From a virus (Duplodnaviria; Caudoviricetes): a stretch of DNA of 62,609 bases. Below the pieces are notes generated by a model. That model saw nothing but the letters and a program-made list of their open reading frames with translations. It was not told the DNA's origin and did no database searches. Shown in pieces: positions 1 to 62,609 of this stretch. Both the position numbers and the translations under genes were made by a program. Within the stretch, counting starts at the first letter, position 1. Each line of letters begins with the position of its first letter. The DNA lies in the IMG/VR virus record IMGVR_UViG_3300044691_000253, positions 1 through 62,609 of that record, one strand, 5' to 3'.

Positions 1-46
1 CGCCAGACTGAGCGCAGCAGCTTGCGTTGCTTCTTGCTGACCTTGA

Positions 47-331
47 TCACGGCCAGATGATCCTTCGAGGCGTCGCCTTGGCCAATACGGCAGCCGCCTG
101 TCGCGCCGTCACGGCAGCGGCTACCAGCGGCCGGTCCGCCAGCGAACGCGACAGCATGGCTCGGCGCGTGGCCTTACGGCCTTGTGGACCGGAGCCTCCG
201 GTGCCACTGGGGCCGCCTCGCTTGATCCACACGAAGCGGCGATGCTTGTTCATCCCGTCCCGCATGATCTCTAGCCAGTCCGGCTTGGATGCCAGCTTGT
301 TGCCTGCGATCACTCCGCCATGTCCACGCAT
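47..331 (-). CDS. hypothetical basic protein
   Basis: TAATG overlap with the upstream gene; GTGA overlap with a partial gene running off the left end. Confidence 0.55.
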   Translation of the reverse strand: MRGHGGVIAGNKLASKPDWLEIMRDGMNKHRRFVWIKRGGPSGTGGSGPQGRKATRRAMLSRSLADRPLVAAAVTARQAAAVLAKATPRRIIWP

Positions 332-537
332 TACATCAAATCCTCTATGTCGTCTTCTGGTTTCAGTTCTTCGAACCGCTTGCGTTGGTCCTCGATCTCG
401 TTGGGGTGCACCGGAGTAGTGATGCAGTAGAGAAGGAAGTCGGGGTCGTCACGGACAAGCTTGACCAATTCGGCGCAGCGCTCGCGCTCTTCGCCGATAT
501 AGCTCGTGATCCAACGATCTTCGTTCTCTGCTCTCAT
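331..537 (-). CDS. hypothetical protein ending EDDIEDLM
   Basis: ATG at 537 just after the stop of the exonuclease gene; MRAENEDRW...EDDIEDLM. Confidence 0.65.
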   Translation of the reverse strand: MRAENEDRWITSYIGEERERCAELVKLVRDDPDFLLYCITTPVHPNEIEDQRKRFEELKPEDDIEDLM

Positions 538-541
538 GTGC

Positions 542-1156
542 CTAGCCATTGATCCAGTGCGCCCATACCTGATACGCCTGCACGATGCAGTCGTACACCG
601 GCTCATGCGGCACGCCCGGGATGTCGATCGCGTCACCGATGGGGACGAGGCGCGTCTGCGGCGTCTCGCGAACGAACGTCCGCATGTCACGCGGGGCCTG
701 ATAGTGCCAGAGGTCTTTGCCGCCGGTCACCCGGTTGAGTTCTTCGAGGTTGGCGAGATCGAATTGGTTTCCGTTCGCCCACACGCGGGACTTGCCGCGG
801 CAAAATTCGCGGATGAGATCGCAGACCGATACGAGGCTCATCCGTTCGCCGCCATAGTTCAACCAGTGGTCGGATGCCTCGGGCTTCTGATCCTTCCAGA
901 ACTTTTGCGTGCTCTGGGACACCTCGCGGCAGAGCGATAGCTGCTCTGCGATGCGCGGGATCAGCAATGAGCGCTTGCCAAACGTCGGGCCGTCAAGCGG
1001 CTCGGGATCGAACTCGATCATGCCCACGGACAGGATCAGCGCGTTGTGCCGCGACAGCGACATACTTTCGATATCGATCATCACGTGATCGAAGCTCGGC
1101 GCAGGCTCACAATCGTCGGTACCCTTGACGCCGCCCTGCTCAAAAGATTTTACCAT
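542..1156 (-). CDS. DEDDh 3'-5' exonuclease (Rv2179c/DUF5051-like)
   Basis: Motifs MIDIES, VWANGNQFDLANLE, RDMRT, HEPVYDC; GGAG upstream of ATG 1156. Confidence 0.85.
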   Translation of the reverse strand: MVKSFEQGGVKGTDDCEPAPSFDHVMIDIESMSLSRHNALILSVGMIEFDPEPLDGPTFGKRSLLIPRIAEQLSLCREVSQSTQKFWKDQKPEASDHWLNYGGERMSLVSVCDLIREFCRGKSRVWANGNQFDLANLEELNRVTGGKDLWHYQAPRDMRTFVRETPQTRLVPIGDAIDIPGVPHEPVYDCIVQAYQVWAHWING

Positions 1157-1331
1157 GACACACGCTCCAGATTTTGCAGTGGAAAGAGGAATGAGTTCCC
1201 CTTCATCGATATGTCGAGCCAGATACAACGCGCGAAATCACCTTCGATGGACTTGACGACCATCTGTTGATTGCAGCCGACCAGCCGCACAACAGAGCCA
1301 TCTCGGATTTCATCGCGCGTTGCCATTGGCG

Positions 1332-1715
1332 TCAGCGAACGTCGAAAGTCGGAACGATGACAGACGGGTTGAACGTCACCTTGTAGTGGTAGACGCTGAC
1401 GTTCGCGCTATCCATCTGCTCGGAAAAATACGTGACGTTGTCGCTGAGGCCCAAGAAGTGCTTCTTGAATTGGGCGTCGCCGATCTTGCACGTGACCTCC
1501 AGCTTCTTGTCCTTCGGCTCCTGCGAGCACCGACCTTCGATGGTCAGCAAATAGCCGCCGGTGATGCCGTTGTAGAACACGATACGCCGATTGATCTGGA
1601 AATTGTCCGCGGCCTGCGACAGGTTCGATGAGGCGACCTCGGCCTCGGTGCAAGAGGCGAGACTGAGCGCCGCCAAAGCAATCATCGCGATCTTAGAAAG
1701 GGATATCATCGTCAT
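1332..1715 (-). CDS. conserved phage lipoprotein (beta-sandwich)
   Basis: Signal peptide with lipobox LASC; conserved NLSQAADNFQINRRIVFYNGIT and KKHFLGLSDNVTYF. Confidence 0.8.
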   Translation of the reverse strand: MTMISLSKIAMIALAALSLASCTEAEVASSNLSQAADNFQINRRIVFYNGITGGYLLTIEGRCSQEPKDKKLEVTCKIGDAQFKKHFLGLSDNVTYFSEQMDSANVSVYHYKVTFNPSVIVPTFDVR

Positions 1716-2085
1716 CCTCCAGTTGGGACCGCTGATGAAACTCAGCGCGCTTTAGCACTAGGTCGATGCTCTCGGTCCGCATTGATGTTGGCTTGCGATG
1801 ACCATCGACCTCTTCGACCTTGTATCCATAGAGCAGGGCGGCTGTCAACCATCGATGCGCGATAATTTTATTTCTGATCTCGAAGCCGACCTTGTCCTTA
1901 ACAGACCAGCCGTATTCGACGGGGCACGGCACGCACTTCGGCGGCCTGATGTCATGGTTGATCTGGTAGCGATAGACATCAGTGTTCTTCGCGTAGAAGA
2001 GCATCTTGTCCGCGATCAGCGTCGCGACCTTGCGGTCGTCGTCGTCGGCAGGCGTGACCGTGAGAAGCTTCTCGGCGGGGTTCAA
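1693..2085 (-). CDS. hypothetical protein with SSB-like C-terminal tail (DDDDIPF)
   Basis: Probable TTG start overlapping the upstream TGA, GGAGG RBS; ends EDDDDIPF. Confidence 0.65.
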   Translation of the reverse strand: MNPAEKLLTVTPADDDDRKVATLIADKMLFYAKNTDVYRYQINHDIRPPKCVPCPVEYGWSVKDKVGFEIRNKIIAHRWLTAALLYGYKVEEVDGHRKPTSMRTESIDLVLKRAEFHQRSQLEDDDDIPF

Positions 2086-2543
2086 TGGCGACCTCCCCGG
2101 CCGACATCGCCGCGCTCGCACGATTGCCACGATCCGCAGTCCATCGGCACGACACACTTCGGGCAGGGCATCCACGCATCGACCGTATGGAGCGAGGGGT
2201 CACCATCAACGCCGGTTCGCAGAACAACCATCTGCTCGGCGTCGCGCTCGTGAGGCTGGAGCTTGCGCGGGTCGTAGCCCATGCGGATGCAATGGGCGAC
2301 AAGGCGCAGACCGTGCGCGGCGCGATCCAGCACTCGTGCGTCACGCTCCCATTGAAGCCTGACATACCTCACCGGCTTGAACCAAAGGAAGCGCGTGGTG
2401 TACGAGCCCTCGGCGCGCAGCCTCGCCGCGCTGGCCTCATGGATGGTGGCCAGTTGTTCGTTGAGCAGCGCGCAGCGCTCGGTCTCGTCGGCGCGATGCG
2501 CTCGCTCCATGGCAAACAGTTCGTCTTCACTGAGGTCAGCCAT
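2082..2543 (-). CDS. hypothetical protein with C-terminal Cys cluster
   Basis: GGAGG RBS; MADLSEDELF...CPKC..CGSWQSC. Confidence 0.6.
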   Translation of the reverse strand: MADLSEDELFAMERAHRADETERCALLNEQLATIHEASAARLRAEGSYTTRFLWFKPVRYVRLQWERDARVLDRAAHGLRLVAHCIRMGYDPRKLQPHERDAEQMVVLRTGVDGDPSLHTVDAWMPCPKCVVPMDCGSWQSCERGDVGRGGRH

Positions 2544-2836
2544 CAACGCCTCCATGCATAGCCGAGAGGCTGGCCGAGCGCGCCAAGCTCCAGCGGATAG
2601 ATATCGTCGGTCGGGATGTTGCACCATACCGGCTCGACATCGTCGCGGCTCTGGATCAATCGACACCGCGCCATGTAAATTTTCTGGGACCCGGGGATGT
2701 ACTTCGTCTGGCATCCGAACTCGACAAGCTCCCACACATTTTTGAGCACGTGGGTCTCGGCCATGCAGCCGCGCATCTCATATTCGATGACGATCTTGCC
2801 GAACATCCTCATCTTGTCGATGAACCCGATCTTCAC
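2543..2836 (-). CDS. hypothetical protein
   Basis: GTGA and TGATG overlaps within the operon. Confidence 0.55.
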   Translation of the reverse strand: MKIGFIDKMRMFGKIVIEYEMRGCMAETHVLKNVWELVEFGCQTKYIPGSQKIYMARCRLIQSRDDVEPVWCNIPTDDIYPLELGALGQPLGYAWRR

Positions 2837-3021
2837 CTGTTGCACTCCCTGTCCTTGCGAAGACACGAGCCAATCGGCAGGAACCAAAAATCGTTGCCGA
2901 GCGTGCGATGGCACTCGCACGTGTAGCCGTGGTCGTCGCGCTCTTGTCGGGGCAACATGGTGCGCTGCTCTGTGTCCGGCATGTGCAGAATTTTTCCGTC
3001 GCCGAGTTTCACTTCACGCAT
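2833..3021 (-). CDS. hypothetical protein
   Basis: GGAG RBS, operon packing. Confidence 0.5.
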   Translation of the reverse strand: MREVKLGDGKILHMPDTEQRTMLPRQERDDHGYTCECHRTLGNDFWFLPIGSCLRKDRECNR

Positions 3022-3155
3022 CGCATCACTCCCGTGACCCACTCAAGGTACCGTGTCGTCCCGACGAGTATCCACGGCAGGATCAAGACGAGGCCAGCCA
3101 TAACAGCGGACATGATGGCAGTGTAGCGCACCCAAAATTTTACTTCGCCGCGCAT
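3009..3155 (-). CDS. small membrane protein
   Basis: Single hydrophobic helix; GGAGG RBS. Confidence 0.5.
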   Translation of the reverse strand: MRGEVKFWVRYTAIMSAVMAGLVLILPWILVGTTRYLEWVTGVMRCVK

Positions 3156-3340
3156 CGCAGCCTCCGATCTTCGTCCAATGCAAGCTCCAGCCGTTGCAGC
3201 CAATCATCTAGGAAGCGATGATGACGATCCAGCGCACAATCGATGCTGCTGGCCGCGCTGCTTATGGTTTCGGCCGCCGATCGCATCGTGCTGGCCGCGC
3301 TGCGAACATCCTCGGCTCCATGGAGATGAATGCTATCCAT
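3140..3340 (-). CDS. hypothetical coiled-coil protein
   Basis: IHLHGAEDVRSAASTMRSAA; operon packing. Confidence 0.6.
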   Translation of the reverse strand: MDSIHLHGAEDVRSAASTMRSAAETISSAASSIDCALDRHHRFLDDWLQRLELALDEDRRLRCAAK

Positions 3341-3749
3341 GATGCCGCCCCCGCTTCAATCTCGCTACCGCTTCATCTTGAGTGAGACCGTGCTTCGTTG
3401 CGTATCGCATCAGACTGGCACGCCGCTTGTCGCGTCGGACCTCATATATCACTTTCGCATCCTCCACCGGGATGCCCTTATGGGAAGCGATATGCGATAT
3501 CTTTGCTTCGATCTTCGCGCGCTTGGCCGCTCGTGCTATCGATGGAGGCGGACCCTCGACCCGGGGCTCCGGGGTCGGCGGATCACAGGGCTCGCCAGTG
3601 ATGGTGCAAGTTGCGCCGGGGTATCTGATCGCAAGGACCTCGCGACATCTCTCCAGCGCGCTCTCGACAGACAAGTGCTGCATCTTAGTCGAGAACGGGC
3701 CTAGCGCCTTCTTGCCCTTCCGGATGTCGTATGTGACAGCGATCCACAT
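3333..3749 (-). CDS. hypothetical protein
   Basis: ATG 3749 just after the upstream stop; basic C-terminus. Confidence 0.55.
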   Translation of the reverse strand: MWIAVTYDIRKGKKALGPFSTKMQHLSVESALERCREVLAIRYPGATCTITGEPCDPPTPEPRVEGPPPSIARAAKRAKIEAKISHIASHKGIPVEDAKVIYEVRRDKRRASLMRYATKHGLTQDEAVARLKRGRHHG

Positions 3750-3751
3750 TG

Positions 3752-4054
3752 TCAGTTGTTCCCGTGGCTGACCTCGGCATCGATCACGAACAGCGGCTTG
3801 ATGCTGATCAGCGTATGCCGTTGAAATTTGCTGCCCCATCGCGCCTGATACAGCGCGCGGGCGAACTCTTCGCTCACCGCGATGATGTGGTAGACGCGCT
3901 GCTCGACCACGGTCTCACCGGTCTTGACGACCTCGTTGAACTCGCTCTTGCATACGTCGAGCACCACGCTCGTCGTGATCTCATAGACCTTGCGCCGGTC
4001 ATGGACCATGCAATTCGTGACCGTGCGACCGCCGCCCTCTGCAATAAAAGTCAT
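3752..4054 (-). CDS. hypothetical protein
   Basis: ATGA overlap, GGAG RBS. Confidence 0.55.
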   Translation of the reverse strand: MTFIAEGGGRTVTNCMVHDRRKVYEITTSVVLDVCKSEFNEVVKTGETVVEQRVYHIIAVSEEFARALYQARWGSKFQRHTLISIKPLFVIDAEVSHGNN

Positions 4055-4260
4055 GACGTATGCTCCGTCCACCATGTTGCGATCTTGCGCGCCTGCGCCT
4101 CGTCCGCGACGATCTCGTCTTGGATCACCGTGCAGCCGATGTTCCACGCATATGCGCGGAAGTCATCATAGAGTTTGCCCGCACGCCAAGCTTGCTGACG
4201 TAGCGCCGCGATATCGACGCGCATTGCCAGCGGATGAGGGTCGCGCCATGGCTTCGTCAT
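4051..4260 (-). CDS. hypothetical protein
   Basis: ATGA overlaps at both ends. Confidence 0.55.
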   Translation of the reverse strand: MTKPWRDPHPLAMRVDIAALRQQAWRAGKLYDDFRAYAWNIGCTVIQDEIVADEAQARKIATWWTEHTS

Positions 4261-4511
4261 CGCGCCCTCGCATATTGAAGCTGGCGCGAAAGCGATGGCG
4301 TCGGCGTGATCTTGTTACCGACGAGCTTTGCCCTAAGCGCGTCCCTGACAGGCTTGTCGGGGAAGTCCGGGTTGGGCGCATACCATGTGCGCCAGAACCG
4401 CTTCGAGCAATACTCTCCATCGCCGTCGCGCACGACGACCTGATGAGCATCGTCGTCGCTCATGCGAACCGGCACACCCTGACCCACAACTCTAAAGCAC
4501 TTCGCCATCAC
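4257..4511 (-). CDS. hypothetical protein
   Basis: GAGGA RBS, operon packing. Confidence 0.55.
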   Translation of the reverse strand: MMAKCFRVVGQGVPVRMSDDDAHQVVVRDGDGEYCSKRFWRTWYAPNPDFPDKPVRDALRAKLVGNKITPTPSLSRQLQYARAR

Positions 4512-4584
4512 CTAGTCCTCTGGGTTCGCCGTCGCTCAGCAACAGCAGTTTCTCCGCGTTAGCATCGATCATGATGCCCGTCAA

Positions 4585-5085
4585 CTATTCATCTTTGTCA
4601 TCGTTAAAGATGCGATCACCGCTGATTGGCTCATAGTCTTCCCGACGGTATTCGCTGTTGCGAGGATGTTGGTTTTGCCGATCCATCTGTCCGCAGCGGT
4701 ATGCGTTCAATTCTGTAACGTGACGCCAAGCAAAGCGCTTATGCAGCGTCGCGGGATTATCGTAGCCCAGATTATAGATGCTCTGTTCGCCGACTGGCGG
4801 TCGCTCGACCTTGTGATGGACAAGGTCGCCGCCCATGATGATCTCGATCTCGCAACCGGGCACCATCGACGCATAAGCCATCACCTGCTCATGGCCTTCG
4901 CCGATGTGGTGGTCGCGTACATGGTAGTGACCGGTCATCACGCGCTCGATCTCTTGGTGCACGCGCGTGCCCAACTCCAGCGCGGTCATGTTGCGGACCT
5001 CGTAGTCGATGGCGCACATTATCTTGGCCTGCGCGCGTCGCCGCGCTCTGACCTTGCGTGCTCGCTTGCTGTGGGTCTTGCTCAT
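4585..5085 (-). CDS. hypothetical protein
   Basis: ATGA overlap with the upstream gene. Confidence 0.6.
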   Translation of the reverse strand: MSKTHSKRARKVRARRRAQAKIMCAIDYEVRNMTALELGTRVHQEIERVMTGHYHVRDHHIGEGHEQVMAYASMVPGCEIEIIMGGDLVHHKVERPPVGEQSIYNLGYDNPATLHKRFAWRHVTELNAYRCGQMDRQNQHPRNSEYRREDYEPISGDRIFNDDKDE

Positions 5086-5438
5086 TCGATATCCAGTCCT
5101 GAGAAGCGATTGCCCTTGGGCACATCGGATATAGGTGGCTCGGCTAGTGCGCGTCGCACGCGCTCGCTCATGCTCATCAAGCGATCGGCGCGCTGCGCCT
5201 CGACCATCATCACCTCTTCGCGTGTGAGCGTGCGTGGCGGAGCGCCACGAGGATCAGGCGCAGCGGGCGGCCGCATCATCGACCTCTGCGGTCTCACCTC
5301 GCGATCAATGAACGCGGCGATCAGGTTCGCCTCTTCGCGGGTCAGGTTCATGACGCCCAACGAGTATGGGCAATCGCGGTTGGTCGCCGTGGGCGTGCGA
5401 TACTCGTGGGTCTCTATCGATGGCATCTTGATCGGCAT
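5082..5438 (-). CDS. hypothetical protein ending GNRFSGLDIE
   Basis: ORF in operon; shared C-terminal motif; paralogous segment NLTREEA. Confidence 0.7.
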   Translation of the reverse strand: MPIKMPSIETHEYRTPTATNRDCPYSLGVMNLTREEANLIAAFIDREVRPQRSMMRPPAAPDPRGAPPRTLTREEVMMVEAQRADRLMSMSERVRRALAEPPISDVPKGNRFSGLDIE

Positions 5439-5447
5439 GTTGCTGGC

Positions 5448-5708
5448 TCAGGTAAGATCGAGGCCGGAGAACCTATTTCCATATTCTGTCGGTGTCAACA
5501 CGTTGCCAGTGCGCGCCTGCTCGATCTTGATCACGGCATCGACCAGCGTCGCGACCTCGTCCCGTGTGAGGCCATTGAAGCTCACCGCGAGATTGCGATA
5601 ACCACCATCAGCGGATCGGCTTTGCCATATGGGCAACTTGATCACGTTGATCTTGATCTCGCCGTCGAGGTCTATCGGCCCGGGGCCGAGCTTGGGCATG
5701 CGTGACAT
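5448..5708 (-). CDS. hypothetical protein ending GNRFSGLDLT
   Basis: ORF in operon; shared C-terminal motif; segment GLTRDEV. Confidence 0.7.
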   Translation of the reverse strand: MSRMPKLGPGPIDLDGEIKINVIKLPIWQSRSADGGYRNLAVSFNGLTRDEVATLVDAVIKIEQARTGNVLTPTEYGNRFSGLDLT

Positions 5709-5711
5709 TGT

Positions 5712-5963
5712 TCAATATCCTAGTTGCTGTAGCTCGTCGGCCGTGTGTATCCGCGTGACCTTGACACCGCTGACCCGGCGGCCAACCGTGTGGATCACGA
5801 GCTTGGTCTTGAACCGGCGGCCTCGGGTCCGACCAAAGTGATTGACCGCGTTGTGGACGTTGCTCGCATGCCGCTCGGGCGAGGTGTCGGCCGGGACGGA
5901 TAGGATCACGCTTTCGCCGCGCTCCAGCTTCGCGATCTCGGGGTAGTCTCCGCGGTATTTCAT
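5712..5963 (-). CDS. small putative DNA-binding protein, first gene of the leftward operon
   Basis: GGAG RBS; YPEIAKLERGES...GVKVTRI pattern of small phage DNA-binding proteins. Confidence 0.55.
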   Translation of the reverse strand: MKYRGDYPEIAKLERGESVILSVPADTSPERHASNVHNAVNHFGRTRGRRFKTKLVIHTVGRRVSGVKVTRIHTADELQQLGY

Positions 5964-6551
5964 CTCTCAGGCTCCCTGCGAGTTTTTGAGTGAGATGGTG
6001 AGTTATCACCTCTTATTTGGCTTTGCAAGCCATTTTCACGTCGAAAACCGATACCCGTGCACGCTTGTCGTAGGCGGGTGCATGGGGGTCGAAAACAGGG
6101 TTGCGCGAGGCTGTTCTCGCCGCGGATAAGTGGTGAGACCCAGAGGGCCGCAATTAACCTAAACCGGGTTTAACCTACTGACGGATCAGCGGTATCGGCT
6201 CGGCCGGAGGGCTAGTTGCACGCTTCTCACCTTATTCGATTTCTCAACCCCCTACTCACCGCTCTGCTGAACTCTTACCGTTGATAACACTACAATTTCT
6301 CAGCTTCTCAGGTCTTTAGTATATTCTAGGTTAAAGGTTGTTATTATATGGAGTGTGGAATTGACCTGAGAAGGCTAGAAGAGGTCTCTTTTTGTGGCCT
6401 ATGGCTGACCTCGTCCCCTACCTAGCAAGGGCACTAATTTAGAGTTATGATTAATGCCCTCTAGGGGCGCGCGTTAACCTTAACTATTAATCTTAATGCC
6501 CGCGACCCGCCCAGCCCCTATTAACCTTAATTATTAAGGTTAATGGCGGGC

Positions 6552-6650
6552 TAAGTACCTGATTTCATTAACCTTAATCATTAAGGTTAATGGCCCAGAC
6601 CCCCTATTGGTGCATACCTCGCGTACCGCACACAGGCTAAGTGTTTGATA
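6552..6650 (-). promoter_or_regulatory. two IHF-like binding sites
   Basis: Minus strand TATCAAACACTTA (6638-6650) matches WATCAAN4TTR; AATCAGGTACTTA (6552-6564) is near consensus. Confidence 0.5.
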
Positions 6651-6669
6651 TCGTTTCACTATTACCCTT

Positions 6670-6697
6670 TTGTTCCATAATACACGTTATGCGTTAT
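6670..6697 (-). other. dif-like XerC/XerD recombination site
   Basis: Minus strand ATAACGCATAA-CGTGTA-TTATGGAACAA: 11-6-11 layout, GCATAA/TTATG cores, Rhizobiales-type TTATGGAAC arm. Confidence 0.7.
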
Positions 6698-7027
6698 GTG
6701 ATGTCCATACGCAACCTATACGTTAACCTTAATAGTTAAGGTTAATGCCAGCTAGGCGCTGGCGCAGGCCTTGACCCCCTCGAAAGGTTGGTGCTACCGT
6801 GGCCCCGCAGAGATACGGGGTAGGACCCCATTTTTGTTGCAGTGCGCCATATGCTATGTCCCCTAGCTCATACACTCCGTTTGCGATTTGAGTGAAATTT
6901 AGAAAAAATAAAAATATGGGGTTAGGAAAAATTAACCACGCCGATCGGATTTAGAAAAAGACCTTGTCCGTGACGAGGTCATGCGGTAGGCTACTTCATA
7001 GGGGCATCCCGCCCCGGAGAACCGTAG

Positions 7028-7252
7028 GTGAAAACCAGTATCGCGATCAAGACCAAGCAGGCGCGAGCCGAGGCCGCCTTCAAGAGGGCCAACCCCGGAT
7101 GGACCGTGCTGCAACCGTGGACCGCACCGCTCGCGCCGCAGTTCAATAAGGCCGAGCCAATGCTCGCAGGGAAGTTCGATGCAGTCGGGCCACTCGGCAA
7201 CCGGCGCAACGTATGGGCGACAGTTTATGAGGATGGCATTCGCATCTTCTAA
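7028..7252 (+). CDS. hypothetical protein
   Basis: GGAG RBS, GTG start; first gene of the rightward cluster. Confidence 0.55.
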   Translation: MKTSIAIKTKQARAEAAFKRANPGWTVLQPWTAPLAPQFNKAEPMLAGKFDAVGPLGNRRNVWATVYEDGIRIF

Positions 7253-7349
7253 TGGAAAACGACCCCGGGCCTTCGCGCTCGGGGTTGACACCATCGTAAT
7301 TTTGAATTAGGAAAAAGTCCGACGCTGTCCCGTATGAGGTGACCCACAC

Positions 7350-7667
7350 ATGCCCCCGTCCCCGATCCAGCATTTGGCCAGAGCCCTTGGCACGGACGCG
7401 GCCGTCCGCGTCCTCGACGAGGTGCACGCGCAGCACGAAGACCTCGGGCTCGACACGGCGATCATGGCGCGCGATCGTATGCAACTGACGAAGCGGCTCG
7501 ACCATCGCGACCTCAAGACGACCCACGTCGTTGTCGGCGATCACACCGCTGAGCCGAAGGCCAGCGGCCCGGAGCGCCGAGCCGTGCACAGCTACCGCGA
7601 CAAGATCACCGGCCTCATGTGTCACACGGATGCAGATGGCTACCAGCGCGTGGACCCCAGCCCATGA
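7350..7667 (+). CDS. hypothetical protein
   Basis: GAGGT RBS; ATGA overlap downstream. Confidence 0.6.
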   Translation: MPPSPIQHLARALGTDAAVRVLDEVHAQHEDLGLDTAIMARDRMQLTKRLDHRDLKTTHVVVGDHTAEPKASGPERRAVHSYRDKITGLMCHTDADGYQRVDPSP

Positions 7668-7846
7668 ATGATCGACAAGAGAAGATGATGCTTGAGAACG
7701 ACATCGCGATGATGTTCGCGCTGCTCAGTCTCGATTGCACCATACGCGAGCGCGGGCACATCGCCGAGCGGATCGCGATCAGCGCGCAGCGGGTCGAAGA
7801 GATCAGCGCGCGGGAACGTAGCGACAAACGTGACGGAGCCATGTGA
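7664..7846 (+). CDS. hypothetical protein
   Basis: Operon overlaps. Confidence 0.5.
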   Translation: MNDRQEKMMLENDIAMMFALLSLDCTIRERGHIAERIAISAQRVEEISARERSDKRDGAM

Positions 7847-8337
7847 TGCCTGCCTACCATGTCGAGATCGAGCACCGCGATACTGATCAGGTGTTCTCCT
7901 ACCACCATGGCGACGCCATGCTGCACTTCAACGCGAGCCTGCTCGCGCGGCTGCACAAGTCGATGCCCGGTGAGTTTCGCCGGATCACCATGGACCTCAG
8001 CGAGGACGAGTACACGCTGTGCATGGCGCATCGCGGGATCGAAGAGGCACGGGTCACGGCCCTGTCCCCGACGACGTTGCGCGACCCCGGCTATGGCGTG
8101 CTCTTTGACAATGGCTTGTTCACCATCGTCGATGGACACCATCGCCTCGTGCGACGGTACCGCGGCGGCGTCCGCGTGATGGACTTCTGGGTCACGCACC
8201 GCGATGTCTGGCAGCACTGTCTCGTGCAGTACAGCGCCGAAGGCGAAGCACTCTTGGCCGCGGGCATGCCGCCGAAGGCTGAGGACCCGGTGTCGATCGC
8301 GTCGCGCATCACTCTGCATCCGAAGGACCGCAAATGA
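7843..8337 (+). CDS. ParB/Srx-like domain protein
   Basis: Motif P.....DNGLFTIVDGHHRL. Confidence 0.6.
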   Translation: MMPAYHVEIEHRDTDQVFSYHHGDAMLHFNASLLARLHKSMPGEFRRITMDLSEDEYTLCMAHRGIEEARVTALSPTTLRDPGYGVLFDNGLFTIVDGHHRLVRRYRGGVRVMDFWVTHRDVWQHCLVQYSAEGEALLAAGMPPKAEDPVSIASRITLHPKDRK

Positions 8338-8531
8338 GTTGCCCGCCCGACGCAAAGCACTATGCCCTTCGTCAGCAGCTTCGTGCTGTTGCGGGCAGCG
8401 CTCCGGCCGCGATCGGCACGAGCATGGTCGGAGTGCTGGCGACGGACCTGATCCCTCTGCTCGACTACATCGACGAGCTCGAAGAGGCGCAGGACGCCGC
8501 GTGGGAAGCGTCTCAGGGGGAAGACATATGA
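8334..8531 (+). CDS. hypothetical protein
   Basis: ATGA overlaps; LLDYIDELE. Confidence 0.55.
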   Translation: MSCPPDAKHYALRQQLRAVAGSAPAAIGTSMVGVLATDLIPLLDYIDELEEAQDAAWEASQGEDI

Positions 8532-9016
8532 GCCATCGCGAGAACAGCCTGATGCCGTGGATCACCGACGCCTCAGTACGCGAGGCGAAGCACGCGGACT
8601 GTGTCAAGCGCACCGGGCACCACTGCATCATCCTGTCGCCGTACCTCTATCGCGCAGCCGAAGAGGCGGGCCTCGATATGCGCGACTACGTCATGGCGTT
8701 CCTGATGCCGACGCACGGCGAGGTCCTGACCATCGATCACCCGATGCCCACGAGCGCGCAGATGCGCGACGCTGTCCGGGACAAGCTCGCGAAGGGCGAG
8801 CCGCTCGGCGCGTCGCACGTTCCGGAGATCAAGCCCGGCGTCTATGCGAACGGCTCATCAATCGAGTGCAGCCCGTTCGCGCCGAGCACCAAGGCACGAT
8901 GGATGGGCTGCCCGCCCGCGCGCAAACACATCACGGAAAGGACGTGTCATGGCAAAGAAGTCGCATGCCTCCCCGGGCTCAACGGGCACTGCACGGCGTG
9001 CTTCGACGACGACTAA
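8528..9016 (+). CDS. hypothetical Cys-rich protein
   Basis: ATGA overlap; several Cys residues. Confidence 0.55.
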   Translation: MSHRENSLMPWITDASVREAKHADCVKRTGHHCIILSPYLYRAAEEAGLDMRDYVMAFLMPTHGEVLTIDHPMPTSAQMRDAVRDKLAKGEPLGASHVPEIKPGVYANGSSIECSPFAPSTKARWMGCPPARKHITERTCHGKEVACLPGLNGHCTACFDDD

Positions 9017-9167
9017 GAGGACGACCATCTCTATCGCGAGTTCGGTATGTGCGATGTCCATTGGGCTCATCGTCATCCTCGTGACGCCGGACGCGCTCAC
9101 GGGCTTCATCATCGCAAGCGCGGGGCTCTTCACGCTCGCCGTTTGCATTTTACGAAAGGGCTGACCC

Positions 9168-9491
9168 ATGAGAAGCGGACGACCGATCAACGAAGACCGC
9201 CAGAACGCAATCGCGCTCGGGCTCCGCGAATACACCGGTACGCGACACGCGCGGTGCGGCACAAACCAGCGGTATGTCGCGGGCGGCGGTTGCGCACATT
9301 GCGCGCGGCTCATCTCGGCCGAGCAGCGGGCGGCGCTAAACTATTTGAAGCGGCAGACGACCCTCGTGCTCGACGATATCAGCGAAGAGAATATTCGCGC
9401 CGCGTTTCCTCTTGACAGCACCGAAGAGGATGGCTTAGAAGCTGACGACGCGGCGGCTCGCGAAGAGGCGGCCATCGACGAATTAATGTAG
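9168..9491 (+). CDS. Zn-finger-like protein ending IDELM
   Basis: YTG..HARCG...RYV.GGGCAHC pattern; acidic tail. Confidence 0.65.
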   Translation: MRSGRPINEDRQNAIALGLREYTGTRHARCGTNQRYVAGGGCAHCARLISAEQRAALNYLKRQTTLVLDDISEENIRAAFPLDSTEEDGLEADDAAAREEAAIDELM

Positions 9492-9559
9492 ACGGGCGAA
9501 CGCCCAATCGACCTAATGTGAGATCGGCATGGGCCGATCGCTGCCATGGAGCAAATCAC

Positions 9560-9943
9560 GTGACCAACTACCACGAGCACGCAAATTTCGAACATGACCA
9601 TGACGGTCATCTGCTCCCGCGGCCGGTCCGGCTCTCTGACGGGACGGATATCTCGCGCATGACCATGGACGAGATCGCCGTCCGTCAGCGCAAGCTCTCA
9701 CCAAAATTCCCTGACATTGCGACGGTGGAGTTGCGTCGTCAGCAGATGCACGAGACCATCGCAGCGCGGGCTCATCTCGTGCTCGCCGTCTGTGTCGGCC
9801 CGCTGCTCGGCATGTTCTATGACTTGGTCTCCGGGCTCGTCGTCACCGGGTTCGGCTCGGTCGGCTTCATCACCACGTGCATCGTCGCGGGCAACCGCGC
9901 GCACGTTCGCGCAGGAGGGTCCCATGGACGCCCGGGAGCCTAA
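9560..9943 (+). CDS. membrane protein (2 TM)
   Basis: GGAG RBS, GTG start; two hydrophobic segments. Confidence 0.55.
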   Translation: MTNYHEHANFEHDHDGHLLPRPVRLSDGTDISRMTMDEIAVRQRKLSPKFPDIATVELRRQQMHETIAARAHLVLAVCVGPLLGMFYDLVSGLVVTGFGSVGFITTCIVAGNRAHVRAGGSHGRPGA

Positions 9944-10124
9944 GACACCACTCGACAGCGCCATTGACAACGATGAGAAAGTCTGGCGAGACGAGCGCCA
10001 CCGTCGCCGCCTCGTGCTGATGCGCGCAGAGGGCGACATCAATCGTATGGAGACGCGCGTGCATGTCCTCTGGGGCATTGTGCTTGTGCTCGGCGTTGTC
10101 GCGCTGATCCTATCGGCTCTGTGA
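9924..10124 (+). CDS. coiled-coil protein with C-terminal TM
   Basis: GGAGG RBS; C-terminal hydrophobic helix. Confidence 0.55.
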   Translation: MDAREPKTPLDSAIDNDEKVWRDERHRRRLVLMRAEGDINRMETRVHVLWGIVLVLGVVALILSAL

Positions 10125-10132
10125 GGGACGAG

Positions 10133-10717
10133 ATGCCACGCTGCGATATTTGCTACGACAGTAAGCGCGTGCGTCTGCCGACGCATCGGGAGCTTGGCGT
10201 CGTTGAACCCAACAACGACGTGCCGGATGTCATGGACGCGGGATACAAAGAGTTCGATTGTCCGCAGTGCGTGCCGATGGTCCCCTATCGTCGCGTGCGA
10301 GCGATGAAGGTGACGACCGGGTATCCGGCAGAGGTCTTTGCCAACATGCAAGTGCCGATCGAGCGCGGGCTCGCGGCGCGGTTCGGTGAGTACCTGATGC
10401 GCGAGGGCCTGATAAAATTCTCGACCAGCGGCTCGACGGACAATGGCGGCTATGACAAAAAGATCACCGTGACCGCGCACCTCGGCGTCGTCTCGCGCGC
10501 TGGCACGATCAAGAGCGGGGCTATCGAAGAGGTCGCCATGACCGCGCGCCCGCCGCTGCCCGAGCGCATCCGCAAGGGTGCCCGGGCATCGCCGAGCGCC
10601 GTGCGGTGGACGCCACCGACATTGAAGGATGCGCCCGTTGATCCCGCGGTCATGGACGAGTTCGATGAGCCGAAGGATGCCATCGGGTCCCGCTTCTCTG
10701 GACTGGACATCGGATGA
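10133..10717 (+). CDS. CxxC...CxxC protein ending GSRFSGLDIG
   Basis: CDIC...CPQC; shared C-terminal motif. Confidence 0.7.
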   Translation: MPRCDICYDSKRVRLPTHRELGVVEPNNDVPDVMDAGYKEFDCPQCVPMVPYRRVRAMKVTTGYPAEVFANMQVPIERGLAARFGEYLMREGLIKFSTSGSTDNGGYDKKITVTAHLGVVSRAGTIKSGAIEEVAMTARPPLPERIRKGARASPSAVRWTPPTLKDAPVDPAVMDEFDEPKDAIGSRFSGLDIG

Positions 10718-10911
10718 CGATCGACTATGGTAAGGTCTCGGCCTTCTACTCCTACATCAGGGTGAGGAAGGTGCTCGCGCACAATGAAAGCTTCAAGCGG
10801 CCGGGCCAAGCAATCTTCATTCGCTATGGTCGGGAGCGCGTCGCTGCGCTCGAAAAAGAGTTTCCCGACTTCCGGGCAGAGTTCACCAAGTGCGGGTACG
10901 ACAAGCCATGA
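10714..10911 (+). CDS. hypothetical protein
   Basis: ATGA overlap. Confidence 0.5.
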   Translation: MTIDYGKVSAFYSYIRVRKVLAHNESFKRPGQAIFIRYGRERVAALEKEFPDFRAEFTKCGYDKP

Positions 10912-11032
10912 AGACCGCCTATGATCACCACGCGGCGGAGGTCGCAGCGATCTATGCAGGCAGGCCGTTCTCGCGACTGCCGCGCATCGACGTGCACAAC
11001 TGGGTCCACGGCATGATAAGGCTGCTGTCATC

Positions 11033-11263
11033 GTGAGCCACGTCTACGAAAAAGCCGCGCTGCACATTCTGGATTGGCTCCATCATGCGGAGCGCGATCT
11101 CTTGGGCAAGGGCGTCATCACGTTCAACGGCGAGACCGGGACCGTGAAGGCGATCAAGCTTGACGAGCATCACGGATTGTGCTTCACAATCGACACCAAT
11201 TCGTATCAAACCCAAGAGCGGCGGTTCTATCCAGTCTCGACCATCAAGCAGAAAGAAAGCTGA
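11033..11263 (+). CDS. hypothetical protein (small beta-rich)
   Basis: ORF in operon orientation. Confidence 0.55.
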   Translation: MSHVYEKAALHILDWLHHAERDLLGKGVITFNGETGTVKAIKLDEHHGLCFTIDTNSYQTQERRFYPVSTIKQKES

Positions 11264-11265
11264 TC

Positions 11266-11469
11266 ATGACCTCGTGGCAATATGCTGCTATCCCGTTCTG
11301 GGTATCCGGTTTCATAATCGCCTTCGTCGCGATCTCAGTCGGGCTAGGTGTGGGAAAGAAACCCGGCGAGACGGCCGCTGACCTTTTGGGCCAGTCCGGC
11401 ACGGGCTTAGTGATGGCCCTCCCCCTCCTGATCCTCGCAGCGTGGTTGGCTCATGCCCCAGTATGTTAA
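11266..11469 (+). CDS. small membrane protein (2 TM)
   Basis: Two hydrophobic helices. Confidence 0.55.
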   Translation: MTSWQYAAIPFWVSGFIIAFVAISVGLGVGKKPGETAADLLGQSGTGLVMALPLLILAAWLAHAPVC

Positions 11470-11734
11470 CGACGCGCGGCTCGACCGCATGAACGCGCTG
11501 TATGTCATCGAATACGACCGATGGTGCTCGCGGTACAACGAACTAGCGCTCAAGGGGCGCGGCCGATGGGAGCTTGTCCGCAACTCATCGCCGAACAATG
11601 ACATCAACGCCGATGAGTATTTTGAGATCACCGGCTTCACCAGACGCGAGTGCCGCGACAGGCACGACGCCGAGATGTGGCTAGAGACATTCGCACGACG
11701 CGCCGCGATGCGCGCCGCACTGGAGACGCTATGA
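11453..11734 (+). CDS. hypothetical protein
   Basis: Operon packing. Confidence 0.55.
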   Translation: MPQYVNDARLDRMNALYVIEYDRWCSRYNELALKGRGRWELVRNSSPNNDINADEYFEITGFTRRECRDRHDAEMWLETFARRAAMRAALETL

Positions 11735-12159
11735 TCATCAAGCGCAATCGCCCAGAGCAGGGCATCCGCTTCGCGTGGCTGCCCGTATGGACCGGCGAGG
11801 GCAGGGTATGGTTTGAGTATGTCCACTTCAACTGGGTCGAAGGCTGGGGCTGGGGCTCTGACGGCCACTACGAATATAAGCGCTGGGTCCCGGAAGCTCG
11901 TTACGGACAGGGCGAGCGAACGCAGTCGAAGTTCACGACGCCGCCGGTCCGGCTCTCGTTTCCGTACCTCATTGCGCCGAAGGGCGACATAGTTGAGACG
12001 GACGCGCAGGGTCGCGAATTTTTCGGGCAGGATGCGTATCACTACGCGACGCCGCCGGACCATTCGAAGTGCGGCAAGCTCCGCGCCGATGGCCCGACAC
12101 CCTGTCATTATCCGCACTGCACGTGCATGAACGTCGGGGGCTCGAAGTGCCCGGAGTGA
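11731..12159 (+). CDS. hypothetical protein
   Basis: GGAG RBS; FAWLPV..GEGRVWFE motif common in small phage proteins; Cys-rich tail. Confidence 0.6.
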   Translation: MIIKRNRPEQGIRFAWLPVWTGEGRVWFEYVHFNWVEGWGWGSDGHYEYKRWVPEARYGQGERTQSKFTTPPVRLSFPYLIAPKGDIVETDAQGREFFGQDAYHYATPPDHSKCGKLRADGPTPCHYPHCTCMNVGGSKCPE

Positions 12160-12542
12160 TCGTTCACATGGTCGGCGACGAGATCGCCGAGGGCGAGATC
12201 GCCTCGCTGCGAACCCGATGTGGACGGACCATTGATCATCCGGTTGTCACGGCCGGTCCCGCGCGCTACGATCTCGTCGCCCGCAATGGCAATCGGTTTT
12301 ACTGCACGACGCAAGATGACCTCGCGACGTGCATCAAGTGCATGAACCTCATCACGACTGGAACGAGATATGCTAAATCGATCTATGCTAAATCGAGAGA
12401 CACGATCCCTGACCCGCAAGTGGGTCGAGACGCAACGAGCCATCGAACGAGCAGGCCCGCCAACGCCCAGAAGCGAGCCGTGGCGAGCGCCAGTGCCGCC
12501 CCTGCCAGAACAGCCCGGCCGCACGCCCGTCCCGTCCCGTGA
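12156..12542 (+). CDS. Zn-finger-like protein
   Basis: GTGA overlap; H...TRCG...ATCIKC; long 3' overlap with the next gene makes the end uncertain. Confidence 0.45.
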   Translation: MIVHMVGDEIAEGEIASLRTRCGRTIDHPVVTAGPARYDLVARNGNRFYCTTQDDLATCIKCMNLITTGTRYAKSIYAKSRDTIPDPQVGRDATSHRTSRPANAQKRAVASASAAPARTARPHARPVP

Positions 12543-12687
12543 GGCTGGCTGGCGCGTGGCATGGCGGGAATTTCACGACACTCATTGCGCCAGTTGGACC
12601 CCGCGTGGCACCACGCTCATCAAGGCCGGGTTCATGGCTGGTTGGGCCGCGTGCAACCGTTCCCGCATAGATGGAGCTTGGCGATGA
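12370..12687 (+). CDS. hypothetical protein
   Basis: FMAGWAA motif; ATGA overlap downstream. Confidence 0.5.
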   Translation: MLNRSMLNRETRSLTRKWVETQRAIERAGPPTPRSEPWRAPVPPLPEQPGRTPVPSREAGWRVAWREFHDTHCASWTPRGTTLIKAGFMAGWAACNRSRIDGAWR

Positions 12688-12944
12688 CGTTTGAACATGC
12701 TATTGGCATCCTGTTCGCCCTCGTGGTTCTCGGGGGCCTGTACGGGTTCTGGAGACTGCGATGAATATCGACCATGCTGTCTGGCGGCTCCGCGCGCTCA
12801 TCGGCTTCGTCGCGCTCGACCTCGTCGTCTGGGGGCTCGTGCACTCGTGCTGATCATCGCAACGATATGCTTTGCGCCCTTCGCGATCATGGGTACCCTG
12901 ATCGTAGTGGTCGGCGTGTGGGGAGTTTATACGGGGCATCTCGA

Positions 12945-13172
12945 ATGGATTTGAACAGCGCAATTCAGATCGCGGAGGCGGGCAAGTCTGTCCGTGACGA
13001 CGCGACGATGACGCCCGGCTGGAGCGTCCGCTACATCAAGGCCGAGAAGCTTCTGTACTATTTCAATCCAAAGGGCGAGCGCGCTCACAAGGTCCGCTTT
13101 AGCGACGCTCATCGTGCCTCCTACCAATGGCGGACTATCACCGAAAAGGAAAATGAAGATGACGCCCTTTGA
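12945..13172 (+). CDS. hypothetical protein (DUF2829-like pattern)
   Basis: MDLNSAIQ...GKSVR...W...D..AS.QW. Confidence 0.5.
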   Translation: MDLNSAIQIAEAGKSVRDDATMTPGWSVRYIKAEKLLYYFNPKGERAHKVRFSDAHRASYQWRTITEKENEDDAL

Positions 13173-13989
13173 TATTATGGGATGGGTTTTCGCTGCCGTG
13201 ATGGCAACGATCCTCATCCGCCTCGTGATCGGTCACAAGCGGCCCGCCCCTGTCACGGACGAGGTCGAGACCACGCGCGCGGACGCTACCGCGATCGGCT
13301 CTCAGAACTATCGCGAGATCGCAGGAGGCTCGCGCGCCAACATGACCTTCGAGAAGATCAACAACTTGCCGCGCGCTGTCGGCAAGAGCCCAGCGCTGAG
13401 CGCGCCATACGGCGGCCAGCGCAAGCCGCTCGTCGTCTTGACCCATAGCATGATCGAACGGGCCAATGTCGAGCGTCGCCGCCGCGGATACCCGGCGCTC
13501 AATCGCGCGGGCATCCAGAACGCCATCGCGCATCCGTGGGACCGCGCCAATCGATCGCAGCCGACCACGAGCAGCCAATGGTTGACGTACCTCATCTTGT
13601 ACGAAGTATTTCTTACCAACCATCAGCAGGCGCACTGCTCTGGGACCGGCGGCTTCACCATCGATCCTAACCAGCCATACAATGGACAAGGCGGCGAGTT
13701 CGCTGGGGCTGGAGCATCCGGCAACTGGGAAAGCTCCCCGGTAACGACGGAGATCGCCGCGGGCATCGCCGTGGGCGCAAGCGCAGGCTATCTAGCATCG
13801 GGCCTCAACGACGGTCCCGGGCCATCTTTCGGCGGGGATAGCACGTACAAGAACGACGGCGGATCAGTGTCGTCGGCTCCGGACCCGAGCCCGAGCTCGG
13901 CTCCAGACCCGAGCCCGAGCTACTCGGCACCGTCGAGCGATAGCGGGCCGTCCGGCGGCGGCGGCGGCGGCGGCGGCGACGGCTCATGA
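13159..13989 (+). CDS. membrane-anchored protein with Gly/Ser-rich tail
   Basis: N-terminal TM; GGEFAGAGASGNW; SAPDPSPS x2; poly-Gly end. Confidence 0.7.
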   Translation: MTPFDIMGWVFAAVMATILIRLVIGHKRPAPVTDEVETTRADATAIGSQNYREIAGGSRANMTFEKINNLPRAVGKSPALSAPYGGQRKPLVVLTHSMIERANVERRRRGYPALNRAGIQNAIAHPWDRANRSQPTTSSQWLTYLILYEVFLTNHQQAHCSGTGGFTIDPNQPYNGQGGEFAGAGASGNWESSPVTTEIAAGIAVGASAGYLASGLNDGPGPSFGGDSTYKNDGGSVSSAPDPSPSSAPDPSPSYSAPSSDSGPSGGGGGGGGDGS

Positions 13990-14112
13990 AATGCCTTGAC
14001 GCGAGCGAACGAAAAGATTTGCTTGACCTCATAGTTGAGGCTCGGCTAATAGACCTCGTGTACGCTCGCGTCGAGGACGGCTCCATCTATCTCACCATCC
14101 AACGAAGGAAAA

Positions 14113-14349
14113 ATGACCATGGCAACATCAGCCGAACAACTGATACTGCGCGGATTGAACCTCGTGATCCGAGCGAGCTTTTCGCCGAATGACGCGGTCG
14201 CGTCCGCGAAGCACTTCAAGAGCATCCAAGACGACATCGGGCCGTGGTTCACCGACTACGCCGAAGAGATCGAAAAGCCCGCCATCGACTTCACCATCAC
14301 GCGGCTCGACGAGCCCAGCGATGGCGGCGGGTATCAGAGCGCGCAGTAA
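14113..14349 (+). CDS. hypothetical protein
   Basis: AAGGA RBS. Confidence 0.5.
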   Translation: MTMATSAEQLILRGLNLVIRASFSPNDAVASAKHFKSIQDDIGPWFTDYAEEIEKPAIDFTITRLDEPSDGGGYQSAQ

Positions 14350-14392
14350 ATCCCCGCCCCCAACCAAAACCCTCAACTGGAGACCCAGCCCA

Positions 14393-14779
14393 ATGGCTAA
14401 GACACGTCGCACCAAGCAGAACCGGTCGCCCGGCCGCGCATACCGCAACGCGAAGACCTACATCGTCGAGCAGGGCGACAAGGTCACGACCATCGGCATC
14501 CGGGGCCGCACCAAGGTCAAGCGCGTCACGGATGAGGCCGGGAAGCGTCTGACCTCGATCCGTGTGGTCGAGGAAGCCGTACAGACGCCCGCCAAGGGGG
14601 TCGGCGATCTCAAGCCCAAGGGCGTCTTCGTCGGCCGCGTCTACACAGGCGTGGCGCGCAGCAAGCCCTACCCCTATCGCAGCGTGAAGCGAGGGGCGGT
14701 CCCGGTTCCCCAGTCGAAGGGGCTGCTGGCGCGGGCGCGCAGGGCCGTCAAGCGCGTGGTCGTCGGAGAGGTCGCATGA
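14393..14779 (+). CDS. very basic hypothetical protein
   Basis: GGAG RBS; K/R-rich. Confidence 0.6.
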   Translation: MAKTRRTKQNRSPGRAYRNAKTYIVEQGDKVTTIGIRGRTKVKRVTDEAGKRLTSIRVVEEAVQTPAKGVGDLKPKGVFVGRVYTGVARSKPYPYRSVKRGAVPVPQSKGLLARARRAVKRVVVGEVA

Positions 14780-14840
14780 TCCCCGACTGGGTTTATCTGC
14801 TCGCGGGTTTCGCCGGGATAGCAGCACTCATCGCGCTAGG

Positions 14841-15059
14841 ATGTGGCCAGTGAAACGGACCCAGTTCCAAGTCCTGCGGTCCATAGACTGCCTCGCCTCC
14901 GACCTGACGCTGTCGGGGCTACACGGCTACGCCCGGCGTCTCCGCCGGGCGCGAACCGAGATCGCAAATTTCGGAAAAATAGACCCGCGAAAAATCCAGC
15001 AATCAGCGGGGAAGTTCAGCCGGGCTGAGCGTGCTATTCTCCGGACCATCATGGAATAG
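14841..15059 (+). CDS. hypothetical protein
   Basis: Last rightward ORF before a convergent cluster. Confidence 0.45.
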   Translation: MWPVKRTQFQVLRSIDCLASDLTLSGLHGYARRLRRARTEIANFGKIDPRKIQQSAGKFSRAERAILRTIME

Positions 15060-15165
15060 CCCGACCCACGCCTCGCCCAACTGTTGCGAGGCGACCTTCC
15101 TTCGAACTCGATCGGTCGCCTCACGCTGGAGCCTAGCAAGCTCCAGCGTGATCTCGTCTTGAAGG

Positions 15166-15354
15166 CTACCCATTTTTGTAGCAGTTCACTTGACCGCCCA
15201 CGCTCGCGCAATAGTAGGCGATGCAGTCGGCCTCGGGGTGCTGCTCGATCAGCTTGTTGAAATGCTTGTCGGCATAGGGACGATTGAAGTAGTGGTCTTG
15301 CGTGAAGTGCGCCTCGGGCGTGATCACGAGAAAGGTGAAACGTTCGGCCATCAC
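15166..15354 (-). CDS. hypothetical protein
   Basis: GGAG RBS. Confidence 0.55.
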   Translation of the reverse strand: MMAERFTFLVITPEAHFTQDHYFNRPYADKHFNKLIEQHPEADCIAYYCASVGGQVNCYKNG

Positions 15355-15538
15355 TTTGCTCCAGTCTTAGAGTTGACGATGCCAACGCTGGCACCGTACA
15401 GGAAAACGGCGATCGGGGCCGGGGATTGCGCGCAGCACGCTTCGAAGTGCTTCTCCGCGGCCTCGCGTTTGCAGTAGAGCGTCTCGATTGCGAAGCTCTC
15501 ATCGGTCAGTGTGATCAACGTGAACACGGAACCCCCTT

Positions 15539-15850
15539 TCAGAAGTTGGCGCTGTCATCGAACGCGAACTCACGCACGGGTTGGGTCTCGTCTCCCTCGG
15601 CGAAGAAGACGACATCACCCGGGGCGACCTCGTCCCGGGCTCGGCGATCCCAAAAGCGGTGGACGAAGTCCGGCTTGCCGAACGTCTTCACCGCAGTCAG
15701 GTAGCGATCATCTTTGAAGCCCACGAAGTGATAGCAGCCGCGCTCTTCGTATCGCGTGCCCATCACCGAGTTGTTCCAAGCCTGTCGGGTCATCACGACC
15801 GCACCATCGGCGCGGACCTCGATCACCCCATCAGCTATTAACTTTTCCAT
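15539..15850 (-). CDS. hypothetical protein
   Basis: GAGGA RBS; HFVGFKDDRY..AVKTFGKPDFVHRFWD motif. Confidence 0.65.
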   Translation of the reverse strand: MEKLIADGVIEVRADGAVVMTRQAWNNSVMGTRYEERGCYHFVGFKDDRYLTAVKTFGKPDFVHRFWDRRARDEVAPGDVVFFAEGDETQPVREFAFDDSANF

Positions 15851-16100
15851 TGTAGCGTTCCTCGATCGTCTCGCAGGCGGCCTTGCACCTCGTCAGGGTT
15901 CTCCCCCCCCCCCACGTGATGCTGTGGCCTCCGTGGATGTAGCCCTCCGTCGCGTCGCGAGCGGTGTATCCGAACGTCCCGCCATAGTCGCTGGCCCAGA
16001 CGATGTGATACGTCCGATCGGCAGACTTCGCCGTGTACTCATAGATCGGCTTGCCAAAGTGCTCGCCGTCGCGCTCGCGTGTCCATGTCAACATAGTCAT
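15831..16100 (-). CDS. hypothetical protein containing an in-frame G11 tract
   Basis: ATGA overlap; TLTRCKAAC motif. Confidence 0.6.
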   Translation of the reverse strand: MTMLTWTRERDGEHFGKPIYEYTAKSADRTYHIVWASDYGGTFGYTARDATEGYIHGGHSITWGGGRTLTRCKAACETIEERYNGKVNS

Positions 16101-16321
16101 TTCTCGCCTGTCCCTCCCGTCATGAAAACGTATTCGATTGCGTAGGCCAGATAGCCCGGAACGTTCTCTTGCTTGAGCTTGCGGTTGATCTCGGGCATGC
16201 CCGGGATGATGACCTCGGCGAGTATGCGCGTGTGAAAGTTCGCGCGATCAGTCCGCCAAATCTTGACAGCAGTGCTAATCTGCTCAGGCGTCAGGAACTC
16301 GCGGAGACTGGTCATGGTCAT
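16097..16321 (-). CDS. hypothetical protein
   Basis: GGAGG RBS before ATG 16321. Confidence 0.6.
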   Translation of the reverse strand: MTMTSLREFLTPEQISTAVKIWRTDRANFHTRILAEVIIPGMPEINRKLKQENVPGYLAYAIEYVFMTGGTGEK

Positions 16322-16575
16322 GAGCCCTCCAGTGGTGTCACGTAGTAAATCTCTCGGGCCACGAGCCGGGGCTTCCCGGCCACACTCAAGACCCGCGTGT
16401 CTAGCTCGCGGACGATCCGAACAAGCCCCCTCGCCTCTTGACGCCGGGCCTTGGCCTTCTCCGCGGAAGTCGTTGCTATCGTTTCCATGGAGAGACCATA
16501 CCGGACAGGGCCGGGAGTGCAAGAAGGAACCCGGCCTATGGTTTACAAACCCTAAAGACTGTTGCAGGATGGCTG

Positions 16576-16668
16576 TTAGGGAGGTGTTAACCATTGCCAA
16601 CGGTTTGCCTTGTGCCCCCGTCAGGGACAGGCTACATCAGGGCATCAGCAACGAAGGACTACCCGATG
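16576..16668 (+). promoter_or_regulatory. promoter module copy 1: CtrA-like box plus sigma70-type promoter
   Basis: TTAG-N7-TTAAC, then TTGTGC and GCTACATC, then RBS and ATG 16666. Confidence 0.65.
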
Positions 16669-17070
16669 TCACAGTTTCGCGTCTACTTCTACAACGCCGT
16701 GACCCGTCAGGAGATGACGGACTACGAGGGCAACGGCAAAACGTGGATGTCGCTCGGCGGCAACGCCCTGAATGCCAAGGGCCAGTTCGTGCGCGGCACT
16801 GCCACCGAAGTCGGCTTCGCGAACTACGCGAGCCTCTCGAAGGTGAGCGGCGAGAAGCGCGTCACGGCGGCGGACTTCGATCATCCGGTCGCGGTCAAGG
16901 TTTGGTATGGCCCCTCGCGTGAGGACAACGAGAGCGTCGAATGGCGCAAGCTCGTCGCCTCGAATGCGTTCGCCACTTCGGACGCGGTCCACGTGTTCAA
17001 GCCGGGGAGCCGCGACGCGAAGGCCGCCGAGGCCGAGTATGCACCCAAGAAGGCGTTAAGGAAGCGTTAA
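16666..17070 (+). CDS. hypothetical early protein
   Basis: AAGGA RBS; strong GC3 codon bias. Confidence 0.75.
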   Translation: MSQFRVYFYNAVTRQEMTDYEGNGKTWMSLGGNALNAKGQFVRGTATEVGFANYASLSKVSGEKRVTAADFDHPVAVKVWYGPSREDNESVEWRKLVASNAFATSDAVHVFKPGSRDAKAAEAEYAPKKALRKR

Positions 17071-17146
17071 CCACCGCCAGCGGATTGGCTTGCGGCCCCG
17101 TCAGGGACGGGCTACATCAGGGTATCAGCAACGAGGCGACCCAATG
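17056..17146 (+). promoter_or_regulatory. promoter module copy 2: consensus CtrA box plus sigma70-type promoter
   Basis: TTAA-GGAAGCG-TTAAC at 17056-17071; ~90-bp imperfect direct repeat of 16576-16668 including CCCCGTCAGGGAC and GCTACATCAGGG. Confidence 0.7.
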
Positions 17147-17419
17147 ACCAATGAAAAAGAGCTTCCCTACACCGTCGATCTCACGGAGCTTCGCCTCGCC
17201 GACATTGTCGAGCTTTTCGATGGCCCCTTCGGGACCGCCGTCGTGACGCAAATCACAGCGGACGAAGTGATCCTCCACCGCCCCTTTGGCGTGACTGGCG
17301 ATTTCAGTTACACGGGCGGCGTCCCCTACTCGGTCGGCAACGAGGTTTGCAAATACCTTCTTGCCAGCACCAAGGGTCACTACAAGTTCAAAGTCTGGCA
17401 GAGGAAGGACCTCCGCTGA
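17144..17419 (+). CDS. hypothetical protein
   Basis: Follows the repeated promoter; GAGG RBS. Confidence 0.65.
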   Translation: MTNEKELPYTVDLTELRLADIVELFDGPFGTAVVTQITADEVILHRPFGVTGDFSYTGGVPYSVGNEVCKYLLASTKGHYKFKVWQRKDLR

Positions 17420-17625
17420 TGGTAGGCCGCCCGCGCATATACAAAACGGATGAAGAGCGCTTGGCCGCGAAGAAGGCGGCCAAGCAGAAGTTCAAGAACG
17501 TCACCCTAGACGCTGACCTCGTGGACGCGCTCAACCTCGTCTCCGACAAGCTGGAGCCCGAACTCGGGTTTCGGCCGACGCTATCTCAAACCGTTCGCCA
17601 CCTCATCAAGAAAGACCACCGATGA
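17419..17625 (+). CDS. small DNA-binding protein (AT-hook/RHH-like)
   Basis: GRPRIYKT...NVTLD...RPTLSQTVRHLI. Confidence 0.6.
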   Translation: MVGRPRIYKTDEERLAAKKAAKQKFKNVTLDADLVDALNLVSDKLEPELGFRPTLSQTVRHLIKKDHR

Positions 17626-18089
17626 CCAACATTTTTGATCAGCTTGCACGATGCAAGCCTGTCAACAAGCAGGCGGGGATCGTCACGAGCGGCGCGACGA
17701 AGGCCCCTGTCTGGAATGATGACGTGATCAAGTACAACGCGGAGAAGCTTCGCCTGCAACAGCAAGAGGCGTTCAACCGGGTTGCGAACACCTACGTCAA
17801 AGAACTCGCCCGCGCATCCCATGGCAACTACTACGCCAAGGACTTCGTCGGGTTCGCGCGAAAGAAGATCAGAAAGGGTGAGTGGACCCCCGGCATCGAC
17901 GCGCACGCGCCGAAGAAGTGGGTCGGCTTGAACCCCAAGAAGGCTAGGGCCGTGGCCACAAGCCCGGGTCCGGGTCGGATCAACAAGAAGGCCAGACGCG
18001 AAGCCCGCGTTATGGCTGCGATGAGTGTAACCTGTCCGGGGCTCGCCGAGCAATGGACCAACGCGGAGACTATGACATGCGACGCCTGA
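17622..18089 (+). CDS. basic hypothetical protein
   Basis: ATGA overlap. Confidence 0.6.
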   Translation: MTNIFDQLARCKPVNKQAGIVTSGATKAPVWNDDVIKYNAEKLRLQQQEAFNRVANTYVKELARASHGNYYAKDFVGFARKKIRKGEWTPGIDAHAPKKWVGLNPKKARAVATSPGPGRINKKARREARVMAAMSVTCPGLAEQWTNAETMTCDA

Positions 18090-18457
18090 TCCTCGCGGCT
18101 CTCGCCGCAACCGCCCTGCTCGCCACTCCGGCCAGCGCGCGGGACTACTGGAATGGTTCGGGCTTCTCGCTCGACCATAACTTCCACTCGCCCTATGACA
18201 ACCTGTTCCGGTCCTATGGCGGCGTCGGCGGCCGGGGCTACTCCGGTCCGTCACACGGTGGCACTATCAACGTGCCGAGCGGATACTTCGAGACCGACCG
18301 ACCCGGTGTCGAGGTTCCGGAGCTTCAATCGGAGCGCGCTGCTCGTGAGGACAACGAGCGCGCAATCGCGAAGGCCCGAGCCGGTCAACTCGAATGTCGG
18401 CCCGTGGTCATCTATGGCGACACGGTCGTCGTGCATCGCGCGCTGGGATGTCGGTGA
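18077..18457 (+). CDS. secreted protein
   Basis: Sec signal MRRLILAALAATALLATPASA. Confidence 0.7.
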   Translation: MRRLILAALAATALLATPASARDYWNGSGFSLDHNFHSPYDNLFRSYGGVGGRGYSGPSHGGTINVPSGYFETDRPGVEVPELQSERAAREDNERAIAKARAGQLECRPVVIYGDTVVVHRALGCR

Positions 18458-18669
18458 TGATCAAGATCACAACCGACCTCGTCGTTGACGCTGCGCGCAT
18501 CACACAGAAAATCTATGAAGCGAACGCCATCAAGTTGGCGTCGCACAACCACATGGACAGCGCTCTCGTCGAGATCAAACGCGCCGTGGTCATGATGTCG
18601 CTTGCCAACGACGATGATCTGTGCGAGATGCTCGCCGGGCGTATCCACCAACTAGGACACGGAACATGA
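18457..18669 (+). CDS. hypothetical protein
   Basis: TGATG overlap. Confidence 0.5.
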   Translation: MIKITTDLVVDAARITQKIYEANAIKLASHNHMDSALVEIKRAVVMMSLANDDDLCEMLAGRIHQLGHGT

Positions 18670-18968
18670 GCCTCTGGATGAAACCGAAATATTTCGGCGA
18701 CGCTGTTCGTGGCAAGCTACTCAAGCGCGGTACCGGGCGCGGTACCGAGCTTGGCGGCATCCGGATCGAGCAGTACGAGGCCATCGTGCGCGTCGCGGCG
18801 TTCCTTCCGAGGCTGACCAAGGAACGGCACTTCCTGCACGCCGAACCGGCCGACGAGTTATTTGATAAGTGGCTCGGCGAGGCCTACGAGGCGGGCTGGC
18901 AAAACGTGCTGGAAGATACGCCCGGCGACGAGTTGACCATCGACTGGAGCACAGGAGGGCGCGGGTGA
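18666..18968 (+). CDS. hypothetical protein
   Basis: ATGA overlap; AYEAGW motif. Confidence 0.55.
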   Translation: MSLWMKPKYFGDAVRGKLLKRGTGRGTELGGIRIEQYEAIVRVAAFLPRLTKERHFLHAEPADELFDKWLGEAYEAGWQNVLEDTPGDELTIDWSTGGRG

Positions 18969-19234
18969 TGGCTGATCTTCTGAAAGCGGGCGCACGCAAA
19001 CCGCGCATCCTCAAGGGCGTATGCTACACCGGCAACAACTACGACAGCAACGAAGCGCACGAGCCCGGCGTCATGCCCGGGATGTGCTACGAATTGACCG
19101 TGGACGGCAGCGACGCCCGCTACACGGCACGCCTGACCGAGGTCGAGATGCTACACACAATTCAGGAATGGTTGACAAAGTTCAACGCGCATCAGGCGCA
19201 TCAGCGGAGGAAAAATGTCGAACGCAAATCTTGA
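18968..19234 (+). CDS. hypothetical protein
   Basis: GGAGG RBS, TGATG overlap. Confidence 0.55.
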   Translation: MADLLKAGARKPRILKGVCYTGNNYDSNEAHEPGVMPGMCYELTVDGSDARYTARLTEVEMLHTIQEWLTKFNAHQAHQRRKNVERKS

Positions 19235-19511
19235 AGAGACGATCCGCGATCTCGCGGCGCGTGGCGAGCTAAGTCACATATCGTTGTCGCCGTCGCAAAA
19301 CGGAAAGCTCTGGCGCGCATCGTTCACAATGTGCTCGAAGTTCGGCGTCAGTTTCGGCGAGGACGAGGACCCGATCAAAGCCTTGATGCTCGCATGCACG
19401 ACGGCGAAGATGGCGCCGAGGCACGTCGGGAAGCACTCGCCGATCATCGATCACAACCCGCACGAGGTCAGCGCTCCCCCGGTGACCGAGGATGTCGAAG
19501 ACCTGATGTAG
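19215..19511 (+). CDS. hypothetical protein ending EDVEDLM
   Basis: GGAGG RBS; shared C-terminal motif. Confidence 0.65.
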   Translation: MSNANLEETIRDLAARGELSHISLSPSQNGKLWRASFTMCSKFGVSFGEDEDPIKALMLACTTAKMAPRHVGKHSPIIDHNPHEVSAPPVTEDVEDLM

Positions 19512-19548
19512 GATGCTAGTTGTTCGGATGTCGCGTCTGGGGTATTCT
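19511..19548 (+). promoter_or_regulatory. putative late promoter TGCTAG-N23-TAnnnT
   Basis: GGATGCTAGTTGTTC-N17-TATTCT; same geometry at four other sites. Confidence 0.75.
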
Positions 19549-19580
19549 CTGCCCCAGATTTGACATCCGGGAGGCCGATC

Positions 19581-19820
19581 ATGGCCAAGCTCACTGCCAA
19601 GAAGCGCGACGCGCTGCCCAAGGGGAAGTTCGCGCTCCCCGGCAAGATGGGCAAGCCCGGGAAATACCCGGTCGAAGACAAGGCCCACGCGGCCGACGCG
19701 AAGGGCCGTGCGACCCAGATGGTCGCCAAGGGCAAGCTATCCCCCGCGCAGGCGTCGAAGATCAAGCACAAGGCCGACGCTGTCCTCGGGAAACACGATT
19801 GCTCTTACCACAACGCCTGA
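19581..19820 (+). CDS. DUF6582-like small basic protein
   Basis: LTAKKRDALP..KFALPG...KYPVEDKAHA..A..RA.Q. Confidence 0.75.
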   Translation: MAKLTAKKRDALPKGKFALPGKMGKPGKYPVEDKAHAADAKGRATQMVAKGKLSPAQASKIKHKADAVLGKHDCSYHNA

Positions 19821-19846
19821 CCGCACAAGCTCAAAGGATTAGATCG

Positions 19847-20224
19847 ATGAAAGACCCATTGGGACACGGCAGCAATGCCGGAGCGCACGCCGCGGGCACC
19901 GTAAGCACGCCGAAGCTACAGCGTCGCCACTTCGAGGCGATTGCCGCGGACTTGAAGGCCAAGAACGCCTCGCCGGACGAAGTCAAGGCGATGGCCGACA
20001 AGCTCGCCACGACCAATCCCGGCTTCCGGCGCGATTTCTTCGTTGCTGCTGCGACCGGCGGCGATTATCGTTTCAAAGGACCGGGCAAAAATTCGGCAGC
20101 CGTGCAGAAGAAAGTGTCCAAATTGACCCCGGTGCAGTCAGAGAACGCGCCGTTCCATTCGCGGCTCGGCAAAGCAGCGGGGCACTCGTACCTTGATCCC
20201 CACGATCCGAGGGCAAAACGATGA
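19847..20224 (+). CDS. MKDPLGHGSN-tagged protein 1
   Basis: AAGGA RBS; tag followed by RRHFEAIA...NPGFRRDFF domain. Confidence 0.8.
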   Translation: MKDPLGHGSNAGAHAAGTVSTPKLQRRHFEAIAADLKAKNASPDEVKAMADKLATTNPGFRRDFFVAAATGGDYRFKGPGKNSAAVQKKVSKLTPVQSENAPFHSRLGKAAGHSYLDPHDPRAKR

Positions 20225-20544
20225 AGGACGCGCTCGGACATGGAAGCAATGCGACCGGCGCTGCCGCGCTCGCCAGCGGGCCGAAGTCAGCGCCCGTACC
20301 CGTTCACTCGGCGATGGCCAACGTCATCCCGGACAAGGCGTGGCGGCTGACGATGCCGCTTTCGAACTACACCGGACAGGTTCAAGACATGCTCGGCATG
20401 TGGGCCGGTACTCAGACCCCAACGAAGCTAACCGCCGCTGAGACCAAGCAAGTCAGCGACGCATACGAGAGTGGCTTTCGGGACTGGCGAACCTTGGCGG
20501 GCAACCTACATTCACAGCGCCACGCCTCCGGGGCACCCCACTGA
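20221..20544 (+). CDS. MKDALGHGSN-tagged protein 2
   Basis: ATGA overlap; tag plus LASGPKSAPVPVHSAM. Confidence 0.8.
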   Translation: MKDALGHGSNATGAAALASGPKSAPVPVHSAMANVIPDKAWRLTMPLSNYTGQVQDMLGMWAGTQTPTKLTAAETKQVSDAYESGFRDWRTLAGNLHSQRHASGAPH

Positions 20545-20561
20545 GATGAAGGGTACCCAAG

Positions 20562-20744
20562 ATGGCCCGCAAGAAAAAGACGGCGAAAGAAATCAGTGAC
20601 GAAGTCGCGGCGGATGCACTACGCGGAGGCGGCCAGTCTGGCCCGATGCCTACGCATCCTGCAATGGCGACGACCGATCCCGACGCCGACGCAACCGATG
20701 CCGCTCAAGACGACGGCGACTTTGACGAGGATAGAACCCAATGA
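20562..20744 (+). CDS. small basic/acidic disordered protein
   Basis: RBS; PMPTHPAM motif. Confidence 0.65.
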   Translation: MARKKKTAKEISDEVAADALRGGGQSGPMPTHPAMATTDPDADATDAAQDDGDFDEDRTQ

Positions 20745-21136
20745 AGGACGCAAAAGGCCACGGTAGCAACACGGGCACGCAAGGCATGCGGCTCGTGAAG
20801 ACGCATGTGCTTGGTCCGCACTCGGCGAAGGTCTACAACAACCCGGAGTGGGGCGAGAAGGTCGTCAAGACTTTCCGCGACGGCGTCTATCAGCCGAAGA
20901 ACGATTATCACACTGACGACCTCGCCGACGCGCACGGCACCGCGATGTCGCAATTGAACCGCTGGAGCGATCAGGGTGCCAAGGCATCCCTTGCGAGCGG
21001 CCCGAAGTCGGCCCCGGCCCCTGTCCATGACAGTATGGCTGGCGGACACGGAAGTGACTGGAGCACCGGCCCAGCAAGGCAGTCGCAGCCGCAGCCGCAG
21101 GATGCATGGAGCAAAACCCCGGGCGGCGACCGATAA
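20741..21136 (+). CDS. MKDAKGHGSN-tagged protein 3
   Basis: Tag, then KVY..PEWGE..V...DYHTDD..DA..TA domain, then LASGPKSAPAPVHDSM. Confidence 0.8.
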   Translation: MKDAKGHGSNTGTQGMRLVKTHVLGPHSAKVYNNPEWGEKVVKTFRDGVYQPKNDYHTDDLADAHGTAMSQLNRWSDQGAKASLASGPKSAPAPVHDSMAGGHGSDWSTGPARQSQPQPQDAWSKTPGGDR

Positions 21137-21361
21137 GTGGCGCAGAGATTTCCAAAGCACTCGCACACGACCGGCGTCTCGATCTTGGTGCCACATTCGA
21201 AATTTACTCCAACGCCGACGATGTCGCCGTTGGAGATCGCGTTTCATAAAGGCCGCGAGGCGAAGCGTCTCGGGCGACCGGCGGATAATCCGCACAGCGA
21301 GTTTCTTTTGCCCAACGATGGGGCGCTCGCATCGGAGTGGGACAGAGGATACAATTTATGA
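21137..21361 (+). CDS. hypothetical protein
   Basis: AFHKGREA...NPH...EWDRGY (RMF-like spacing); fills the operon exactly. Confidence 0.55.
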   Translation: MAQRFPKHSHTTGVSILVPHSKFTPTPTMSPLEIAFHKGREAKRLGRPADNPHSEFLLPNDGALASEWDRGYNL

Positions 21362-21594
21362 AAGACCCATTAGGACACGGCAGCAATGGCAAGGGCGCGT
21401 TCGGCCCGGCCAAGCATCAGTTCAAGGTCGAGAAGCACATCGCTTTTCACGGCTTGACCGCCGCGGGCCAGAAGGTCACCACCACTGGCAACGTCTGGCA
21501 GAAGGTCGGCGCGAGCGGGCGCCGCGCTGTCGCGGAGAAGCTCGCGCTCTTCGAACGCATGGACAACAAAAACTCACGTGTGAGGATCAAATAA
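21358..21594 (+). CDS. MKDPLGHGSN-tagged protein 4
   Basis: GAGGA RBS, ATGA overlap. Confidence 0.8.
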   Translation: MKDPLGHGSNGKGAFGPAKHQFKVEKHIAFHGLTAAGQKVTTTGNVWQKVGASGRRAVAEKLALFERMDNKNSRVRIK

Positions 21595-21846
21595 ATGAAC
21601 ACCGCCGTTATCCCATCGGTCATCGCTCTCGCCGTCGTCGCGGCTCTTTCGTATCTTCACACATCCCCTGTTGCTGAGGCCCCTGTCCCGGAGCCCGCGG
21701 TCGTGATCCCCGCGCCGCCGACGCTGCCGACGAAGCCGACGATGCCGCCGGAGCCATTCGCGTATGCGGGGGCTGTTCTCCCGGCCTACGTCCCGACACC
21801 CAAACCTCATCCGCGACATCGGCACGCGAAAGTGTGGACGAAATGA
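21595..21846 (+). CDS. membrane-anchored Pro-rich protein
   Basis: N-terminal TM, Pro-rich tail. Confidence 0.6.
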   Translation: MNTAVIPSVIALAVVAALSYLHTSPVAEAPVPEPAVVIPAPPTLPTKPTMPPEPFAYAGAVLPAYVPTPKPHPRHRHAKVWTK

Positions 21847-22289
21847 AGGATGCACTCGGTCACGGCAGCAACGCGCACAACGCGGGCATCGCGAGCCTCG
21901 GCAAGAAGCTTGCGGTCTCGTCGAAGGTCATCAAGGTCGTCAAGAAAAATCCTTACGGCTTCTCGGTAAAACCACAGACCGGCGTGCAGCCCAAAGACGG
22001 CTATATGGTTTCACTGCCCGGACACTCGTTGATCCTCGATCCCAGCCATGTCACGCCCGACACGGTTTCGAGGTACGCGCAGACGTATGCGGACAAGTTC
22101 GCGGACCCGAAGGCGCATATCGGCGGATGGACAGACGGCAACACCGGCCTCACGCATCTTGACGTGTCGCACAACATCATGAGCAGGAGCGCAGCGGTCA
22201 AAGCCGGACGCGCAAATAACCAGATCAAAATCTGGGACGTGAAGCGCAAACGCGAGATCGACACTGGAGGGACCGGCGATGTTCACTAA
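21843..22289 (+). CDS. MKDALGHGSN-tagged protein 5
   Basis: Tag plus GF....G..P.DGYMVS...IGGW.D...G..HLDVS...A...G....Q..IWD domain. Confidence 0.8.
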   Translation: MKDALGHGSNAHNAGIASLGKKLAVSSKVIKVVKKNPYGFSVKPQTGVQPKDGYMVSLPGHSLILDPSHVTPDTVSRYAQTYADKFADPKAHIGGWTDGNTGLTHLDVSHNIMSRSAAVKAGRANNQIKIWDVKRKREIDTGGTGDVH

Positions 22290-22461
22290 AGGGGGACCAA
22301 CTGATGAAGACGCCGCAAAAACGTTGGCGAACGGCCATCCTAAAAGCCAGCCTCCGACCATTCATCAAAGCAGTGAAGTCCTACAAGGCAGTCCGGGCTC
22401 GGGCGAGGCTCCGGGCGCAGACGGACCGCCTACGACGGGCGCGGTATTAGGCCTCGGTTAG
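22279..22461 (+). CDS. small disordered protein
   Basis: GGAGG RBS; LANGHPKSQPPTIH resembles LASGPKSAPVPVH. Confidence 0.65.
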   Translation: MFTKGGPTDEDAAKTLANGHPKSQPPTIHQSSEVLQGSPGSGEAPGADGPPTTGAVLGLG

Positions 22462-22470
22462 CCCCAATGA

Positions 22471-22508
22471 GGATGCTAGTTGTTTGACGCCGTCAAGCCC
22501 TGTAAGCT
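22471..22508 (+). promoter_or_regulatory. putative late promoter
   Basis: GGATGCTAGTTGTTT-N17-TAAGCT. Confidence 0.75.
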
Positions 22509-22545
22509 TGGCGGCGAAATCACATCTGTGCGCGAGGGCTATATC

Positions 22546-22863
22546 ATGGTTGCAACTCATCTCGGCATGTCCGATCAGACTTCGACCAACATCGCCCGCG
22601 ATGGCGCGCCGAAGAAGACCCAGACGAACTTCCCGGTCAAGGAAGGCATGAAAAATCAGGTCACGGCCCTGAGCGGCGTCAGCCCGGCGAACCCGGGCGT
22701 CGGCCCCGACGCGGACCCGGCGAACCCGCTGAGCCCGTCTGCGAAGCTCAAGAAATTCCCCGATGCCCCCACCGCGTGGGGCATGAAGGATGCGCATGGC
22801 CAGTCGGCCAACGGCGACATCGGTCACAAGGTGCTCGCGGAGGCCGCGAACCTCGGGCGGTAA
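22546..22863 (+). CDS. small disordered protein with GM[SK][DN] repeats
   Basis: HLGMSDQ, KEGMKNQ, AWGMKDAHG. Confidence 0.7.
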   Translation: MVATHLGMSDQTSTNIARDGAPKKTQTNFPVKEGMKNQVTALSGVSPANPGVGPDADPANPLSPSAKLKKFPDAPTAWGMKDAHGQSANGDIGHKVLAEAANLGR

Positions 22864-22865
22864 AA

Positions 22866-23003
22866 ATGCTGATCATCAAGGTCATCAACCTCTGCTTTTT
22901 GGCCTTGATCTTCGCGATGCCAATTATGTATCCCAACGTTGAGGTGCGGGAGTATCCCAACGGACCCAAACTTCCACGAGAGGGAGATGAAGATGGTCGA
23001 TGA
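22866..23003 (+). CDS. small membrane protein
   Basis: One hydrophobic helix. Confidence 0.4.
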   Translation: MLIIKVINLCFLALIFAMPIMYPNVEVREYPNGPKLPREGDEDGR

Positions 23004-23286
23004 AGTATTTGTCGCCTCGCGCGAGAAGGCCGAGAATGCATACGGCCAGAACGGTTATCAGGGACCGTCGAGCGACCTTCCCGGACAGAGCACGCGGATG
23101 GCCCGCGACTTCGGTCTCGCGGCCGATCCGACTGCAAGCGCAGGCGACTGGCAGACCCGCAAGGTCGATGCCACGCCCATCGCGACGCACCCCGGCATGA
23201 AGGCCCGCGACAGCAAGATTGATTTCCCGACGAGCAACGCCCACCGCGCGACCAAGCAGGCCGCACCGGGATCGTTTCAGCGCTAA
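22993..23286 (+). CDS. small disordered protein
   Basis: GGAG RBS; PIATHPGMK. Confidence 0.7.
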   Translation: MVDEVFVASREKAENAYGQNGYQGPSSDLPGQSTRMARDFGLAADPTASAGDWQTRKVDATPIATHPGMKARDSKIDFPTSNAHRATKQAAPGSFQR

Positions 23287-23295
23287 AAATACGTC

Positions 23296-23324
23296 AACGC
23301 GCATAATCTGAGATTATGCGCGTT
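23296..23324. repeat. perfect 14-bp inverted repeat upstream of terS
   Basis: AACGCGCATAATCT-G-AGATTATGCGCGTT. Confidence 0.9.
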
Positions 23325-23396
23325 TCCGTATAGGAGACCGCGGCGCCGCATGTGCGCGCCCCATCGACATGGTCGATGCTACTGGAGGATACCCGC

Positions 23397-24197
23397 ATGA
23401 GCGGCGATGCAGAGCTTGATGATTTGCTTGGCCCAGACCCGGCAGAGACCGAAGAGAAACTAGTTGACGAAGCACCGCCCCTCGATACCTCGGGCAAAGC
23501 CGTCCTAGCCCGCTCGCGCAGCTACCCGGTCAATCGCGCAGCGAAGAAAAACACCCCAGAGAATTTACGCCGAGCCCTATCCTACGTCGCCGAAGTCCCG
23601 GTCGGCGCGGATGTTGCGCGTCGCATGGGCATCAGCTACACGACGTTGAAGTATTGGCTCCAGAAATCGTTCGAAGGCGCACCGGGAGATGGCTTCGACA
23701 TCGTCATGGGCGACGACGATGAGAACGGCACCGAAGACAACACCGTGCGCTTCCATGAGGCGTGGGACGTGGCGATGATGGCAGGCGTCGAGCGCGTCGA
23801 GGTCGCGACGATCCGGCGCGCGACGGGCTACGACGAGGTGCTGACCTATCAGGGTCGCGTGCAGTATAAATATGATCCGCAGAAACTCGCGGATGCGCGC
23901 GATCTCGGCCTGCCCGAGTACGTGCCCGAGAATTATCTGCTCGATCAGTATAGAGCCCCTGTCCCGGAGACTGTCTACAAGATGGACCCGGACCTCGCGA
24001 TGTTCATCCTCAAGAGCCGCAAGCCGCAAGTCTACGGCGCGAAGGCCAGCTTGGACGTGAACGTCAAGGGCGGCGTGCTCGTCGTCGGCATGCGCGCGGT
24101 CACCTCCGAAGCGCTCAATGAACTCGAAGACAAATACCGCAAAGAGGGTCGGCCCGCCGTCACGTTTGAAGAAGGTGACGACGAGGAAGGCAAGTAA
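23397..24197 (+). CDS. terS: terminase small subunit
   Basis: HTH (VARRMGISYTTLKYW), RRATGY, DPDLAMFILKSRKPQVY; directly upstream of terL. Confidence 0.75.
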   Translation: MSGDAELDDLLGPDPAETEEKLVDEAPPLDTSGKAVLARSRSYPVNRAAKKNTPENLRRALSYVAEVPVGADVARRMGISYTTLKYWLQKSFEGAPGDGFDIVMGDDDENGTEDNTVRFHEAWDVAMMAGVERVEVATIRRATGYDEVLTYQGRVQYKYDPQKLADARDLGLPEYVPENYLLDQYRAPVPETVYKMDPDLAMFILKSRKPQVYGAKASLDVNVKGGVLVVGMRAVTSEALNELEDKYRKEGRPAVTFEEGDDEEGK

Positions 24198-25783
24198 TGG
24201 GCTGGCCCTCCGTAGCCAAATTCGTGCGCGAAGGGCCGGAGTACGTCCCCTACGTGCTCGACGACAACAACATGCTCCGCAAAGTCGCGTGGGCACCGCA
24301 GCCGGGCTCGCAGGAATTTTTCCTCGCGGACCCGACAATCGAAGTGCTGTACGAAGGCACGCGCGGCCCGGGCAAGACCGACGCGCTGATCATGGACTTC
24401 TGTCAGGAAGTCGGCAAGGGCTGGGGCGCGGAGTGGAAGGGCATCCTCTTCCGTCAGTCGCATCCGCAGTTGCGCGACGTGATCGAGAAGTCGAAGAAAT
24501 GGATCAAGCGCATCTGGCCGGAGGCCATATACAACGAAGTCAAGACGATGTGGGAGTGGCCTACGGGCGAGCGCCTGTACTTCGCCCACTTCAATGTGCC
24601 CTCGCAATACAGCGACTATCACGGCCACGCCTATCCGTGGATTGGCTGGGAAGAGTTGACGACGTGGGCGACGCCAGACTGCTACAAGGTCATGTTCTCA
24701 TGCTCGCGTTCGACCATGAAAGGGATGCCGCGTAAAATCCGCGCGACGACCAACCCCTACGGCGTCGGCCATAACTGGGTCAAGGCGCGCTGGCGTCTGC
24801 CGATCAACGGCGAGACGATCGACGGGCGCAAGCCGACAGTCGGCCCCCTCATCACGGACAGCGTTGACGCGGCAGGCAATGCAGAGCCGCCGCGCCGCGC
24901 CATCCATGGCTATCTCGACGAGAACGTCCTCTTGTTGCACGCCGACCCCGGATACAAGGGGCGCATCAAGGCGGCGGCCCGTAATGCATCCGAACTCGCC
25001 GCATGGATGGACGGCTCGTGGGACATCGTCGCGGGCGGCATGTTCGATGACATCTGGTATGAATACCGCAACACGATTGTGATGGAGCCCTTCGACATCC
25101 CGGCGGGCTGGAAAATCTATCGCGCCTACGATCACGGATCATCGAAGCCGTTCTCGGTCGGCTGGTACGCCGTCAGTGACGGGACCGACTTGAAGCTCCG
25201 CGATGGTCGCACGCGCGCGACTGTTCGGGGCGACAGGTTTCGCTTCAAGGAATGGTACGGCTGGCGCGGACAGGCGAATGAGGGCTCACGAATGCTCGTC
25301 GCCGACATCTCGAAGGGCATCATTGAACGCGAGATCAAATGGGGCTTGCGCGCAGCCGATGCGTCGTGGACCCGCGTCAGCCGAGGACCGGCCGACAGTT
25401 CGATTTTCGACGACAACACCAATGGCAGCGATGTGTCCATCGCGACGGACTTCGAGAAGCCGATCACGATCAACGGCGTCAAGCACCGTGGCGTATTTTG
25501 GGAGAAGGCGGACAAAGGACCGGGCTCACGCGAGCAGGGCTGGGAGCAAATCCGGAAATGCCTCAAGGCGACTAAACGACCGCCCGGCGGCTTCCGAGAA
25601 ATCCCCGGCCTCTTCGTCACCACCGAATGCGCGCATTGGCTTCGTTGCGTGCCAGTTCTTCCGCGTGACGAGTTGAAGATCGATGACGTGGACGACGAGA
25701 GCGAAGACCATAACGGCGACGAGACCCGCTACATGCTTCGCTTCGAAATTAGAACGATGAAGACCGGCCGCGTAGGCGCGTAA
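24197..25783 (+). CDS. terL: terminase large subunit
   Basis: PQPGSQ, Walker A GTRGPGKT, Walker B WIGWEEL, ATTNP, nuclease YDHG...PADS...EDH..DETRY. Confidence 0.95.
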   Translation: MGWPSVAKFVREGPEYVPYVLDDNNMLRKVAWAPQPGSQEFFLADPTIEVLYEGTRGPGKTDALIMDFCQEVGKGWGAEWKGILFRQSHPQLRDVIEKSKKWIKRIWPEAIYNEVKTMWEWPTGERLYFAHFNVPSQYSDYHGHAYPWIGWEELTTWATPDCYKVMFSCSRSTMKGMPRKIRATTNPYGVGHNWVKARWRLPINGETIDGRKPTVGPLITDSVDAAGNAEPPRRAIHGYLDENVLLLHADPGYKGRIKAAARNASELAAWMDGSWDIVAGGMFDDIWYEYRNTIVMEPFDIPAGWKIYRAYDHGSSKPFSVGWYAVSDGTDLKLRDGRTRATVRGDRFRFKEWYGWRGQANEGSRMLVADISKGIIEREIKWGLRAADASWTRVSRGPADSSIFDDNTNGSDVSIATDFEKPITINGVKHRGVFWEKADKGPGSREQGWEQIRKCLKATKRPPGGFREIPGLFVTTECAHWLRCVPVLPRDELKIDDVDDESEDHNGDETRYMLRFEIRTMKTGRVGA

Positions 25784-25855
25784 ATATTGTCAAGGTCTAT
25801 TTACAAACAGGGTTAATTCGTGCTACGGAGCCCGGACCCCCAGATAGGATCAATC

Positions 25856-27571
25856 ATGGCGCTTTCTGACAAGCATCCCGATTTCATTACGCGGCTAGGT
25901 GAGTGGCTCCAGATGGCCGACACCTACGCGGGCGAGAGGGCTGTCAAGGCGAAGCGTCTTGAATACCTCCCGGCGACTGAGGGCATGGTGCAGGATGGCA
26001 TGACCAACGTCAGCGCCCCGGGCTGGAAAGACTATGAGGCGTATCTGTTGCGCGCCTACTACCACGACGTTGTCAAGGATGCTGTCAAGGCTATGGTCGG
26101 CATCATGCACAATAAGCCTGCCGTGATCAAACTGCCGAAACGTCTCGAAGGCATGCTGGAGAAGGCGACGATCCAAGGCGAAGGGCTCCAGATGTTGCTC
26201 CGCCGGATAAACGTCGCGCAACTCGTCTATGGCCGCTGTGGCCTTCTCGTCGATGTGCCGCAAGCCATGGACGCAAACAAGGCGACGCCGTACCTGTCAT
26301 TCTACAACCCCGAGCGCATCATCAATTGGGACGCGGGCACGCTCAATGAGGGCATGAACGAGCTTGAACTCGTCGTGCTCAACGAGGGCGGCTACCGGCG
26401 CGAAGGCTTCACATGGAAGACCGAACAGAAATATCGCATCCTCACGCGCGGCGGCGCGCCCGAGCTTGCCAGTGGATGGGAACGACCGCCGGTCGGCGCC
26501 CCATTCGGCGTATGCGTGAAGGTCAACGACACGAGCATGCCCCTTCTCGAAGAGTTCATCTATCCAAGCATCGGGGGCAAGACGCTCGACCAAATCCCGT
26601 TCGTGTTCATCGGTGCGAACGATCTCGTGCCCGAGCCCGAGGTCTCCCCGCTGCTCGGCCTATCGAACCTCGCGCTCGCAATCTATCGCGCCGAGGCCGA
26701 CTATCGGCAGACGCTCTATTTGCAGAGCCAGAACACGCTCGTCATCATCGGCGGCGCGGTAGACGAAGCTGCCCCGGACAAACTCCGCGTCGGCAACAAG
26801 GGCCTCATCGATCTCAAGATGGGCGGCGACGCAAAATATATCGGCGCATCGGCGGCCGGGCTCGGCGAGATGCGTCAGTCACTTCAATCCGACAAGGATG
26901 CTGCCGCGGCCGAAGGCGTCGCCTTCTTGGATGTCGGCAACGCCCGCGGCGAAAGCGGTGAGGCTCTTCGTATCCGCGTGGCCGCTCGCACCACCACGAT
27001 CTCATCTGTTGCCCAATGCGCTGGCGCGGGGCTTGAGCAGGCGCTCAAGTTCGCCGCCGAGTGGGTTGGAGAAGACCCGGAAGAGGTTAGCGTCGAGCCG
27101 ACGACGGACTTCGCCGATCAGACCGTCGCTGGCGCTGCTCTGCTCGCCTTCATGCAAGCGAAGCAATTGGGCCTGCCCCTGTCTCTTCGTTCTATGCATC
27201 GCATGATGAAGCTCAACGACATGACGGAGATGGATTTTGAAGAAGAGAACGAACAGATCGAAGAGGAAGCCGCGTCCATGCTCGGCACGATGGTCGGGCC
27301 ATTCCAGAACTCTGTCACCGATGACACTTTCTTGGATGAGGATGTCAGCCCTGTCGCTGATCCGGCTGCGGGCACTACCGGAGGCACAGCCGCCCCGGCT
27401 GCAACTGCACCTCCGGCTGGGACTGCATCGACCGCACCGCCTAATAAAAACGTTCCGATCAAGCCGAACTCGCAAAGCAAGAAGGGGCACACACGCGGGT
27501 CACCCGTCCCCTTGAAGCGCAAGGTCGGCGGCAAGGGCGCGTCGGCCGGGAAGACCAAAGGCGGCGTATGA
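25856..27571 (+). CDS. portal protein (DUF4055-type) with low-complexity basic C-terminal extension
   Basis: Follows terL; HPDF...W...DTYAGERAVK...YLP, YEAYLLRA, IPFVFIG, ESGEAL. Confidence 0.9.
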   Translation: MALSDKHPDFITRLGEWLQMADTYAGERAVKAKRLEYLPATEGMVQDGMTNVSAPGWKDYEAYLLRAYYHDVVKDAVKAMVGIMHNKPAVIKLPKRLEGMLEKATIQGEGLQMLLRRINVAQLVYGRCGLLVDVPQAMDANKATPYLSFYNPERIINWDAGTLNEGMNELELVVLNEGGYRREGFTWKTEQKYRILTRGGAPELASGWERPPVGAPFGVCVKVNDTSMPLLEEFIYPSIGGKTLDQIPFVFIGANDLVPEPEVSPLLGLSNLALAIYRAEADYRQTLYLQSQNTLVIIGGAVDEAAPDKLRVGNKGLIDLKMGGDAKYIGASAAGLGEMRQSLQSDKDAAAAEGVAFLDVGNARGESGEALRIRVAARTTTISSVAQCAGAGLEQALKFAAEWVGEDPEEVSVEPTTDFADQTVAGAALLAFMQAKQLGLPLSLRSMHRMMKLNDMTEMDFEEENEQIEEEAASMLGTMVGPFQNSVTDDTFLDEDVSPVADPAAGTTGGTAAPAATAPPAGTASTAPPNKNVPIKPNSQSKKGHTRGSPVPLKRKVGGKGASAGKTKGGV

Positions 27572-27819
27572 GTGATCCCGCTGGACCACACATCGTAAAG
27601 ACCTTTCACGAGGCCATCGATATTCTCGATCAGTGCGAGCCGCAAATTCGCGACCTGATCGAGACCCACCTCATGGACGTGGCGGGCGTCAACAAGACGA
27701 AGGTCAGTCACGCCATGCTGACCAAGGACGAATTGACGAAGCACATCGTTGCGCTTCGTCATCACCACATCAAGGCCGCCTTCCGCCATCTGAGAGAGCA
27801 TCTCCCCAGTGACATATGA
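27568..27819 (+). CDS. hypothetical His-rich protein
   Basis: ATGA overlap with portal. Confidence 0.6.
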   Translation: MSDPAGPHIVKTFHEAIDILDQCEPQIRDLIETHLMDVAGVNKTKVSHAMLTKDELTKHIVALRHHHIKAAFRHLREHLPSDI

Positions 27820-28777
27820 TCCATCAGAGGCCCGCAACAATCACGGCGAGTTCGGCACGACCGACGTAGCCTTGAAGGGGCCGCAAGTTGGCGGCGCGAG
27901 CGCGGTCGTCACTGAGCGGCCGATCAACACGGCGGCCCACAAAGGCGCGGCCACGCCCGAGGAAGCGCAGGCGCAGGCCGCCCTCGTCGCGGACGGGGCG
28001 AAGCCGCTTGAAGGTTTGCCCCAGAAGCCCATCGAACTCGCGGGCCAGTGGTATGTGCCCGGCCCCATCGGCCGCCTACGGGACGCGGCCGACAGCTACA
28101 TGAAGTCGGCCGGGCTGCCGTATTCGCCGCCAACCGACTATGCGAAGCTCGACAAAGATCGCGCCGCGAAGATCGCCGATGAATACGACAAGATGAAAGA
28201 TGATCCGGCCGGTCCCGCCGTCAAGGCGAGCTACGATGCCCTCGTCAAGGAAACGCTCGCGCAGTGGGAGACGATCAAGCAGACCGGCTTGCAAGTCGAG
28301 TGGGTCAAGCCCGGGCAGAAGGACCCCTACGCGCTGTCGCCGCGCCTCGCCGCGATGGACGTGAGCGAGAACAATCATTGGTGGGGATTTCCCACCGACC
28401 TCGGCTACGGCTCCGGCGTCGGCAAGAGCAACACTGGCGAGACGAACCCGATGCTCAAGGCGACCGGCGAAGTGATCGATGGCCGCAAGGTCGTCGCCAA
28501 CGATGTCTTCCGCATTGTGCATGACATGATGGGTCATCTCAAAGAAGGCAATGGCTTTCGTGGCGAAGGCGAAGAGAACGCTTGGCGCTCGCATGCGTCG
28601 ATGTATTCGGACCTCGCTCGACCGGCGATGACAAGCGAGACGCGTGGACAAAATTCGTGGGTCAACTACGGCCCGCACGGGACAACCAACCGCACCGCCG
28701 ACGCCGAGCACACGATCTTCGCTCCGCAGAAGATCGGGCTCATGCCGGAGTGGACTGAGAATGAGGGCCGCAAATGA
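27809..28777 (+). CDS. putative internal virion protein with HDxxGH zincin-like domain
   Basis: N-terminal YDPSEARNNHGEF; NDVFRIVHDMMGH...GEENAW..H...ETRGQNSWVN. Confidence 0.7.
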   Translation: MTYDPSEARNNHGEFGTTDVALKGPQVGGASAVVTERPINTAAHKGAATPEEAQAQAALVADGAKPLEGLPQKPIELAGQWYVPGPIGRLRDAADSYMKSAGLPYSPPTDYAKLDKDRAAKIADEYDKMKDDPAGPAVKASYDALVKETLAQWETIKQTGLQVEWVKPGQKDPYALSPRLAAMDVSENNHWWGFPTDLGYGSGVGKSNTGETNPMLKATGEVIDGRKVVANDVFRIVHDMMGHLKEGNGFRGEGEENAWRSHASMYSDLARPAMTSETRGQNSWVNYGPHGTTNRTADAEHTIFAPQKIGLMPEWTENEGRK

Positions 28778-31029
28778 CCTTCGACCCAAATGAAGCAAGA
28801 GATCAGTCCGGGCGCTGGACCCGCGGCGACACGGCGACCGGCAGGGACGGCGAGGTCGAGCGGCACCTCATTGATCCGCGCGTTGTCGATGTCAGCGGTG
28901 ACGAATGGAATAAGAAAACGGCCGAGCGGCTTGAGCGGGAGTATGCTGCTGTTCGCCCCGAACTAGACGCCCTTGCAAACGAGGGCGTCGAGAAGGGTGC
29001 AAGCGTGGCCCTCGGGAAAAGCGGCGACGACGATAACGAGGATGATACGCCCATCGTCCCAGAGCAGTGGGATGCTCTGACCGGATCGGAACAGGAAGAG
29101 GCCGAGCAGCACTATATCGACAGCCATATCGACAGCGAGAAGGACTACGTTGTCCAAAGCTGGCATGACGATCTTGGTGGCGCGCTGTACGAAGCAAAGC
29201 ACATGCTCGCCAAAGACGACGACTTTAAGAGCGAGTGGCTGAGTGGTTATCTCTCTGCCCGCGACGAAGATGGTGACCCACGTATCCCGTTCAAGGCTGA
29301 TGATCTCTTGGGCGCGATCAATATCGAAGCCGGGGATGACGATGCTGATCCGGAGATCACGTTCGACGAAAAATACTTGGACAAGCCGGATGTTCTCGGC
29401 TCAGAAAACCAGTTGTCTTTTCCCGGTATTGAGCCCCAGAAAGGTTCGGATTTTCTCACGCCCAAGATGCGTGAAGAGATCATTAAAGACCTCATTGCGA
29501 AATTCAACGAAGAGGCCAAGTCCAAAGCCGGCGATATCGAGCCTCCCGAGTACCTCAGCGAGGAAGCGAATACCAACGTCCATGAGGCATGGAACGGTAT
29601 GGACGAGGATGAGCAGTTCAACTACGCCATGAAGAATGTGGACAGTCTGAGTGAGCAGGCAGCCGCCGCCGCAGACGCTCCGCTCAAGTCCGGCGACCTG
29701 ACGCACCTTGCATGGCCCGCCGAATTTGACCCCCTCAATAAGACCTCCGGTACGGACTACCAGAGAACTCAAGCGCTCGCGAAGTACATCGCGGACAGGC
29801 GCGGCGCGCAACTTATCACAGAGCGCGTCGGTAACGCGAAATGGAAGCCGCGCGATCAGTTCCCCGGCTCGGACGATGACTACAACAAGCTGTATGAGCG
29901 TCCCGACAGCGTCGGCCACAAGAAAGATCAGGCGTGGACTGACCGCATGATGAAAGAGCTTCAATCGGCAGATAGCCGATTGTGGTCCGGATGGAAGGGA
30001 AGCTCGACCAACGCGGAGGGGCGGCTGTTGCAAGTCGCATCGGCCGATGAACTCGGCGGGCGCATCCGCGACGCAAAACAGTCCGTCACGAGCCAGCTAT
30101 TCAGCGGCGAGGCAACGGTTTCGGATAGCAAGTACAAAGCGAAGCTCATTCTATCGGATACCGGCGACTACTATTTGCCGGAGCTTAAAGCGGCGGCCCA
30201 GAAGTACATGGACGAGAACAAGTTCTCAGTGGACGAGCCCAACGTGTCCAAAGTGCCGCAGTTGAAAGCGGAGGACGTGACCGTTGAGGGTAAGAACCCC
30301 TTCACTTTGCTGCCCGACGTGAAGATCGAAAAGAACGGGGCCGCCTCGACGACCGTCAGCCCGACAGTGGCCAATGGTTGGAGTGGCACTGCAAACAACG
30401 CGCCCGAGGGCATCAACAAGAAAGAGAGCATTGAATACGCGAACAAGGCATATGCGGCTATCGGCGGATACGAGGGCGTCAAAGCTGCGATCCGCGCGAA
30501 ATGGGAGACGACGCAATATCTGCTCGACAAGGCAGACATCCCGATCGTGCAAGCGTATCGGGGCATCAACATGCCGCACAAACTCATCGGCGTCTCAAGC
30601 GAAGGCGAGTTTAACCCGCCGATCTCCGGACTTGTGAAAACATCATACGCCGGAGAAGTCGATATGACTGAAATCCCGGTTGGGGCCTCGATCCACACCG
30701 CCTCGGGAAAGACGATCACCAAGACAAGCGAGGATAACCCGAGCTACTATGAGGCCCACGGGTACAAGGCGGGCATCGGCACGTGGAAATTCTCTCAGGC
30801 CGTCGCGGACACACAGTCGCGCATTGTGCTGCGCACCGAGGTCCCGCGCACGGCGGTCGTGTCGATCCCGGCGTATGGCATCAACGTGAAGAGCGAGCAG
30901 GAAGTCGTCGTCGTCGGTACGGGCTGGAAAGGCTGGGATGCTTGGTCCGGTCGCGCACCGACGTTCGAAGAAGTCCCGATGCGACATAAGGGGGCTCCGG
31001 CCCCGGAAAAACAAAAGGCAGCCGCATGA
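28774..31029 (+). CDS. putative internal virion protein with C-terminal ADP-ribosyltransferase-like domain
   Basis: N-terminal FDPNEARDQSGRWT; acidic body; YRG (30556) and SEQEVVV (EQE at 30895). Confidence 0.65.
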   Translation: MTFDPNEARDQSGRWTRGDTATGRDGEVERHLIDPRVVDVSGDEWNKKTAERLEREYAAVRPELDALANEGVEKGASVALGKSGDDDNEDDTPIVPEQWDALTGSEQEEAEQHYIDSHIDSEKDYVVQSWHDDLGGALYEAKHMLAKDDDFKSEWLSGYLSARDEDGDPRIPFKADDLLGAINIEAGDDDADPEITFDEKYLDKPDVLGSENQLSFPGIEPQKGSDFLTPKMREEIIKDLIAKFNEEAKSKAGDIEPPEYLSEEANTNVHEAWNGMDEDEQFNYAMKNVDSLSEQAAAAADAPLKSGDLTHLAWPAEFDPLNKTSGTDYQRTQALAKYIADRRGAQLITERVGNAKWKPRDQFPGSDDDYNKLYERPDSVGHKKDQAWTDRMMKELQSADSRLWSGWKGSSTNAEGRLLQVASADELGGRIRDAKQSVTSQLFSGEATVSDSKYKAKLILSDTGDYYLPELKAAAQKYMDENKFSVDEPNVSKVPQLKAEDVTVEGKNPFTLLPDVKIEKNGAASTTVSPTVANGWSGTANNAPEGINKKESIEYANKAYAAIGGYEGVKAAIRAKWETTQYLLDKADIPIVQAYRGINMPHKLIGVSSEGEFNPPISGLVKTSYAGEVDMTEIPVGASIHTASGKTITKTSEDNPSYYEAHGYKAGIGTWKFSQAVADTQSRIVLRTEVPRTAVVSIPAYGINVKSEQEVVVVGTGWKGWDAWSGRAPTFEEVPMRHKGAPAPEKQKAAA

Positions 31030-31577
31030 TCCTGCGTATTGACCTCAACAGCATGCCCGGCTTGCCCGGGCTCGGCGACCCGCACTGGCTCTCTGGCTCG
31101 GGCAAGGTTGACCGCGTGGGCAACCACAAGCGCGCCGAGGCTGCACATTTCGCAGCACTGCCGCGCACCCCCGCGCGACCGGAGACAATGGCTAATCTGC
31201 GTGCCGTCTCTGAGCGCGTCAAGCATGTCAGCGAGCCTGTCCCGGACGAGCCCGATGACAGTGCCGAACATGAGCACGACGGCGGCGCGTGGGCCAAGCA
31301 TCGCCGCCGTACCGGACAGAAGTTTCCGTTGAAAATTCACGGGCACGAACTCGCGACATGGGCGCGCAACTTCGCTGCCTCGGATGCCGAGCGCATCCAT
31401 ACCGCAATTAGTGTTGGCCTCACCGCAGGCGAAGACAACACTGATATCGCCCATCGCGTCATTGGGTCCCGCCGTTTGAACGGTGTCAATGGTGCGACGG
31501 AGATCACCCGGCAGCATATCCTGCGCCTCGGCAAAGGATTGCTCCACAAGAGGAAGGCCCGCATGGCGGCCCAGTGA
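31026..31577 (+). CDS. truncated MuF/SPP1-gp7-like head morphogenesis protein
   Basis: AISVGL.AGE...DIAHRVIGSRRLN..NG..EITR resembles the MuF core; C-terminal Cys/His motif absent. Confidence 0.55.
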   Translation: MILRIDLNSMPGLPGLGDPHWLSGSGKVDRVGNHKRAEAAHFAALPRTPARPETMANLRAVSERVKHVSEPVPDEPDDSAEHEHDGGAWAKHRRRTGQKFPLKIHGHELATWARNFAASDAERIHTAISVGLTAGEDNTDIAHRVIGSRRLNGVNGATEITRQHILRLGKGLLHKRKARMAAQ

Positions 31578-31613
31578 TCGGATGTCCGCTCACTGCTTTT
31601 TAGGAGACATTCT

Positions 31614-32477
31614 ATGTTGAAAACTGTTTATGCTACCGCCGAGGAAATCCCGGAGGGCTACGCCGATCTTTATACCGAGCGCAATGGTCAGTGGGAATTG
31701 ACCGGCGTGCAGGGCGTGAAGACGCAATCCGATATCGATCGCATCCAAGGCGCGCTCGCGAAAGAGCGCAACGACCACAAGATCACCAAGCAGGCGCTCG
31801 CCCCGTATGAGGGCCTCGATCCCGAGGTCATCCATACTCAGGCAAACGAGCTTGAGGATGTCAAGGCCCAGTTGGCCGCCATCAAGAACGATGGCACCAT
31901 CGACGAGACCAAGCTGGAGCCGCTCATCGCGGCCCGCGTCGCGCAGAAGATCGCGCCGCTGGAGCGGGAGCTTCGCAACACAAGCGCGAAGCTGGTCGAG
32001 AAGGACAAGCTCATCGCCGTGAAGGACGGCGAAGTGAGTGGCCTCAAGACCACGATCATCACGGGCAACGTTGACCGCGCCATCCGTGACGCGGCCATCG
32101 AAGCCAAGCTTCTGCCCACGGCTGTGATCGATGCCGTGATGCATGGCAAAACTGTCTTCGAAGTGACCGAGGACGGCCGGATTATCACCAAGGATAATTC
32201 GGGCGCGACCCCGGGCCTGTCCGTCAAGGAATGGCTCACCGACATGAAGGAAAAGGCCCCGCATTGGTGGCCCACTTCGGTCGGCGGCGGTTCGCAGGGC
32301 GGCGGCCCCACCGGAAAGAATGGCTACGGCGGAGCCAACAATCCGTGGTCCAAGGCGGGGTGGAACGTGACCAAGCAGGGCGCGCTCATCACCCAGTTGG
32401 GCGCGATCAAGGCTGGGGAGATCGCGGCGCAGGCCGGTTGTAAGATCGGCGACACGAAGCCCGCCGCGGCCGAGTGA
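31614..32477 (+). CDS. capsid scaffolding protein
   Basis: LYTERNG, coiled coil, WL...APHWW..S.GGG, C-terminal NPW...WN.TKQG. Confidence 0.85.
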   Translation: MLKTVYATAEEIPEGYADLYTERNGQWELTGVQGVKTQSDIDRIQGALAKERNDHKITKQALAPYEGLDPEVIHTQANELEDVKAQLAAIKNDGTIDETKLEPLIAARVAQKIAPLERELRNTSAKLVEKDKLIAVKDGEVSGLKTTIITGNVDRAIRDAAIEAKLLPTAVIDAVMHGKTVFEVTEDGRIITKDNSGATPGLSVKEWLTDMKEKAPHWWPTSVGGGSQGGGPTGKNGYGGANNPWSKAGWNVTKQGALITQLGAIKAGEIAAQAGCKIGDTKPAAAE

Positions 32478-32515
32478 GGTTGCTAGTATCTATGACGGCG
32501 CGTCGCCAGTAAAAT
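32478..32515 (+). promoter_or_regulatory. putative late promoter
   Basis: GGTTGCTAG-N23-TAAAAT. Confidence 0.6.
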
Positions 32516-32546
32516 GGCGGCGCGCATTTTTATGGGGGTTGCGATC

Positions 32547-32780
32547 ATGGCAGTAGAAAATCCTTGGCTCGCCGAAGGTTGGAACCTCACTGCGCAGGGC
32601 GCGTACATTCGCAAGTACGGGCTCGAAGTCGCGAAGACCAAAGCGAAACAGGCGGGCACTCGGATCGGCGACCTCCAGCCAAAACCTCTTGCGGCGCTCA
32701 TCAAGCAGTACGTCATGATCAAGCATGTCTCGGATGACACCGCGACGCAAGGTAGCTCGGGCAGTGGACCTCCAACCTGA
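32547..32780 (+). CDS. small paralog of the scaffold C-terminal domain
   Basis: NPWLAEGWNLTAQG...AKQAGTRIGD vs scaffold NPWSKAGWNVTKQG...AAQAGCKIGD. Confidence 0.75.
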   Translation: MAVENPWLAEGWNLTAQGAYIRKYGLEVAKTKAKQAGTRIGDLQPKPLAALIKQYVMIKHVSDDTATQGSSGSGPPT

Positions 32781-34600
32781 TGGCACGACCTCCCCGCGAC
32801 GGCGACTTCTATATCAACAACGCGAACCAAGATTTTTGGCTGCGCGAAAATGGCGCGTGGGTCCGCAAGGGCAACATCCGTGACGAGGGCACGTCCGGCC
32901 TCGTCGGCGTGCAGCCTATTCTCAATCTGGGGTTTGCCCAAGCCTCCGCTGTGCAGCGCATCCGCCTGCTTGCTCCGGGCGCGCAGGCGATGGGCTTTGC
33001 TACCGCGGTTGCTGTGGATCGCATCCGCCAACTATCCGCGTCGATGACCCTCGGCTATGGCATGCTCTCGCCGCTCGACCGGCTGCGCGCGGTCGCCGCG
33101 GCTATCGATGTCGGCATGGGCCTAGCTGCCGTCGCGGACGCGATCCCCTCGGCCGTGATCAACCTCGCCGCTGCAATGGGTTTCGGCTCCATCGTCAGTC
33201 CTGTCGTGGTGGGACGCGAACGTGACCTCGTTGCTCCGATGAACTTCGGCTCCGACGTGTCGGCGGTCCTCGTTCTTCGCGTTCGGCAACTGACGGCGTC
33301 CATGGCGTTGGGCGTTGACGAGACAGCGGCCATCCAACAGATCAAGGCGGTCGCGGCGTCGATGGCCATGGGCTATGACGAGACCGTAGCACTTCAACGG
33401 ATCAGAGCCCTCACCTCATCGATTGCCGTGGGCTACAGCGAAGCGGCAGCGGTCACCCGTAGTCGCCAGCTTACGGACAGCGTCGCAATGGGCTTCTTGC
33501 AGACTTCGGCCATTCAACAGATCAAGGCCGTCACGGCGTCGCTTGCCATGGGCTACAGCGAAGCGGCGGCGGTCACTCGTATTCGCCAGCTTACAGACAG
33601 CGTCGCAATGGGCTTCGCGCAAGCTTCGACGGTGTCACTCACGGCCCCGTCCGGGAATGTCGTGATCGGGCTCAGTGTGTCACCGTTTACCCTCTGGTAC
33701 GATAGCAACCTCTCATTGCTGACTACCTCGTGGACAGTTCCGGCCGCTTCCATCCAAGCTATAGAATTTAGCCCTGACAAATCGTTGCTCGTCATCGCAA
33801 CAAGCTCTGCGCTGTTCCGATACGATATGACTGGAGCTACTCCGGTGTATAAAGGCGCGATGACTTCTCCCCCGGCTTGGGCTCACATAAGCGCCCTCGC
33901 TTTCAGCGCTGATAGCACGCGTCTCGCGGTCGTGGATAGTCAACTCTCACCGTTCACTTGGGTCTTCAACACGAGCACGTGGACTACAGTTACGGCTCCG
34001 ACCGGGCCAACCGGCACTGGCGTCGCGTTCAACGGCGCAGGGGCTAGTAAGATCGCGGCCCCTATCAGCAGCCCAGTCACGCTTAAGCTGTTCGACACCC
34101 CCGGAATGACTGCATCAGCCACGCAGCCCGGCACACAACCGACGCTGTCTAACGCATACTCCAACATCGATTTCTCGCCAGATGGAAATTATCTAGCGGC
34201 AAACGGCGTCGCGTCGCCGTCCCCTATGCGAGTATGGCAAATGAGCGCGCTGAGCGCGCCGCTCGCTAATCCGGCGTCTATGCCGCACGCCAGCGATAGC
34301 GTGATCGGAAAAGCACTGCGCTGGAACGCGCAGAGCACTAAGTTCGCGGTTTGCGACAACTTCGGGACGTATGGCTATCGCGTATCAGGGACAACAGTGA
34401 CGCAAGATCAGACGATCAGCACGATCCAAGCCGTTGCTCCGGCGTACCGATCAGATGGGGCCAAGCTTTACTTACTTAACGCGAGCGCCCCTCGCTTCCA
34501 AGTTTTCAGCATTAGCGGCAACACATACACCGCTGATACTAACCCGACATCCCAACCAGCGTCCGGGTCAAGCCCAAACTGTATCGCAACCTCCCTATAG
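32780..34600 (+). CDS. putative head appendage protein: ~20-aa repeats plus beta-propeller
   Basis: DGDFYIN...W...GNI; repeats like RIRQLTxSxAMGF; WD40-like FSPD, FSAD, FSPDG blades. Confidence 0.7.
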   Translation: MARPPRDGDFYINNANQDFWLRENGAWVRKGNIRDEGTSGLVGVQPILNLGFAQASAVQRIRLLAPGAQAMGFATAVAVDRIRQLSASMTLGYGMLSPLDRLRAVAAAIDVGMGLAAVADAIPSAVINLAAAMGFGSIVSPVVVGRERDLVAPMNFGSDVSAVLVLRVRQLTASMALGVDETAAIQQIKAVAASMAMGYDETVALQRIRALTSSIAVGYSEAAAVTRSRQLTDSVAMGFLQTSAIQQIKAVTASLAMGYSEAAAVTRIRQLTDSVAMGFAQASTVSLTAPSGNVVIGLSVSPFTLWYDSNLSLLTTSWTVPAASIQAIEFSPDKSLLVIATSSALFRYDMTGATPVYKGAMTSPPAWAHISALAFSADSTRLAVVDSQLSPFTWVFNTSTWTTVTAPTGPTGTGVAFNGAGASKIAAPISSPVTLKLFDTPGMTASATQPGTQPTLSNAYSNIDFSPDGNYLAANGVASPSPMRVWQMSALSAPLANPASMPHASDSVIGKALRWNAQSTKFAVCDNFGTYGYRVSGTTVTQDQTISTIQAVAPAYRSDGAKLYLLNASAPRFQVFSISGNTYTADTNPTSQPASGSSPNCIATSL

Positions 34601-34610
34601 GAGACTTCAA

Positions 34611-34802
34611 ATGCTCACGATCACCAAAGCTAATCCTCAAGGCCCGCACGTCAAGCTTGAGGCAGATGGTTCAAGAACGCACTTGCTTGGCGAAGTGCAC
34701 ATGAAAGTCAGCGGCCCGCTGCAAACGGAAATCCTCAAGGCCCGCACGTCAAGCTTGAGGCAGATGGTTCAAGAACGCACTTGCTTGGCGAAGTGCACAT
34801 GA
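34611..34802 (+). CDS. small hypothetical protein altered by a tandem duplication
   Basis: GGAG RBS; 63 aa as read, 44 aa (…QTEKKEK) without the duplication. Confidence 0.5.
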   Translation: MLTITKANPQGPHVKLEADGSRTHLLGEVHMKVSGPLQTEILKARTSSLRQMVQERTCLAKCT

Positions 34803-34829
34803 AAGTCAGCGGCCCGCTGCAAACGGAAA
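34632..34829. repeat. exact 98-bp-period tandem duplication
   Basis: 34632-34731 is identical to 34730-34829. Confidence 0.95.
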
Positions 34830-34846
34830 AGAAGGAGAAATAAGTC

Positions 34847-35221
34847 ATGTCGGATATGTCTGGCTACCTCGGGGATAAGCTCCTGAATTGGATGAAGGGC
34901 ACCGCCTTTGGCACCGCGCCCGTGAGCGTCTTCGCGGCGCTGTACAATGGTGACCCGGATGCAGCGGGCACGGAGTTGACCGGAACGATCAACCTCACGC
35001 GACAGGCAGTGACGTGGGGAGCGGTCGCCACACGAGCATTGGCGAACTCGGCAGAGGTCAACTTCGGCACCGCCAATGCAGGCGGCTCGGCAACCTATGT
35101 CGTGCTCTACGATGCAGCGACCGCGGGCAACGAGCTTTCGAAAAAGCTCATCAGCACGGCATCGATCACGAGCGGCGAAAAGGTGGCGATTGCCATCGGC
35201 GCGCTGACGCTGAGTTACTAA
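34847..35221 (+). CDS. conserved small beta-rich virion structural protein
   Basis: YL.DKLLNW..G, AALY.GDP...GTE, RQAVTW, NSAEVNF, LYDAATAGN. Confidence 0.75.
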   Translation: MSDMSGYLGDKLLNWMKGTAFGTAPVSVFAALYNGDPDAAGTELTGTINLTRQAVTWGAVATRALANSAEVNFGTANAGGSATYVVLYDAATAGNELSKKLISTASITSGEKVAIAIGALTLSY

Positions 35222-35270
35222 AAATCATCGGCCCGGATGTAAAAATTCCGGGCCGATCGTCTTCGCGAAG

Positions 35271-35306
35271 TTGCTAGTTGTTTTCCTTAATTCCGCGATG
35301 TAATCT
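35271..35306 (+). promoter_or_regulatory. putative late promoter for the capsid gene
   Basis: TTGCTAGTTGTTT-N17-TAATCT, preceded by a hairpin at about 35227-35258. Confidence 0.75.
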
Positions 35307-35441
35307 TCGGGCAGAATTTGCAATGGCTTAATCGCCTCCCGTGACGGGAACGCCGCGAAGTCATCAGCGAGACAAATGCCAAGATACCTCCATGGGGAGG
35401 TGCTTGAAAAAGCTCACCCCATCAAGCCATCGGAGATTATC

Positions 35442-36539
35442 ATGGTCAACGTGTCCACCCAGATCAGTGACGTTATCGTCCCCGCCCTCTTCACGCCGTA
35501 CACTCAGCAGTTGACGATGGAGAAGACCGCGATCATCCAGAGCGGCATTGCCGCGCGCGATGACTTCCTCAACGGTTTGCTCGCTGGCGGCGGTTTGACT
35601 TTCACCGTGCCGTCGTGGCAGGATATCGGCGACCCCGCCGAGAACGTGTCGAGCGATGACCCGAACCAGAACTCGACCCCCAATATCACCCAGACCTCGG
35701 CCGAAGTTTCGGTCCGCCTGTCGCGCAACTCAAGCTGGAGCACCATGCGTCTGGCCACGGCGCTGGCCGGGTCCGACCCGATGCAGTCCATCGCGTCGCG
35801 CGTCTCCGACTACTGGGTCCGCCGGTTGCAGGCCGCCTTCGTCGCGGTTGCCAACGGCATCTTCGCGAACAACGCCCTCGCCGATCCGACCCTCGGTCGC
35901 TCCGGTCAGTTGGGCATCAACGCGGCCTATGGCCATCAGGGCGACCTGACCAACGACATCTCGGGCTCCGTCTTCGTCGCAGGCGTCACCAACTTCTCGG
36001 CGTCGGCCTTCATCGACACCGCGACGCTGCTCGGCGACGCCGCCAGTGATGTTACCGCCGTGTTCATGCACTCCATCGTGTACTCGACGGCTCAGAAGAA
36101 CAACCTGATCGACTTCATCCCGGACAGCGAGGGCAAAATCCAAATCCCGACCTTCCTCGGTCGCCGGGTTATCGTCGATGACGGCATGCCCAACCCCGCT
36201 GGCGCCAGCGGCAACGGTTCCCAGACCCCGGCGGGCATCTACCACACGTGGCTCGTTGGCCCCGCCTCGTTCCGCCTCGGCGTGGGTACGCCCATCGTGC
36301 CGACCGAAATCTTCCGCAACCCGGACCGTGGTAACGGCGCGGGCAGCGACACGCTCTACAACCGCGTCGAATGGATGATCCATCCGGTCGGCCATGCCTA
36401 CGTCGGCAGCCCGGCGACCGAAGGTGGGCCGACCAACGCCGCGACTTCGAACAACCTCGCGCACTCCCATTCGTGGGTCCGCGTGTTCCCGGAGCGCAAG
36501 CAGATCAAGCTTGCTCGCCTGATCACCCGCGAGAGCTAA
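35442..36539 (+). CDS. major capsid protein (SPP1 gp13-like)
   Basis: TQISDVIVP.LF.PY...IQSGI...GG.TF.VPSWQD; FLGRRVIVDDGMP; GGAG RBS. Confidence 0.92.
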   Translation: MVNVSTQISDVIVPALFTPYTQQLTMEKTAIIQSGIAARDDFLNGLLAGGGLTFTVPSWQDIGDPAENVSSDDPNQNSTPNITQTSAEVSVRLSRNSSWSTMRLATALAGSDPMQSIASRVSDYWVRRLQAAFVAVANGIFANNALADPTLGRSGQLGINAAYGHQGDLTNDISGSVFVAGVTNFSASAFIDTATLLGDAASDVTAVFMHSIVYSTAQKNNLIDFIPDSEGKIQIPTFLGRRVIVDDGMPNPAGASGNGSQTPAGIYHTWLVGPASFRLGVGTPIVPTEIFRNPDRGNGAGSDTLYNRVEWMIHPVGHAYVGSPATEGGPTNAATSNNLAHSHSWVRVFPERKQIKLARLITRES

Positions 36540-36585
36540 CGCTCTTCGGTTTGAGGTTCGGCTGTTTCGTACAGCCACACTGGAT

Positions 36586-36624
36586 AAAATGGCGGGCGGA
36601 TAAACCGCTCGCCATTTTCTTTTT
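36586..36624 (+). terminator. rho-independent terminator after the capsid gene
   Basis: AAAATGGCGGGCGG-ATAAA-CCGCTCGCCATTTT followed by T-run. Confidence 0.75.
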
Positions 36625-36639
36625 GAAGGGATCACGCCC

Positions 36640-36864
36640 ATGTCCAATCAGCTTTCCGGCCAGCCCGGCGCATCGCCCCGCGAGTACAACGCCCATCAGC
36701 GTCACAGCAAGCTTTCGCGTCGGCGTCATGACAATCAAGAAGCCGCGTTCCTCGCCGCGCAGGCCACGCGCCTGTCGAGCACCGCCGCAGTCATCTTTGC
36801 GAAGGTCAAAAAGTACGGCGCGGCCCGCGTCAAGGCCGCCGCCAACCTCGCCGCCATTCCGTAA
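36640..36864 (+). CDS. small basic protein
   Basis: RBS; codon bias. Confidence 0.6.
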   Translation: MSNQLSGQPGASPREYNAHQRHSKLSRRRHDNQEAAFLAAQATRLSSTAAVIFAKVKKYGAARVKAAANLAAIP

Positions 36865-37008
36865 CCAGTTCGCGTTGCGCTGAGCGGCGGCTAAGAGGGG
36901 GACACTTTGGGCTGCTGCTCGCGCCACAACGGCCCCGAGGCATTCGTGCCTCGGGGCTACTTTCCTGTCCCCACCGGAGCATGCGCTCCGGCTACCATGA
37001 GGTGAACT

Positions 37009-37659
37009 ATGCCTACCGAAAAAGCTGCAATCGCAGAAGTCCTCCAGTCTCTTGACCACACGAAAGACGATCTCTGGACCGACGACGGCTCGCCGCTCGT
37101 CTCCGAAATTCAGCGGCTCGCCAACGACAAGACCATCACGCGTGCCCAGATCAACGACGCCCTCCCCGGCTTTGCCCGCAAGTCTTCGGAGAGCATCGAA
37201 GAGCCCGCCGACGATGGCAAGGATGAGTTTGGTGACCCGGTGGTGGTCGCCGCCGTCGAGGCCGTCGCGGTTGCCAAGCCCCAGTCGAGCTTCGAGGCCG
37301 CGGTCGAGCTTTCACCGGAAGCCGACTACGAACGTCTCCGCCTGATCGCCCGCGGCCGGGTCGAAGACGCCGAGGTGGCAGTCGCCGCCGCGAAGGTCAC
37401 GATCTCGGAAGCGTATCAGAGCCTCGCGGCTGCCGAGGGTCGCTTGACCCGGGCGCTGCAATTGTACTCGGCCCGCTATCCCGCGATCTCCGCGGCAGCG
37501 AATATCAAGCAGCATCTCGCCAGTCAGCAAGAGGCGCTGTACGAGCGAGTGACCGGCAACAAGGCCCCGCCGCGCGCGGGCTCGGCCATGAACCCGATCG
37601 ATGCAACGATGATGGACCGCAAGCGGGACAACGGCCGAAATCGGCAGGCGGTCCGCTAA
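37009..37659 (+). CDS. head-region hypothetical protein
   Basis: LD...DDLWTDDG.P...ITRAQI...PGFAR N-terminal domain; coiled coil. Confidence 0.7.
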   Translation: MPTEKAAIAEVLQSLDHTKDDLWTDDGSPLVSEIQRLANDKTITRAQINDALPGFARKSSESIEEPADDGKDEFGDPVVVAAVEAVAVAKPQSSFEAAVELSPEADYERLRLIARGRVEDAEVAVAAAKVTISEAYQSLAAAEGRLTRALQLYSARYPAISAAANIKQHLASQQEALYERVTGNKAPPRAGSAMNPIDATMMDRKRDNGRNRQAVR

Positions 37660-37675
37660 CGAGGCAACCTTTGAA

Positions 37676-38167
37676 ATGGCTCTTTTTATCTCGGGCAAAG
37701 TGACACCGAAGCGCCGTCGTGCAGCGATGCAGGCGGCGCTTTACCATGCGCGCAAGAACCGCATCGATCTCCTTGGGAAAACGGGCAACCCCATCATCCC
37801 ACCGGCTGCGTTGGGCTTTGTCTATAACAAATCCAAAAAAATCTTCTGTTGGGCGCTCCGGGTCGGAATGATCTTGCGTCGGCAGTTCCGACTGCAACGT
37901 GGCAAGCAAAACTATCAATCGATCGTTGCAAATGGCGTAGCGAATGGCGCGAACGCCGTCCACCTGATGCCGATCCCGGAGACTACGCAGGATCAGAGCG
38001 CGCTCACCGCTTTCATCAATGCGACGTATCCGACCGGCAAAAAGATTGATGTCTCAGGGGCATGGGTAAACGCTACCCATCTTTCGGCAGACGGAACGCA
38101 CCCGAACGCCGCGGGTCACACTCTGATTGCGAACACCATTTTGGCGAACTCGGGATTGTTCGTCTGA
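37676..38167 (+). pseudogene. degenerate SGNH/GDSL hydrolase fragment
   Basis: Block V DGTHPNAAGH in frame; block III GRND in another frame; no block I GDS. Confidence 0.6.
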
Positions 38168-38219
38168 CGTTATCCGCGCTCTCTCTCTCTCCACTTTCAA
38201 AGACGAAGGTAAACCGCCA

Positions 38220-39131
38220 ATGACCGCAATATTCTCAGTGCAGGACGAGACTGGCACCGTCACGCAAGTGACGTTGCTGACGTCGCCGTCGCCTTCGCAG
38301 CACATCTCTGTCGGGGATACCGGCTTGTACGCTGGCATCCCCGATGACGGCACGAGCCTAACGCATGCGCCTGTCTTCAACACGCTCGCCTTCACCGTGA
38401 TCCAAGTGCTCGACAACGAGCACTTCTCTGTTTCGACCATCAACGCGAACATGGCTGACTGGCCAGCGTTCGGCGTCATCACGTGGGAGACCGGCGCGAA
38501 CGCGACCGAGACTTCGACCGTGATCGAGATCGATGGCGCGAACGCCTACATCAGCGTGAGCGAGTTCATCAAGTATCATCTGGCGCGCGGCAATGCCGTG
38601 CCTGTCGGCGCGACCAATCTCAGCATAATGCAGGCCATCGTGCAGGGCACCGACTACATCGATCAGAAGTACCGCTTCTCCGGCGTGAAACTGTTGCAGA
38701 CCATGGGCACCGCGATCATGGGCGTCAACGCGACCTTCATCGAAAGTTGGCTCACCCCCTACGCGCTCAGCGGCGTGTCGTACCTCACGCCGAGCACCTC
38801 GAAGCAGAGCACAGAGTTTCCGCGTCAGGGCGTCGTGGACAACAGCGGCGACACGGTCAACGGCATCCCGAAAGCGGTCAAGGCCGCGTGCGCGGAGCTT
38901 GCCATCCGCGTCCTCAACGGCACCGCACTCCAGCCCGACTACGACCCCAACCTCGTCGGCGCGGGCGGCGTCGTGTCCTCGGTCACCAAGAAACTGGGAT
39001 CGCTGGAGACCGTCACGGCATACGACACGAAACTGGGACTTGGTTTCTTTGCGTCTTTTCCCATCGTGGATCGGATGCTCTCGAAGGCCGGGTTGCTTAG
39101 CTCCGGCGGAGGCCGAACGGTCATCAGGTAG
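38220..39131 (+). CDS. head-tail adaptor (DnaT-like family) with inserted domain
   Basis: GANAYISV.EF..YH..RG, A...TDYID, Q..EFPR, IP.AVK.AC.ELA. Confidence 0.8.
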   Translation: MTAIFSVQDETGTVTQVTLLTSPSPSQHISVGDTGLYAGIPDDGTSLTHAPVFNTLAFTVIQVLDNEHFSVSTINANMADWPAFGVITWETGANATETSTVIEIDGANAYISVSEFIKYHLARGNAVPVGATNLSIMQAIVQGTDYIDQKYRFSGVKLLQTMGTAIMGVNATFIESWLTPYALSGVSYLTPSTSKQSTEFPRQGVVDNSGDTVNGIPKAVKAACAELAIRVLNGTALQPDYDPNLVGAGGVVSSVTKKLGSLETVTAYDTKLGLGFFASFPIVDRMLSKAGLLSSGGGRTVIR

Positions 39132-39138
39132 GCCGAGA

Positions 39139-39176
39139 GGATGCTAGTTGTTTGGCACCGAGGGATCACATAGAAT
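39139..39176 (+). promoter_or_regulatory. putative late promoter
   Basis: GGATGCTAGTTGTTT-N17-TAGAAT. Confidence 0.65.
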
Positions 39177-39552
39177 GGCCACTAAATTCGACTATGCGCA
39201 GGCAATTACGGACGCCGACGACCTGATCAAATTCTTTGGTATGGACGCCGTTCTCCGTCGTGCAGGAAGTAGCCCCGAGGATCGACCATGTCGGGTCGCG
39301 ATCATCGACTTCAACCCGCATGAGAAGCCTTCCGATCTTACCAACCCGATGGACCGCAAGGTCATCATGTCGGCGAAGAACTCGGAAGTGCAACTGATGC
39401 CGCCTGACAACGAGCTTGATATTTTGGTGACGTTCGTGCAGCCCCCAACGAACCCGCCGACTGTGCATGAAAAACTACCGCTGACGTGCAAACCGAAGCC
39501 GTTAGCGCCCGCCGGGGTTGTCGTGGATTGGGAATTTACGGTGAGGCGATGA
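39175..39552 (+). CDS. head closure protein
   Basis: FDY....A..LI..FG...LRR; position after the adaptor. Confidence 0.7.
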   Translation: MATKFDYAQAITDADDLIKFFGMDAVLRRAGSSPEDRPCRVAIIDFNPHEKPSDLTNPMDRKVIMSAKNSEVQLMPPDNELDILVTFVQPPTNPPTVHEKLPLTCKPKPLAPAGVVVDWEFTVRR

Positions 39553-40061
39553 CAGCGAAGGCGGACAGGCGGCAACTGATTTTGACGAGGCTCATGACGA
39601 TCTTGTCAGGCCTCGTCGTTGAACTAACCGATGGGACCACCATCGCGGCAGGCAACATCGTGCACAATCGCGATGAGCTTCCCGCGGAGAAGGTCCCGGG
39701 CATCATCCTCTTGGATGCCGATGAGGTCAGGGACCCACGCTTCCCGCCCAATCAGGGACGGAGCGAACGGACCGGACCCGGCATGATGAGGATGACGCCG
39801 GAGATTTACGTCGTGCTTGAGGTCCGCAAAGGTGCTTTGCAGAACAAGAACGTCGGCGAGGATTTGAACTTGGCCCGGGCCGCGATCTTGAAATTGATCG
39901 TACACGACGCGGCCCTCGCGAAATTCACGGGCTCCGGTGGGGCCATCACTTACGACGCGTGCTACACTGATCTCGCGCGCAACCGCCAGATGAAGGGGCA
40001 GATGGGTTTGTCGATCACGTTCGGCTATCCGTTTATCCCTGACGAATTTTTGACAGCCTGA
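39549..40061 (+). CDS. tail terminator/completion protein
   Basis: RRQLIL.RL, P.IIL.D.DE; directly before the tail tube gene. Confidence 0.65.
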   Translation: MTAKADRRQLILTRLMTILSGLVVELTDGTTIAAGNIVHNRDELPAEKVPGIILLDADEVRDPRFPPNQGRSERTGPGMMRMTPEIYVVLEVRKGALQNKNVGEDLNLARAAILKLIVHDAALAKFTGSGGAITYDACYTDLARNRQMKGQMGLSITFGYPFIPDEFLTA

Positions 40062-40074
40062 ACGGAGAGCAAAC

Positions 40075-40647
40075 ATGAGTGGTCTCGGCAACGAACATAT
40101 CGAGGGCTCTCTCGTCAGCCCGAACATCGGCAACTATTACATCGGTAAAGGCATCGTCAGCATCAAGCTGCTCGGCGAGACCGTCTTCACTGATTGCGGC
40201 AACGTTCCCCAGTTCGAATTTCTGGCGAAGGTCACGCAACTCGATCACTATTCCAGCCGGACCGGCGTGCGCGTGAAGGACTTCACCGCCGTCATCGAAA
40301 TCGCGGGCTCGCTCACGATGCAGTTGGAAGAGTTGACCGCGCGCAACATGGGCTTCGCCCTGCTCGGCCTTCCGACCGGCGGCCCGTCGCCGACCCCGGA
40401 CACCATCGACATCTTCTCCAACCCGGTTATTTACGGGGCAGTGAAGTTCGTTGGCACCAACGACATCGGCCCGATTTGGACTGTCAACTTCCCGCTCGTG
40501 AAGCTGAGCCCGAACAAGGCGCTCTCGTTGATCGCCAACACGTGGGGCACCATCGATCTCGACGGCGACGTCCTGTTCGATCAGGCTCAGCATACCTTCG
40601 GCACCGCGACCGTTTCGCTGCCGAACTCGCCGAGCACCGTATTCTAA
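40075..40647 (+). CDS. major tail tube protein
   Basis: NYYIGKG...D.GNVPQFEF...LDHYSSR.G.R.KD. Confidence 0.85.
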   Translation: MSGLGNEHIEGSLVSPNIGNYYIGKGIVSIKLLGETVFTDCGNVPQFEFLAKVTQLDHYSSRTGVRVKDFTAVIEIAGSLTMQLEELTARNMGFALLGLPTGGPSPTPDTIDIFSNPVIYGAVKFVGTNDIGPIWTVNFPLVKLSPNKALSLIANTWGTIDLDGDVLFDQAQHTFGTATVSLPNSPSTVF

Positions 40648-40810
40648 AAACAGCCTCCAGCCTGATTTCCCGCTCGGGATATCAGGCTGGGGCCTAATGG
40701 TTTCATACGCCAAAATTGCCCGAACGGGGCATTTTTCGCATATGAAATATCGTCCCCGCCCGTGAAAACCCGTCACGGACAAGCTCAACCCCTGAAAAAG
40801 GATATCCCCC

Positions 40811-41050
40811 ATGACCGAAGAGACCAAGACCGCCGAACAGATCGCCGCCGAGGCTGCCGTAGCCGCTCAGGGAGCCGCCGCGGCCCCGGCCCCGGAAGTA
40901 GCCCCGGCCCCGGAAGCCTCTCAGGACCCCCTCGCTGCCGTGTCTGAGGCCGTTTCGGAGGAAGTCGCGGAGGAACCGGCCCCGGTCCACAACCCCAACG
41001 CCCTGCGCGGCATCCCGGCAGGCCCCCGGCCCCATCCTCGTACCGTGTGA
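40811..41050 (+). CDS. acidic Ala/Pro-rich protein
   Basis: AAGGA RBS; low complexity. Confidence 0.55.
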   Translation: MTEETKTAEQIAAEAAVAAQGAAAAPAPEVAPAPEASQDPLAAVSEAVSEEVAEEPAPVHNPNALRGIPAGPRPHPRTV

Positions 41051-41096
41051 TCAGAATACCACATCAGTCGTCCCCCACTGATAAGGATACCAAATC

Positions 41097-41561
41097 ATGA
41101 GCCAGAAACCCGGTCTTAATCTGACCGACCTCGCGCCGATGTCGGAAAACGTGCCCATCGGCGACAGCTACCTCACCGTCTCCGGCATCAGTGCCAAGAT
41201 GGGCCTCGAAGTCCTCAAGCGCTTCCCCAAAGTTCTGGGGATGGCCACCGGGGGCAAATTCGACCTCGGCGCATTCCTCGTGGTCGCGCCCGACGCCGTT
41301 GCAGCGATCATCGCGGCGGCGACCGGCCAACTCGGCAACGATGCCGCCGAAGAGATCGCGGGCGCACTGGGTATCGAAACCCAGCTTGATGTCCTCGAAG
41401 CAGTCGGGAGGTTGACCTTTACGAAGGGGTTCGCCCCTTTCGCGGAGAGGGTAATGGCCCTCGCCAACGCAGCCAACTCCGGCCTCTCTTCAAAGGGGAC
41501 GGGTATGAAATTGCCGCAAGCATCGAAGCCCTCATCGCCGCTGGACACTCCCCCTCTGTAG
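41097..41561 (+). CDS. tail assembly chaperone (gpG-like)
   Basis: Between tube and tape measure genes; slippery C CCT TTC at 41435-41441. Confidence 0.8.
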   Translation: MSQKPGLNLTDLAPMSENVPIGDSYLTVSGISAKMGLEVLKRFPKVLGMATGGKFDLGAFLVVAPDAVAAIIAAATGQLGNDAAEEIAGALGIETQLDVLEAVGRLTFTKGFAPFAERVMALANAANSGLSSKGTGMKLPQASKPSSPLDTPPL

Positions 41562-41722
41562 TTTGGGACTACACCCCCAGACAGATGGCTGCTTACACGT
41601 TTCTCGCGACCAAGCGATTGAACCGCGAGCACCATGCTCACCTTGGCATACTCCAGCTATCGCAGAGCGGAGATGAGAAGGCGATCAAAAAGCAGTTTGC
41701 GGATTGGGAGAAAGACACGTGA
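41435..41722 (+). CDS. -1 frameshift extension of the tail chaperone (gpT-like)
   Basis: Open -1 frame from the heptamer: ...IEALIAAGH...VWDYTPRQ...WEKDT*. Confidence 0.75.
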   Translation, partial: PFRGEGNGPRQRSQLRPLFKGDGYEIAASIEALIAAGHSPSVVWDYTPRQMAAYTFLATKRLNREHHAHLGILQLSQSGDEKAIKKQFADWEKDT

Positions 41723-42243
41723 AGCTGTCGTTGCAGATCGACAAAGAGGCGTACAAGAAGAGCGTCGATGAGGTCCGTGATCGGTTCTCTCAGGCGTTCT
41801 CGGTCGCGGAGAACATGGTCGCGTCCATGATCCGCCAAGAGGTGACGGCGGACATCAAGGGCGCGGGCAAATTCAGCGACAAGTACCTCGCCGGGCTGAG
41901 CGTAACGGTCGAGGATCACACGATCACTACTGAGCTTGACGCGCCCGGCGCATCGCTCTTTGAGACCGGAGGCGTCATTCACGGCAGGCCGCTCCTATGG
42001 CTTCCGATCAGCGGCACCGACGCCGAGGGTATTCAGGCGAGCGACTACGGCGGGCAACTGTTTTCGGTCAACCGCACGAGCGGCGTCCCGCTTCTATTCT
42101 CGGTCAAGGACCACGCACCAAAGTATTTCGGCGTCCCCAGCGTAACCATCCCGAAGCTATTCCACATCGAAGAAATCCAGAACCGCGTAGCGGACGGGCT
42201 CCCGGAAATCTTCGAGAACGCACTGGGGGCCGTCAATGCCTGA
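41719..42243 (+). CDS. neck/tail completion protein
   Basis: FETGGVIHGRPLLWLP motif; GTGA overlap. Confidence 0.65.
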   Translation: MKLSLQIDKEAYKKSVDEVRDRFSQAFSVAENMVASMIRQEVTADIKGAGKFSDKYLAGLSVTVEDHTITTELDAPGASLFETGGVIHGRPLLWLPISGTDAEGIQASDYGGQLFSVNRTSGVPLLFSVKDHAPKYFGVPSVTIPKLFHIEEIQNRVADGLPEIFENALGAVNA

Positions 42244-44707
42244 GCTTGATCCAATTGTCGCGAAAATCCTGCTCGAAGGCGACGACGAGCTTATCAAGGC
42301 GTTTGAGAAGATCGGGGTCGATGGCGCCGAGAAAATCGGCAAGCTCTTCGAGGCGACCCAGAAGTCGGGAAGCGCACTTGAGGCCCTCGGGGGCTCACTC
42401 GGCATTGTCGAGGGCGCACTCTCTGCCGCGACCGCAGCCCTCATCGTGTTCGTCGAGCAGCAGACCGAGCTATCCCAGAAGACTGAGTTGCTTGCCGAGG
42501 CGTTCGGCACCACCTCCAGTCAGCTTCAACAGGTAGAACAGGCCTTCGCGTCCGCTGGCGTCAAGGTCGAGCAGTTTGAGCGGTTCGCTAACCGTCTCAC
42601 GGTCACCATCGCTCGCGAATGGCCCCAGATCGCGGAGAGCATCAAGAATTACGCGACTGAGAACGACGCGGCGACGCTGCGCGTCTCCAGCGCCATCCTC
42701 CGGGTGCGCGACGCCCAGAACGCCCTCGCCGACAACGCGGAGGACCGCTCCGCGCAGATGTCGAATGACAACAACGCGCTAGAGGCCTCGTATCTCAAGC
42801 TCCAGTTCGCCGCGCAGCATGCTGCTCAGGAACAGATCAGCGCGTTGCAGTCAGTGCGGGGCGCTCAATTGAGCGTCCTCTCCGCCGAGCAGCATCTTGC
42901 CGAATTGGAGGGCCGCCCACCTTCGGCGGCGGAAAAACAGAGCCTCGCTGTCGCGCAGGCGCATCAGGCCCTTGATGTCGCGCGCAAGGCGGAGCGGGAT
43001 GCGCAGATCGCCGCGCGAGAGCAAGCTGCTGGCGCGGCCCTCAAGCAGGCGCAGTTGGAACAGGCATACGACGACATCGCGCGCAAGGCCGCGAAGAATG
43101 CACGTGACGACGCCGAGAACCGCGTCAAGGATGAGAACCGCGTCAAGGAAGCCATCATCGCCCGTGCCGAGGCGGAGGATAAGGCCGAGAAGTTCACGCT
43201 GACCAACATCAAGAGTATCCGTGACGCACTTGACGGCGTGGTCACGGGCCAAAAGGGAGCCGCCACGTCCATCGACCTGACCAAGGTGTCGGTCGAGAAC
43301 TTGACGAAGGCCCTGATTGCTCAAGCGGGAGAGAGCGAAAAATCCGGTCGGCCGCCGAAGGGGTTCGATACACTGATCTCCCTCCGCAATACGCTGACGG
43401 CGGCGACGGAAAACCAGATCACGCAAGAGCAGAAGCTTGCCATCATCAACAAGCTCGCAGGCACGTCGATGCAGGCGCTCGGGGCGTCGGCCGCCGAAAT
43501 CTCCGCTGTGCTGCAAGATGCCAGCATCGATCTTAAAAAATTCGACAAGGCGGCGGAAGAGCTAAACACCGATGAAACCAAGAACAGGATCAAGTCGTTC
43601 CGGGGTGCGCTCGCCGAGCTCCATCTAACCCTTAGCATCCTGTCGCAGAAGTTCGCCATCGCGATCTCCCCCGCGTTCACCTCGTTCCTGAAAACCATTC
43701 AGGAAAGTCTTGAGAGCAACACTGGCACCCTAAAGCTCTTCATTGACGGCATCTCTTCGCTTGGCACCGCGATCTCGACAGTGTTCGGTGAGATCAGGAA
43801 AATCGCCACAAGTGCCACCGATGCACTGGACAAAGCTTTCGGTCTCGAAAAAGGCCGAGCGATGCAGATTTTGCTCGGGGCCATCGTCGTCGCTGTCGGG
43901 AGGTTCGCCAGCGCGTGGGTAGGCGTCCCCCTCGTGATCGCGACGGTCGTCACGTCTATCGGGTACATCTCCGACCATCTGAAAGAGGTCCAACAATGGA
44001 TTGAGAACAATCGCACGAAGTTCGTCATCATGGGCGCGGCCATTGCGGGCATCGCTGCGCTCTTCGCGCCGTGGACAGTCGCCCTTGGCCTGATCATCGG
44101 CGCAGTCGTTTTGATCTATGAAAACTGGGACAAGATCAAGGCCAAGGTCAGCGAAGTTTGGGCGGCTGTTACGGACAACGCCGTCGTGCAGTGGTTCAAA
44201 GAGTTCATCGATAACCTGAAATCGATCTATGATTGGTTTGGCAGGCTCAAGCAGGCTGCCCCGAAGTGGCTCGGCGGAGGCGGGGGTGCGGCCACACCCA
44301 ATCCGGGGGCCTCGTCGGACCCGGCTCACGCTGCGGAAGGCCCGGGCTTTGCGACCGGCGGCGCGGTAGACGGTCCGGGCACGACCACAAGCGACAGCAT
44401 CTTCGCGCGCCTCTCGCGCGGTGAGTTCGTCATCAAGGCGGCGGCGGTTCAAGAGTACGGCGCGGGGCTCTTCCATGCCTTGAACAACATGCAGATGCCC
44501 GGCTTCGCGTCCGGCGGCCTCGTGCCGTCGCCTGTGCGTATGGGCGGCGGAGCAATAGCCCCGGCGACGAGCACGCTCAACCTGTCGCTCGACGGGCGAT
44601 CGTTCGATGGCTTGAAGGGACCGAAGAGCACCATCGACGACCTCTCCAGCTTCGCGGTCTCGCGCCAGACTTCGGCGGCGGGCAAAAACCCCTCATGGGT
44701 AGGATAA
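42236..44707 (+). CDS. tape measure protein
   Basis: 823-aa helical Ala-rich protein, hydrophobic segments, FATGG.V.GPGT.TSDSI.ARLS.GEFV. Confidence 0.92.
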   Translation: MPELDPIVAKILLEGDDELIKAFEKIGVDGAEKIGKLFEATQKSGSALEALGGSLGIVEGALSAATAALIVFVEQQTELSQKTELLAEAFGTTSSQLQQVEQAFASAGVKVEQFERFANRLTVTIAREWPQIAESIKNYATENDAATLRVSSAILRVRDAQNALADNAEDRSAQMSNDNNALEASYLKLQFAAQHAAQEQISALQSVRGAQLSVLSAEQHLAELEGRPPSAAEKQSLAVAQAHQALDVARKAERDAQIAAREQAAGAALKQAQLEQAYDDIARKAAKNARDDAENRVKDENRVKEAIIARAEAEDKAEKFTLTNIKSIRDALDGVVTGQKGAATSIDLTKVSVENLTKALIAQAGESEKSGRPPKGFDTLISLRNTLTAATENQITQEQKLAIINKLAGTSMQALGASAAEISAVLQDASIDLKKFDKAAEELNTDETKNRIKSFRGALAELHLTLSILSQKFAIAISPAFTSFLKTIQESLESNTGTLKLFIDGISSLGTAISTVFGEIRKIATSATDALDKAFGLEKGRAMQILLGAIVVAVGRFASAWVGVPLVIATVVTSIGYISDHLKEVQQWIENNRTKFVIMGAAIAGIAALFAPWTVALGLIIGAVVLIYENWDKIKAKVSEVWAAVTDNAVVQWFKEFIDNLKSIYDWFGRLKQAAPKWLGGGGGAATPNPGASSDPAHAAEGPGFATGGAVDGPGTTTSDSIFARLSRGEFVIKAAAVQEYGAGLFHALNNMQMPGFASGGLVPSPVRMGGGAIAPATSTLNLSLDGRSFDGLKGPKSTIDDLSSFAVSRQTSAAGKNPSWVG

Positions 44708-44713
44708 CAGAAC

Positions 44714-45178
44714 ATGCCCGTCTTCGAGAATATCCTCCCCGCGAACGCCGACACGATCCTGTCGATATCGTCGTTCGGCAATTTGCTGTATCAGGCGCGC
44801 GGCATGACGCAAACCCTGTCCGTGATCGGGGAGGCTCATCAGCAAGAGCGCACGATCAACGGCACGCTCGTCGATCTCTCGGTCGCGCAGTTTCGCAAGT
44901 ACAGTTCGAAGATCAACTCGCCGAGCGATGTCAACGCGCCACCGCTCGACAACGTCTTCCCCGGCCAGACCGTGACCGTGCATTGCGCGGTCGGTCTTGC
45001 CTTCTTGACAGGGACCGTAGGCCTACCGCATAAGACCCCGGTCTCTGGGTCACAATACGTCGATGGCGCGTATACGTTCTATCGGCCCGAACTCACGATG
45101 ATGATCAAGACCGTCGAGACCCAATTCGACGAGTGGAAGAACGTCGTCGGGTGGTCGATGGAGCTTGAGGAAATCTGA
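44714..45178 (+). CDS. distal tail protein-like
   Basis: Follows the tape measure gene; RTING.LVDLS..QFRKY. Confidence 0.7.
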   Translation: MPVFENILPANADTILSISSFGNLLYQARGMTQTLSVIGEAHQQERTINGTLVDLSVAQFRKYSSKINSPSDVNAPPLDNVFPGQTVTVHCAVGLAFLTGTVGLPHKTPVSGSQYVDGAYTFYRPELTMMIKTVETQFDEWKNVVGWSMELEEI

Positions 45179-47733
45179 TGACCCTTCCCTTTACATTCGC
45201 GTGGGTCGATCAGACCGCCACAACGTTCAACCCGAGCACGATGGACCGGTCCGACGAGGATATCTTCGCGCTCAAAATCCAGCACGACGAGGGTCAAATT
45301 CCGACGCTTGACCTCGTCGTCCGCAATCCGCGCATCGGCCTGCTCGCGCCCGGGCGCAAAGTCTGGGGATGGCTTGGATGGAGGAACGGCAGCAATACGC
45401 TCGTGCCGCTGTTCTTCGGCGTGCTCGTCGGCGTGCCCACGAGCCTGTTCCAAGAGAAGGTCACCCTGAAATTTATCGCGCGCTCGCCCCGGTTCATCGC
45501 GAACAAGCAAGCGCTCGCTGAAACCATGAAGAGCGCGCCCTACTACGATCCCATCTGGACCGATACGGCGAAGCGCGACGATCCGGACACGATCCTCGAA
45601 GGGTGGTCCGCGCTGTGGCACATCGATCGCACGACGCTCGCCATCACCGCCAGCGACATCCTCAGAGGCGAAGACGGCACCGTCACGTTTGATGATAGCC
45701 ACGCACTCTATGACAGCGTTTCGCTGCAACTCGGGCAGCCGCCGCTCTCAAACATCCGCGTCGAGGCGACGGTCAACTGGACCCAGCGCTCGTCCGGCTT
45801 CTTCGACGTGCCGCAGGTCAACGTCTCCAGCTATACGGGCGACAGCCTGCTCTCGGGCTGGCCGAAACCCGGATCGGGCATTGGCGGCGGCTACACGTGC
45901 GAGACGAGCTTCACGACCGATGTGTTCTTCGTCGGTCAGACGCCGAACACGAACTACAACTACTCTTGGTCCAACACTGACCCGAACCCGGGTCAGTGTT
46001 CGAACGCCTCGGCGGCTTCGTCGTCGAGCGGCCCGGCACTGCTCGCGCCGAACCCGTTGACCAACGTGCTGACGAGCTACTTTCAGACCGGCGTCTGTTT
46101 CCCGGACAGCGACCCGCCCATGAACATTCCGATGACATCAACGTCGAGCGGCGTCCTTGTGCCGCTGTGGAATGTGTCGCTGGCCATGACGCTGCGATAT
46201 GACGCGAGCCGCGCGTTCTCCGAAGTGCTTTCGTTCGACATGCTTGCGAACACGCAAGGCATCCTAGCGTCGCCGACCGTATCGCAGAACACTGAATTGC
46301 TGACGATATCTGCGGTCGATGTCGGCCAGCCGCTTCTTCAAGTCCAAGCATGGACAGACTTCGCCGGGCGGCATGTTAGTCTCGCGCAGATCATCACGCC
46401 GAATAACCCGACGACGCCGGGCGGCCTGTCATTCCAGATCGCGGTTGTCGCGGGCACCGCGAGCACGGTCGAGCCGGTATTCAGCGACATCGTCGGCTTC
46501 ACGACGGCTGACAACGGCGTCGTGTGGGCGAGCATGGGCGAGAACCCGCTCACAGATGCCCCGCGCTGGTCGTCGGCCTCCTACGTGCCACTGGGTCAGA
46601 TCACGCTTATGCAGGACCGGGTCTTCAACGTCAACACCGGCAACTTCGAGCTTATCCCGGGCAGCACGAGCTACTATCTGTGCACGGGCGCTGGCATGAC
46701 GAATGATCGGTATGTGATCTTCGACTACACGCCCCCGCCGACGAGCAACACCGAACCGCCGAATGCCATCCGCCACATCAGCGATATCCAGCCGCCGACG
46801 TTCTCGCAAAACGTCGGGCAGACGGTTGGGGATGGCTCAGTGACGTGGACCGTGCTCGGACTTTCGCCCGCGTCGCTCGGCATCCCGATCGGTGGCACGC
46901 CAGACAACGTCACGGCCCGCTCATATTTCCCGAGCGTGCGCGGCATCGCAAGCGTTGAGTATCTGATCAGCAAGGCCCGCGCCCGGCTTCGCATGCGCTC
47001 GCGCGCGGTCAAGATCGGATGGGAGTGCCGCTTCGATGACGCGGTCGCGCTGTCTTGCCGCAAAAATGCGACGCTGTTTGATCCGCGTCTGCCCGGCGGC
47101 GCGGCGACGGGCAAGATCACGAGCTATATCTTGTCGGCCAGCGGCGACGGCGTCCTGCGCGGCAAGGTCGAGATCGGATGCGCCATCGGCTTTGGCAACA
47201 GCATAAATGAGATCACCGGCACACCGGAGTATGCTGCTGCGGGGTATATGCAAGACGGGTATCAGATTTTCGACGGCGCAATGGTCGCGCACGGGAGCGC
47301 CGACACGACGTTCTCGTTGCCGGTCTATGTCCCCTTCGATGATGGTTTGAACTTCCCGTTGCGCTGGCAGGATGTCAGCGACGGCGGCCTCGTCTCGGGC
47401 ACGCTCGCCGAGCAGAAGGCGGCCATCGAAAAATCCTTCGCTGTCGCAGTCCATTTGCAGTACCTCTCGACCTACGGCGGCACTGTCGGCTCGGCGAATG
47501 ACACGACGAAAGTGAGCGGCATCGCCCCGGACGTGGCGTGGAAACTGGAGCGCGAAGAGATCGCGCTGATCACGCAAAACACGCCCTTCGTCATGAACGC
47601 GAACCCGATCTCGTGGTCCTGTCTATTGAAGCCGTGTAACGGCAACGGACCGTTCGGCGGATCATACTCGATCCAAGTCTCGCCGCTCACCGTACCGCAG
47701 GGCATCAATCTCGAAGCTCCGTCGTCACCGTAA
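45178..47733 (+). CDS. tail tip/hub protein with CBM-like inserts
   Basis: 851 aa beta-rich; two P.F....G.T..D..V.W motifs. Confidence 0.75.
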   Translation: MTLPFTFAWVDQTATTFNPSTMDRSDEDIFALKIQHDEGQIPTLDLVVRNPRIGLLAPGRKVWGWLGWRNGSNTLVPLFFGVLVGVPTSLFQEKVTLKFIARSPRFIANKQALAETMKSAPYYDPIWTDTAKRDDPDTILEGWSALWHIDRTTLAITASDILRGEDGTVTFDDSHALYDSVSLQLGQPPLSNIRVEATVNWTQRSSGFFDVPQVNVSSYTGDSLLSGWPKPGSGIGGGYTCETSFTTDVFFVGQTPNTNYNYSWSNTDPNPGQCSNASAASSSSGPALLAPNPLTNVLTSYFQTGVCFPDSDPPMNIPMTSTSSGVLVPLWNVSLAMTLRYDASRAFSEVLSFDMLANTQGILASPTVSQNTELLTISAVDVGQPLLQVQAWTDFAGRHVSLAQIITPNNPTTPGGLSFQIAVVAGTASTVEPVFSDIVGFTTADNGVVWASMGENPLTDAPRWSSASYVPLGQITLMQDRVFNVNTGNFELIPGSTSYYLCTGAGMTNDRYVIFDYTPPPTSNTEPPNAIRHISDIQPPTFSQNVGQTVGDGSVTWTVLGLSPASLGIPIGGTPDNVTARSYFPSVRGIASVEYLISKARARLRMRSRAVKIGWECRFDDAVALSCRKNATLFDPRLPGGAATGKITSYILSASGDGVLRGKVEIGCAIGFGNSINEITGTPEYAAAGYMQDGYQIFDGAMVAHGSADTTFSLPVYVPFDDGLNFPLRWQDVSDGGLVSGTLAEQKAAIEKSFAVAVHLQYLSTYGGTVGSANDTTKVSGIAPDVAWKLEREEIALITQNTPFVMNANPISWSCLLKPCNGNGPFGGSYSIQVSPLTVPQGINLEAPSSP

Positions 47734-47765
47734 TTCATCTGAGACCAAGATAAGGAATTTGAGAC

Positions 47766-48002
47766 ATGGCCGGTCTTGAACAAGTCATCCGCCCGTTCGT
47801 CGGACAGACGAGCGCGCCCACACCTTTCCACCCGGCAGGCGCTACCAGTGCGCCGATGGTCCGCCTCGCTGTGGGCCTCGTCGGCGGCAACAAGACGTTC
47901 GGCTGGAGCCACTCGACCACGCTGTCATCCTACATGGCCGCGGTGCATACCGAGAAGGCTTCGAACGCATTCGACATGACGACCGGAAAGCTGGCACAGT
48001 AA
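47766..48002 (+). CDS. small tail protein
   Basis: LEQVIRPF motif; position in tail module. Confidence 0.65.
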   Translation: MAGLEQVIRPFVGQTSAPTPFHPAGATSAPMVRLAVGLVGGNKTFGWSHSTTLSSYMAAVHTEKASNAFDMTTGKLAQ

Positions 48003-48003
48003 C

Positions 48004-49617
48004 ATGGCATCAGGCCCGACGCGCAGGACCCACATTGTTCGCATCTCGCCGGACGACCCACCGGTCAAGCCGGGTGACCCGCCGAGCGACAACTACATCG
48101 ACATCGAAGTTCTCGACGCGATTGCGTTTCGCACCGACCGGGGCGAAGAGATGATTTTGAATATGGCAGCGGACACCATAGTTCCGTACATCGTCGATGA
48201 CACGGGCGGCGGTCATGGGAAAACGCCGGGTTCGGACACGACGCGACGCTCCCACATGAAGCGTATTGTCTCCGACGATCAGAAGCTCGACATCGAAGTT
48301 CTTGACGTAGTTGCGTTTCGGGACCAACGCGGCGAAGAGTGGATTTTGGACATGCATGATACCAACGGCGAGCCGAGCGTGTTCAACACCACCGATGGGA
48401 CTGGCGACAACAAGTCAACTCGGCGCACACACACTGAGAAAATCGGTGTCCCCTATGGCACGAAGGACCCGTCTCAGTACATCAAGAGCGAGCGCTGCGA
48501 CGCGATGGCATTCCGCACGATCACCGGCAAAGAGGTCATCATCAAGTGTCCGTCGAATGACGACCCCAACTCAACCGACCCGCGCGCGGATACGCACGTC
48601 TGGTCTCCGGAGGGATACGACCCCAGCAACGAGGATGGGCCGAAGCCACCGAAGAACTCCGACCCGCACAACTACGTCTCTTTTCTCAAGGACGACAAGG
48701 GCGACCCTGTCGGCTTCGCGACCGGCGATGAAAAAATATCCATGGGTCCGCTTTGGTGGGTCAGAAAGATCAGCACGAGTGGCGGCCTCCTAGTGGTCGA
48801 TTGGACAATCACGAGTAATAGTTCGGTACCCCCAATTGGCCAAATCGTTGCAACGCTTTCAGGCCTCGGCGACCTTGGGGCAGTTGGTTTGCTATCTGCC
48901 GGGATTGATGATCCGGCTGGCGGCCCGGGTATCTCACAGCACGTCACAAAAGAGATGCTCGCGTTTTACAATTGCTGGACTAATGAGATATTCGGTCCGA
49001 TTATCCTTCCCCCCTCCGGCCCACCTGTCGTCAGTCCGGGATCATGGCTTGTCTGGGTAAACGGTTTCCCGTATCCGCCGGACCCGAGCAGCACGCAATC
49101 AGGTCTAGTGGCGGCCTTTGACAATGAGGCGGACGCTAACGCGTTGGCCGCGTTTAGGAACGCAGACTTTTTCGGTCGGGTCATTGGATATGTGCATACG
49201 GTCGATCCGATCACGGGCGTCCCGCATGATGAGCCGATCCTCAGCGGTGGCTCGCTGCCCTCGCACGTCATTGCTCTCGGCGGGGTAGCCGCTCCCGATG
49301 TTCGCCGTTACCAGTATAACGGCTCGCAAATTTTCAACTTGACGAAGTTGCGGGCCACTGACCCGAAGGCGAAAAAACTAGTGGTGAGGATCACGATCGC
49401 GGCGACGAGCACGGTCAGCTACGGCTTTGATGTTCGCACCTACAAAACAAAGCATACCGACTTCACGACAGACGCGCAGGGCATCCCCAAGTGGGATACG
49501 AACGATGAGGTCGCTAATTTTGGCATCGGGAACCTATCTGATAAAGGAACACCTATCCTATCGCAGACCCTCGATCTCGAAATTGACTTGGCGAAGCTGA
49601 CGATCACGCAAATCTAA
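48004..49617 (+). CDS. tail protein with three N-terminal repeats and a divergent C-terminus
   Basis: TRR.H..RI...DIEVLD..AFR...GEE.IL x3. Confidence 0.7.
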   Translation: MASGPTRRTHIVRISPDDPPVKPGDPPSDNYIDIEVLDAIAFRTDRGEEMILNMAADTIVPYIVDDTGGGHGKTPGSDTTRRSHMKRIVSDDQKLDIEVLDVVAFRDQRGEEWILDMHDTNGEPSVFNTTDGTGDNKSTRRTHTEKIGVPYGTKDPSQYIKSERCDAMAFRTITGKEVIIKCPSNDDPNSTDPRADTHVWSPEGYDPSNEDGPKPPKNSDPHNYVSFLKDDKGDPVGFATGDEKISMGPLWWVRKISTSGGLLVVDWTITSNSSVPPIGQIVATLSGLGDLGAVGLLSAGIDDPAGGPGISQHVTKEMLAFYNCWTNEIFGPIILPPSGPPVVSPGSWLVWVNGFPYPPDPSSTQSGLVAAFDNEADANALAAFRNADFFGRVIGYVHTVDPITGVPHDEPILSGGSLPSHVIALGGVAAPDVRRYQYNGSQIFNLTKLRATDPKAKKLVVRITIAATSTVSYGFDVRTYKTKHTDFTTDAQGIPKWDTNDEVANFGIGNLSDKGTPILSQTLDLEIDLAKLTITQI

Positions 49618-49674
49618 AGCGGCTTGACTACGCCGACAATTTATGGTTAACACCCCACTCCCCGGAGAAATCTC

Positions 49675-50526
49675 ATGGTCGCATCCCTCGTATATCGCAC
49701 CGCTGACGGCACACGCTGGGGCGGCGGCCAAGGCTCCAATCTCTCTGCCGTGACAATCGATCTTAATTTCTGGACATTGTTCACAGCGGTCGAAGCACTC
49801 GGAGCCGCGCAGGCGAATGGCGCGGGCATCGACTTCATCAGTCAGCCCACCAATGGCAATATTATTTTCGTCCATCTGACGGACCATCGCGTGCTCGGGC
49901 CGTTCACGCTGCCGACTGCGCAGTGGAACCCGCGTGGCGATTGGACGCCGGTCACGCTTTTCGCGCCATTCGATACCGTCTCCAATAATGGCCAGCTTTA
50001 TCTCGTCACCACACCGCACACGAGCGCCGCAACGTTCTCGCCGTTCGCGACGGACGGTCTAGGCCACGCGCTCTATGTGTTGATCCTTTCGGCCCCGGCC
50101 AGTGCGGTGCCAGTCGGCGGGACCATTGGTCAGCGGATCAGCAAGTCGGCCAGCCCTGACTTCTCACTCGCATGGGTCAGCGACCGCGTTCGCATGTACA
50201 CCTTCGTTGCGGGTCATCCTCTCCCGGGCGAGTTGCTGATGCAGTTTCCCGTGGACAGTTTCATCCTGCTGCCGATCGGGCTGGCAGGCTCGGTATTTTA
50301 CGCGCACACGGGGACCGCGTTGTCGTGCTCCTACACGCTCACCAAGAATGGCTCACCTATCGGCAGCATCGATTTCCATGGGCCATCGCCGGAGACGATC
50401 ACCGCGACATTCCCCGCGAACATCCATTGCATTCCGGGCGACATCATCAGCCTCATCGCGCCCGCCGTCCCGGACGCGGTGCAGGCCGACATCTCATTCA
50501 ACATCGTATCGTTGCTGGAAAGCTGA
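49675..50526 (+). CDS. tail-associated protein with CBM-like module
   Basis: NL....IDLNF; RGDW....F...DTV..NG.LYLV...HTS. Confidence 0.7.
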   Translation: MVASLVYRTADGTRWGGGQGSNLSAVTIDLNFWTLFTAVEALGAAQANGAGIDFISQPTNGNIIFVHLTDHRVLGPFTLPTAQWNPRGDWTPVTLFAPFDTVSNNGQLYLVTTPHTSAATFSPFATDGLGHALYVLILSAPASAVPVGGTIGQRISKSASPDFSLAWVSDRVRMYTFVAGHPLPGELLMQFPVDSFILLPIGLAGSVFYAHTGTALSCSYTLTKNGSPIGSIDFHGPSPETITATFPANIHCIPGDIISLIAPAVPDAVQADISFNIVSLLES

Positions 50527-50529
50527 TCA

Positions 50530-51720
50530 ATGCCAACGATCTTAGCAACAGAAGGCAAGGCCCGGGCGGCTTGGACCGGAGGCTCCAGCCATACGGGCAC
50601 AACGGACTTCGGAGGCGCGACCCTTACGCGGGCCAATGCCTTCATCACCATGGTCGTTTCGAACGTGGCTCCGACGACTACAGCCGTCAGCGTCACGTCC
50701 ATCACCGACACGGAAGGAAACACGTGGCGTAGACTTACGAGCATCAACCGAAACTCATGGCAAACCAGCGCTCTGGCCGGGGGCCAAGTCGCGGCCGGGC
50801 TAGAAGTTTGGTGGACCATTGCAGCGTCATCCGGTCCGTCTCTGACTTTCACGATCACTTTCGATGGCACCATTGACGCGGGCGTGTGGGTAACCTCGGC
50901 GAAATTGCTGGGGGTGAATGCGGCGCAACCGTTCGACCAACACACGAACGCGACCGTGCTCGTATACCAGAACTCGTCTACCGCAACCGCCCCGACGTTC
51001 ACTGGCCCATCTGGTATCTCGACAAGCAGCGCCAACGTCTTCCCGATGGTCGCCATAACGGGCGTCGGCTTTGGGCAGCAGCAGTCAAGCTGGACGTTCG
51101 ATGGTGTTAGCGCGGGCGTCGCTGAGAGCTTTGCTGTAGGAACGAATGCGTGCGTAGGCGATCTTTGCGATCTCATCTCGTTCTCGTCTAGTCACCCGAC
51201 CGTGCCGTACTCCAGTGCGACGTTTGTTGGCGCTGCCACGCTCAAAAACTGTTTGCTGATCGCGTTCAACGTCACGCCCGACGCATCCACGCCGAGCGGA
51301 ACGTGGGCATCGACCGAGACCAAGGACACCTTCGCGGCGACCGGATACCCCGGCGGCTTCGGCATCACCGGCGATCTGACCTCGACCGAGGCCCGGGACA
51401 TCTTCGCGGCTGTCGGCTACCCGAACAACGTAGGCGTATGGACCACGCTTGAAGCACCGGACCGGTTCTCGGCGTTTGGTTTCCAGCCGCAGACCGCAGT
51501 CTGGCATTCGACTGAGGCCGCCGATGTCTTCCATGGCACCGGCATTGGCTTAGGTGAAAACGGCGTGTGGGCTTCGACCGAGGCCACCGACATCTTCGCA
51601 GCTACCGGCTTTACCCCGGTCTCCGGCACATTCATCGTGACTGAGGCCGCAGATCGCTTCCAAGCATTTGGCGCTGGCGTTATTCGGGTTCGCCGCCGTC
51701 GCACATCCTTTGTAACCTGA
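50530..51720 (+). CDS. Ser/Thr-rich fibre-like protein with six C-terminal repeats
   Basis: Repeats of G.W.STEA.D.F.A.G. Confidence 0.7.
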   Translation: MPTILATEGKARAAWTGGSSHTGTTDFGGATLTRANAFITMVVSNVAPTTTAVSVTSITDTEGNTWRRLTSINRNSWQTSALAGGQVAAGLEVWWTIAASSGPSLTFTITFDGTIDAGVWVTSAKLLGVNAAQPFDQHTNATVLVYQNSSTATAPTFTGPSGISTSSANVFPMVAITGVGFGQQQSSWTFDGVSAGVAESFAVGTNACVGDLCDLISFSSSHPTVPYSSATFVGAATLKNCLLIAFNVTPDASTPSGTWASTETKDTFAATGYPGGFGITGDLTSTEARDIFAAVGYPNNVGVWTTLEAPDRFSAFGFQPQTAVWHSTEAADVFHGTGIGLGENGVWASTEATDIFAATGFTPVSGTFIVTEAADRFQAFGAGVIRVRRRRTSFVT

Positions 51721-51738
51721 CCAAACGGAGGGCTGAGA

Positions 51739-52116
51739 ATGGCCGTCACCTATAACACCACCTTGAAGAATACGCGCATGACCGCTGTGGTCACTGCGCT
51801 CGGCACGACCGCGTTCCTCAACATCTATACGGCGGGCCTTGGCACGCTGCTCGCCACGGTCCCGTTGCCTAACCCGGCCGGTACCGTCACGGGCGGAGTG
51901 CTCACGTTCTCCGGCATGCCGCTGACGGAAGCGTCGGCGAACGCATCGGGCGTCGCGGCGGCGGCGACGGTCTCGACCTTGACCGGCGGCACCGGCACCG
52001 TAGTCATCTCGGGCCTGACCGTGGCGTCCACCGTGGGCGATATCGTGCTGTCCTCGACGAACATCGTCGCGGGTCAGCCGTTCACGATCACCTCGGCGTC
52101 AATCACGCATGGCTAA
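51739..52116 (+). CDS. small beta-rich Thr-rich virion protein
   Basis: Y.TTLKN.R, L.IYT, ASGVAA.A, GDIVLSSTNI.AGQ. Confidence 0.7.
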   Translation: MAVTYNTTLKNTRMTAVVTALGTTAFLNIYTAGLGTLLATVPLPNPAGTVTGGVLTFSGMPLTEASANASGVAAAATVSTLTGGTGTVVISGLTVASTVGDIVLSSTNIVAGQPFTITSASITHG

Positions 52117-53059
52117 GCCCGCGCTGCACGTGCAGGGGATGCATGGAATGGGGGACTGCTTGCATCAGCGAGCGGTCCTTCGTCAGTTGATGCAGACACG
52201 CACCGTGACGCTGGAGACCTCGTGGCCTTCGATGTATCACGACCTCATCGCCGAGGGCCTGTCGGTATGCCGACGCCCGGTCGCGCTGCGGACCCAATCG
52301 AAAAACGCGGCGCGTGAGAGCGACAAGTTCTCGCCGCGTCATCCATTCTTGCGCGCGGGCATGCGAGTGTCGTACACCGGCCAGCAAGTGCTCACGATGC
52401 CGAGCAAGACCATCCTAGAAGTGATGTGCAACGTCACCGGCACCGACTACGCGACCGCCGACTACCGGCTCCCTGTCCCGCCAGAATGGTTTGACGTGCT
52501 CACGAAGATCATGAGTTTCGAGCAGTACGTCGCGCTGATCGGCGCACATAAGCCCTTGCTCGTCTATCGGCCGCTCGTCGCCCGCAACGAGTGGCGCGGC
52601 TCCATGGCGCGCAATGCGGACCCGGGCTCTTACGCCGAGGTCTTCAACTCTGTCCGGGACAAGTTCTTCGTCATCTCGGTCGCCGATCTCGCCGAAGGAC
52701 AGGAATGGATCGTCGGCCCGGAAGCTAAAGCGGACCTGACTTTTCACAAGGGCGAGCTTGTATTCGAAGCCCTAGCTGCTCTTTTCGGCATCGCCGATCT
52801 CGTGCTCACCTCCAGCGGCTTCGCGGCTGTGCTCGGCCCGGCGGTCGGTACGCCCACGATCTCGATCGTCGGCGGCTACGAGGACCCACGTTGTCACGAC
52901 AGCGGCGCACGTTTCTCCCCGTACCTTGTCCTCGGACCGAGGACACCGTGCTCGTGCTGGACCTCGGCATGCATGAAAGTCTGCGACAAGAAGATCGAGA
53001 TGCCCGCGGCGCTCGCGGCTGTCGATGCGTTCGTGTCCGAAAACTGTACTCAAACTTAG
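52109..53059 (+). CDS. glycosyltransferase, GT-B/GT9-like
   Basis: GMGD.L....LRQL; ALAAL...ADLV...SG...L..AVGTPTI.I.GG. Confidence 0.75.
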   Translation: MAKPALHVQGMHGMGDCLHQRAVLRQLMQTRTVTLETSWPSMYHDLIAEGLSVCRRPVALRTQSKNAARESDKFSPRHPFLRAGMRVSYTGQQVLTMPSKTILEVMCNVTGTDYATADYRLPVPPEWFDVLTKIMSFEQYVALIGAHKPLLVYRPLVARNEWRGSMARNADPGSYAEVFNSVRDKFFVISVADLAEGQEWIVGPEAKADLTFHKGELVFEALAALFGIADLVLTSSGFAAVLGPAVGTPTISIVGGYEDPRCHDSGARFSPYLVLGPRTPCSCWTSACMKVCDKKIEMPAALAAVDAFVSENCTQT

Positions 53060-53067
53060 GATACCCC

Positions 53068-53709
53068 ATGGTCGGATACGTGATGCGCCCCCCAGTCGCG
53101 CCGCTCAACATCGTCGCCCCTACAACGCAAGACATCGCCATCGTAATGTGCGGCGGCGGCGACCCGTTCGCCGAATGGGAACTCGCGCGAGAAATGTGCG
53201 AGCGCGCGGGCAAGGTCACTAGTATCTTTGCCGGAAATGACATGATAGAACATTTTCCGGGAGACATCGATCACGCGATCTCACTTCATCCGGACAAGTT
53301 CAGGCTATGGCTTCCTCGCCGCAAGTCATCAGGCTTCAATGATCCTCCGAAAATTTGGGCACATCGAAACTACGAAGGGGCCGTCACACATTGGACGCGG
53401 GACTGGTCCGGCTCGACCGGACTTTTCTGTGTCAAGATCGCGCGAGAGCACGGTTTCGTTCACATCGTCACGTGTGGCGTGCACATGACGGTAGAAGCGG
53501 ATCACTTCGTCCGCAAGCAGCCGTGGAACTCGGCGCTCGGGTTTAGGCGCGGATGGATGGCCCGGACGCCGGAGCTTCGACCTTACCTTCGAAGCATGGG
53601 CGGATGGACACAACAAGAGTTCGGAGCACCGACCGAAGAATGGCTCCGCACTGATATCGAGGACCAACACCGGGACAACCGGCACTTCAATGGGGGACTG
53701 AAAGCATGA
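53068..53709 (+). CDS. putative glycosyltransferase (DUF115/Maf or GT29-like Rossmannoid fold)
   Basis: AIVMCGGG, AGND, SGSTGLF..K.A...G...I..CGV.M; ends GLKA. Confidence 0.6.
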   Translation: MVGYVMRPPVAPLNIVAPTTQDIAIVMCGGGDPFAEWELAREMCERAGKVTSIFAGNDMIEHFPGDIDHAISLHPDKFRLWLPRRKSSGFNDPPKIWAHRNYEGAVTHWTRDWSGSTGLFCVKIAREHGFVHIVTCGVHMTVEADHFVRKQPWNSALGFRRGWMARTPELRPYLRSMGGWTQQEFGAPTEEWLRTDIEDQHRDNRHFNGGLKA

Positions 53710-54017
53710 ACTACAAAGACGTTGACCCGAAGGTGAAGCGGCTCTTTCCGTGGGCACTCTTCCTCGTGCTCGCTGCGCTGTTCGCGTTCGCGGCGACGCG
53801 CGTGCATGCCGAAGAGGATGTTTGGGCCTGCTATGGCTCGGCGCGGTACGAAGCCATGTCTTCGGCGTGGACCCCATGCAACGAGATGAGCAGAATTTGC
53901 ATCAAGGTCCGCGAGTACATTTCGCAGGGCCACACCATCGAAGAGGGCCGCGTGCTCGCGCAGTCCAAACACATCCCTCAGTGGATCATCAAGAAAGCTG
54001 AGAGGTGCCTGCCATGA
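53706..54017 (+). CDS. secreted or membrane-anchored Cys-containing protein
   Basis: Hydrophobic helix plus VHA cleavage-like site. Confidence 0.55.
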
Positions 54018-55021
54018 AGAGAGCATTGATCACGGGCGTCACCGGGCAGGATGGCAGCTACCTCGCCGAGCTTTTGCTCGACAAGGGCTACGAGGTCCAC
54101 GGAATTAAGAGGCGGGCCAGCAGTTTCAACACTTCGCGCATAGATCACCTCAAACTGTTGAAACTGCATTATGGCGACATGACGGACGGCTCCAGCCTGA
54201 CGCGCATCCTCGCCGAGGTCGTCCCGGACGAGGTCTATAATCTCGCCGCCCAGTCTCACGTGCAAGTCAGCTTCGAGACGCCGGAGTACACCGCCAACGC
54301 GGACGGGCTCGGCGCGATGCGACTGCTGGAGGGCATCCGCAACCTCGATCTCGACACACGGCTCTATCAGGCGTCCACCTCCGAACTCTTCGGCAACTCC
54401 GGCGGCGTCTACCGCAATGAGCACACCCCGTTCATGCCGCGCTCGCCCTACGCCTGCGCGAAGCTCTATGCGTATTGGCTGACCGTCAATTATCGCGAGG
54501 CCTACGGCATGCACGCGAGCAATGGCATCCTCTTCAATCACGAGAGCCCGCGCCGCGGCCCGACGTTCGTCACGCGCAAGATCACCAAGGCGGTCGCCGC
54601 GATCTCGACCGGCGCGCAGGACTGCCTTTACCTCGGCAATCTCGACGCGATGCGCGACTGGGGCCACGCCCGGGACTACGTCCAAGCGATGTGGCTGGCG
54701 CTCCAGCAAGACAAGCCGGATGACTATGTCGTCGCGACCGGCGAGGCGCACTCTGTCCGTGAGTTCGTTGATCTCGCCTTCGCCGAGGCGGGCATCGATA
54801 TTTTCTGGGAAGGCGAGGGCGTCAACGAGCGCGGCTTCATCAAGGGGTCCCGGATCGCTGTCGTCAAGATCGATCCCAAGTATTTTCGCCCAACCGAGGT
54901 AAACCTCTTGCGCGGTGACGCGACAAAGGCTATGGAAAAACTCGGCTGGCATCCGCGTATCGGCTTCCGCGCGCTCGTCAAGGAAATGGTTGCGGCAGAC
55001 CTCAAAGGATCAGGCGCATGA
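54014..55021 (+). CDS. gmd: GDP-mannose 4,6-dehydratase
   Basis: [60 protein letters not shown]. Confidence 0.97.
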
Positions 55022-55860
55022 ACGAAGATACCCGGGTCATAATCTGTTGCTACGAAGGCGACATGCATCAACTAAACCTTGGCGCATACCTCCAGCACGG
55101 CTGCCCTGTTACTGTCCTCTCACCCGATGACAGCCGAGCAGTAATAGATCACCCGGGTATCGACTGTAAGTTCGGGGGCAAGCGCGCCTATACCGGACAG
55201 GACAGTCTTGATCGGCAGCACGAGCACTTGAAGCTCATGCTGACGTACCCGGAGAACTTCTTCCTGATCCACGACAGCGATAGTGTCTTGCTCGACGCAA
55301 AAATCCCCGACTACCTATACGCCGAGCCTGATGTGGTTTGGTCAAACCAAGTCGATGACGGCATCCCTGAGCATCAGGCGACCTTCCCGGAGGGATGGCC
55401 GCACATCGCTCTCCAGCCGCCGTATTTCCTCAGCCGGAAATCCATCGAAGCCATGGTCGTGGTTGGCGATGACCCGCGCGTCAAGGCAACGCCGGTCATG
55501 CCGTTCATCGACTACTATATGGTGCAGTTGACCGTAGTGGCCGGACTTCCGTACAAGCGGTTTGCTGACTGCCTGTCGTGTCCGATCACGTGCGACCCGA
55601 GGCAGAGAGACAATTGCAATGCGGGCCAGATCGAAACGTATAAGAGCGGCTACCAAATCGCGATGAACGCCGTCTTGCATGGTGGTGCGACGGTCCTCCA
55701 TTCAGTGAAAGACCCGAGCGCTGTTGAAGAGTTCCTACAGGCGCGTCGGCAATTTCTCGTGGGAAATCCCAACCCTGTTCCGCGTATGTCGCCGCCCCCG
55801 ACAGTCGGCGGACGCCGACGGGGCCGTGTGATCTATGGCGGCCCCGGCCTCAAAGCTTAA
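55018..55860 (+). CDS. putative GT-A glycosyltransferase
   Basis: [10 protein letters not shown] (DxD), PYFLSR, HSVK; ends GLKA. Confidence 0.6.
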
Positions 55861-55871
55861 AAGGACTGCCC

Positions 55872-56750
55872 ATGCTTGACCTGTCCCGTGTCACCCTTCT
55901 CTTCGTTGAAACCCGAGCCCACGAGATCACCAAGCGCGTCATTGACGACTGCCTGACCAAGGCGACGTTCGGAGACGTGCTGATCTATTCCGACAAGCCG
56001 GACTTGATCCCGGTCTCCGGCGCTCGCTACATCCAATGCCCCGACTTCGCGAACAAGAAGAAGGCCGGGGCCTTCTACTACGGCCGGGCGATGGAAGCGG
56101 TCGAGACCGACTTTGCGCTCATGCTCGAATGGGACGCGGGTATCTTCGACGAGACGAAGTGGCTCCCGGAATTTTTCGACTACGACTACATCGGCGCGCC
56201 GTGGGTCCGACCGCAAGACGACGGACACAACGTCGGCAACGGCGGCTTCACGCTGATGTCGAAGAAGCTCGGGCACTATGCCGTCGAGCACGTGCGCCAG
56301 TATCCCGTCTACACCGATTGGGACTTCTGTCGGTTTCAGCGGCCGAAGTACGAGGCCGCCGGGTTCAAGTGGCCCAACGCCGACCTCGCATCCTACTTCG
56401 CGTGGGAGCTTGGCACGCGCAACCCGGATCACTTCGGATACCACGGGGCGTTCAACTGGCCCGACGTGCTGCCCCGTGAAGAGATCGTCGAGCGCGCCAA
56501 GATCATGATCAAGAGCGACTACCTGACGCTCAAGATGCGCGACCTCTTTCGCACGGCTCCATGGCTTGATCGCGTGCTGACCGCCGAAGAGATGACGCGG
56601 TATCACGAGGTCGTTCCACACGGCTACACCTTGAGACCGACAATCCCCGGCGGGATGTCTCCGCAACAGCGCTCAGCACTCCTACTGATGCAGGCCCAGC
56701 GCCGCGGCGCGGTCATGCGACCCCAGCCCACCGAAGGATTGAAGGCATGA
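55872..56750 (+). CDS. DUF5672-like putative glycosyltransferase
   Basis: EWDAGI....W..EF.DYDYIGAPW...VGNGGF.L.S; FGYHG; ends GLKA. Confidence 0.75.
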   Translation: MLDLSRVTLLFVETRAHEITKRVIDDCLTKATFGDVLIYSDKPDLIPVSGARYIQCPDFANKKKAGAFYYGRAMEAVETDFALMLEWDAGIFDETKWLPEFFDYDYIGAPWVRPQDDGHNVGNGGFTLMSKKLGHYAVEHVRQYPVYTDWDFCRFQRPKYEAAGFKWPNADLASYFAWELGTRNPDHFGYHGAFNWPDVLPREEIVERAKIMIKSDYLTLKMRDLFRTAPWLDRVLTAEEMTRYHEVVPHGYTLRPTIPGGMSPQQRSALLLMQAQRRGAVMRPQPTEGLKA

Positions 56751-57682
56751 AACAGAATAGCTGCATCGTCGTGACCGGCGCGAACGGCCTCGCCGGGTCC
56801 GCCGTCGTCAAGCAATTCCGCAAGCGCGAGTTCACATGCGTCGTGCCGCTCACGCGCGAAGACGCCGACCTCATGCACGCCGAAGAGGTGATGGAGACCT
56901 TCGCCCGGATCAAGCCGGAGTATGTCTTCCATGCCGCTGCCACGGTCTATGGCTTACAGGGCAACATGGACAACCAATACAAATCGCTCTTCGAGAACAC
57001 GCTGATCAACACGAACGTCATTCACGCCTCGCGGCTCGTTGGCGTCAAGAAGATTGTCGCCATGGGGACGAACGCGGTCTATCCGTGGCCAGCGGCTTTG
57101 CCATATCGCGAGGCAACCATATTCGATGGCCCTCCGCATGACGGCGAGTTCGGCTACGCGCACGCGAAGCGCCACATGCTCGCGCTGCTCGAAGCTTCCG
57201 GCATGGACTACACCTATCTCGTGTCGGGCAACCTGTACGGCCCTCGCGACACGTTCGATCCGATCAGCGGGCACGTGCTGCCGTCGCTGATCCACAAATT
57301 CTATGAAGCCTCGATCAGCCCGGACGATGTCGTGTCCATCTGGGGTGATGGTTCGGCGAAGCGAGACTTCCTGTTTAGCGAGGACCTCGCGGACATCGTC
57401 GGCTGTGTGATGGGCAGCGACCTCACGGGCGCGATCAATATCGGCAGTGGCCAGACGGCAAGCATCGAATACGTCGCCAAGCGGCTATGCAGTGTCAGCG
57501 GCGTCGGCTATGACCGCGTGCATTACGACATCACCAAGCCGAAGGGGCGACCGGAATGCTACGCGGACCTCTCGAAGCTTCGCGGCCTCGGCTGGCGGCC
57601 CAGTGTCATGCTAGGAGATGGCTTGAAGGCCGCATATAACTGGTATGCGGCTGACCGGAACTCTCGCAAAATTTGTCCGTGA
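56747..57682 (+). CDS. GDP-L-fucose synthase (Fcl/WcaG)-like SDR lacking the epimerase Cys
   Basis: GANGLAG, YAHAK, NLYGP.D.F....HVLPSLI.KF, WGDGS..RDF; GTNAVYP replaces GSSCIYP. Confidence 0.85.
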   Translation: MKQNSCIVVTGANGLAGSAVVKQFRKREFTCVVPLTREDADLMHAEEVMETFARIKPEYVFHAAATVYGLQGNMDNQYKSLFENTLINTNVIHASRLVGVKKIVAMGTNAVYPWPAALPYREATIFDGPPHDGEFGYAHAKRHMLALLEASGMDYTYLVSGNLYGPRDTFDPISGHVLPSLIHKFYEASISPDDVVSIWGDGSAKRDFLFSEDLADIVGCVMGSDLTGAINIGSGQTASIEYVAKRLCSVSGVGYDRVHYDITKPKGRPECYADLSKLRGLGWRPSVMLGDGLKAAYNWYAADRNSRKICP

Positions 57683-57690
57683 CGAGCCCG

Positions 57691-57729
57691 TTAACCATAT
57701 TGACACACCGGTAAAATTCGCCTACACGT
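57691..57729 (+). promoter_or_regulatory. CtrA half-site plus sigma70-like promoter before the lysis region
   Basis: TTAACCAT directly before TTGACA-N17-TACACG. Confidence 0.45.
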
Positions 57730-57762
57730 GGGACGGAACCCTCCCCCACGAAAGGCGCACCC

Positions 57763-58074
57763 ATGTTCTCATTTCTCACTGACCTTGAAATCAACGTCGT
57801 CGTCGGCGTCGTCGCCCTCGCGTGTGGCGTAGTCTTCTCGACGAAAATCAAGGATTACTTCAAGGGCGTCCCGGCTCAGGCCCGCGCCGCGCTCAACAAC
57901 GTTGAGGCGAAAGCTCTCACCGATGTCAAGCAGGCTCAGGCCGACGCGCTCGCGAAAATCCCCGGCGCTGTCGCAGTGAAGGTCGCGCTCGCTCCCGCCG
58001 CTCAGCCGCTCGCGCCCGCCCCGGCTCCCGCGCCTGCCCCCGCCCCGGCTCCGGCCCCGGCTCCCGTCGCCTGA
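57763..58074 (+). CDS. membrane protein with (AP)n tail
   Basis: N-terminal TM, helical middle, APAPAPAP. Confidence 0.65.
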   Translation: MFSFLTDLEINVVVGVVALACGVVFSTKIKDYFKGVPAQARAALNNVEAKALTDVKQAQADALAKIPGAVAVKVALAPAAQPLAPAPAPAPAPAPAPAPAPVA

Positions 58075-58143
58075 TTTTTGTTACCGTTCGCCGACATCTT
58101 CTGATGTCGGCGAACATTTACATTCTGTCCCCGGAGGTTTCCT

Positions 58144-58983
58144 ATGGCCCTCAACACCTACGTCGCATTCACCGACCGCATGATCAAGAAGTACGAAGGC
58201 GGATACGGCTGGAACAGGAAGGACACTGGCGGTCCGACCAAGTACGGCATCACGTGCTTCGATCTCGCCGAGCATCGCGGCCAGAAGATGACCTCCATGG
58301 CGACGTGGGCTCCCATCGTGCAGGCGATGACCCTCGCCGAGGCCGAAGACATTTATCGCACCAAGTACGCGGCAGCCATCCGCTACAACGATCTCCCGGC
58401 GGGCGTCGATGTCGAGATGTACGACTACGGCGTCAACTCCGGCATCTCGCGGCCCATTCGTTCGGTGCGCGCCATCCTGTCCATCCCCGGCGGCGGCGTC
58501 ATGGATCAGCGGCTTCTCGACGCGATCAAGAAGGCCGACCCCGTCAAGCTCATCGAAGCCATCTCTGCCGAGCGGCTGCATTTCATGCACGCCATTCGCG
58601 GCGGCTCCGCGTGGGCGGAGTTCGGCGGCGGCTGGGGCGCGCGTGTAGCCGACCTCAAGGCCTATGCGCTGCATCTCGCCGCGGCCCCGGGCACTGTCGC
58701 TGAGCCGACCGCTCCCGATCTCACCAATGTCTCGCTGCCCAAGGCGAAGCACGGCGACCCGGAGATCGTCAACAAGACGGTCAAGGGCACCGTCGCCGCG
58801 GGCACCGCTTCCGGCACCGGCTCGCACTTCGCGGGCATGCCGCCGGAGTTGATCGCCATCCTCGTCGGCTTCGTCGTCGTCGGCGGCGTCGGCTACGTCC
58901 TGTATCACAAGCAGAAGGCGGCCAACGACAACGCGACCGTCGTCCTGCCCCCGGCGGTCGTCCCCGTCGCCCTTGCCGCGTAA
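58144..58983 (+). CDS. endolysin, glycoside hydrolase family 108, with C-terminal TM
   Basis: EGGY....D.GGPTKYGIT; DYGVNSG; FG.GW..RV; C-terminal hydrophobic helix. Confidence 0.9.
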   Translation: MALNTYVAFTDRMIKKYEGGYGWNRKDTGGPTKYGITCFDLAEHRGQKMTSMATWAPIVQAMTLAEAEDIYRTKYAAAIRYNDLPAGVDVEMYDYGVNSGISRPIRSVRAILSIPGGGVMDQRLLDAIKKADPVKLIEAISAERLHFMHAIRGGSAWAEFGGGWGARVADLKAYALHLAAAPGTVAEPTAPDLTNVSLPKAKHGDPEIVNKTVKGTVAAGTASGTGSHFAGMPPELIAILVGFVVVGGVGYVLYHKQKAANDNATVVLPPAVVPVALAA

Positions 58984-58992
58984 GGAAACATC

Positions 58993-59505
58993 ATGACCGA
59001 CGCCGACATCCATCAACTCGTGGTCTCCTATCTCTTCCCGGCGCTCGTGGTCTTCACGGGCGTCGTCGCGTATTTCTTCGGCATCCGGCCGACGCTCCGG
59101 AAGAACCCGGCCTTCTCGCATTTCTACGAGAACGAGGACACCGCGCTCAACGCCATCAGCGCGAAGCTGTCGGGCGTCAAGCAGAAGCTCACCACCGTCT
59201 TCCTGTCGGCCGCGGGCTTCCTTGTGTTGGCGCATGATCAGATTGCCCCGCTCGTCGCCCAGACCGGCGTGGACCCCACGCTGATCTTGCCGAAGGTGCC
59301 CATGTGGGTTTGGCCCTTGGTCTCCATCGGCGTCCTATGGCTTATCCAGTATTTCCGTGACCTCGCCGACAAGCAAGCCCGTGCGAACGCTGAGGCGCTG
59401 CTCAACGCCGGTCACTCGCTCGTGGCTCCGGCTCCGGGCCTCCCGGTCTCGACCTTGCCGTCGCCCAATCCCGTCCTCAATGCTTTCCCCGACAAGGTAG
59501 GTTGA
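58993..59505 (+). CDS. holin-like membrane protein (3 TM)
   Basis: Three hydrophobic segments, next to the endolysin gene. Confidence 0.6.
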   Translation: MTDADIHQLVVSYLFPALVVFTGVVAYFFGIRPTLRKNPAFSHFYENEDTALNAISAKLSGVKQKLTTVFLSAAGFLVLAHDQIAPLVAQTGVDPTLILPKVPMWVWPLVSIGVLWLIQYFRDLADKQARANAEALLNAGHSLVAPAPGLPVSTLPSPNPVLNAFPDKVG

Positions 59506-59507
59506 TC

Positions 59508-59960
59508 ATGGGTATCTTCTCTCTCATCATGGGCATCCCGGGCCTGATCTCCGGCGTGTTCGGCACCATCAACGGTCTCACCGCGGCGATCTCAAACCAG
59601 AAGATCGCGGTCATCAACGCCGCGACCGAGGAAGAGCGCATCCACGCCCAAGAGCGGGTCAACACGTTGCAGTCCCGGCGCGACGTGCTGATCGCCGAGG
59701 CCGGGTCCGGCTCCCGGATCAACCTGATCATGCGCTCGTGCTTCGCCGTGGCAGCCCTGATCGTCGTCATCAAGCTGTACGTCTGGGACAAGGTCATCGG
59801 CTCGCTCGTCGGCTGCTCACAGGCCGCGCACGGGACGTGTGGTGCATTCACCACCGACACCATCGACGACAATGGCTGGAAGATCATCACCATGGTCATG
59901 GGCTTCTACTTCATCTCTGAGGTGTCGCTCGGCGTCACGCGGATATGGAAATCGAAATGA
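59508..59960 (+). CDS. holin-like membrane protein
   Basis: TM segments, K..VWDKV.G, V.GFYF. Confidence 0.6.
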   Translation: MGIFSLIMGIPGLISGVFGTINGLTAAISNQKIAVINAATEEERIHAQERVNTLQSRRDVLIAEAGSGSRINLIMRSCFAVAALIVVIKLYVWDKVIGSLVGCSQAAHGTCGAFTTDTIDDNGWKIITMVMGFYFISEVSLGVTRIWKSK

Positions 59961-60202
59961 ACCTGATCGCGCTCACCGCCTGTTTCCTGTTCGTCTTCTG
60001 CCACGGTCCGCGTCATGCGTCCGTGGCGAAGTCGTCTCCGCCGGTCGTCGTCGGCCAGCAGGATGCCCGCGGCAAGAGTTGCGCGCAGATCACGAAAGAC
60101 TTCGACGGAAATCAGGATGACTGGGTCTCCAAATTTCCCGTAGCGCAGCAACACCGCGTGCTTGTGTGTCTTGGCAAGCTCGTGAAGCCGGGGGATCAAT
60201 AA
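59957..60202 (+). CDS. small secreted Cys-containing protein
   Basis: Hydrophobic N-terminus; ATGA overlap. Confidence 0.5.
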   Translation: MNLIALTACFLFVFCHGPRHASVAKSSPPVVVGQQDARGKSCAQITKDFDGNQDDWVSKFPVAQQHRVLVCLGKLVKPGDQ

Positions 60203-60412
60203 ATGAGTGGGCCGACCAACAACACCGACATCTTGCTGGGGCAACTGATCTCCGACACCAAGTCCAATGCGGAGCGGCTTGAGAAGATCGAGAAGAAGCT
60301 TGACGGCGTCGTCGCCATGACGAACCGCTGGAAAGGCGCGACAACCATCTTGATCCTGCTCGGCGGCCTCATCGGATGGGTCACCAACCTCCTGTTCAAG
60401 GGGCACGCCTGA
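60203..60412 (+). CDS. coiled coil plus C-terminal TM (XhlA-like)
   Basis: RLEKIEKKLD...RWKGA followed by TM. Confidence 0.6.
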   Translation: MSGPTNNTDILLGQLISDTKSNAERLEKIEKKLDGVVAMTNRWKGATTILILLGGLIGWVTNLLFKGHA

Positions 60413-60879
60413 TGGACGAGCCGAACACCACCAAAAGGTCTCTGGCCGTCGCGCTCAACATCGTATCTGGGGCGGCGCTGCTCGCGGCCTCGGCGTGGTT
60501 CGTGAACAACATGCTCACGGCTCGGGATGCCGAGCTTCCGCCGCGCGTCGTGAACAGCATCACAATTGAGCCGTCGATCCTGCTCGCGGGCAAGCCGTTC
60601 ACCGCCCACATCACCGTGACGCTCAACAAGCTGTGTCCCTATGAGGTCCATTGGTCTCTCGTGCGCGCAGGCGACGGCCTCGAAGTCGTCAAGATCATTG
60701 AGCCGATCAAGCAGCCGCCCCTTGCGCTCGGCTTGCAGGAACTCCCGCCTACGCTGCGGTATGTTCCGACGAGCGTCGCACCCGGGGAATATAAATACGT
60801 TTCCGAGGTGCTTGACCTCTGCGAAGGTGGGAAGACGTTCATCTCGGTTCGCAAAAATGCGGATGTCATCATCAGGTAA
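60412..60879 (+). CDS. membrane-anchored Ig-like periplasmic protein
   Basis: N-terminal TM; C...PGEYKY......C. Confidence 0.6.
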   Translation: MDEPNTTKRSLAVALNIVSGAALLAASAWFVNNMLTARDAELPPRVVNSITIEPSILLAGKPFTAHITVTLNKLCPYEVHWSLVRAGDGLEVVKIIEPIKQPPLALGLQELPPTLRYVPTSVAPGEYKYVSEVLDLCEGGKTFISVRKNADVIIR

Positions 60880-60941
60880 AAAGTGATTAGCCTCGCCACC
60901 GGTTTTGTGCTAAGTCATGGCTTCACCGGGAGTGGCACGCG

Positions 60942-61340
60942 ATGACGTTACTGCAACACGAAATCGACTTCATCGCCGAACGCATTCTCAGGCGTGTAGG
61001 CGAACACCTCAACGACACCATCCGAGAAACCATCAGAAGGGAAATGAAGCTCATGACCGAACAAGTCGTCACTGACCTCACTGCCGCCACCGACGCCATC
61101 GTGGCCGAGCTTGCGGTCCTCGTCGCGGACCTCCAGTCCGAGGCGAAAGCTCTCGCGGCTGCCATCGCCGGGTCCGCCGCTGCGACCGATCCGCTGATCG
61201 CGGCCCAGACCAAGCGCCTCGTGGATGGAACCACGGCTGCCAAGGCCGCTGTAGCGGTCCTCCAGCCGCCCGCCAGCCCGAGCCCTGCACCGGCCCCGGC
61301 TCCGGCCCCCGCCGCACCGGCAGCCCCGGCTACAGCCTGA
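60942..61340 (+). CDS. helical protein with (AP)n tail
   Basis: GGAG RBS; Ala-rich. Confidence 0.6.
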   Translation: MTLLQHEIDFIAERILRRVGEHLNDTIRETIRREMKLMTEQVVTDLTAATDAIVAELAVLVADLQSEAKALAAAIAGSAAATDPLIAAQTKRLVDGTTAAKAAVAVLQPPASPSPAPAPAPAPAAPAAPATA

Positions 61341-61358
61341 CGGCCCTATCTAAAAGCG

Positions 61359-61395
61359 AAAGGCCCCGGAGATCGCTCTCCGGGGCCTTTTCTTT
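61359..61395 (+). terminator. rho-independent terminator ending the late operon
   Basis: AAAGGCCCCGGAGA-TCGC-TCTCCGGGGCCTTT followed by TCTTT. Confidence 0.85.
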
Positions 61396-61654
61396 GTGCA
61401 GGGTCTCCTAAGAAGCTCCCTTTCCCTCAGAACGCCGCCCCGGTTCCCCGGGTTTAACCACGGCCTACCAGCCGCAGACGACGCTTGAGGGCTGGAGGGG
61501 AACCCCAACGGTCTTTCTATCCCTGCCTTTTGAAGCCGCCGAGGCGACTGCTCTCCTATAGAGCCCGTTCGTGCGAGAAGGCGTTTGTCCGGGCATCAAC
61601 CCGGGGACGCGAGCAGGGTTCTAGCCCGCGTCCCGGACGATGTCAAGCCCAGAC

Positions 61655-61688
61655 AAAAGAGAGGCCCCGGAAGGCATTCCGGGGCCTT
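61655..61688 (-). terminator. rho-independent terminator for the leftward operon
   Basis: AGGCCCCGGAA-GGCA-TTCCGGGGCCT with A-run on its left. Confidence 0.7.
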
Positions 61689-61764
61689 AGTTGGAGGTTA
61701 CCGCCCGTCGAAGGGGGGCCATCTAAGGGCGGCGCGGCGAAGGCTACCCTCGGCCCCTTACAAG

Positions 61765-62337
61765 TCAAGCCTCCAGTTCAAGCCCGGCGAACCGGCCTGA
61801 CACCCCTTGCGTCGCCCGGGACCTTGTCCGGTACGTCGCGAGCCGGGCGATCAAGGCTGCCCGGCGCTCGGGGTCGAGCGGCTTGCTCTTCCGGGGCGGC
61901 GCGAACCGGACCCGGTTGAGCTTCATCTCGCGCTTCAAGGCATCATGCGCCTCGCGGCCCATCATGCACAGGACGAGCCGGAGATAGATCGCGCAAAACT
62001 GCCAGCCATGGCCCGCGATCGTCAGCGAGTTATATTCCCGCTGGCAGATCACGTGCGCCAACTCGTGCAGGACGATGCCCTCGTTGCGAGCCCAGAGCGG
62101 AATTTTAATCCCGCCGTACCAGCCGCACGCTTTGCTTCTGCCTCGTCCGTCACTGACTGACGGCAGACCCGAACGCCACTGCATGGACTTCGGGAACGAT
62201 GCTTGCACGCGCCTCGACTTGAAGACCTTCGCCACGTAGCGCTCGACATCGATCACCTTCGGCAATGGCTTCGCCTTCATGATGACGACAGGGTCGCACT
62301 TGTAAAGGCGCGACCGTTGTGTGTCACGTTCTCTCAT
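61765..62337 (-). CDS. HEXXH metallopeptidase-like protein (TIGR04338/Rv0185-like) ending RFAGLELEA
   Basis: RD.QRSRLY, WAR....VLHELAH, GHG..F...YL.LV; GGAG RBS. Confidence 0.8.
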   Translation of the reverse strand: MRERDTQRSRLYKCDPVVIMKAKPLPKVIDVERYVAKVFKSRRVQASFPKSMQWRSGLPSVSDGRGRSKACGWYGGIKIPLWARNEGIVLHELAHVICQREYNSLTIAGHGWQFCAIYLRLVLCMMGREAHDALKREMKLNRVRFAPPRKSKPLDPERRAALIARLATYRTRSRATQGVSGRFAGLELEA

Positions 62338-62609
62338 TGTAGTCTCCACAATTTCAAACAGCCCGCGCCCGGGGATATTCCCGAGCACGTGTGAAGAGTA
62401 TAGCAAATCGACTTTTGCCAAATCGACGAATGATACGAAAAGTCGGATACGGCCCCGCTGTTACCAAGGGTTTCTATCACTGAAAAGATTTCCTTGACAC
62501 GGGAATTGCAGGGGCAGAGGTGCGCGGATCGGCGAGCGCGCATCCGCAGAGCCTATGGTTTCAGGCTAACGACTTTGTGATCAGCCGACACTTTCACTCC
62601 GCGCTCGAC

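Follow-up and report, generated by a model that had tools for sequence, protein, structure and literature searches.

A conserved N-terminal peptide on small basic proteins of a soil-type phage probably marks proteins that travel in the virus particle

Five small genes of a soil-type phage encode proteins that begin with the peptide MKD[AP][LK]GHGSN and then diverge, and the evidence collected here supports the conclusion that this tag is genuine, an N-terminal element maintained by selection on proteins that are otherwise diverse. The tag probably marks proteins that travel in the virus particle, because elsewhere it separates the modules of giant, head-linked multi-enzyme proteins. The cassette that carries it may be a polyvalent-type head protein split into separate genes, with the tag as a module-start handle for head loading, a reading to which we assign about an even chance.

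A six-frame search for MKD..GHGS in the window (the whole 62,609-bp stretch of phage DNA analyzed here) returned exactly five matches, all on the plus strand and in three frames, at starts 19847, 20221, 20741, 21358 and 21843; for eight fixed residues, the number expected by chance is far below one. The shorter GHGS occurs eight times in the six frames, five times in tags, once within the 20741 gene and twice elsewhere on the minus strand. By eye, a purine-rich Shine-Dalgarno-like stretch lies ahead of each tagged start, and four of the five starts overlap the stop of the upstream ORF as ATGA. The tag codons vary among the copies (AAA/AAG, GAC/GAT, GGA/GGC/GGT and CAC/CAT). The five genes, the codon differences and a related MKDAHG inside the 22546 gene (at 22783, within the 22546-22863 ORF) are all as the original prediction had them. 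Its claim that unrelated domains follow the tag holds for most pairs: once the first 10 residues are removed, nine of the ten pairwise blastp comparisons among the five proteins are not significant, but the 20221 and 20741 proteins have a 19-residue motif in common (LASGPKSAPxPVHxxMA, E = 1.5e-8). Table 1 gives the features of the cassette and its surroundings.

Table 1. Features of the tagged cassette, its flanks and the post-portal genes (window coordinates)
Feature	Position	Strand	Remarks
Putative promoter element	19510..19552	+	AGGATGCTAGTTGTT, 17 nt, TATTCT-like hexamer; ahead of cassette
p79, untagged, basic, 79 aa, first cassette gene	19581..19820	+	KYPVEDKAHAADAKGRA motif; phrog_16160, E 1.9e-21
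Tagged gene 1, 125 aa	19847..20224	+	MKDPLGHGSN; pI 10.2
Tagged gene 2, 107 aa	20221..20544	+	MKDALGHGSN; LASGPKSAPVPVH motif; regex, motif comparison
Untagged ORF, 60 aa, acidic tail	20562..20744	+	Homologs in 7 loci
Tagged gene 3, 131 aa	20741..21136	+	MKDAKGHGSN; LASGPKSAPAPVH motif; phrog_7884 module
p74, untagged, conserved, before 78-aa tagged gene	21137..21361	+	Homologs in 20 loci
Tagged gene 4, T2 family, 78 aa	21358..21594	+	MKDPLGHGSN; pI 10.8
Untagged ORF, 83 aa	21595..21846	+	Hydrophobic N-terminal stretch, proline-rich tail (by eye); one weak homolog
Tagged gene 5, T1 family, 148 aa	21843..22289	+	MKDALGHGSN; phrog_3170
Untagged ORF, 60 aa	22279..22461	+	LANGHPKSQPPTIH motif; homologs in 15 loci
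Second copy of promoter-like word	22470..22484	+	Exact word; alignment of copies
p105, untagged, conserved, between tagged genes and terS	22546..22863	+	Internal WGMKDAHGQSANG; homologs in 36 loci
Untagged ORF	22994..23286	+	DATPIATHPGMKARD motif; start uncertain (22939 TTG or 22994 ATG); homologs in 7 loci
Inverted repeat, 13 bp	23296..23324	.	Between cassette and terS; T-run on minus strand only
Terminase small subunit (terS)	23352..24197	+	phrog_4044, phrog_309
p322, post-portal protein, second tag class	27809..28777	+	GTG start, then TYDPSEARNNHGEF
p751, second post-portal protein, second tag class	28774..31029	+	MTFDPNEARDQSGRW

The N-terminal pattern recurs beyond the window: 58 of the 59 IMG/VR loci, on about 50 contigs, have it at protein starts, which gives 189 unique tagged proteins. 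Searching the 59 loci and the window in six frames for KD..GHGS gave 252 matches, all of them at a start and preceded by M (201), MA (36), MP (6), MS (2) or a GTG or TTG start (7). An unbiased profile search of a 1.84-billion-protein library (E <= 0.001) yielded 403 representative clusters that bear the motif; among the best 150 of these 403 representatives, 131 have a single copy at residues 1-4 (median protein length 119, maximum 256). Six tag residues are invariant across the 189 unique stand-alone proteins, and synonymous turnover is seen at every fixed position (in 192 unique contexts, serine is encoded by AGY in 151 and by TCN in 41). Because every fixed residue uses several codons, and serine both of its codon boxes, selection has acted on the peptide, as had been proposed, rather than the copies being products of recent DNA duplication.

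The tag is not confined to protein starts in every phage. Two to four internal copies occur in 17 of the best 150 representatives (of 403); these 17 are 216-1707 aa long, and the spacing of their copies is mostly about 70-230 aa, with a few gaps of 380-850 aa in the largest proteins. Of 45 such sites, 30 have V, I or L at -4, 33 have K or N at -2 and 30 have A at -1. In one protein (P0123) an XkdF prohead-protease domain (57.2 bits) is followed by tag copies at 181, 300 and 531. In a 197-kb phage, motif proteins are encoded immediately upstream of a polyvalent protein of 1600 aa that has an above-cut-off ART-PolyVal domain (119.7 bits) and a weak MuF match. At locus L089 the gene for a motif protein separates a MuF gene and a weak XkdF-like ORF from capsid-like genes, with a protease-like ORF on one side and a scaffold-like ORF on the other. 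Tabulated gene neighbors place tagged genes of relatives in both head and tail modules, inserted between the portal and the homolog of p322 (the next head gene) and also after homologs of 42236-44707 (plus 44714-45178), a tape-measure-like gene included. These several independent associations (XkdF fusion, polyvalent neighbor, portal and tape-measure insertions) support a tie between the motif and head modules. The C-terminal parts that cleavage releases from protease-scaffold fusions usually exit the capsid, so the XkdF fusion speaks for presence in the procapsid, not for delivery. The 197-kb record, which has internal copies, contains the XkdF family, and none of seven records with stand-alone arrays was found to have it (the window and six others, one 100% and one 90% complete), a correlation that covers few lineages; the match in G007/G008 scores 16.9 bits, under the cut-off, and the window record is about 60% complete by CheckV, so the absence of the protease there is provisional.

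We propose that each small basic module is translated separately; each begins with X-K-D-A/P-x-G-H-G-S-N/D/E-x-R-G, where X is a retained Met, or an Ala, Pro or Ser exposed after Met removal. In phages with an XkdF-type protease, the handle lies within long polyproteins, where it opens every module and follows an aliphatic-x-K-A junction, and a likely scheme is that one polyprotein would be loaded into the procapsid and then cut at these junctions. In the window lineage, in which no such protease was found, every module has its own start codon exactly at the handle, which would give the split and polyprotein forms the same mature N-terminus. The handle would be recognized by the head-assembly machinery through docking to a procapsid component, and the modules would be internal head proteins released together with the DNA on infection. 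We infer encapsidation, junction cleavage and the addressing role of the handle.

The character of the tagged proteins is consistent with such cargo. Their pI exceeds 8 in 179 of 189 cases (median 9.9), unlike the portal, scaffold and capsid proteins, which are acidic; small phage proteins are frequently basic for other reasons. The stand-alone proteins are small (at most about 256 aa), many are disordered and motif-rich, with further short motifs shared among them, and the set of tagged genes differs widely among close relatives. The modules include ADP-ribosyltransferase, HExxH peptidase-like, ParB-like and T1 domains. Candidate effector domains fused to the tag, as originally envisaged, are present in some tagged relatives (ART-PolyVal at 49 and 39.2 bits, against a Pfam cut-off of 31.2), but 144 of 150 scanned tagged proteins match no Pfam family at E <= 0.01, so the label 'effector' rests on a minority. 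The T1 domain has BFVD matches within phage proteins of 433-1102 aa, some of them named Zeta-toxin-domain or XkdF, and in the AF2 model of the T1 protein (pLDDT 82.9) residues 1-20 are disordered (pLDDT <50) and an alpha/beta domain spans 28-140. The 19847 protein has no match in Pfam or PHROG and a mean pLDDT of 0.44 in its Atlas model; neither it nor the 21358 protein has a match in 50,697 GenBank phage records.

At least three N-terminal tags, the MKD type among them, are interchangeable. Among 120 T1 homologs in the matches listed, 104 carry the MKD type, 9 carry MA[FY]NPNQPRxKxGxW, 6 carry M(A)WSDExRxA and 1 is truncated, so that the T1 domain takes three such tags in different lineages. 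In L080, six consecutive genes lying between the portal and MuF start with the second tag class, and in the window it heads p322 and p751 (the latter with no match in Pfam or PHROG). The C-terminal domain of p322 is fused to a T1-type domain in other phages, and Mycobacterium C1 phages have the T1 and p322 domains together in a single gene. The idea of a new packaging signal on interchangeable domains stands as regards a selected N-terminal peptide, cargo-like content and head-module associations; as a simple description of the tag it needs revision, in that the tag is the module-start motif of a class of polyvalent proteins, internal and repeated in the polyproteins of other phages, and has at least two alternatives.

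Several known systems resemble this arrangement. The T4 internal proteins, in the portion of PMC3012670 that treats them, are diverse and have only a capsid targeting sequence (CTS) in common. As outlined in parts of PMC3012670 and PMC5512222, the CTS (on internal proteins and Alt) is, like the tag, a conserved peptide of about 10 N-terminal residues on small diverse proteins from a variable locus, with an ADP-ribosyltransferase among the cargo and expression alongside head genes; the likeness is one of arrangement, the T4 peptide being compared by description and ours being a putative loading signal. Unlike T4, the present phage lacks a T4-type protease and scaffold core and is siphovirus-type, with a separate scaffold and a Gp13-like capsid protein, and the tag is also a repeated internal module boundary in polyproteins and comes in three interchangeable classes. 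Polyvalent proteins have been proposed, in a section of PMC5512222, to be packaged and injected. The likeness to those that Iyer, Burroughs, Anand, de Souza and Aravind (2017) described for phages and for conjugative elements extends to ART-PolyVal, HExxH peptidase and ParB-like domains, to the T1 domain within long phage proteins and to a neighborhood of portal, terminase and MuF genes, and the relatives with internal copies are true multi-module polypeptides beside the 1600-aa polyvalent protein; unlike these, each window module is a separate gene (78-148 aa), and therefore the polyvalent hallmark of many domains in one polypeptide is not seen in the window. MuF (SPP1 gp7 / Mu F) proteins and MuF polymorphic toxins, as portrayed in part of PMC5576092, likewise combine a head-incorporation element with variable effectors by the portal, where the L080 array also lies; the tagged proteins differ in having no MuF domain, and what addresses them would be a short peptide (about 10 residues) instead of a folded domain. 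P0123 is built like XkdF / Peptidase_S78_2 fusions, with the protease domain, then three motif-delimited modules and junctions (Ala at -1, aliphatic at -4) at which cleavage may occur, unlike the window and the six other stand-alone-array records, where the protease was not found. Encapsulin cargo-loading peptides, which are short and Gly/Ser-rich, dock diverse cargo on the inner face of an HK97-fold shell; they are usually C-terminal and differ in sequence from the tag (compared by description only).

We weighed five other explanations against head loading. The handle might act in the cytoplasm, as a short linear motif that docks many late or delivered proteins to one host or phage factor (for example, a chaperone, protease adaptor or modifying enzyme), head association in some relatives being incidental. 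This we regard as unlikely but worth serious consideration: the handle lies in a disordered N-terminal stretch, the many other short shared motifs are typical of peptide-docking proteins, and the window cassette is located outside the head module, before terS, which counts against the head reading; left unexplained, however, are the prohead protease fusion, the insertions within head and tail operons, the exchange with the tag of post-portal proteins and the uniform basic charge. Doubtful to a greater degree is a role as scaffold-like or core-forming assembly parts that build or fill the head, to be lost at maturation or kept as DNA-condensing filler, rather than delivered effectors. Fusion behind an XkdF protease is frequent for scaffolds, the proteins are basic and partly disordered (as in the 19847 model), and the L089 motif protein has protease-like and scaffold-like neighbors, but the window already has a scaffold gene of its own (phrog_206), the tagged families include enzymes (ART-PolyVal), and core assembly parts would not vary so widely in close relatives. 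We think it improbable that the handle is the leftover P' side of a protease site from polyprotein ancestors, functionless in split genes; the conserved, cleavage-site-like junction and the stand-alone arrays in records without protease fit such a relic, which would nevertheless decay, whereas six residues are invariant despite synonymous turnover and every start codon sits exactly at the motif. An expression device (RNA or nascent chain) setting translation initiation or coupling of small genes, as the ATGA overlaps and the Lys second codon might suggest, is very improbable, since it is the amino acids that are conserved, serine being encoded from both of its codon boxes, and since the same peptide also lies far inside long proteins. 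Least probable of all, the five proteins would be ordinary paralogs of one family: three fall in one single-linkage cluster of 107, but this is linked through short shared motifs and not one domain, nine of ten tag-less pairs are not significant, and T1 and T2 are separate families.

The cassette lies upstream of terS between conserved untagged flanks, p79 and p105. Homologs of p79 stand immediately before the first tagged gene in 26 loci, and L089:2581-3537 is a fusion in which a p79-like motif comes ahead of an internal tag. An alignment of p105 (24 rows) has an internal WGMKDA[NH]GQS or near variant (MRDA/MVDA) in 12 rows (by eye). Tagged gene 1 holds an RRHFEAIAA...NPGFRRDFF module and a C-terminal NAPFHSRL...SYLDPHDPR motif, tagged gene 3 has an internal GGHGSDW and a C-terminal DAWSKTPGGDR, the T2 family has 12 members across loci, and the T1 gene is the conserved last tagged gene ahead of terS in relatives. 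The cassette had been placed directly upstream of terS; it is upstream, but about 1 kb with three or four small untagged ORFs and a copy of the promoter-like word intervenes between the last tagged gene and terS (23352). Perfect copies of the word AGGATGCTAGTTGTT stand at 19510, 22470 and 39138, and a further copy with two mismatches, at 35268, precedes the major capsid ORF by about 100 nt, which bears out the claim that the cassette stands behind the same motif as the capsid genes. Allowing up to three mismatches, we count five matches in the window against 0.63 expected (at least five in 0 of 100 shuffles). The word, common to the cassette, the capsid genes and the tail genes, would act as a promoter, and its four plus-strand copies align as TTGTT(T/C), 17 nt and then TAnnnT-like hexamers.

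Exactly five ORFs in the six frames of the window begin with MKD[AP][LK]GHGSN, all of them on the + strand and distributed over three frames (coordinates are collected in the table), and a comparison of their codons bears out the original observation that the tag is written differently in the different copies. The further claim that the five proteins are unrelated behind the tag stands for nine of the ten pairs, which have no significant similarity once the first 10 residues are removed, and fails for the genes at 20221 and 20741, which have a 19-residue motif in common. A search of IMG/VR with a back-translated pattern returned 59 stretches on about 50 distinct contigs (our own count from the listing), most of them with two to six clustered copies. 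When a protein regular expression was applied in six frames to these 59 loci and the window, all 252 matches lay directly after a start (behind M in 201, MA in 36, MP in 6, MS in 2 and a GTG or TTG start in 7); in L048 the DNA pattern matched and the peptide expression did not. The 244 complete tagged ORFs encode 189 unique proteins of 42-205 residues, and the extended consensus of the tag reads M(A)KDA[LK]GHGS[NDE]xRGG. When 1.84 billion representatives were searched with a profile built from residues 1-33 of 150 tagged proteins, 403 matched at E <= 0.001, indicating that the tag is widespread beyond the window.

Those homologs that carry a source name are all called 'hypothetical protein', and a search of literature text for the motif strings found no relevant description (supplementary alignments could hold such). 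A tblastn search of GenBank phages with the 19847, 21358 and p606 proteins (the last a beta-propeller from the head module) gave no match. Scanning genome contigs yielded 15 single matches, eight of them true GHGS motifs (six N-terminal); most come from MAG contigs of Alphaproteobacteria and Hyphomicrobiales, a hint that the hosts are probably soil Alphaproteobacteria. Two relatives by TerL were inspected: no cassette like that of the window was seen before terS in Variovorax VBv52, and in RDJL3 terS stands at the record end.

Among the best 150 of the 403 representatives, 131 have a single copy of the motif, which lies at residues 1-4 (these proteins have a median length of 119 residues and reach at most 256), 17 proteins of 216-1707 residues have two to four internal copies, and two more have an offset copy, where the start is possibly miscalled. 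Internal copies are typically spaced by about 70-230 residues, the size of a stand-alone tagged protein, with a few gaps of 380-850 residues in the largest proteins. Compared over 45 sites, the junction upstream of the motif shows V, I or L at -4 (30 sites), K or N at -2 (33 sites) and A at -1 (30 sites). In one such protein (P0123) an XkdF prohead-protease domain (57.2 bits) is followed immediately by three motif-headed modules; no related IMG/VR locus was found with it as query. Another (P0143), from a complete 197-kb phage, adjoins two further motif proteins and lies directly upstream of a 1600-residue polyvalent protein (L082:13508-18310) with ART-PolyVal (119.7 bits, in three stretches), a 2'-5' RNA-ligase-type domain and weak MuF and intein matches. 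In L089 a 318-residue motif protein (2581-3537) follows a MuF gene, matched at 30.7 bits, and an ORF with weak likeness to XkdF (16.9 bits, below cut-off), and scaffold-like and capsid-like genes come after it; this protein joins a YPIxxxxxLxNAIRAxGR motif, as found in the small untagged protein p79, to an internal KAKDALGHGS, and the fusion ties the cassette's first untagged gene to the tagged modules.

The 197-kb record, which has internal copies, contains the XkdF family; all seven records in which the tagged genes form arrays of separate genes (the window, G001, G002, which is 100% complete, G004, G005, 90% complete, G010 and G011) gave no match to it. Substrates of an XkdF-type protease would be expected to occur with the protease in the same phage; neither PF14550 nor PF04586 was matched in the window, a record about 60% complete. 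No HK97-type S78 protease was found in the six records searched, and ClpP-type and Mu-type protease families and DUF2213 had no match in the window.

The cassette has a conserved order in its relatives: p79 (phrog_16160), a variable number of tagged genes, the untagged p74, the 78-residue T2, optional further tagged genes, the 148-residue T1, the untagged p60 and p105, then terS, terL and portal. Of the 59 loci, 29 have homologs of terS and terL, 26 have p79 immediately before the first tagged gene, and 36 keep p105. The related MKDAHG that had been noticed within the 22546 ORF, which is p105, is indeed there, as part of an internal, tag-like WGMKDA(N/H)GQS that is never N-terminal. Close relatives have tagged genes at other places in their late operons too: in L001 one stands between portal and a p322 homolog, and in L007, L016, L027, L034 and L052 the tail region has them directly behind the counterparts of window 42236-44707 and 44714-45178. 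As first noted, a promoter-like word is common to the cassette and the capsid genes (chance expectation in the window, 0.63); its four copies align as a sigma-70-like -35/-10 pair with a 17-nt spacer. The window record is linear (62,609 bp; completeness from CheckV), and its terL is about 65-68% identical in DNA to those of RDJL-, Xp12- and PaMx28-type siphoviruses.

Features of the cassette and the adjoining head module in the window
Feature	Position	Strand	Remark
Promoter-like element GATGCTAGTTGTT, 17 nt, TAnnnT	19510	+	before cassette
Promoter-like element	22470	+	inside cassette
Promoter-like element	35268	+	before capsid gene; two mismatches
Promoter-like element	39138	+	before tail genes
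p79	19581-19820		first, untagged cassette gene
Tagged gene	19847	+	
Tagged gene	20221	+	
Tagged gene	20741	+	
Tagged gene T2, 78 aa	21358	+	
Tagged gene T1, 148 aa	21843	+	
p105	22546-22863		untagged
13-bp perfect inverted repeat	23296-23324		between cassette and terS; T-run on - strand alone
terS	23352		downstream of cassette
terL	24197		downstream of terS
portal	25820		downstream of terL
p322, 322 aa	27809-28777		no family matched
p751, 751 aa	28774-31029		no family matched
ORF	31026		fragment-like head-morphogenesis family match
scaffold	31614		
p606, 606-aa WD40-like beta-propeller	32780-34600		between scaffold and capsid genes
head protein	34847		
Gp13-like major capsid protein	35376		

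The largest cluster of tagged proteins has 107 members, three window proteins among them, and is held together by short motifs (including LASGPKSAPxPVHxxM, AHSxGVxxVG, NAPFxSRL...SYLDPHDPR and DAWSxTPGGDR). Pfam gave four ART-PolyVal matches among the 150 tagged proteins scanned (two of these, examined individually, scored 49 and 39.2 bits, above the cut-off of 31.2), one weak match each to Arr-ms, ParB_N and GNAT, and none for the five tagged proteins of the window; an HHEIGH motif was seen by eye in one tagged family. The model of T1 (pLDDT 82.9) shows the tag as disordered, followed by an alpha/beta domain, and finds no clear match in the PDB (Foldseek best E 0.18; VIA-align best Z 4.2, rmsd 3.5 over 72 residues); among BFVD models it matches domains within phage proteins of 433-1102 residues at E 1e-10 to 1e-7, some of them named Zeta-toxin-domain and XkdF. 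T1-type and p322 domains are two parts of one gene in Mycobacterium C1 phages, and the 847-residue post-portal protein of a metagenomic phage ends with a p322 domain. The ESM Atlas gave no usable match for the 21358 and 19847 proteins.

The tag is exchangeable. A collection of 5.8 billion proteins was searched for T1 homologs; among the 120 listed, 104 have a KDAxGHGS-type tag, nine start with MA[FY]NPNQPRxKxGxW, six with M(A)WSDExRxA, and one is truncated. The second class also heads the post-portal proteins p322 and p751 and their homologs, the two window proteins having the N-terminal motif (M/V)T(Y/F)DP(S/N)EAR(N/D)xxG in common; this motif, whose class replaces KDAxGHGS on some T1 homologs, also resembles the C-terminal SYLDPHDPR of tagged proteins. 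On the reverse strand of L080, the portal and MuF (50.8 bits) genes enclose six consecutive genes for proteins of 98-352 residues, all headed by M(A)(F/W/Y)(D/N)Px(Q/K)(P/H)PRxPxGxxxGG(E/Q)(W/F); they are a second type of tag array, inside a head module. The third tag stands on small genes within the L011, L018 and L035 cassettes; in MW202675, none of the tags is present on the three large proteins that follow the portal.

Two known systems supply the logic for comparison. The capsid targeting sequence (CTS) of T4 (PMC3012670) is likewise a short N-terminal peptide on otherwise unrelated small proteins of one locus, a feature that is present here. Packaged polyvalent proteins (Iyer et al. 2017; PMC5512222) have two to fifteen effector domains per polypeptide, whereas each tagged protein of the window is one module of 78-148 residues; relatives with internal copies do have the multi-domain character. 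The polyvalent repertoire recurs among tagged relatives (ART-PolyVal above cut-off, the T1 domain inside large phage proteins), as does the gene context of portal and terminase packaging genes. The window system differs from both in its sequence, in the dual use of the tag as an internal boundary and in its three exchangeable tags, and would combine CTS-type addressing with polyvalent proteins. MuF head proteins have a Phage_Mu_F domain that Pfam does not find in the tagged proteins; in L080, L082 and L089 MuF does occur nearby.

The common denominator would be a module with the mature N-terminus X-KDAxGHGS, made either by a translation start or by a putative polyprotein cut at the junction, and the handle would be recognised in head assembly. 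A complex prediction of scaffold, capsid protein and T1 residues 1-45, run without controls, scored 0.00 and speaks neither for nor against this. The best-supported role of the tagged modules, which we put at about even odds, is that of internal head proteins delivered with the DNA, because of their ties to the prohead protease, to MuF and ART polyvalent proteins and to post-portal genes, and because of their late promoters, late-operon insertions, small size and basic charge. The pI exceeds 8 in 179 of the 189 tagged proteins (median 9.9). Of other window proteins, p183, with a partial match to phrog_241 ('head morphogenesis'), is basic too (10.2), terL lies close to neutrality at 7.6, and acidic values belong to terS, portal, p322, p751, scaffold and capsid proteins. 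A handle that serves as a cytoplasmic docking motif is the foremost alternative and an unlikely one; an assembly or scaffold-like role for the tagged proteins seems to us quite improbable. Each of the six fixed tag residues is written with several codons, the serine with codons from both boxes, which argues for selection on the peptide; there is only a slight chance that the handle is a functionless relic of a cleavage site, and it is very hard to credit that the shared start is an expression device. Plain paralogy of the five proteins can practically be dismissed, since the cluster that includes three of them is joined by short motifs and not by a common domain.

Beyond the internal-head-protein role, we tentatively propose, at somewhat less than even odds, that tailed phages have a portable peptide address for the head interior, in which at least three interchangeable N-terminal handles (KDAxGHGS, (F/Y)(N/D)PxQPRxxxGxW and WSDExRxA) would mark small basic proteins for loading and delivery, and modules would alternate in evolution between a protease-cut polyprotein and a separately translated gene array, the form being set by the presence of an XkdF-type prohead protease. 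If the handle loads capsids, metagenomes could be screened by a simple sequence rule for phage proteins that are delivered, such as factors of early counter-defence and takeover, with at least 403 protein clusters already bearing its signature; the giant polyvalent proteins and the tiny-gene arrays would be explained as two forms of one system, and a ten-residue tag could do for siphovirus-type heads what the CTS does in T4, the packing of proteins of choice. Should capsid loading not hold, a large unannotated family is still defined, and small unannotated phage genes are tied to head-associated polyvalent proteins.

Two other regions of the window deserve mention. In p606 the first ~40 residues alone are kept in related phages, as would suit a conserved anchor for a variable domain of the head surface or of a fibre; p606 was considered as a receptor for the tag and dropped, just this stretch being kept, in three of five tag-bearing records. 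Several ORFs of about 280-340 residues at 54005-57682 have Rossmann-type N-termini and resemble sugar-nucleotide dehydratase or epimerase genes, which would make them auxiliary genes for cell-surface sugars in a phage.
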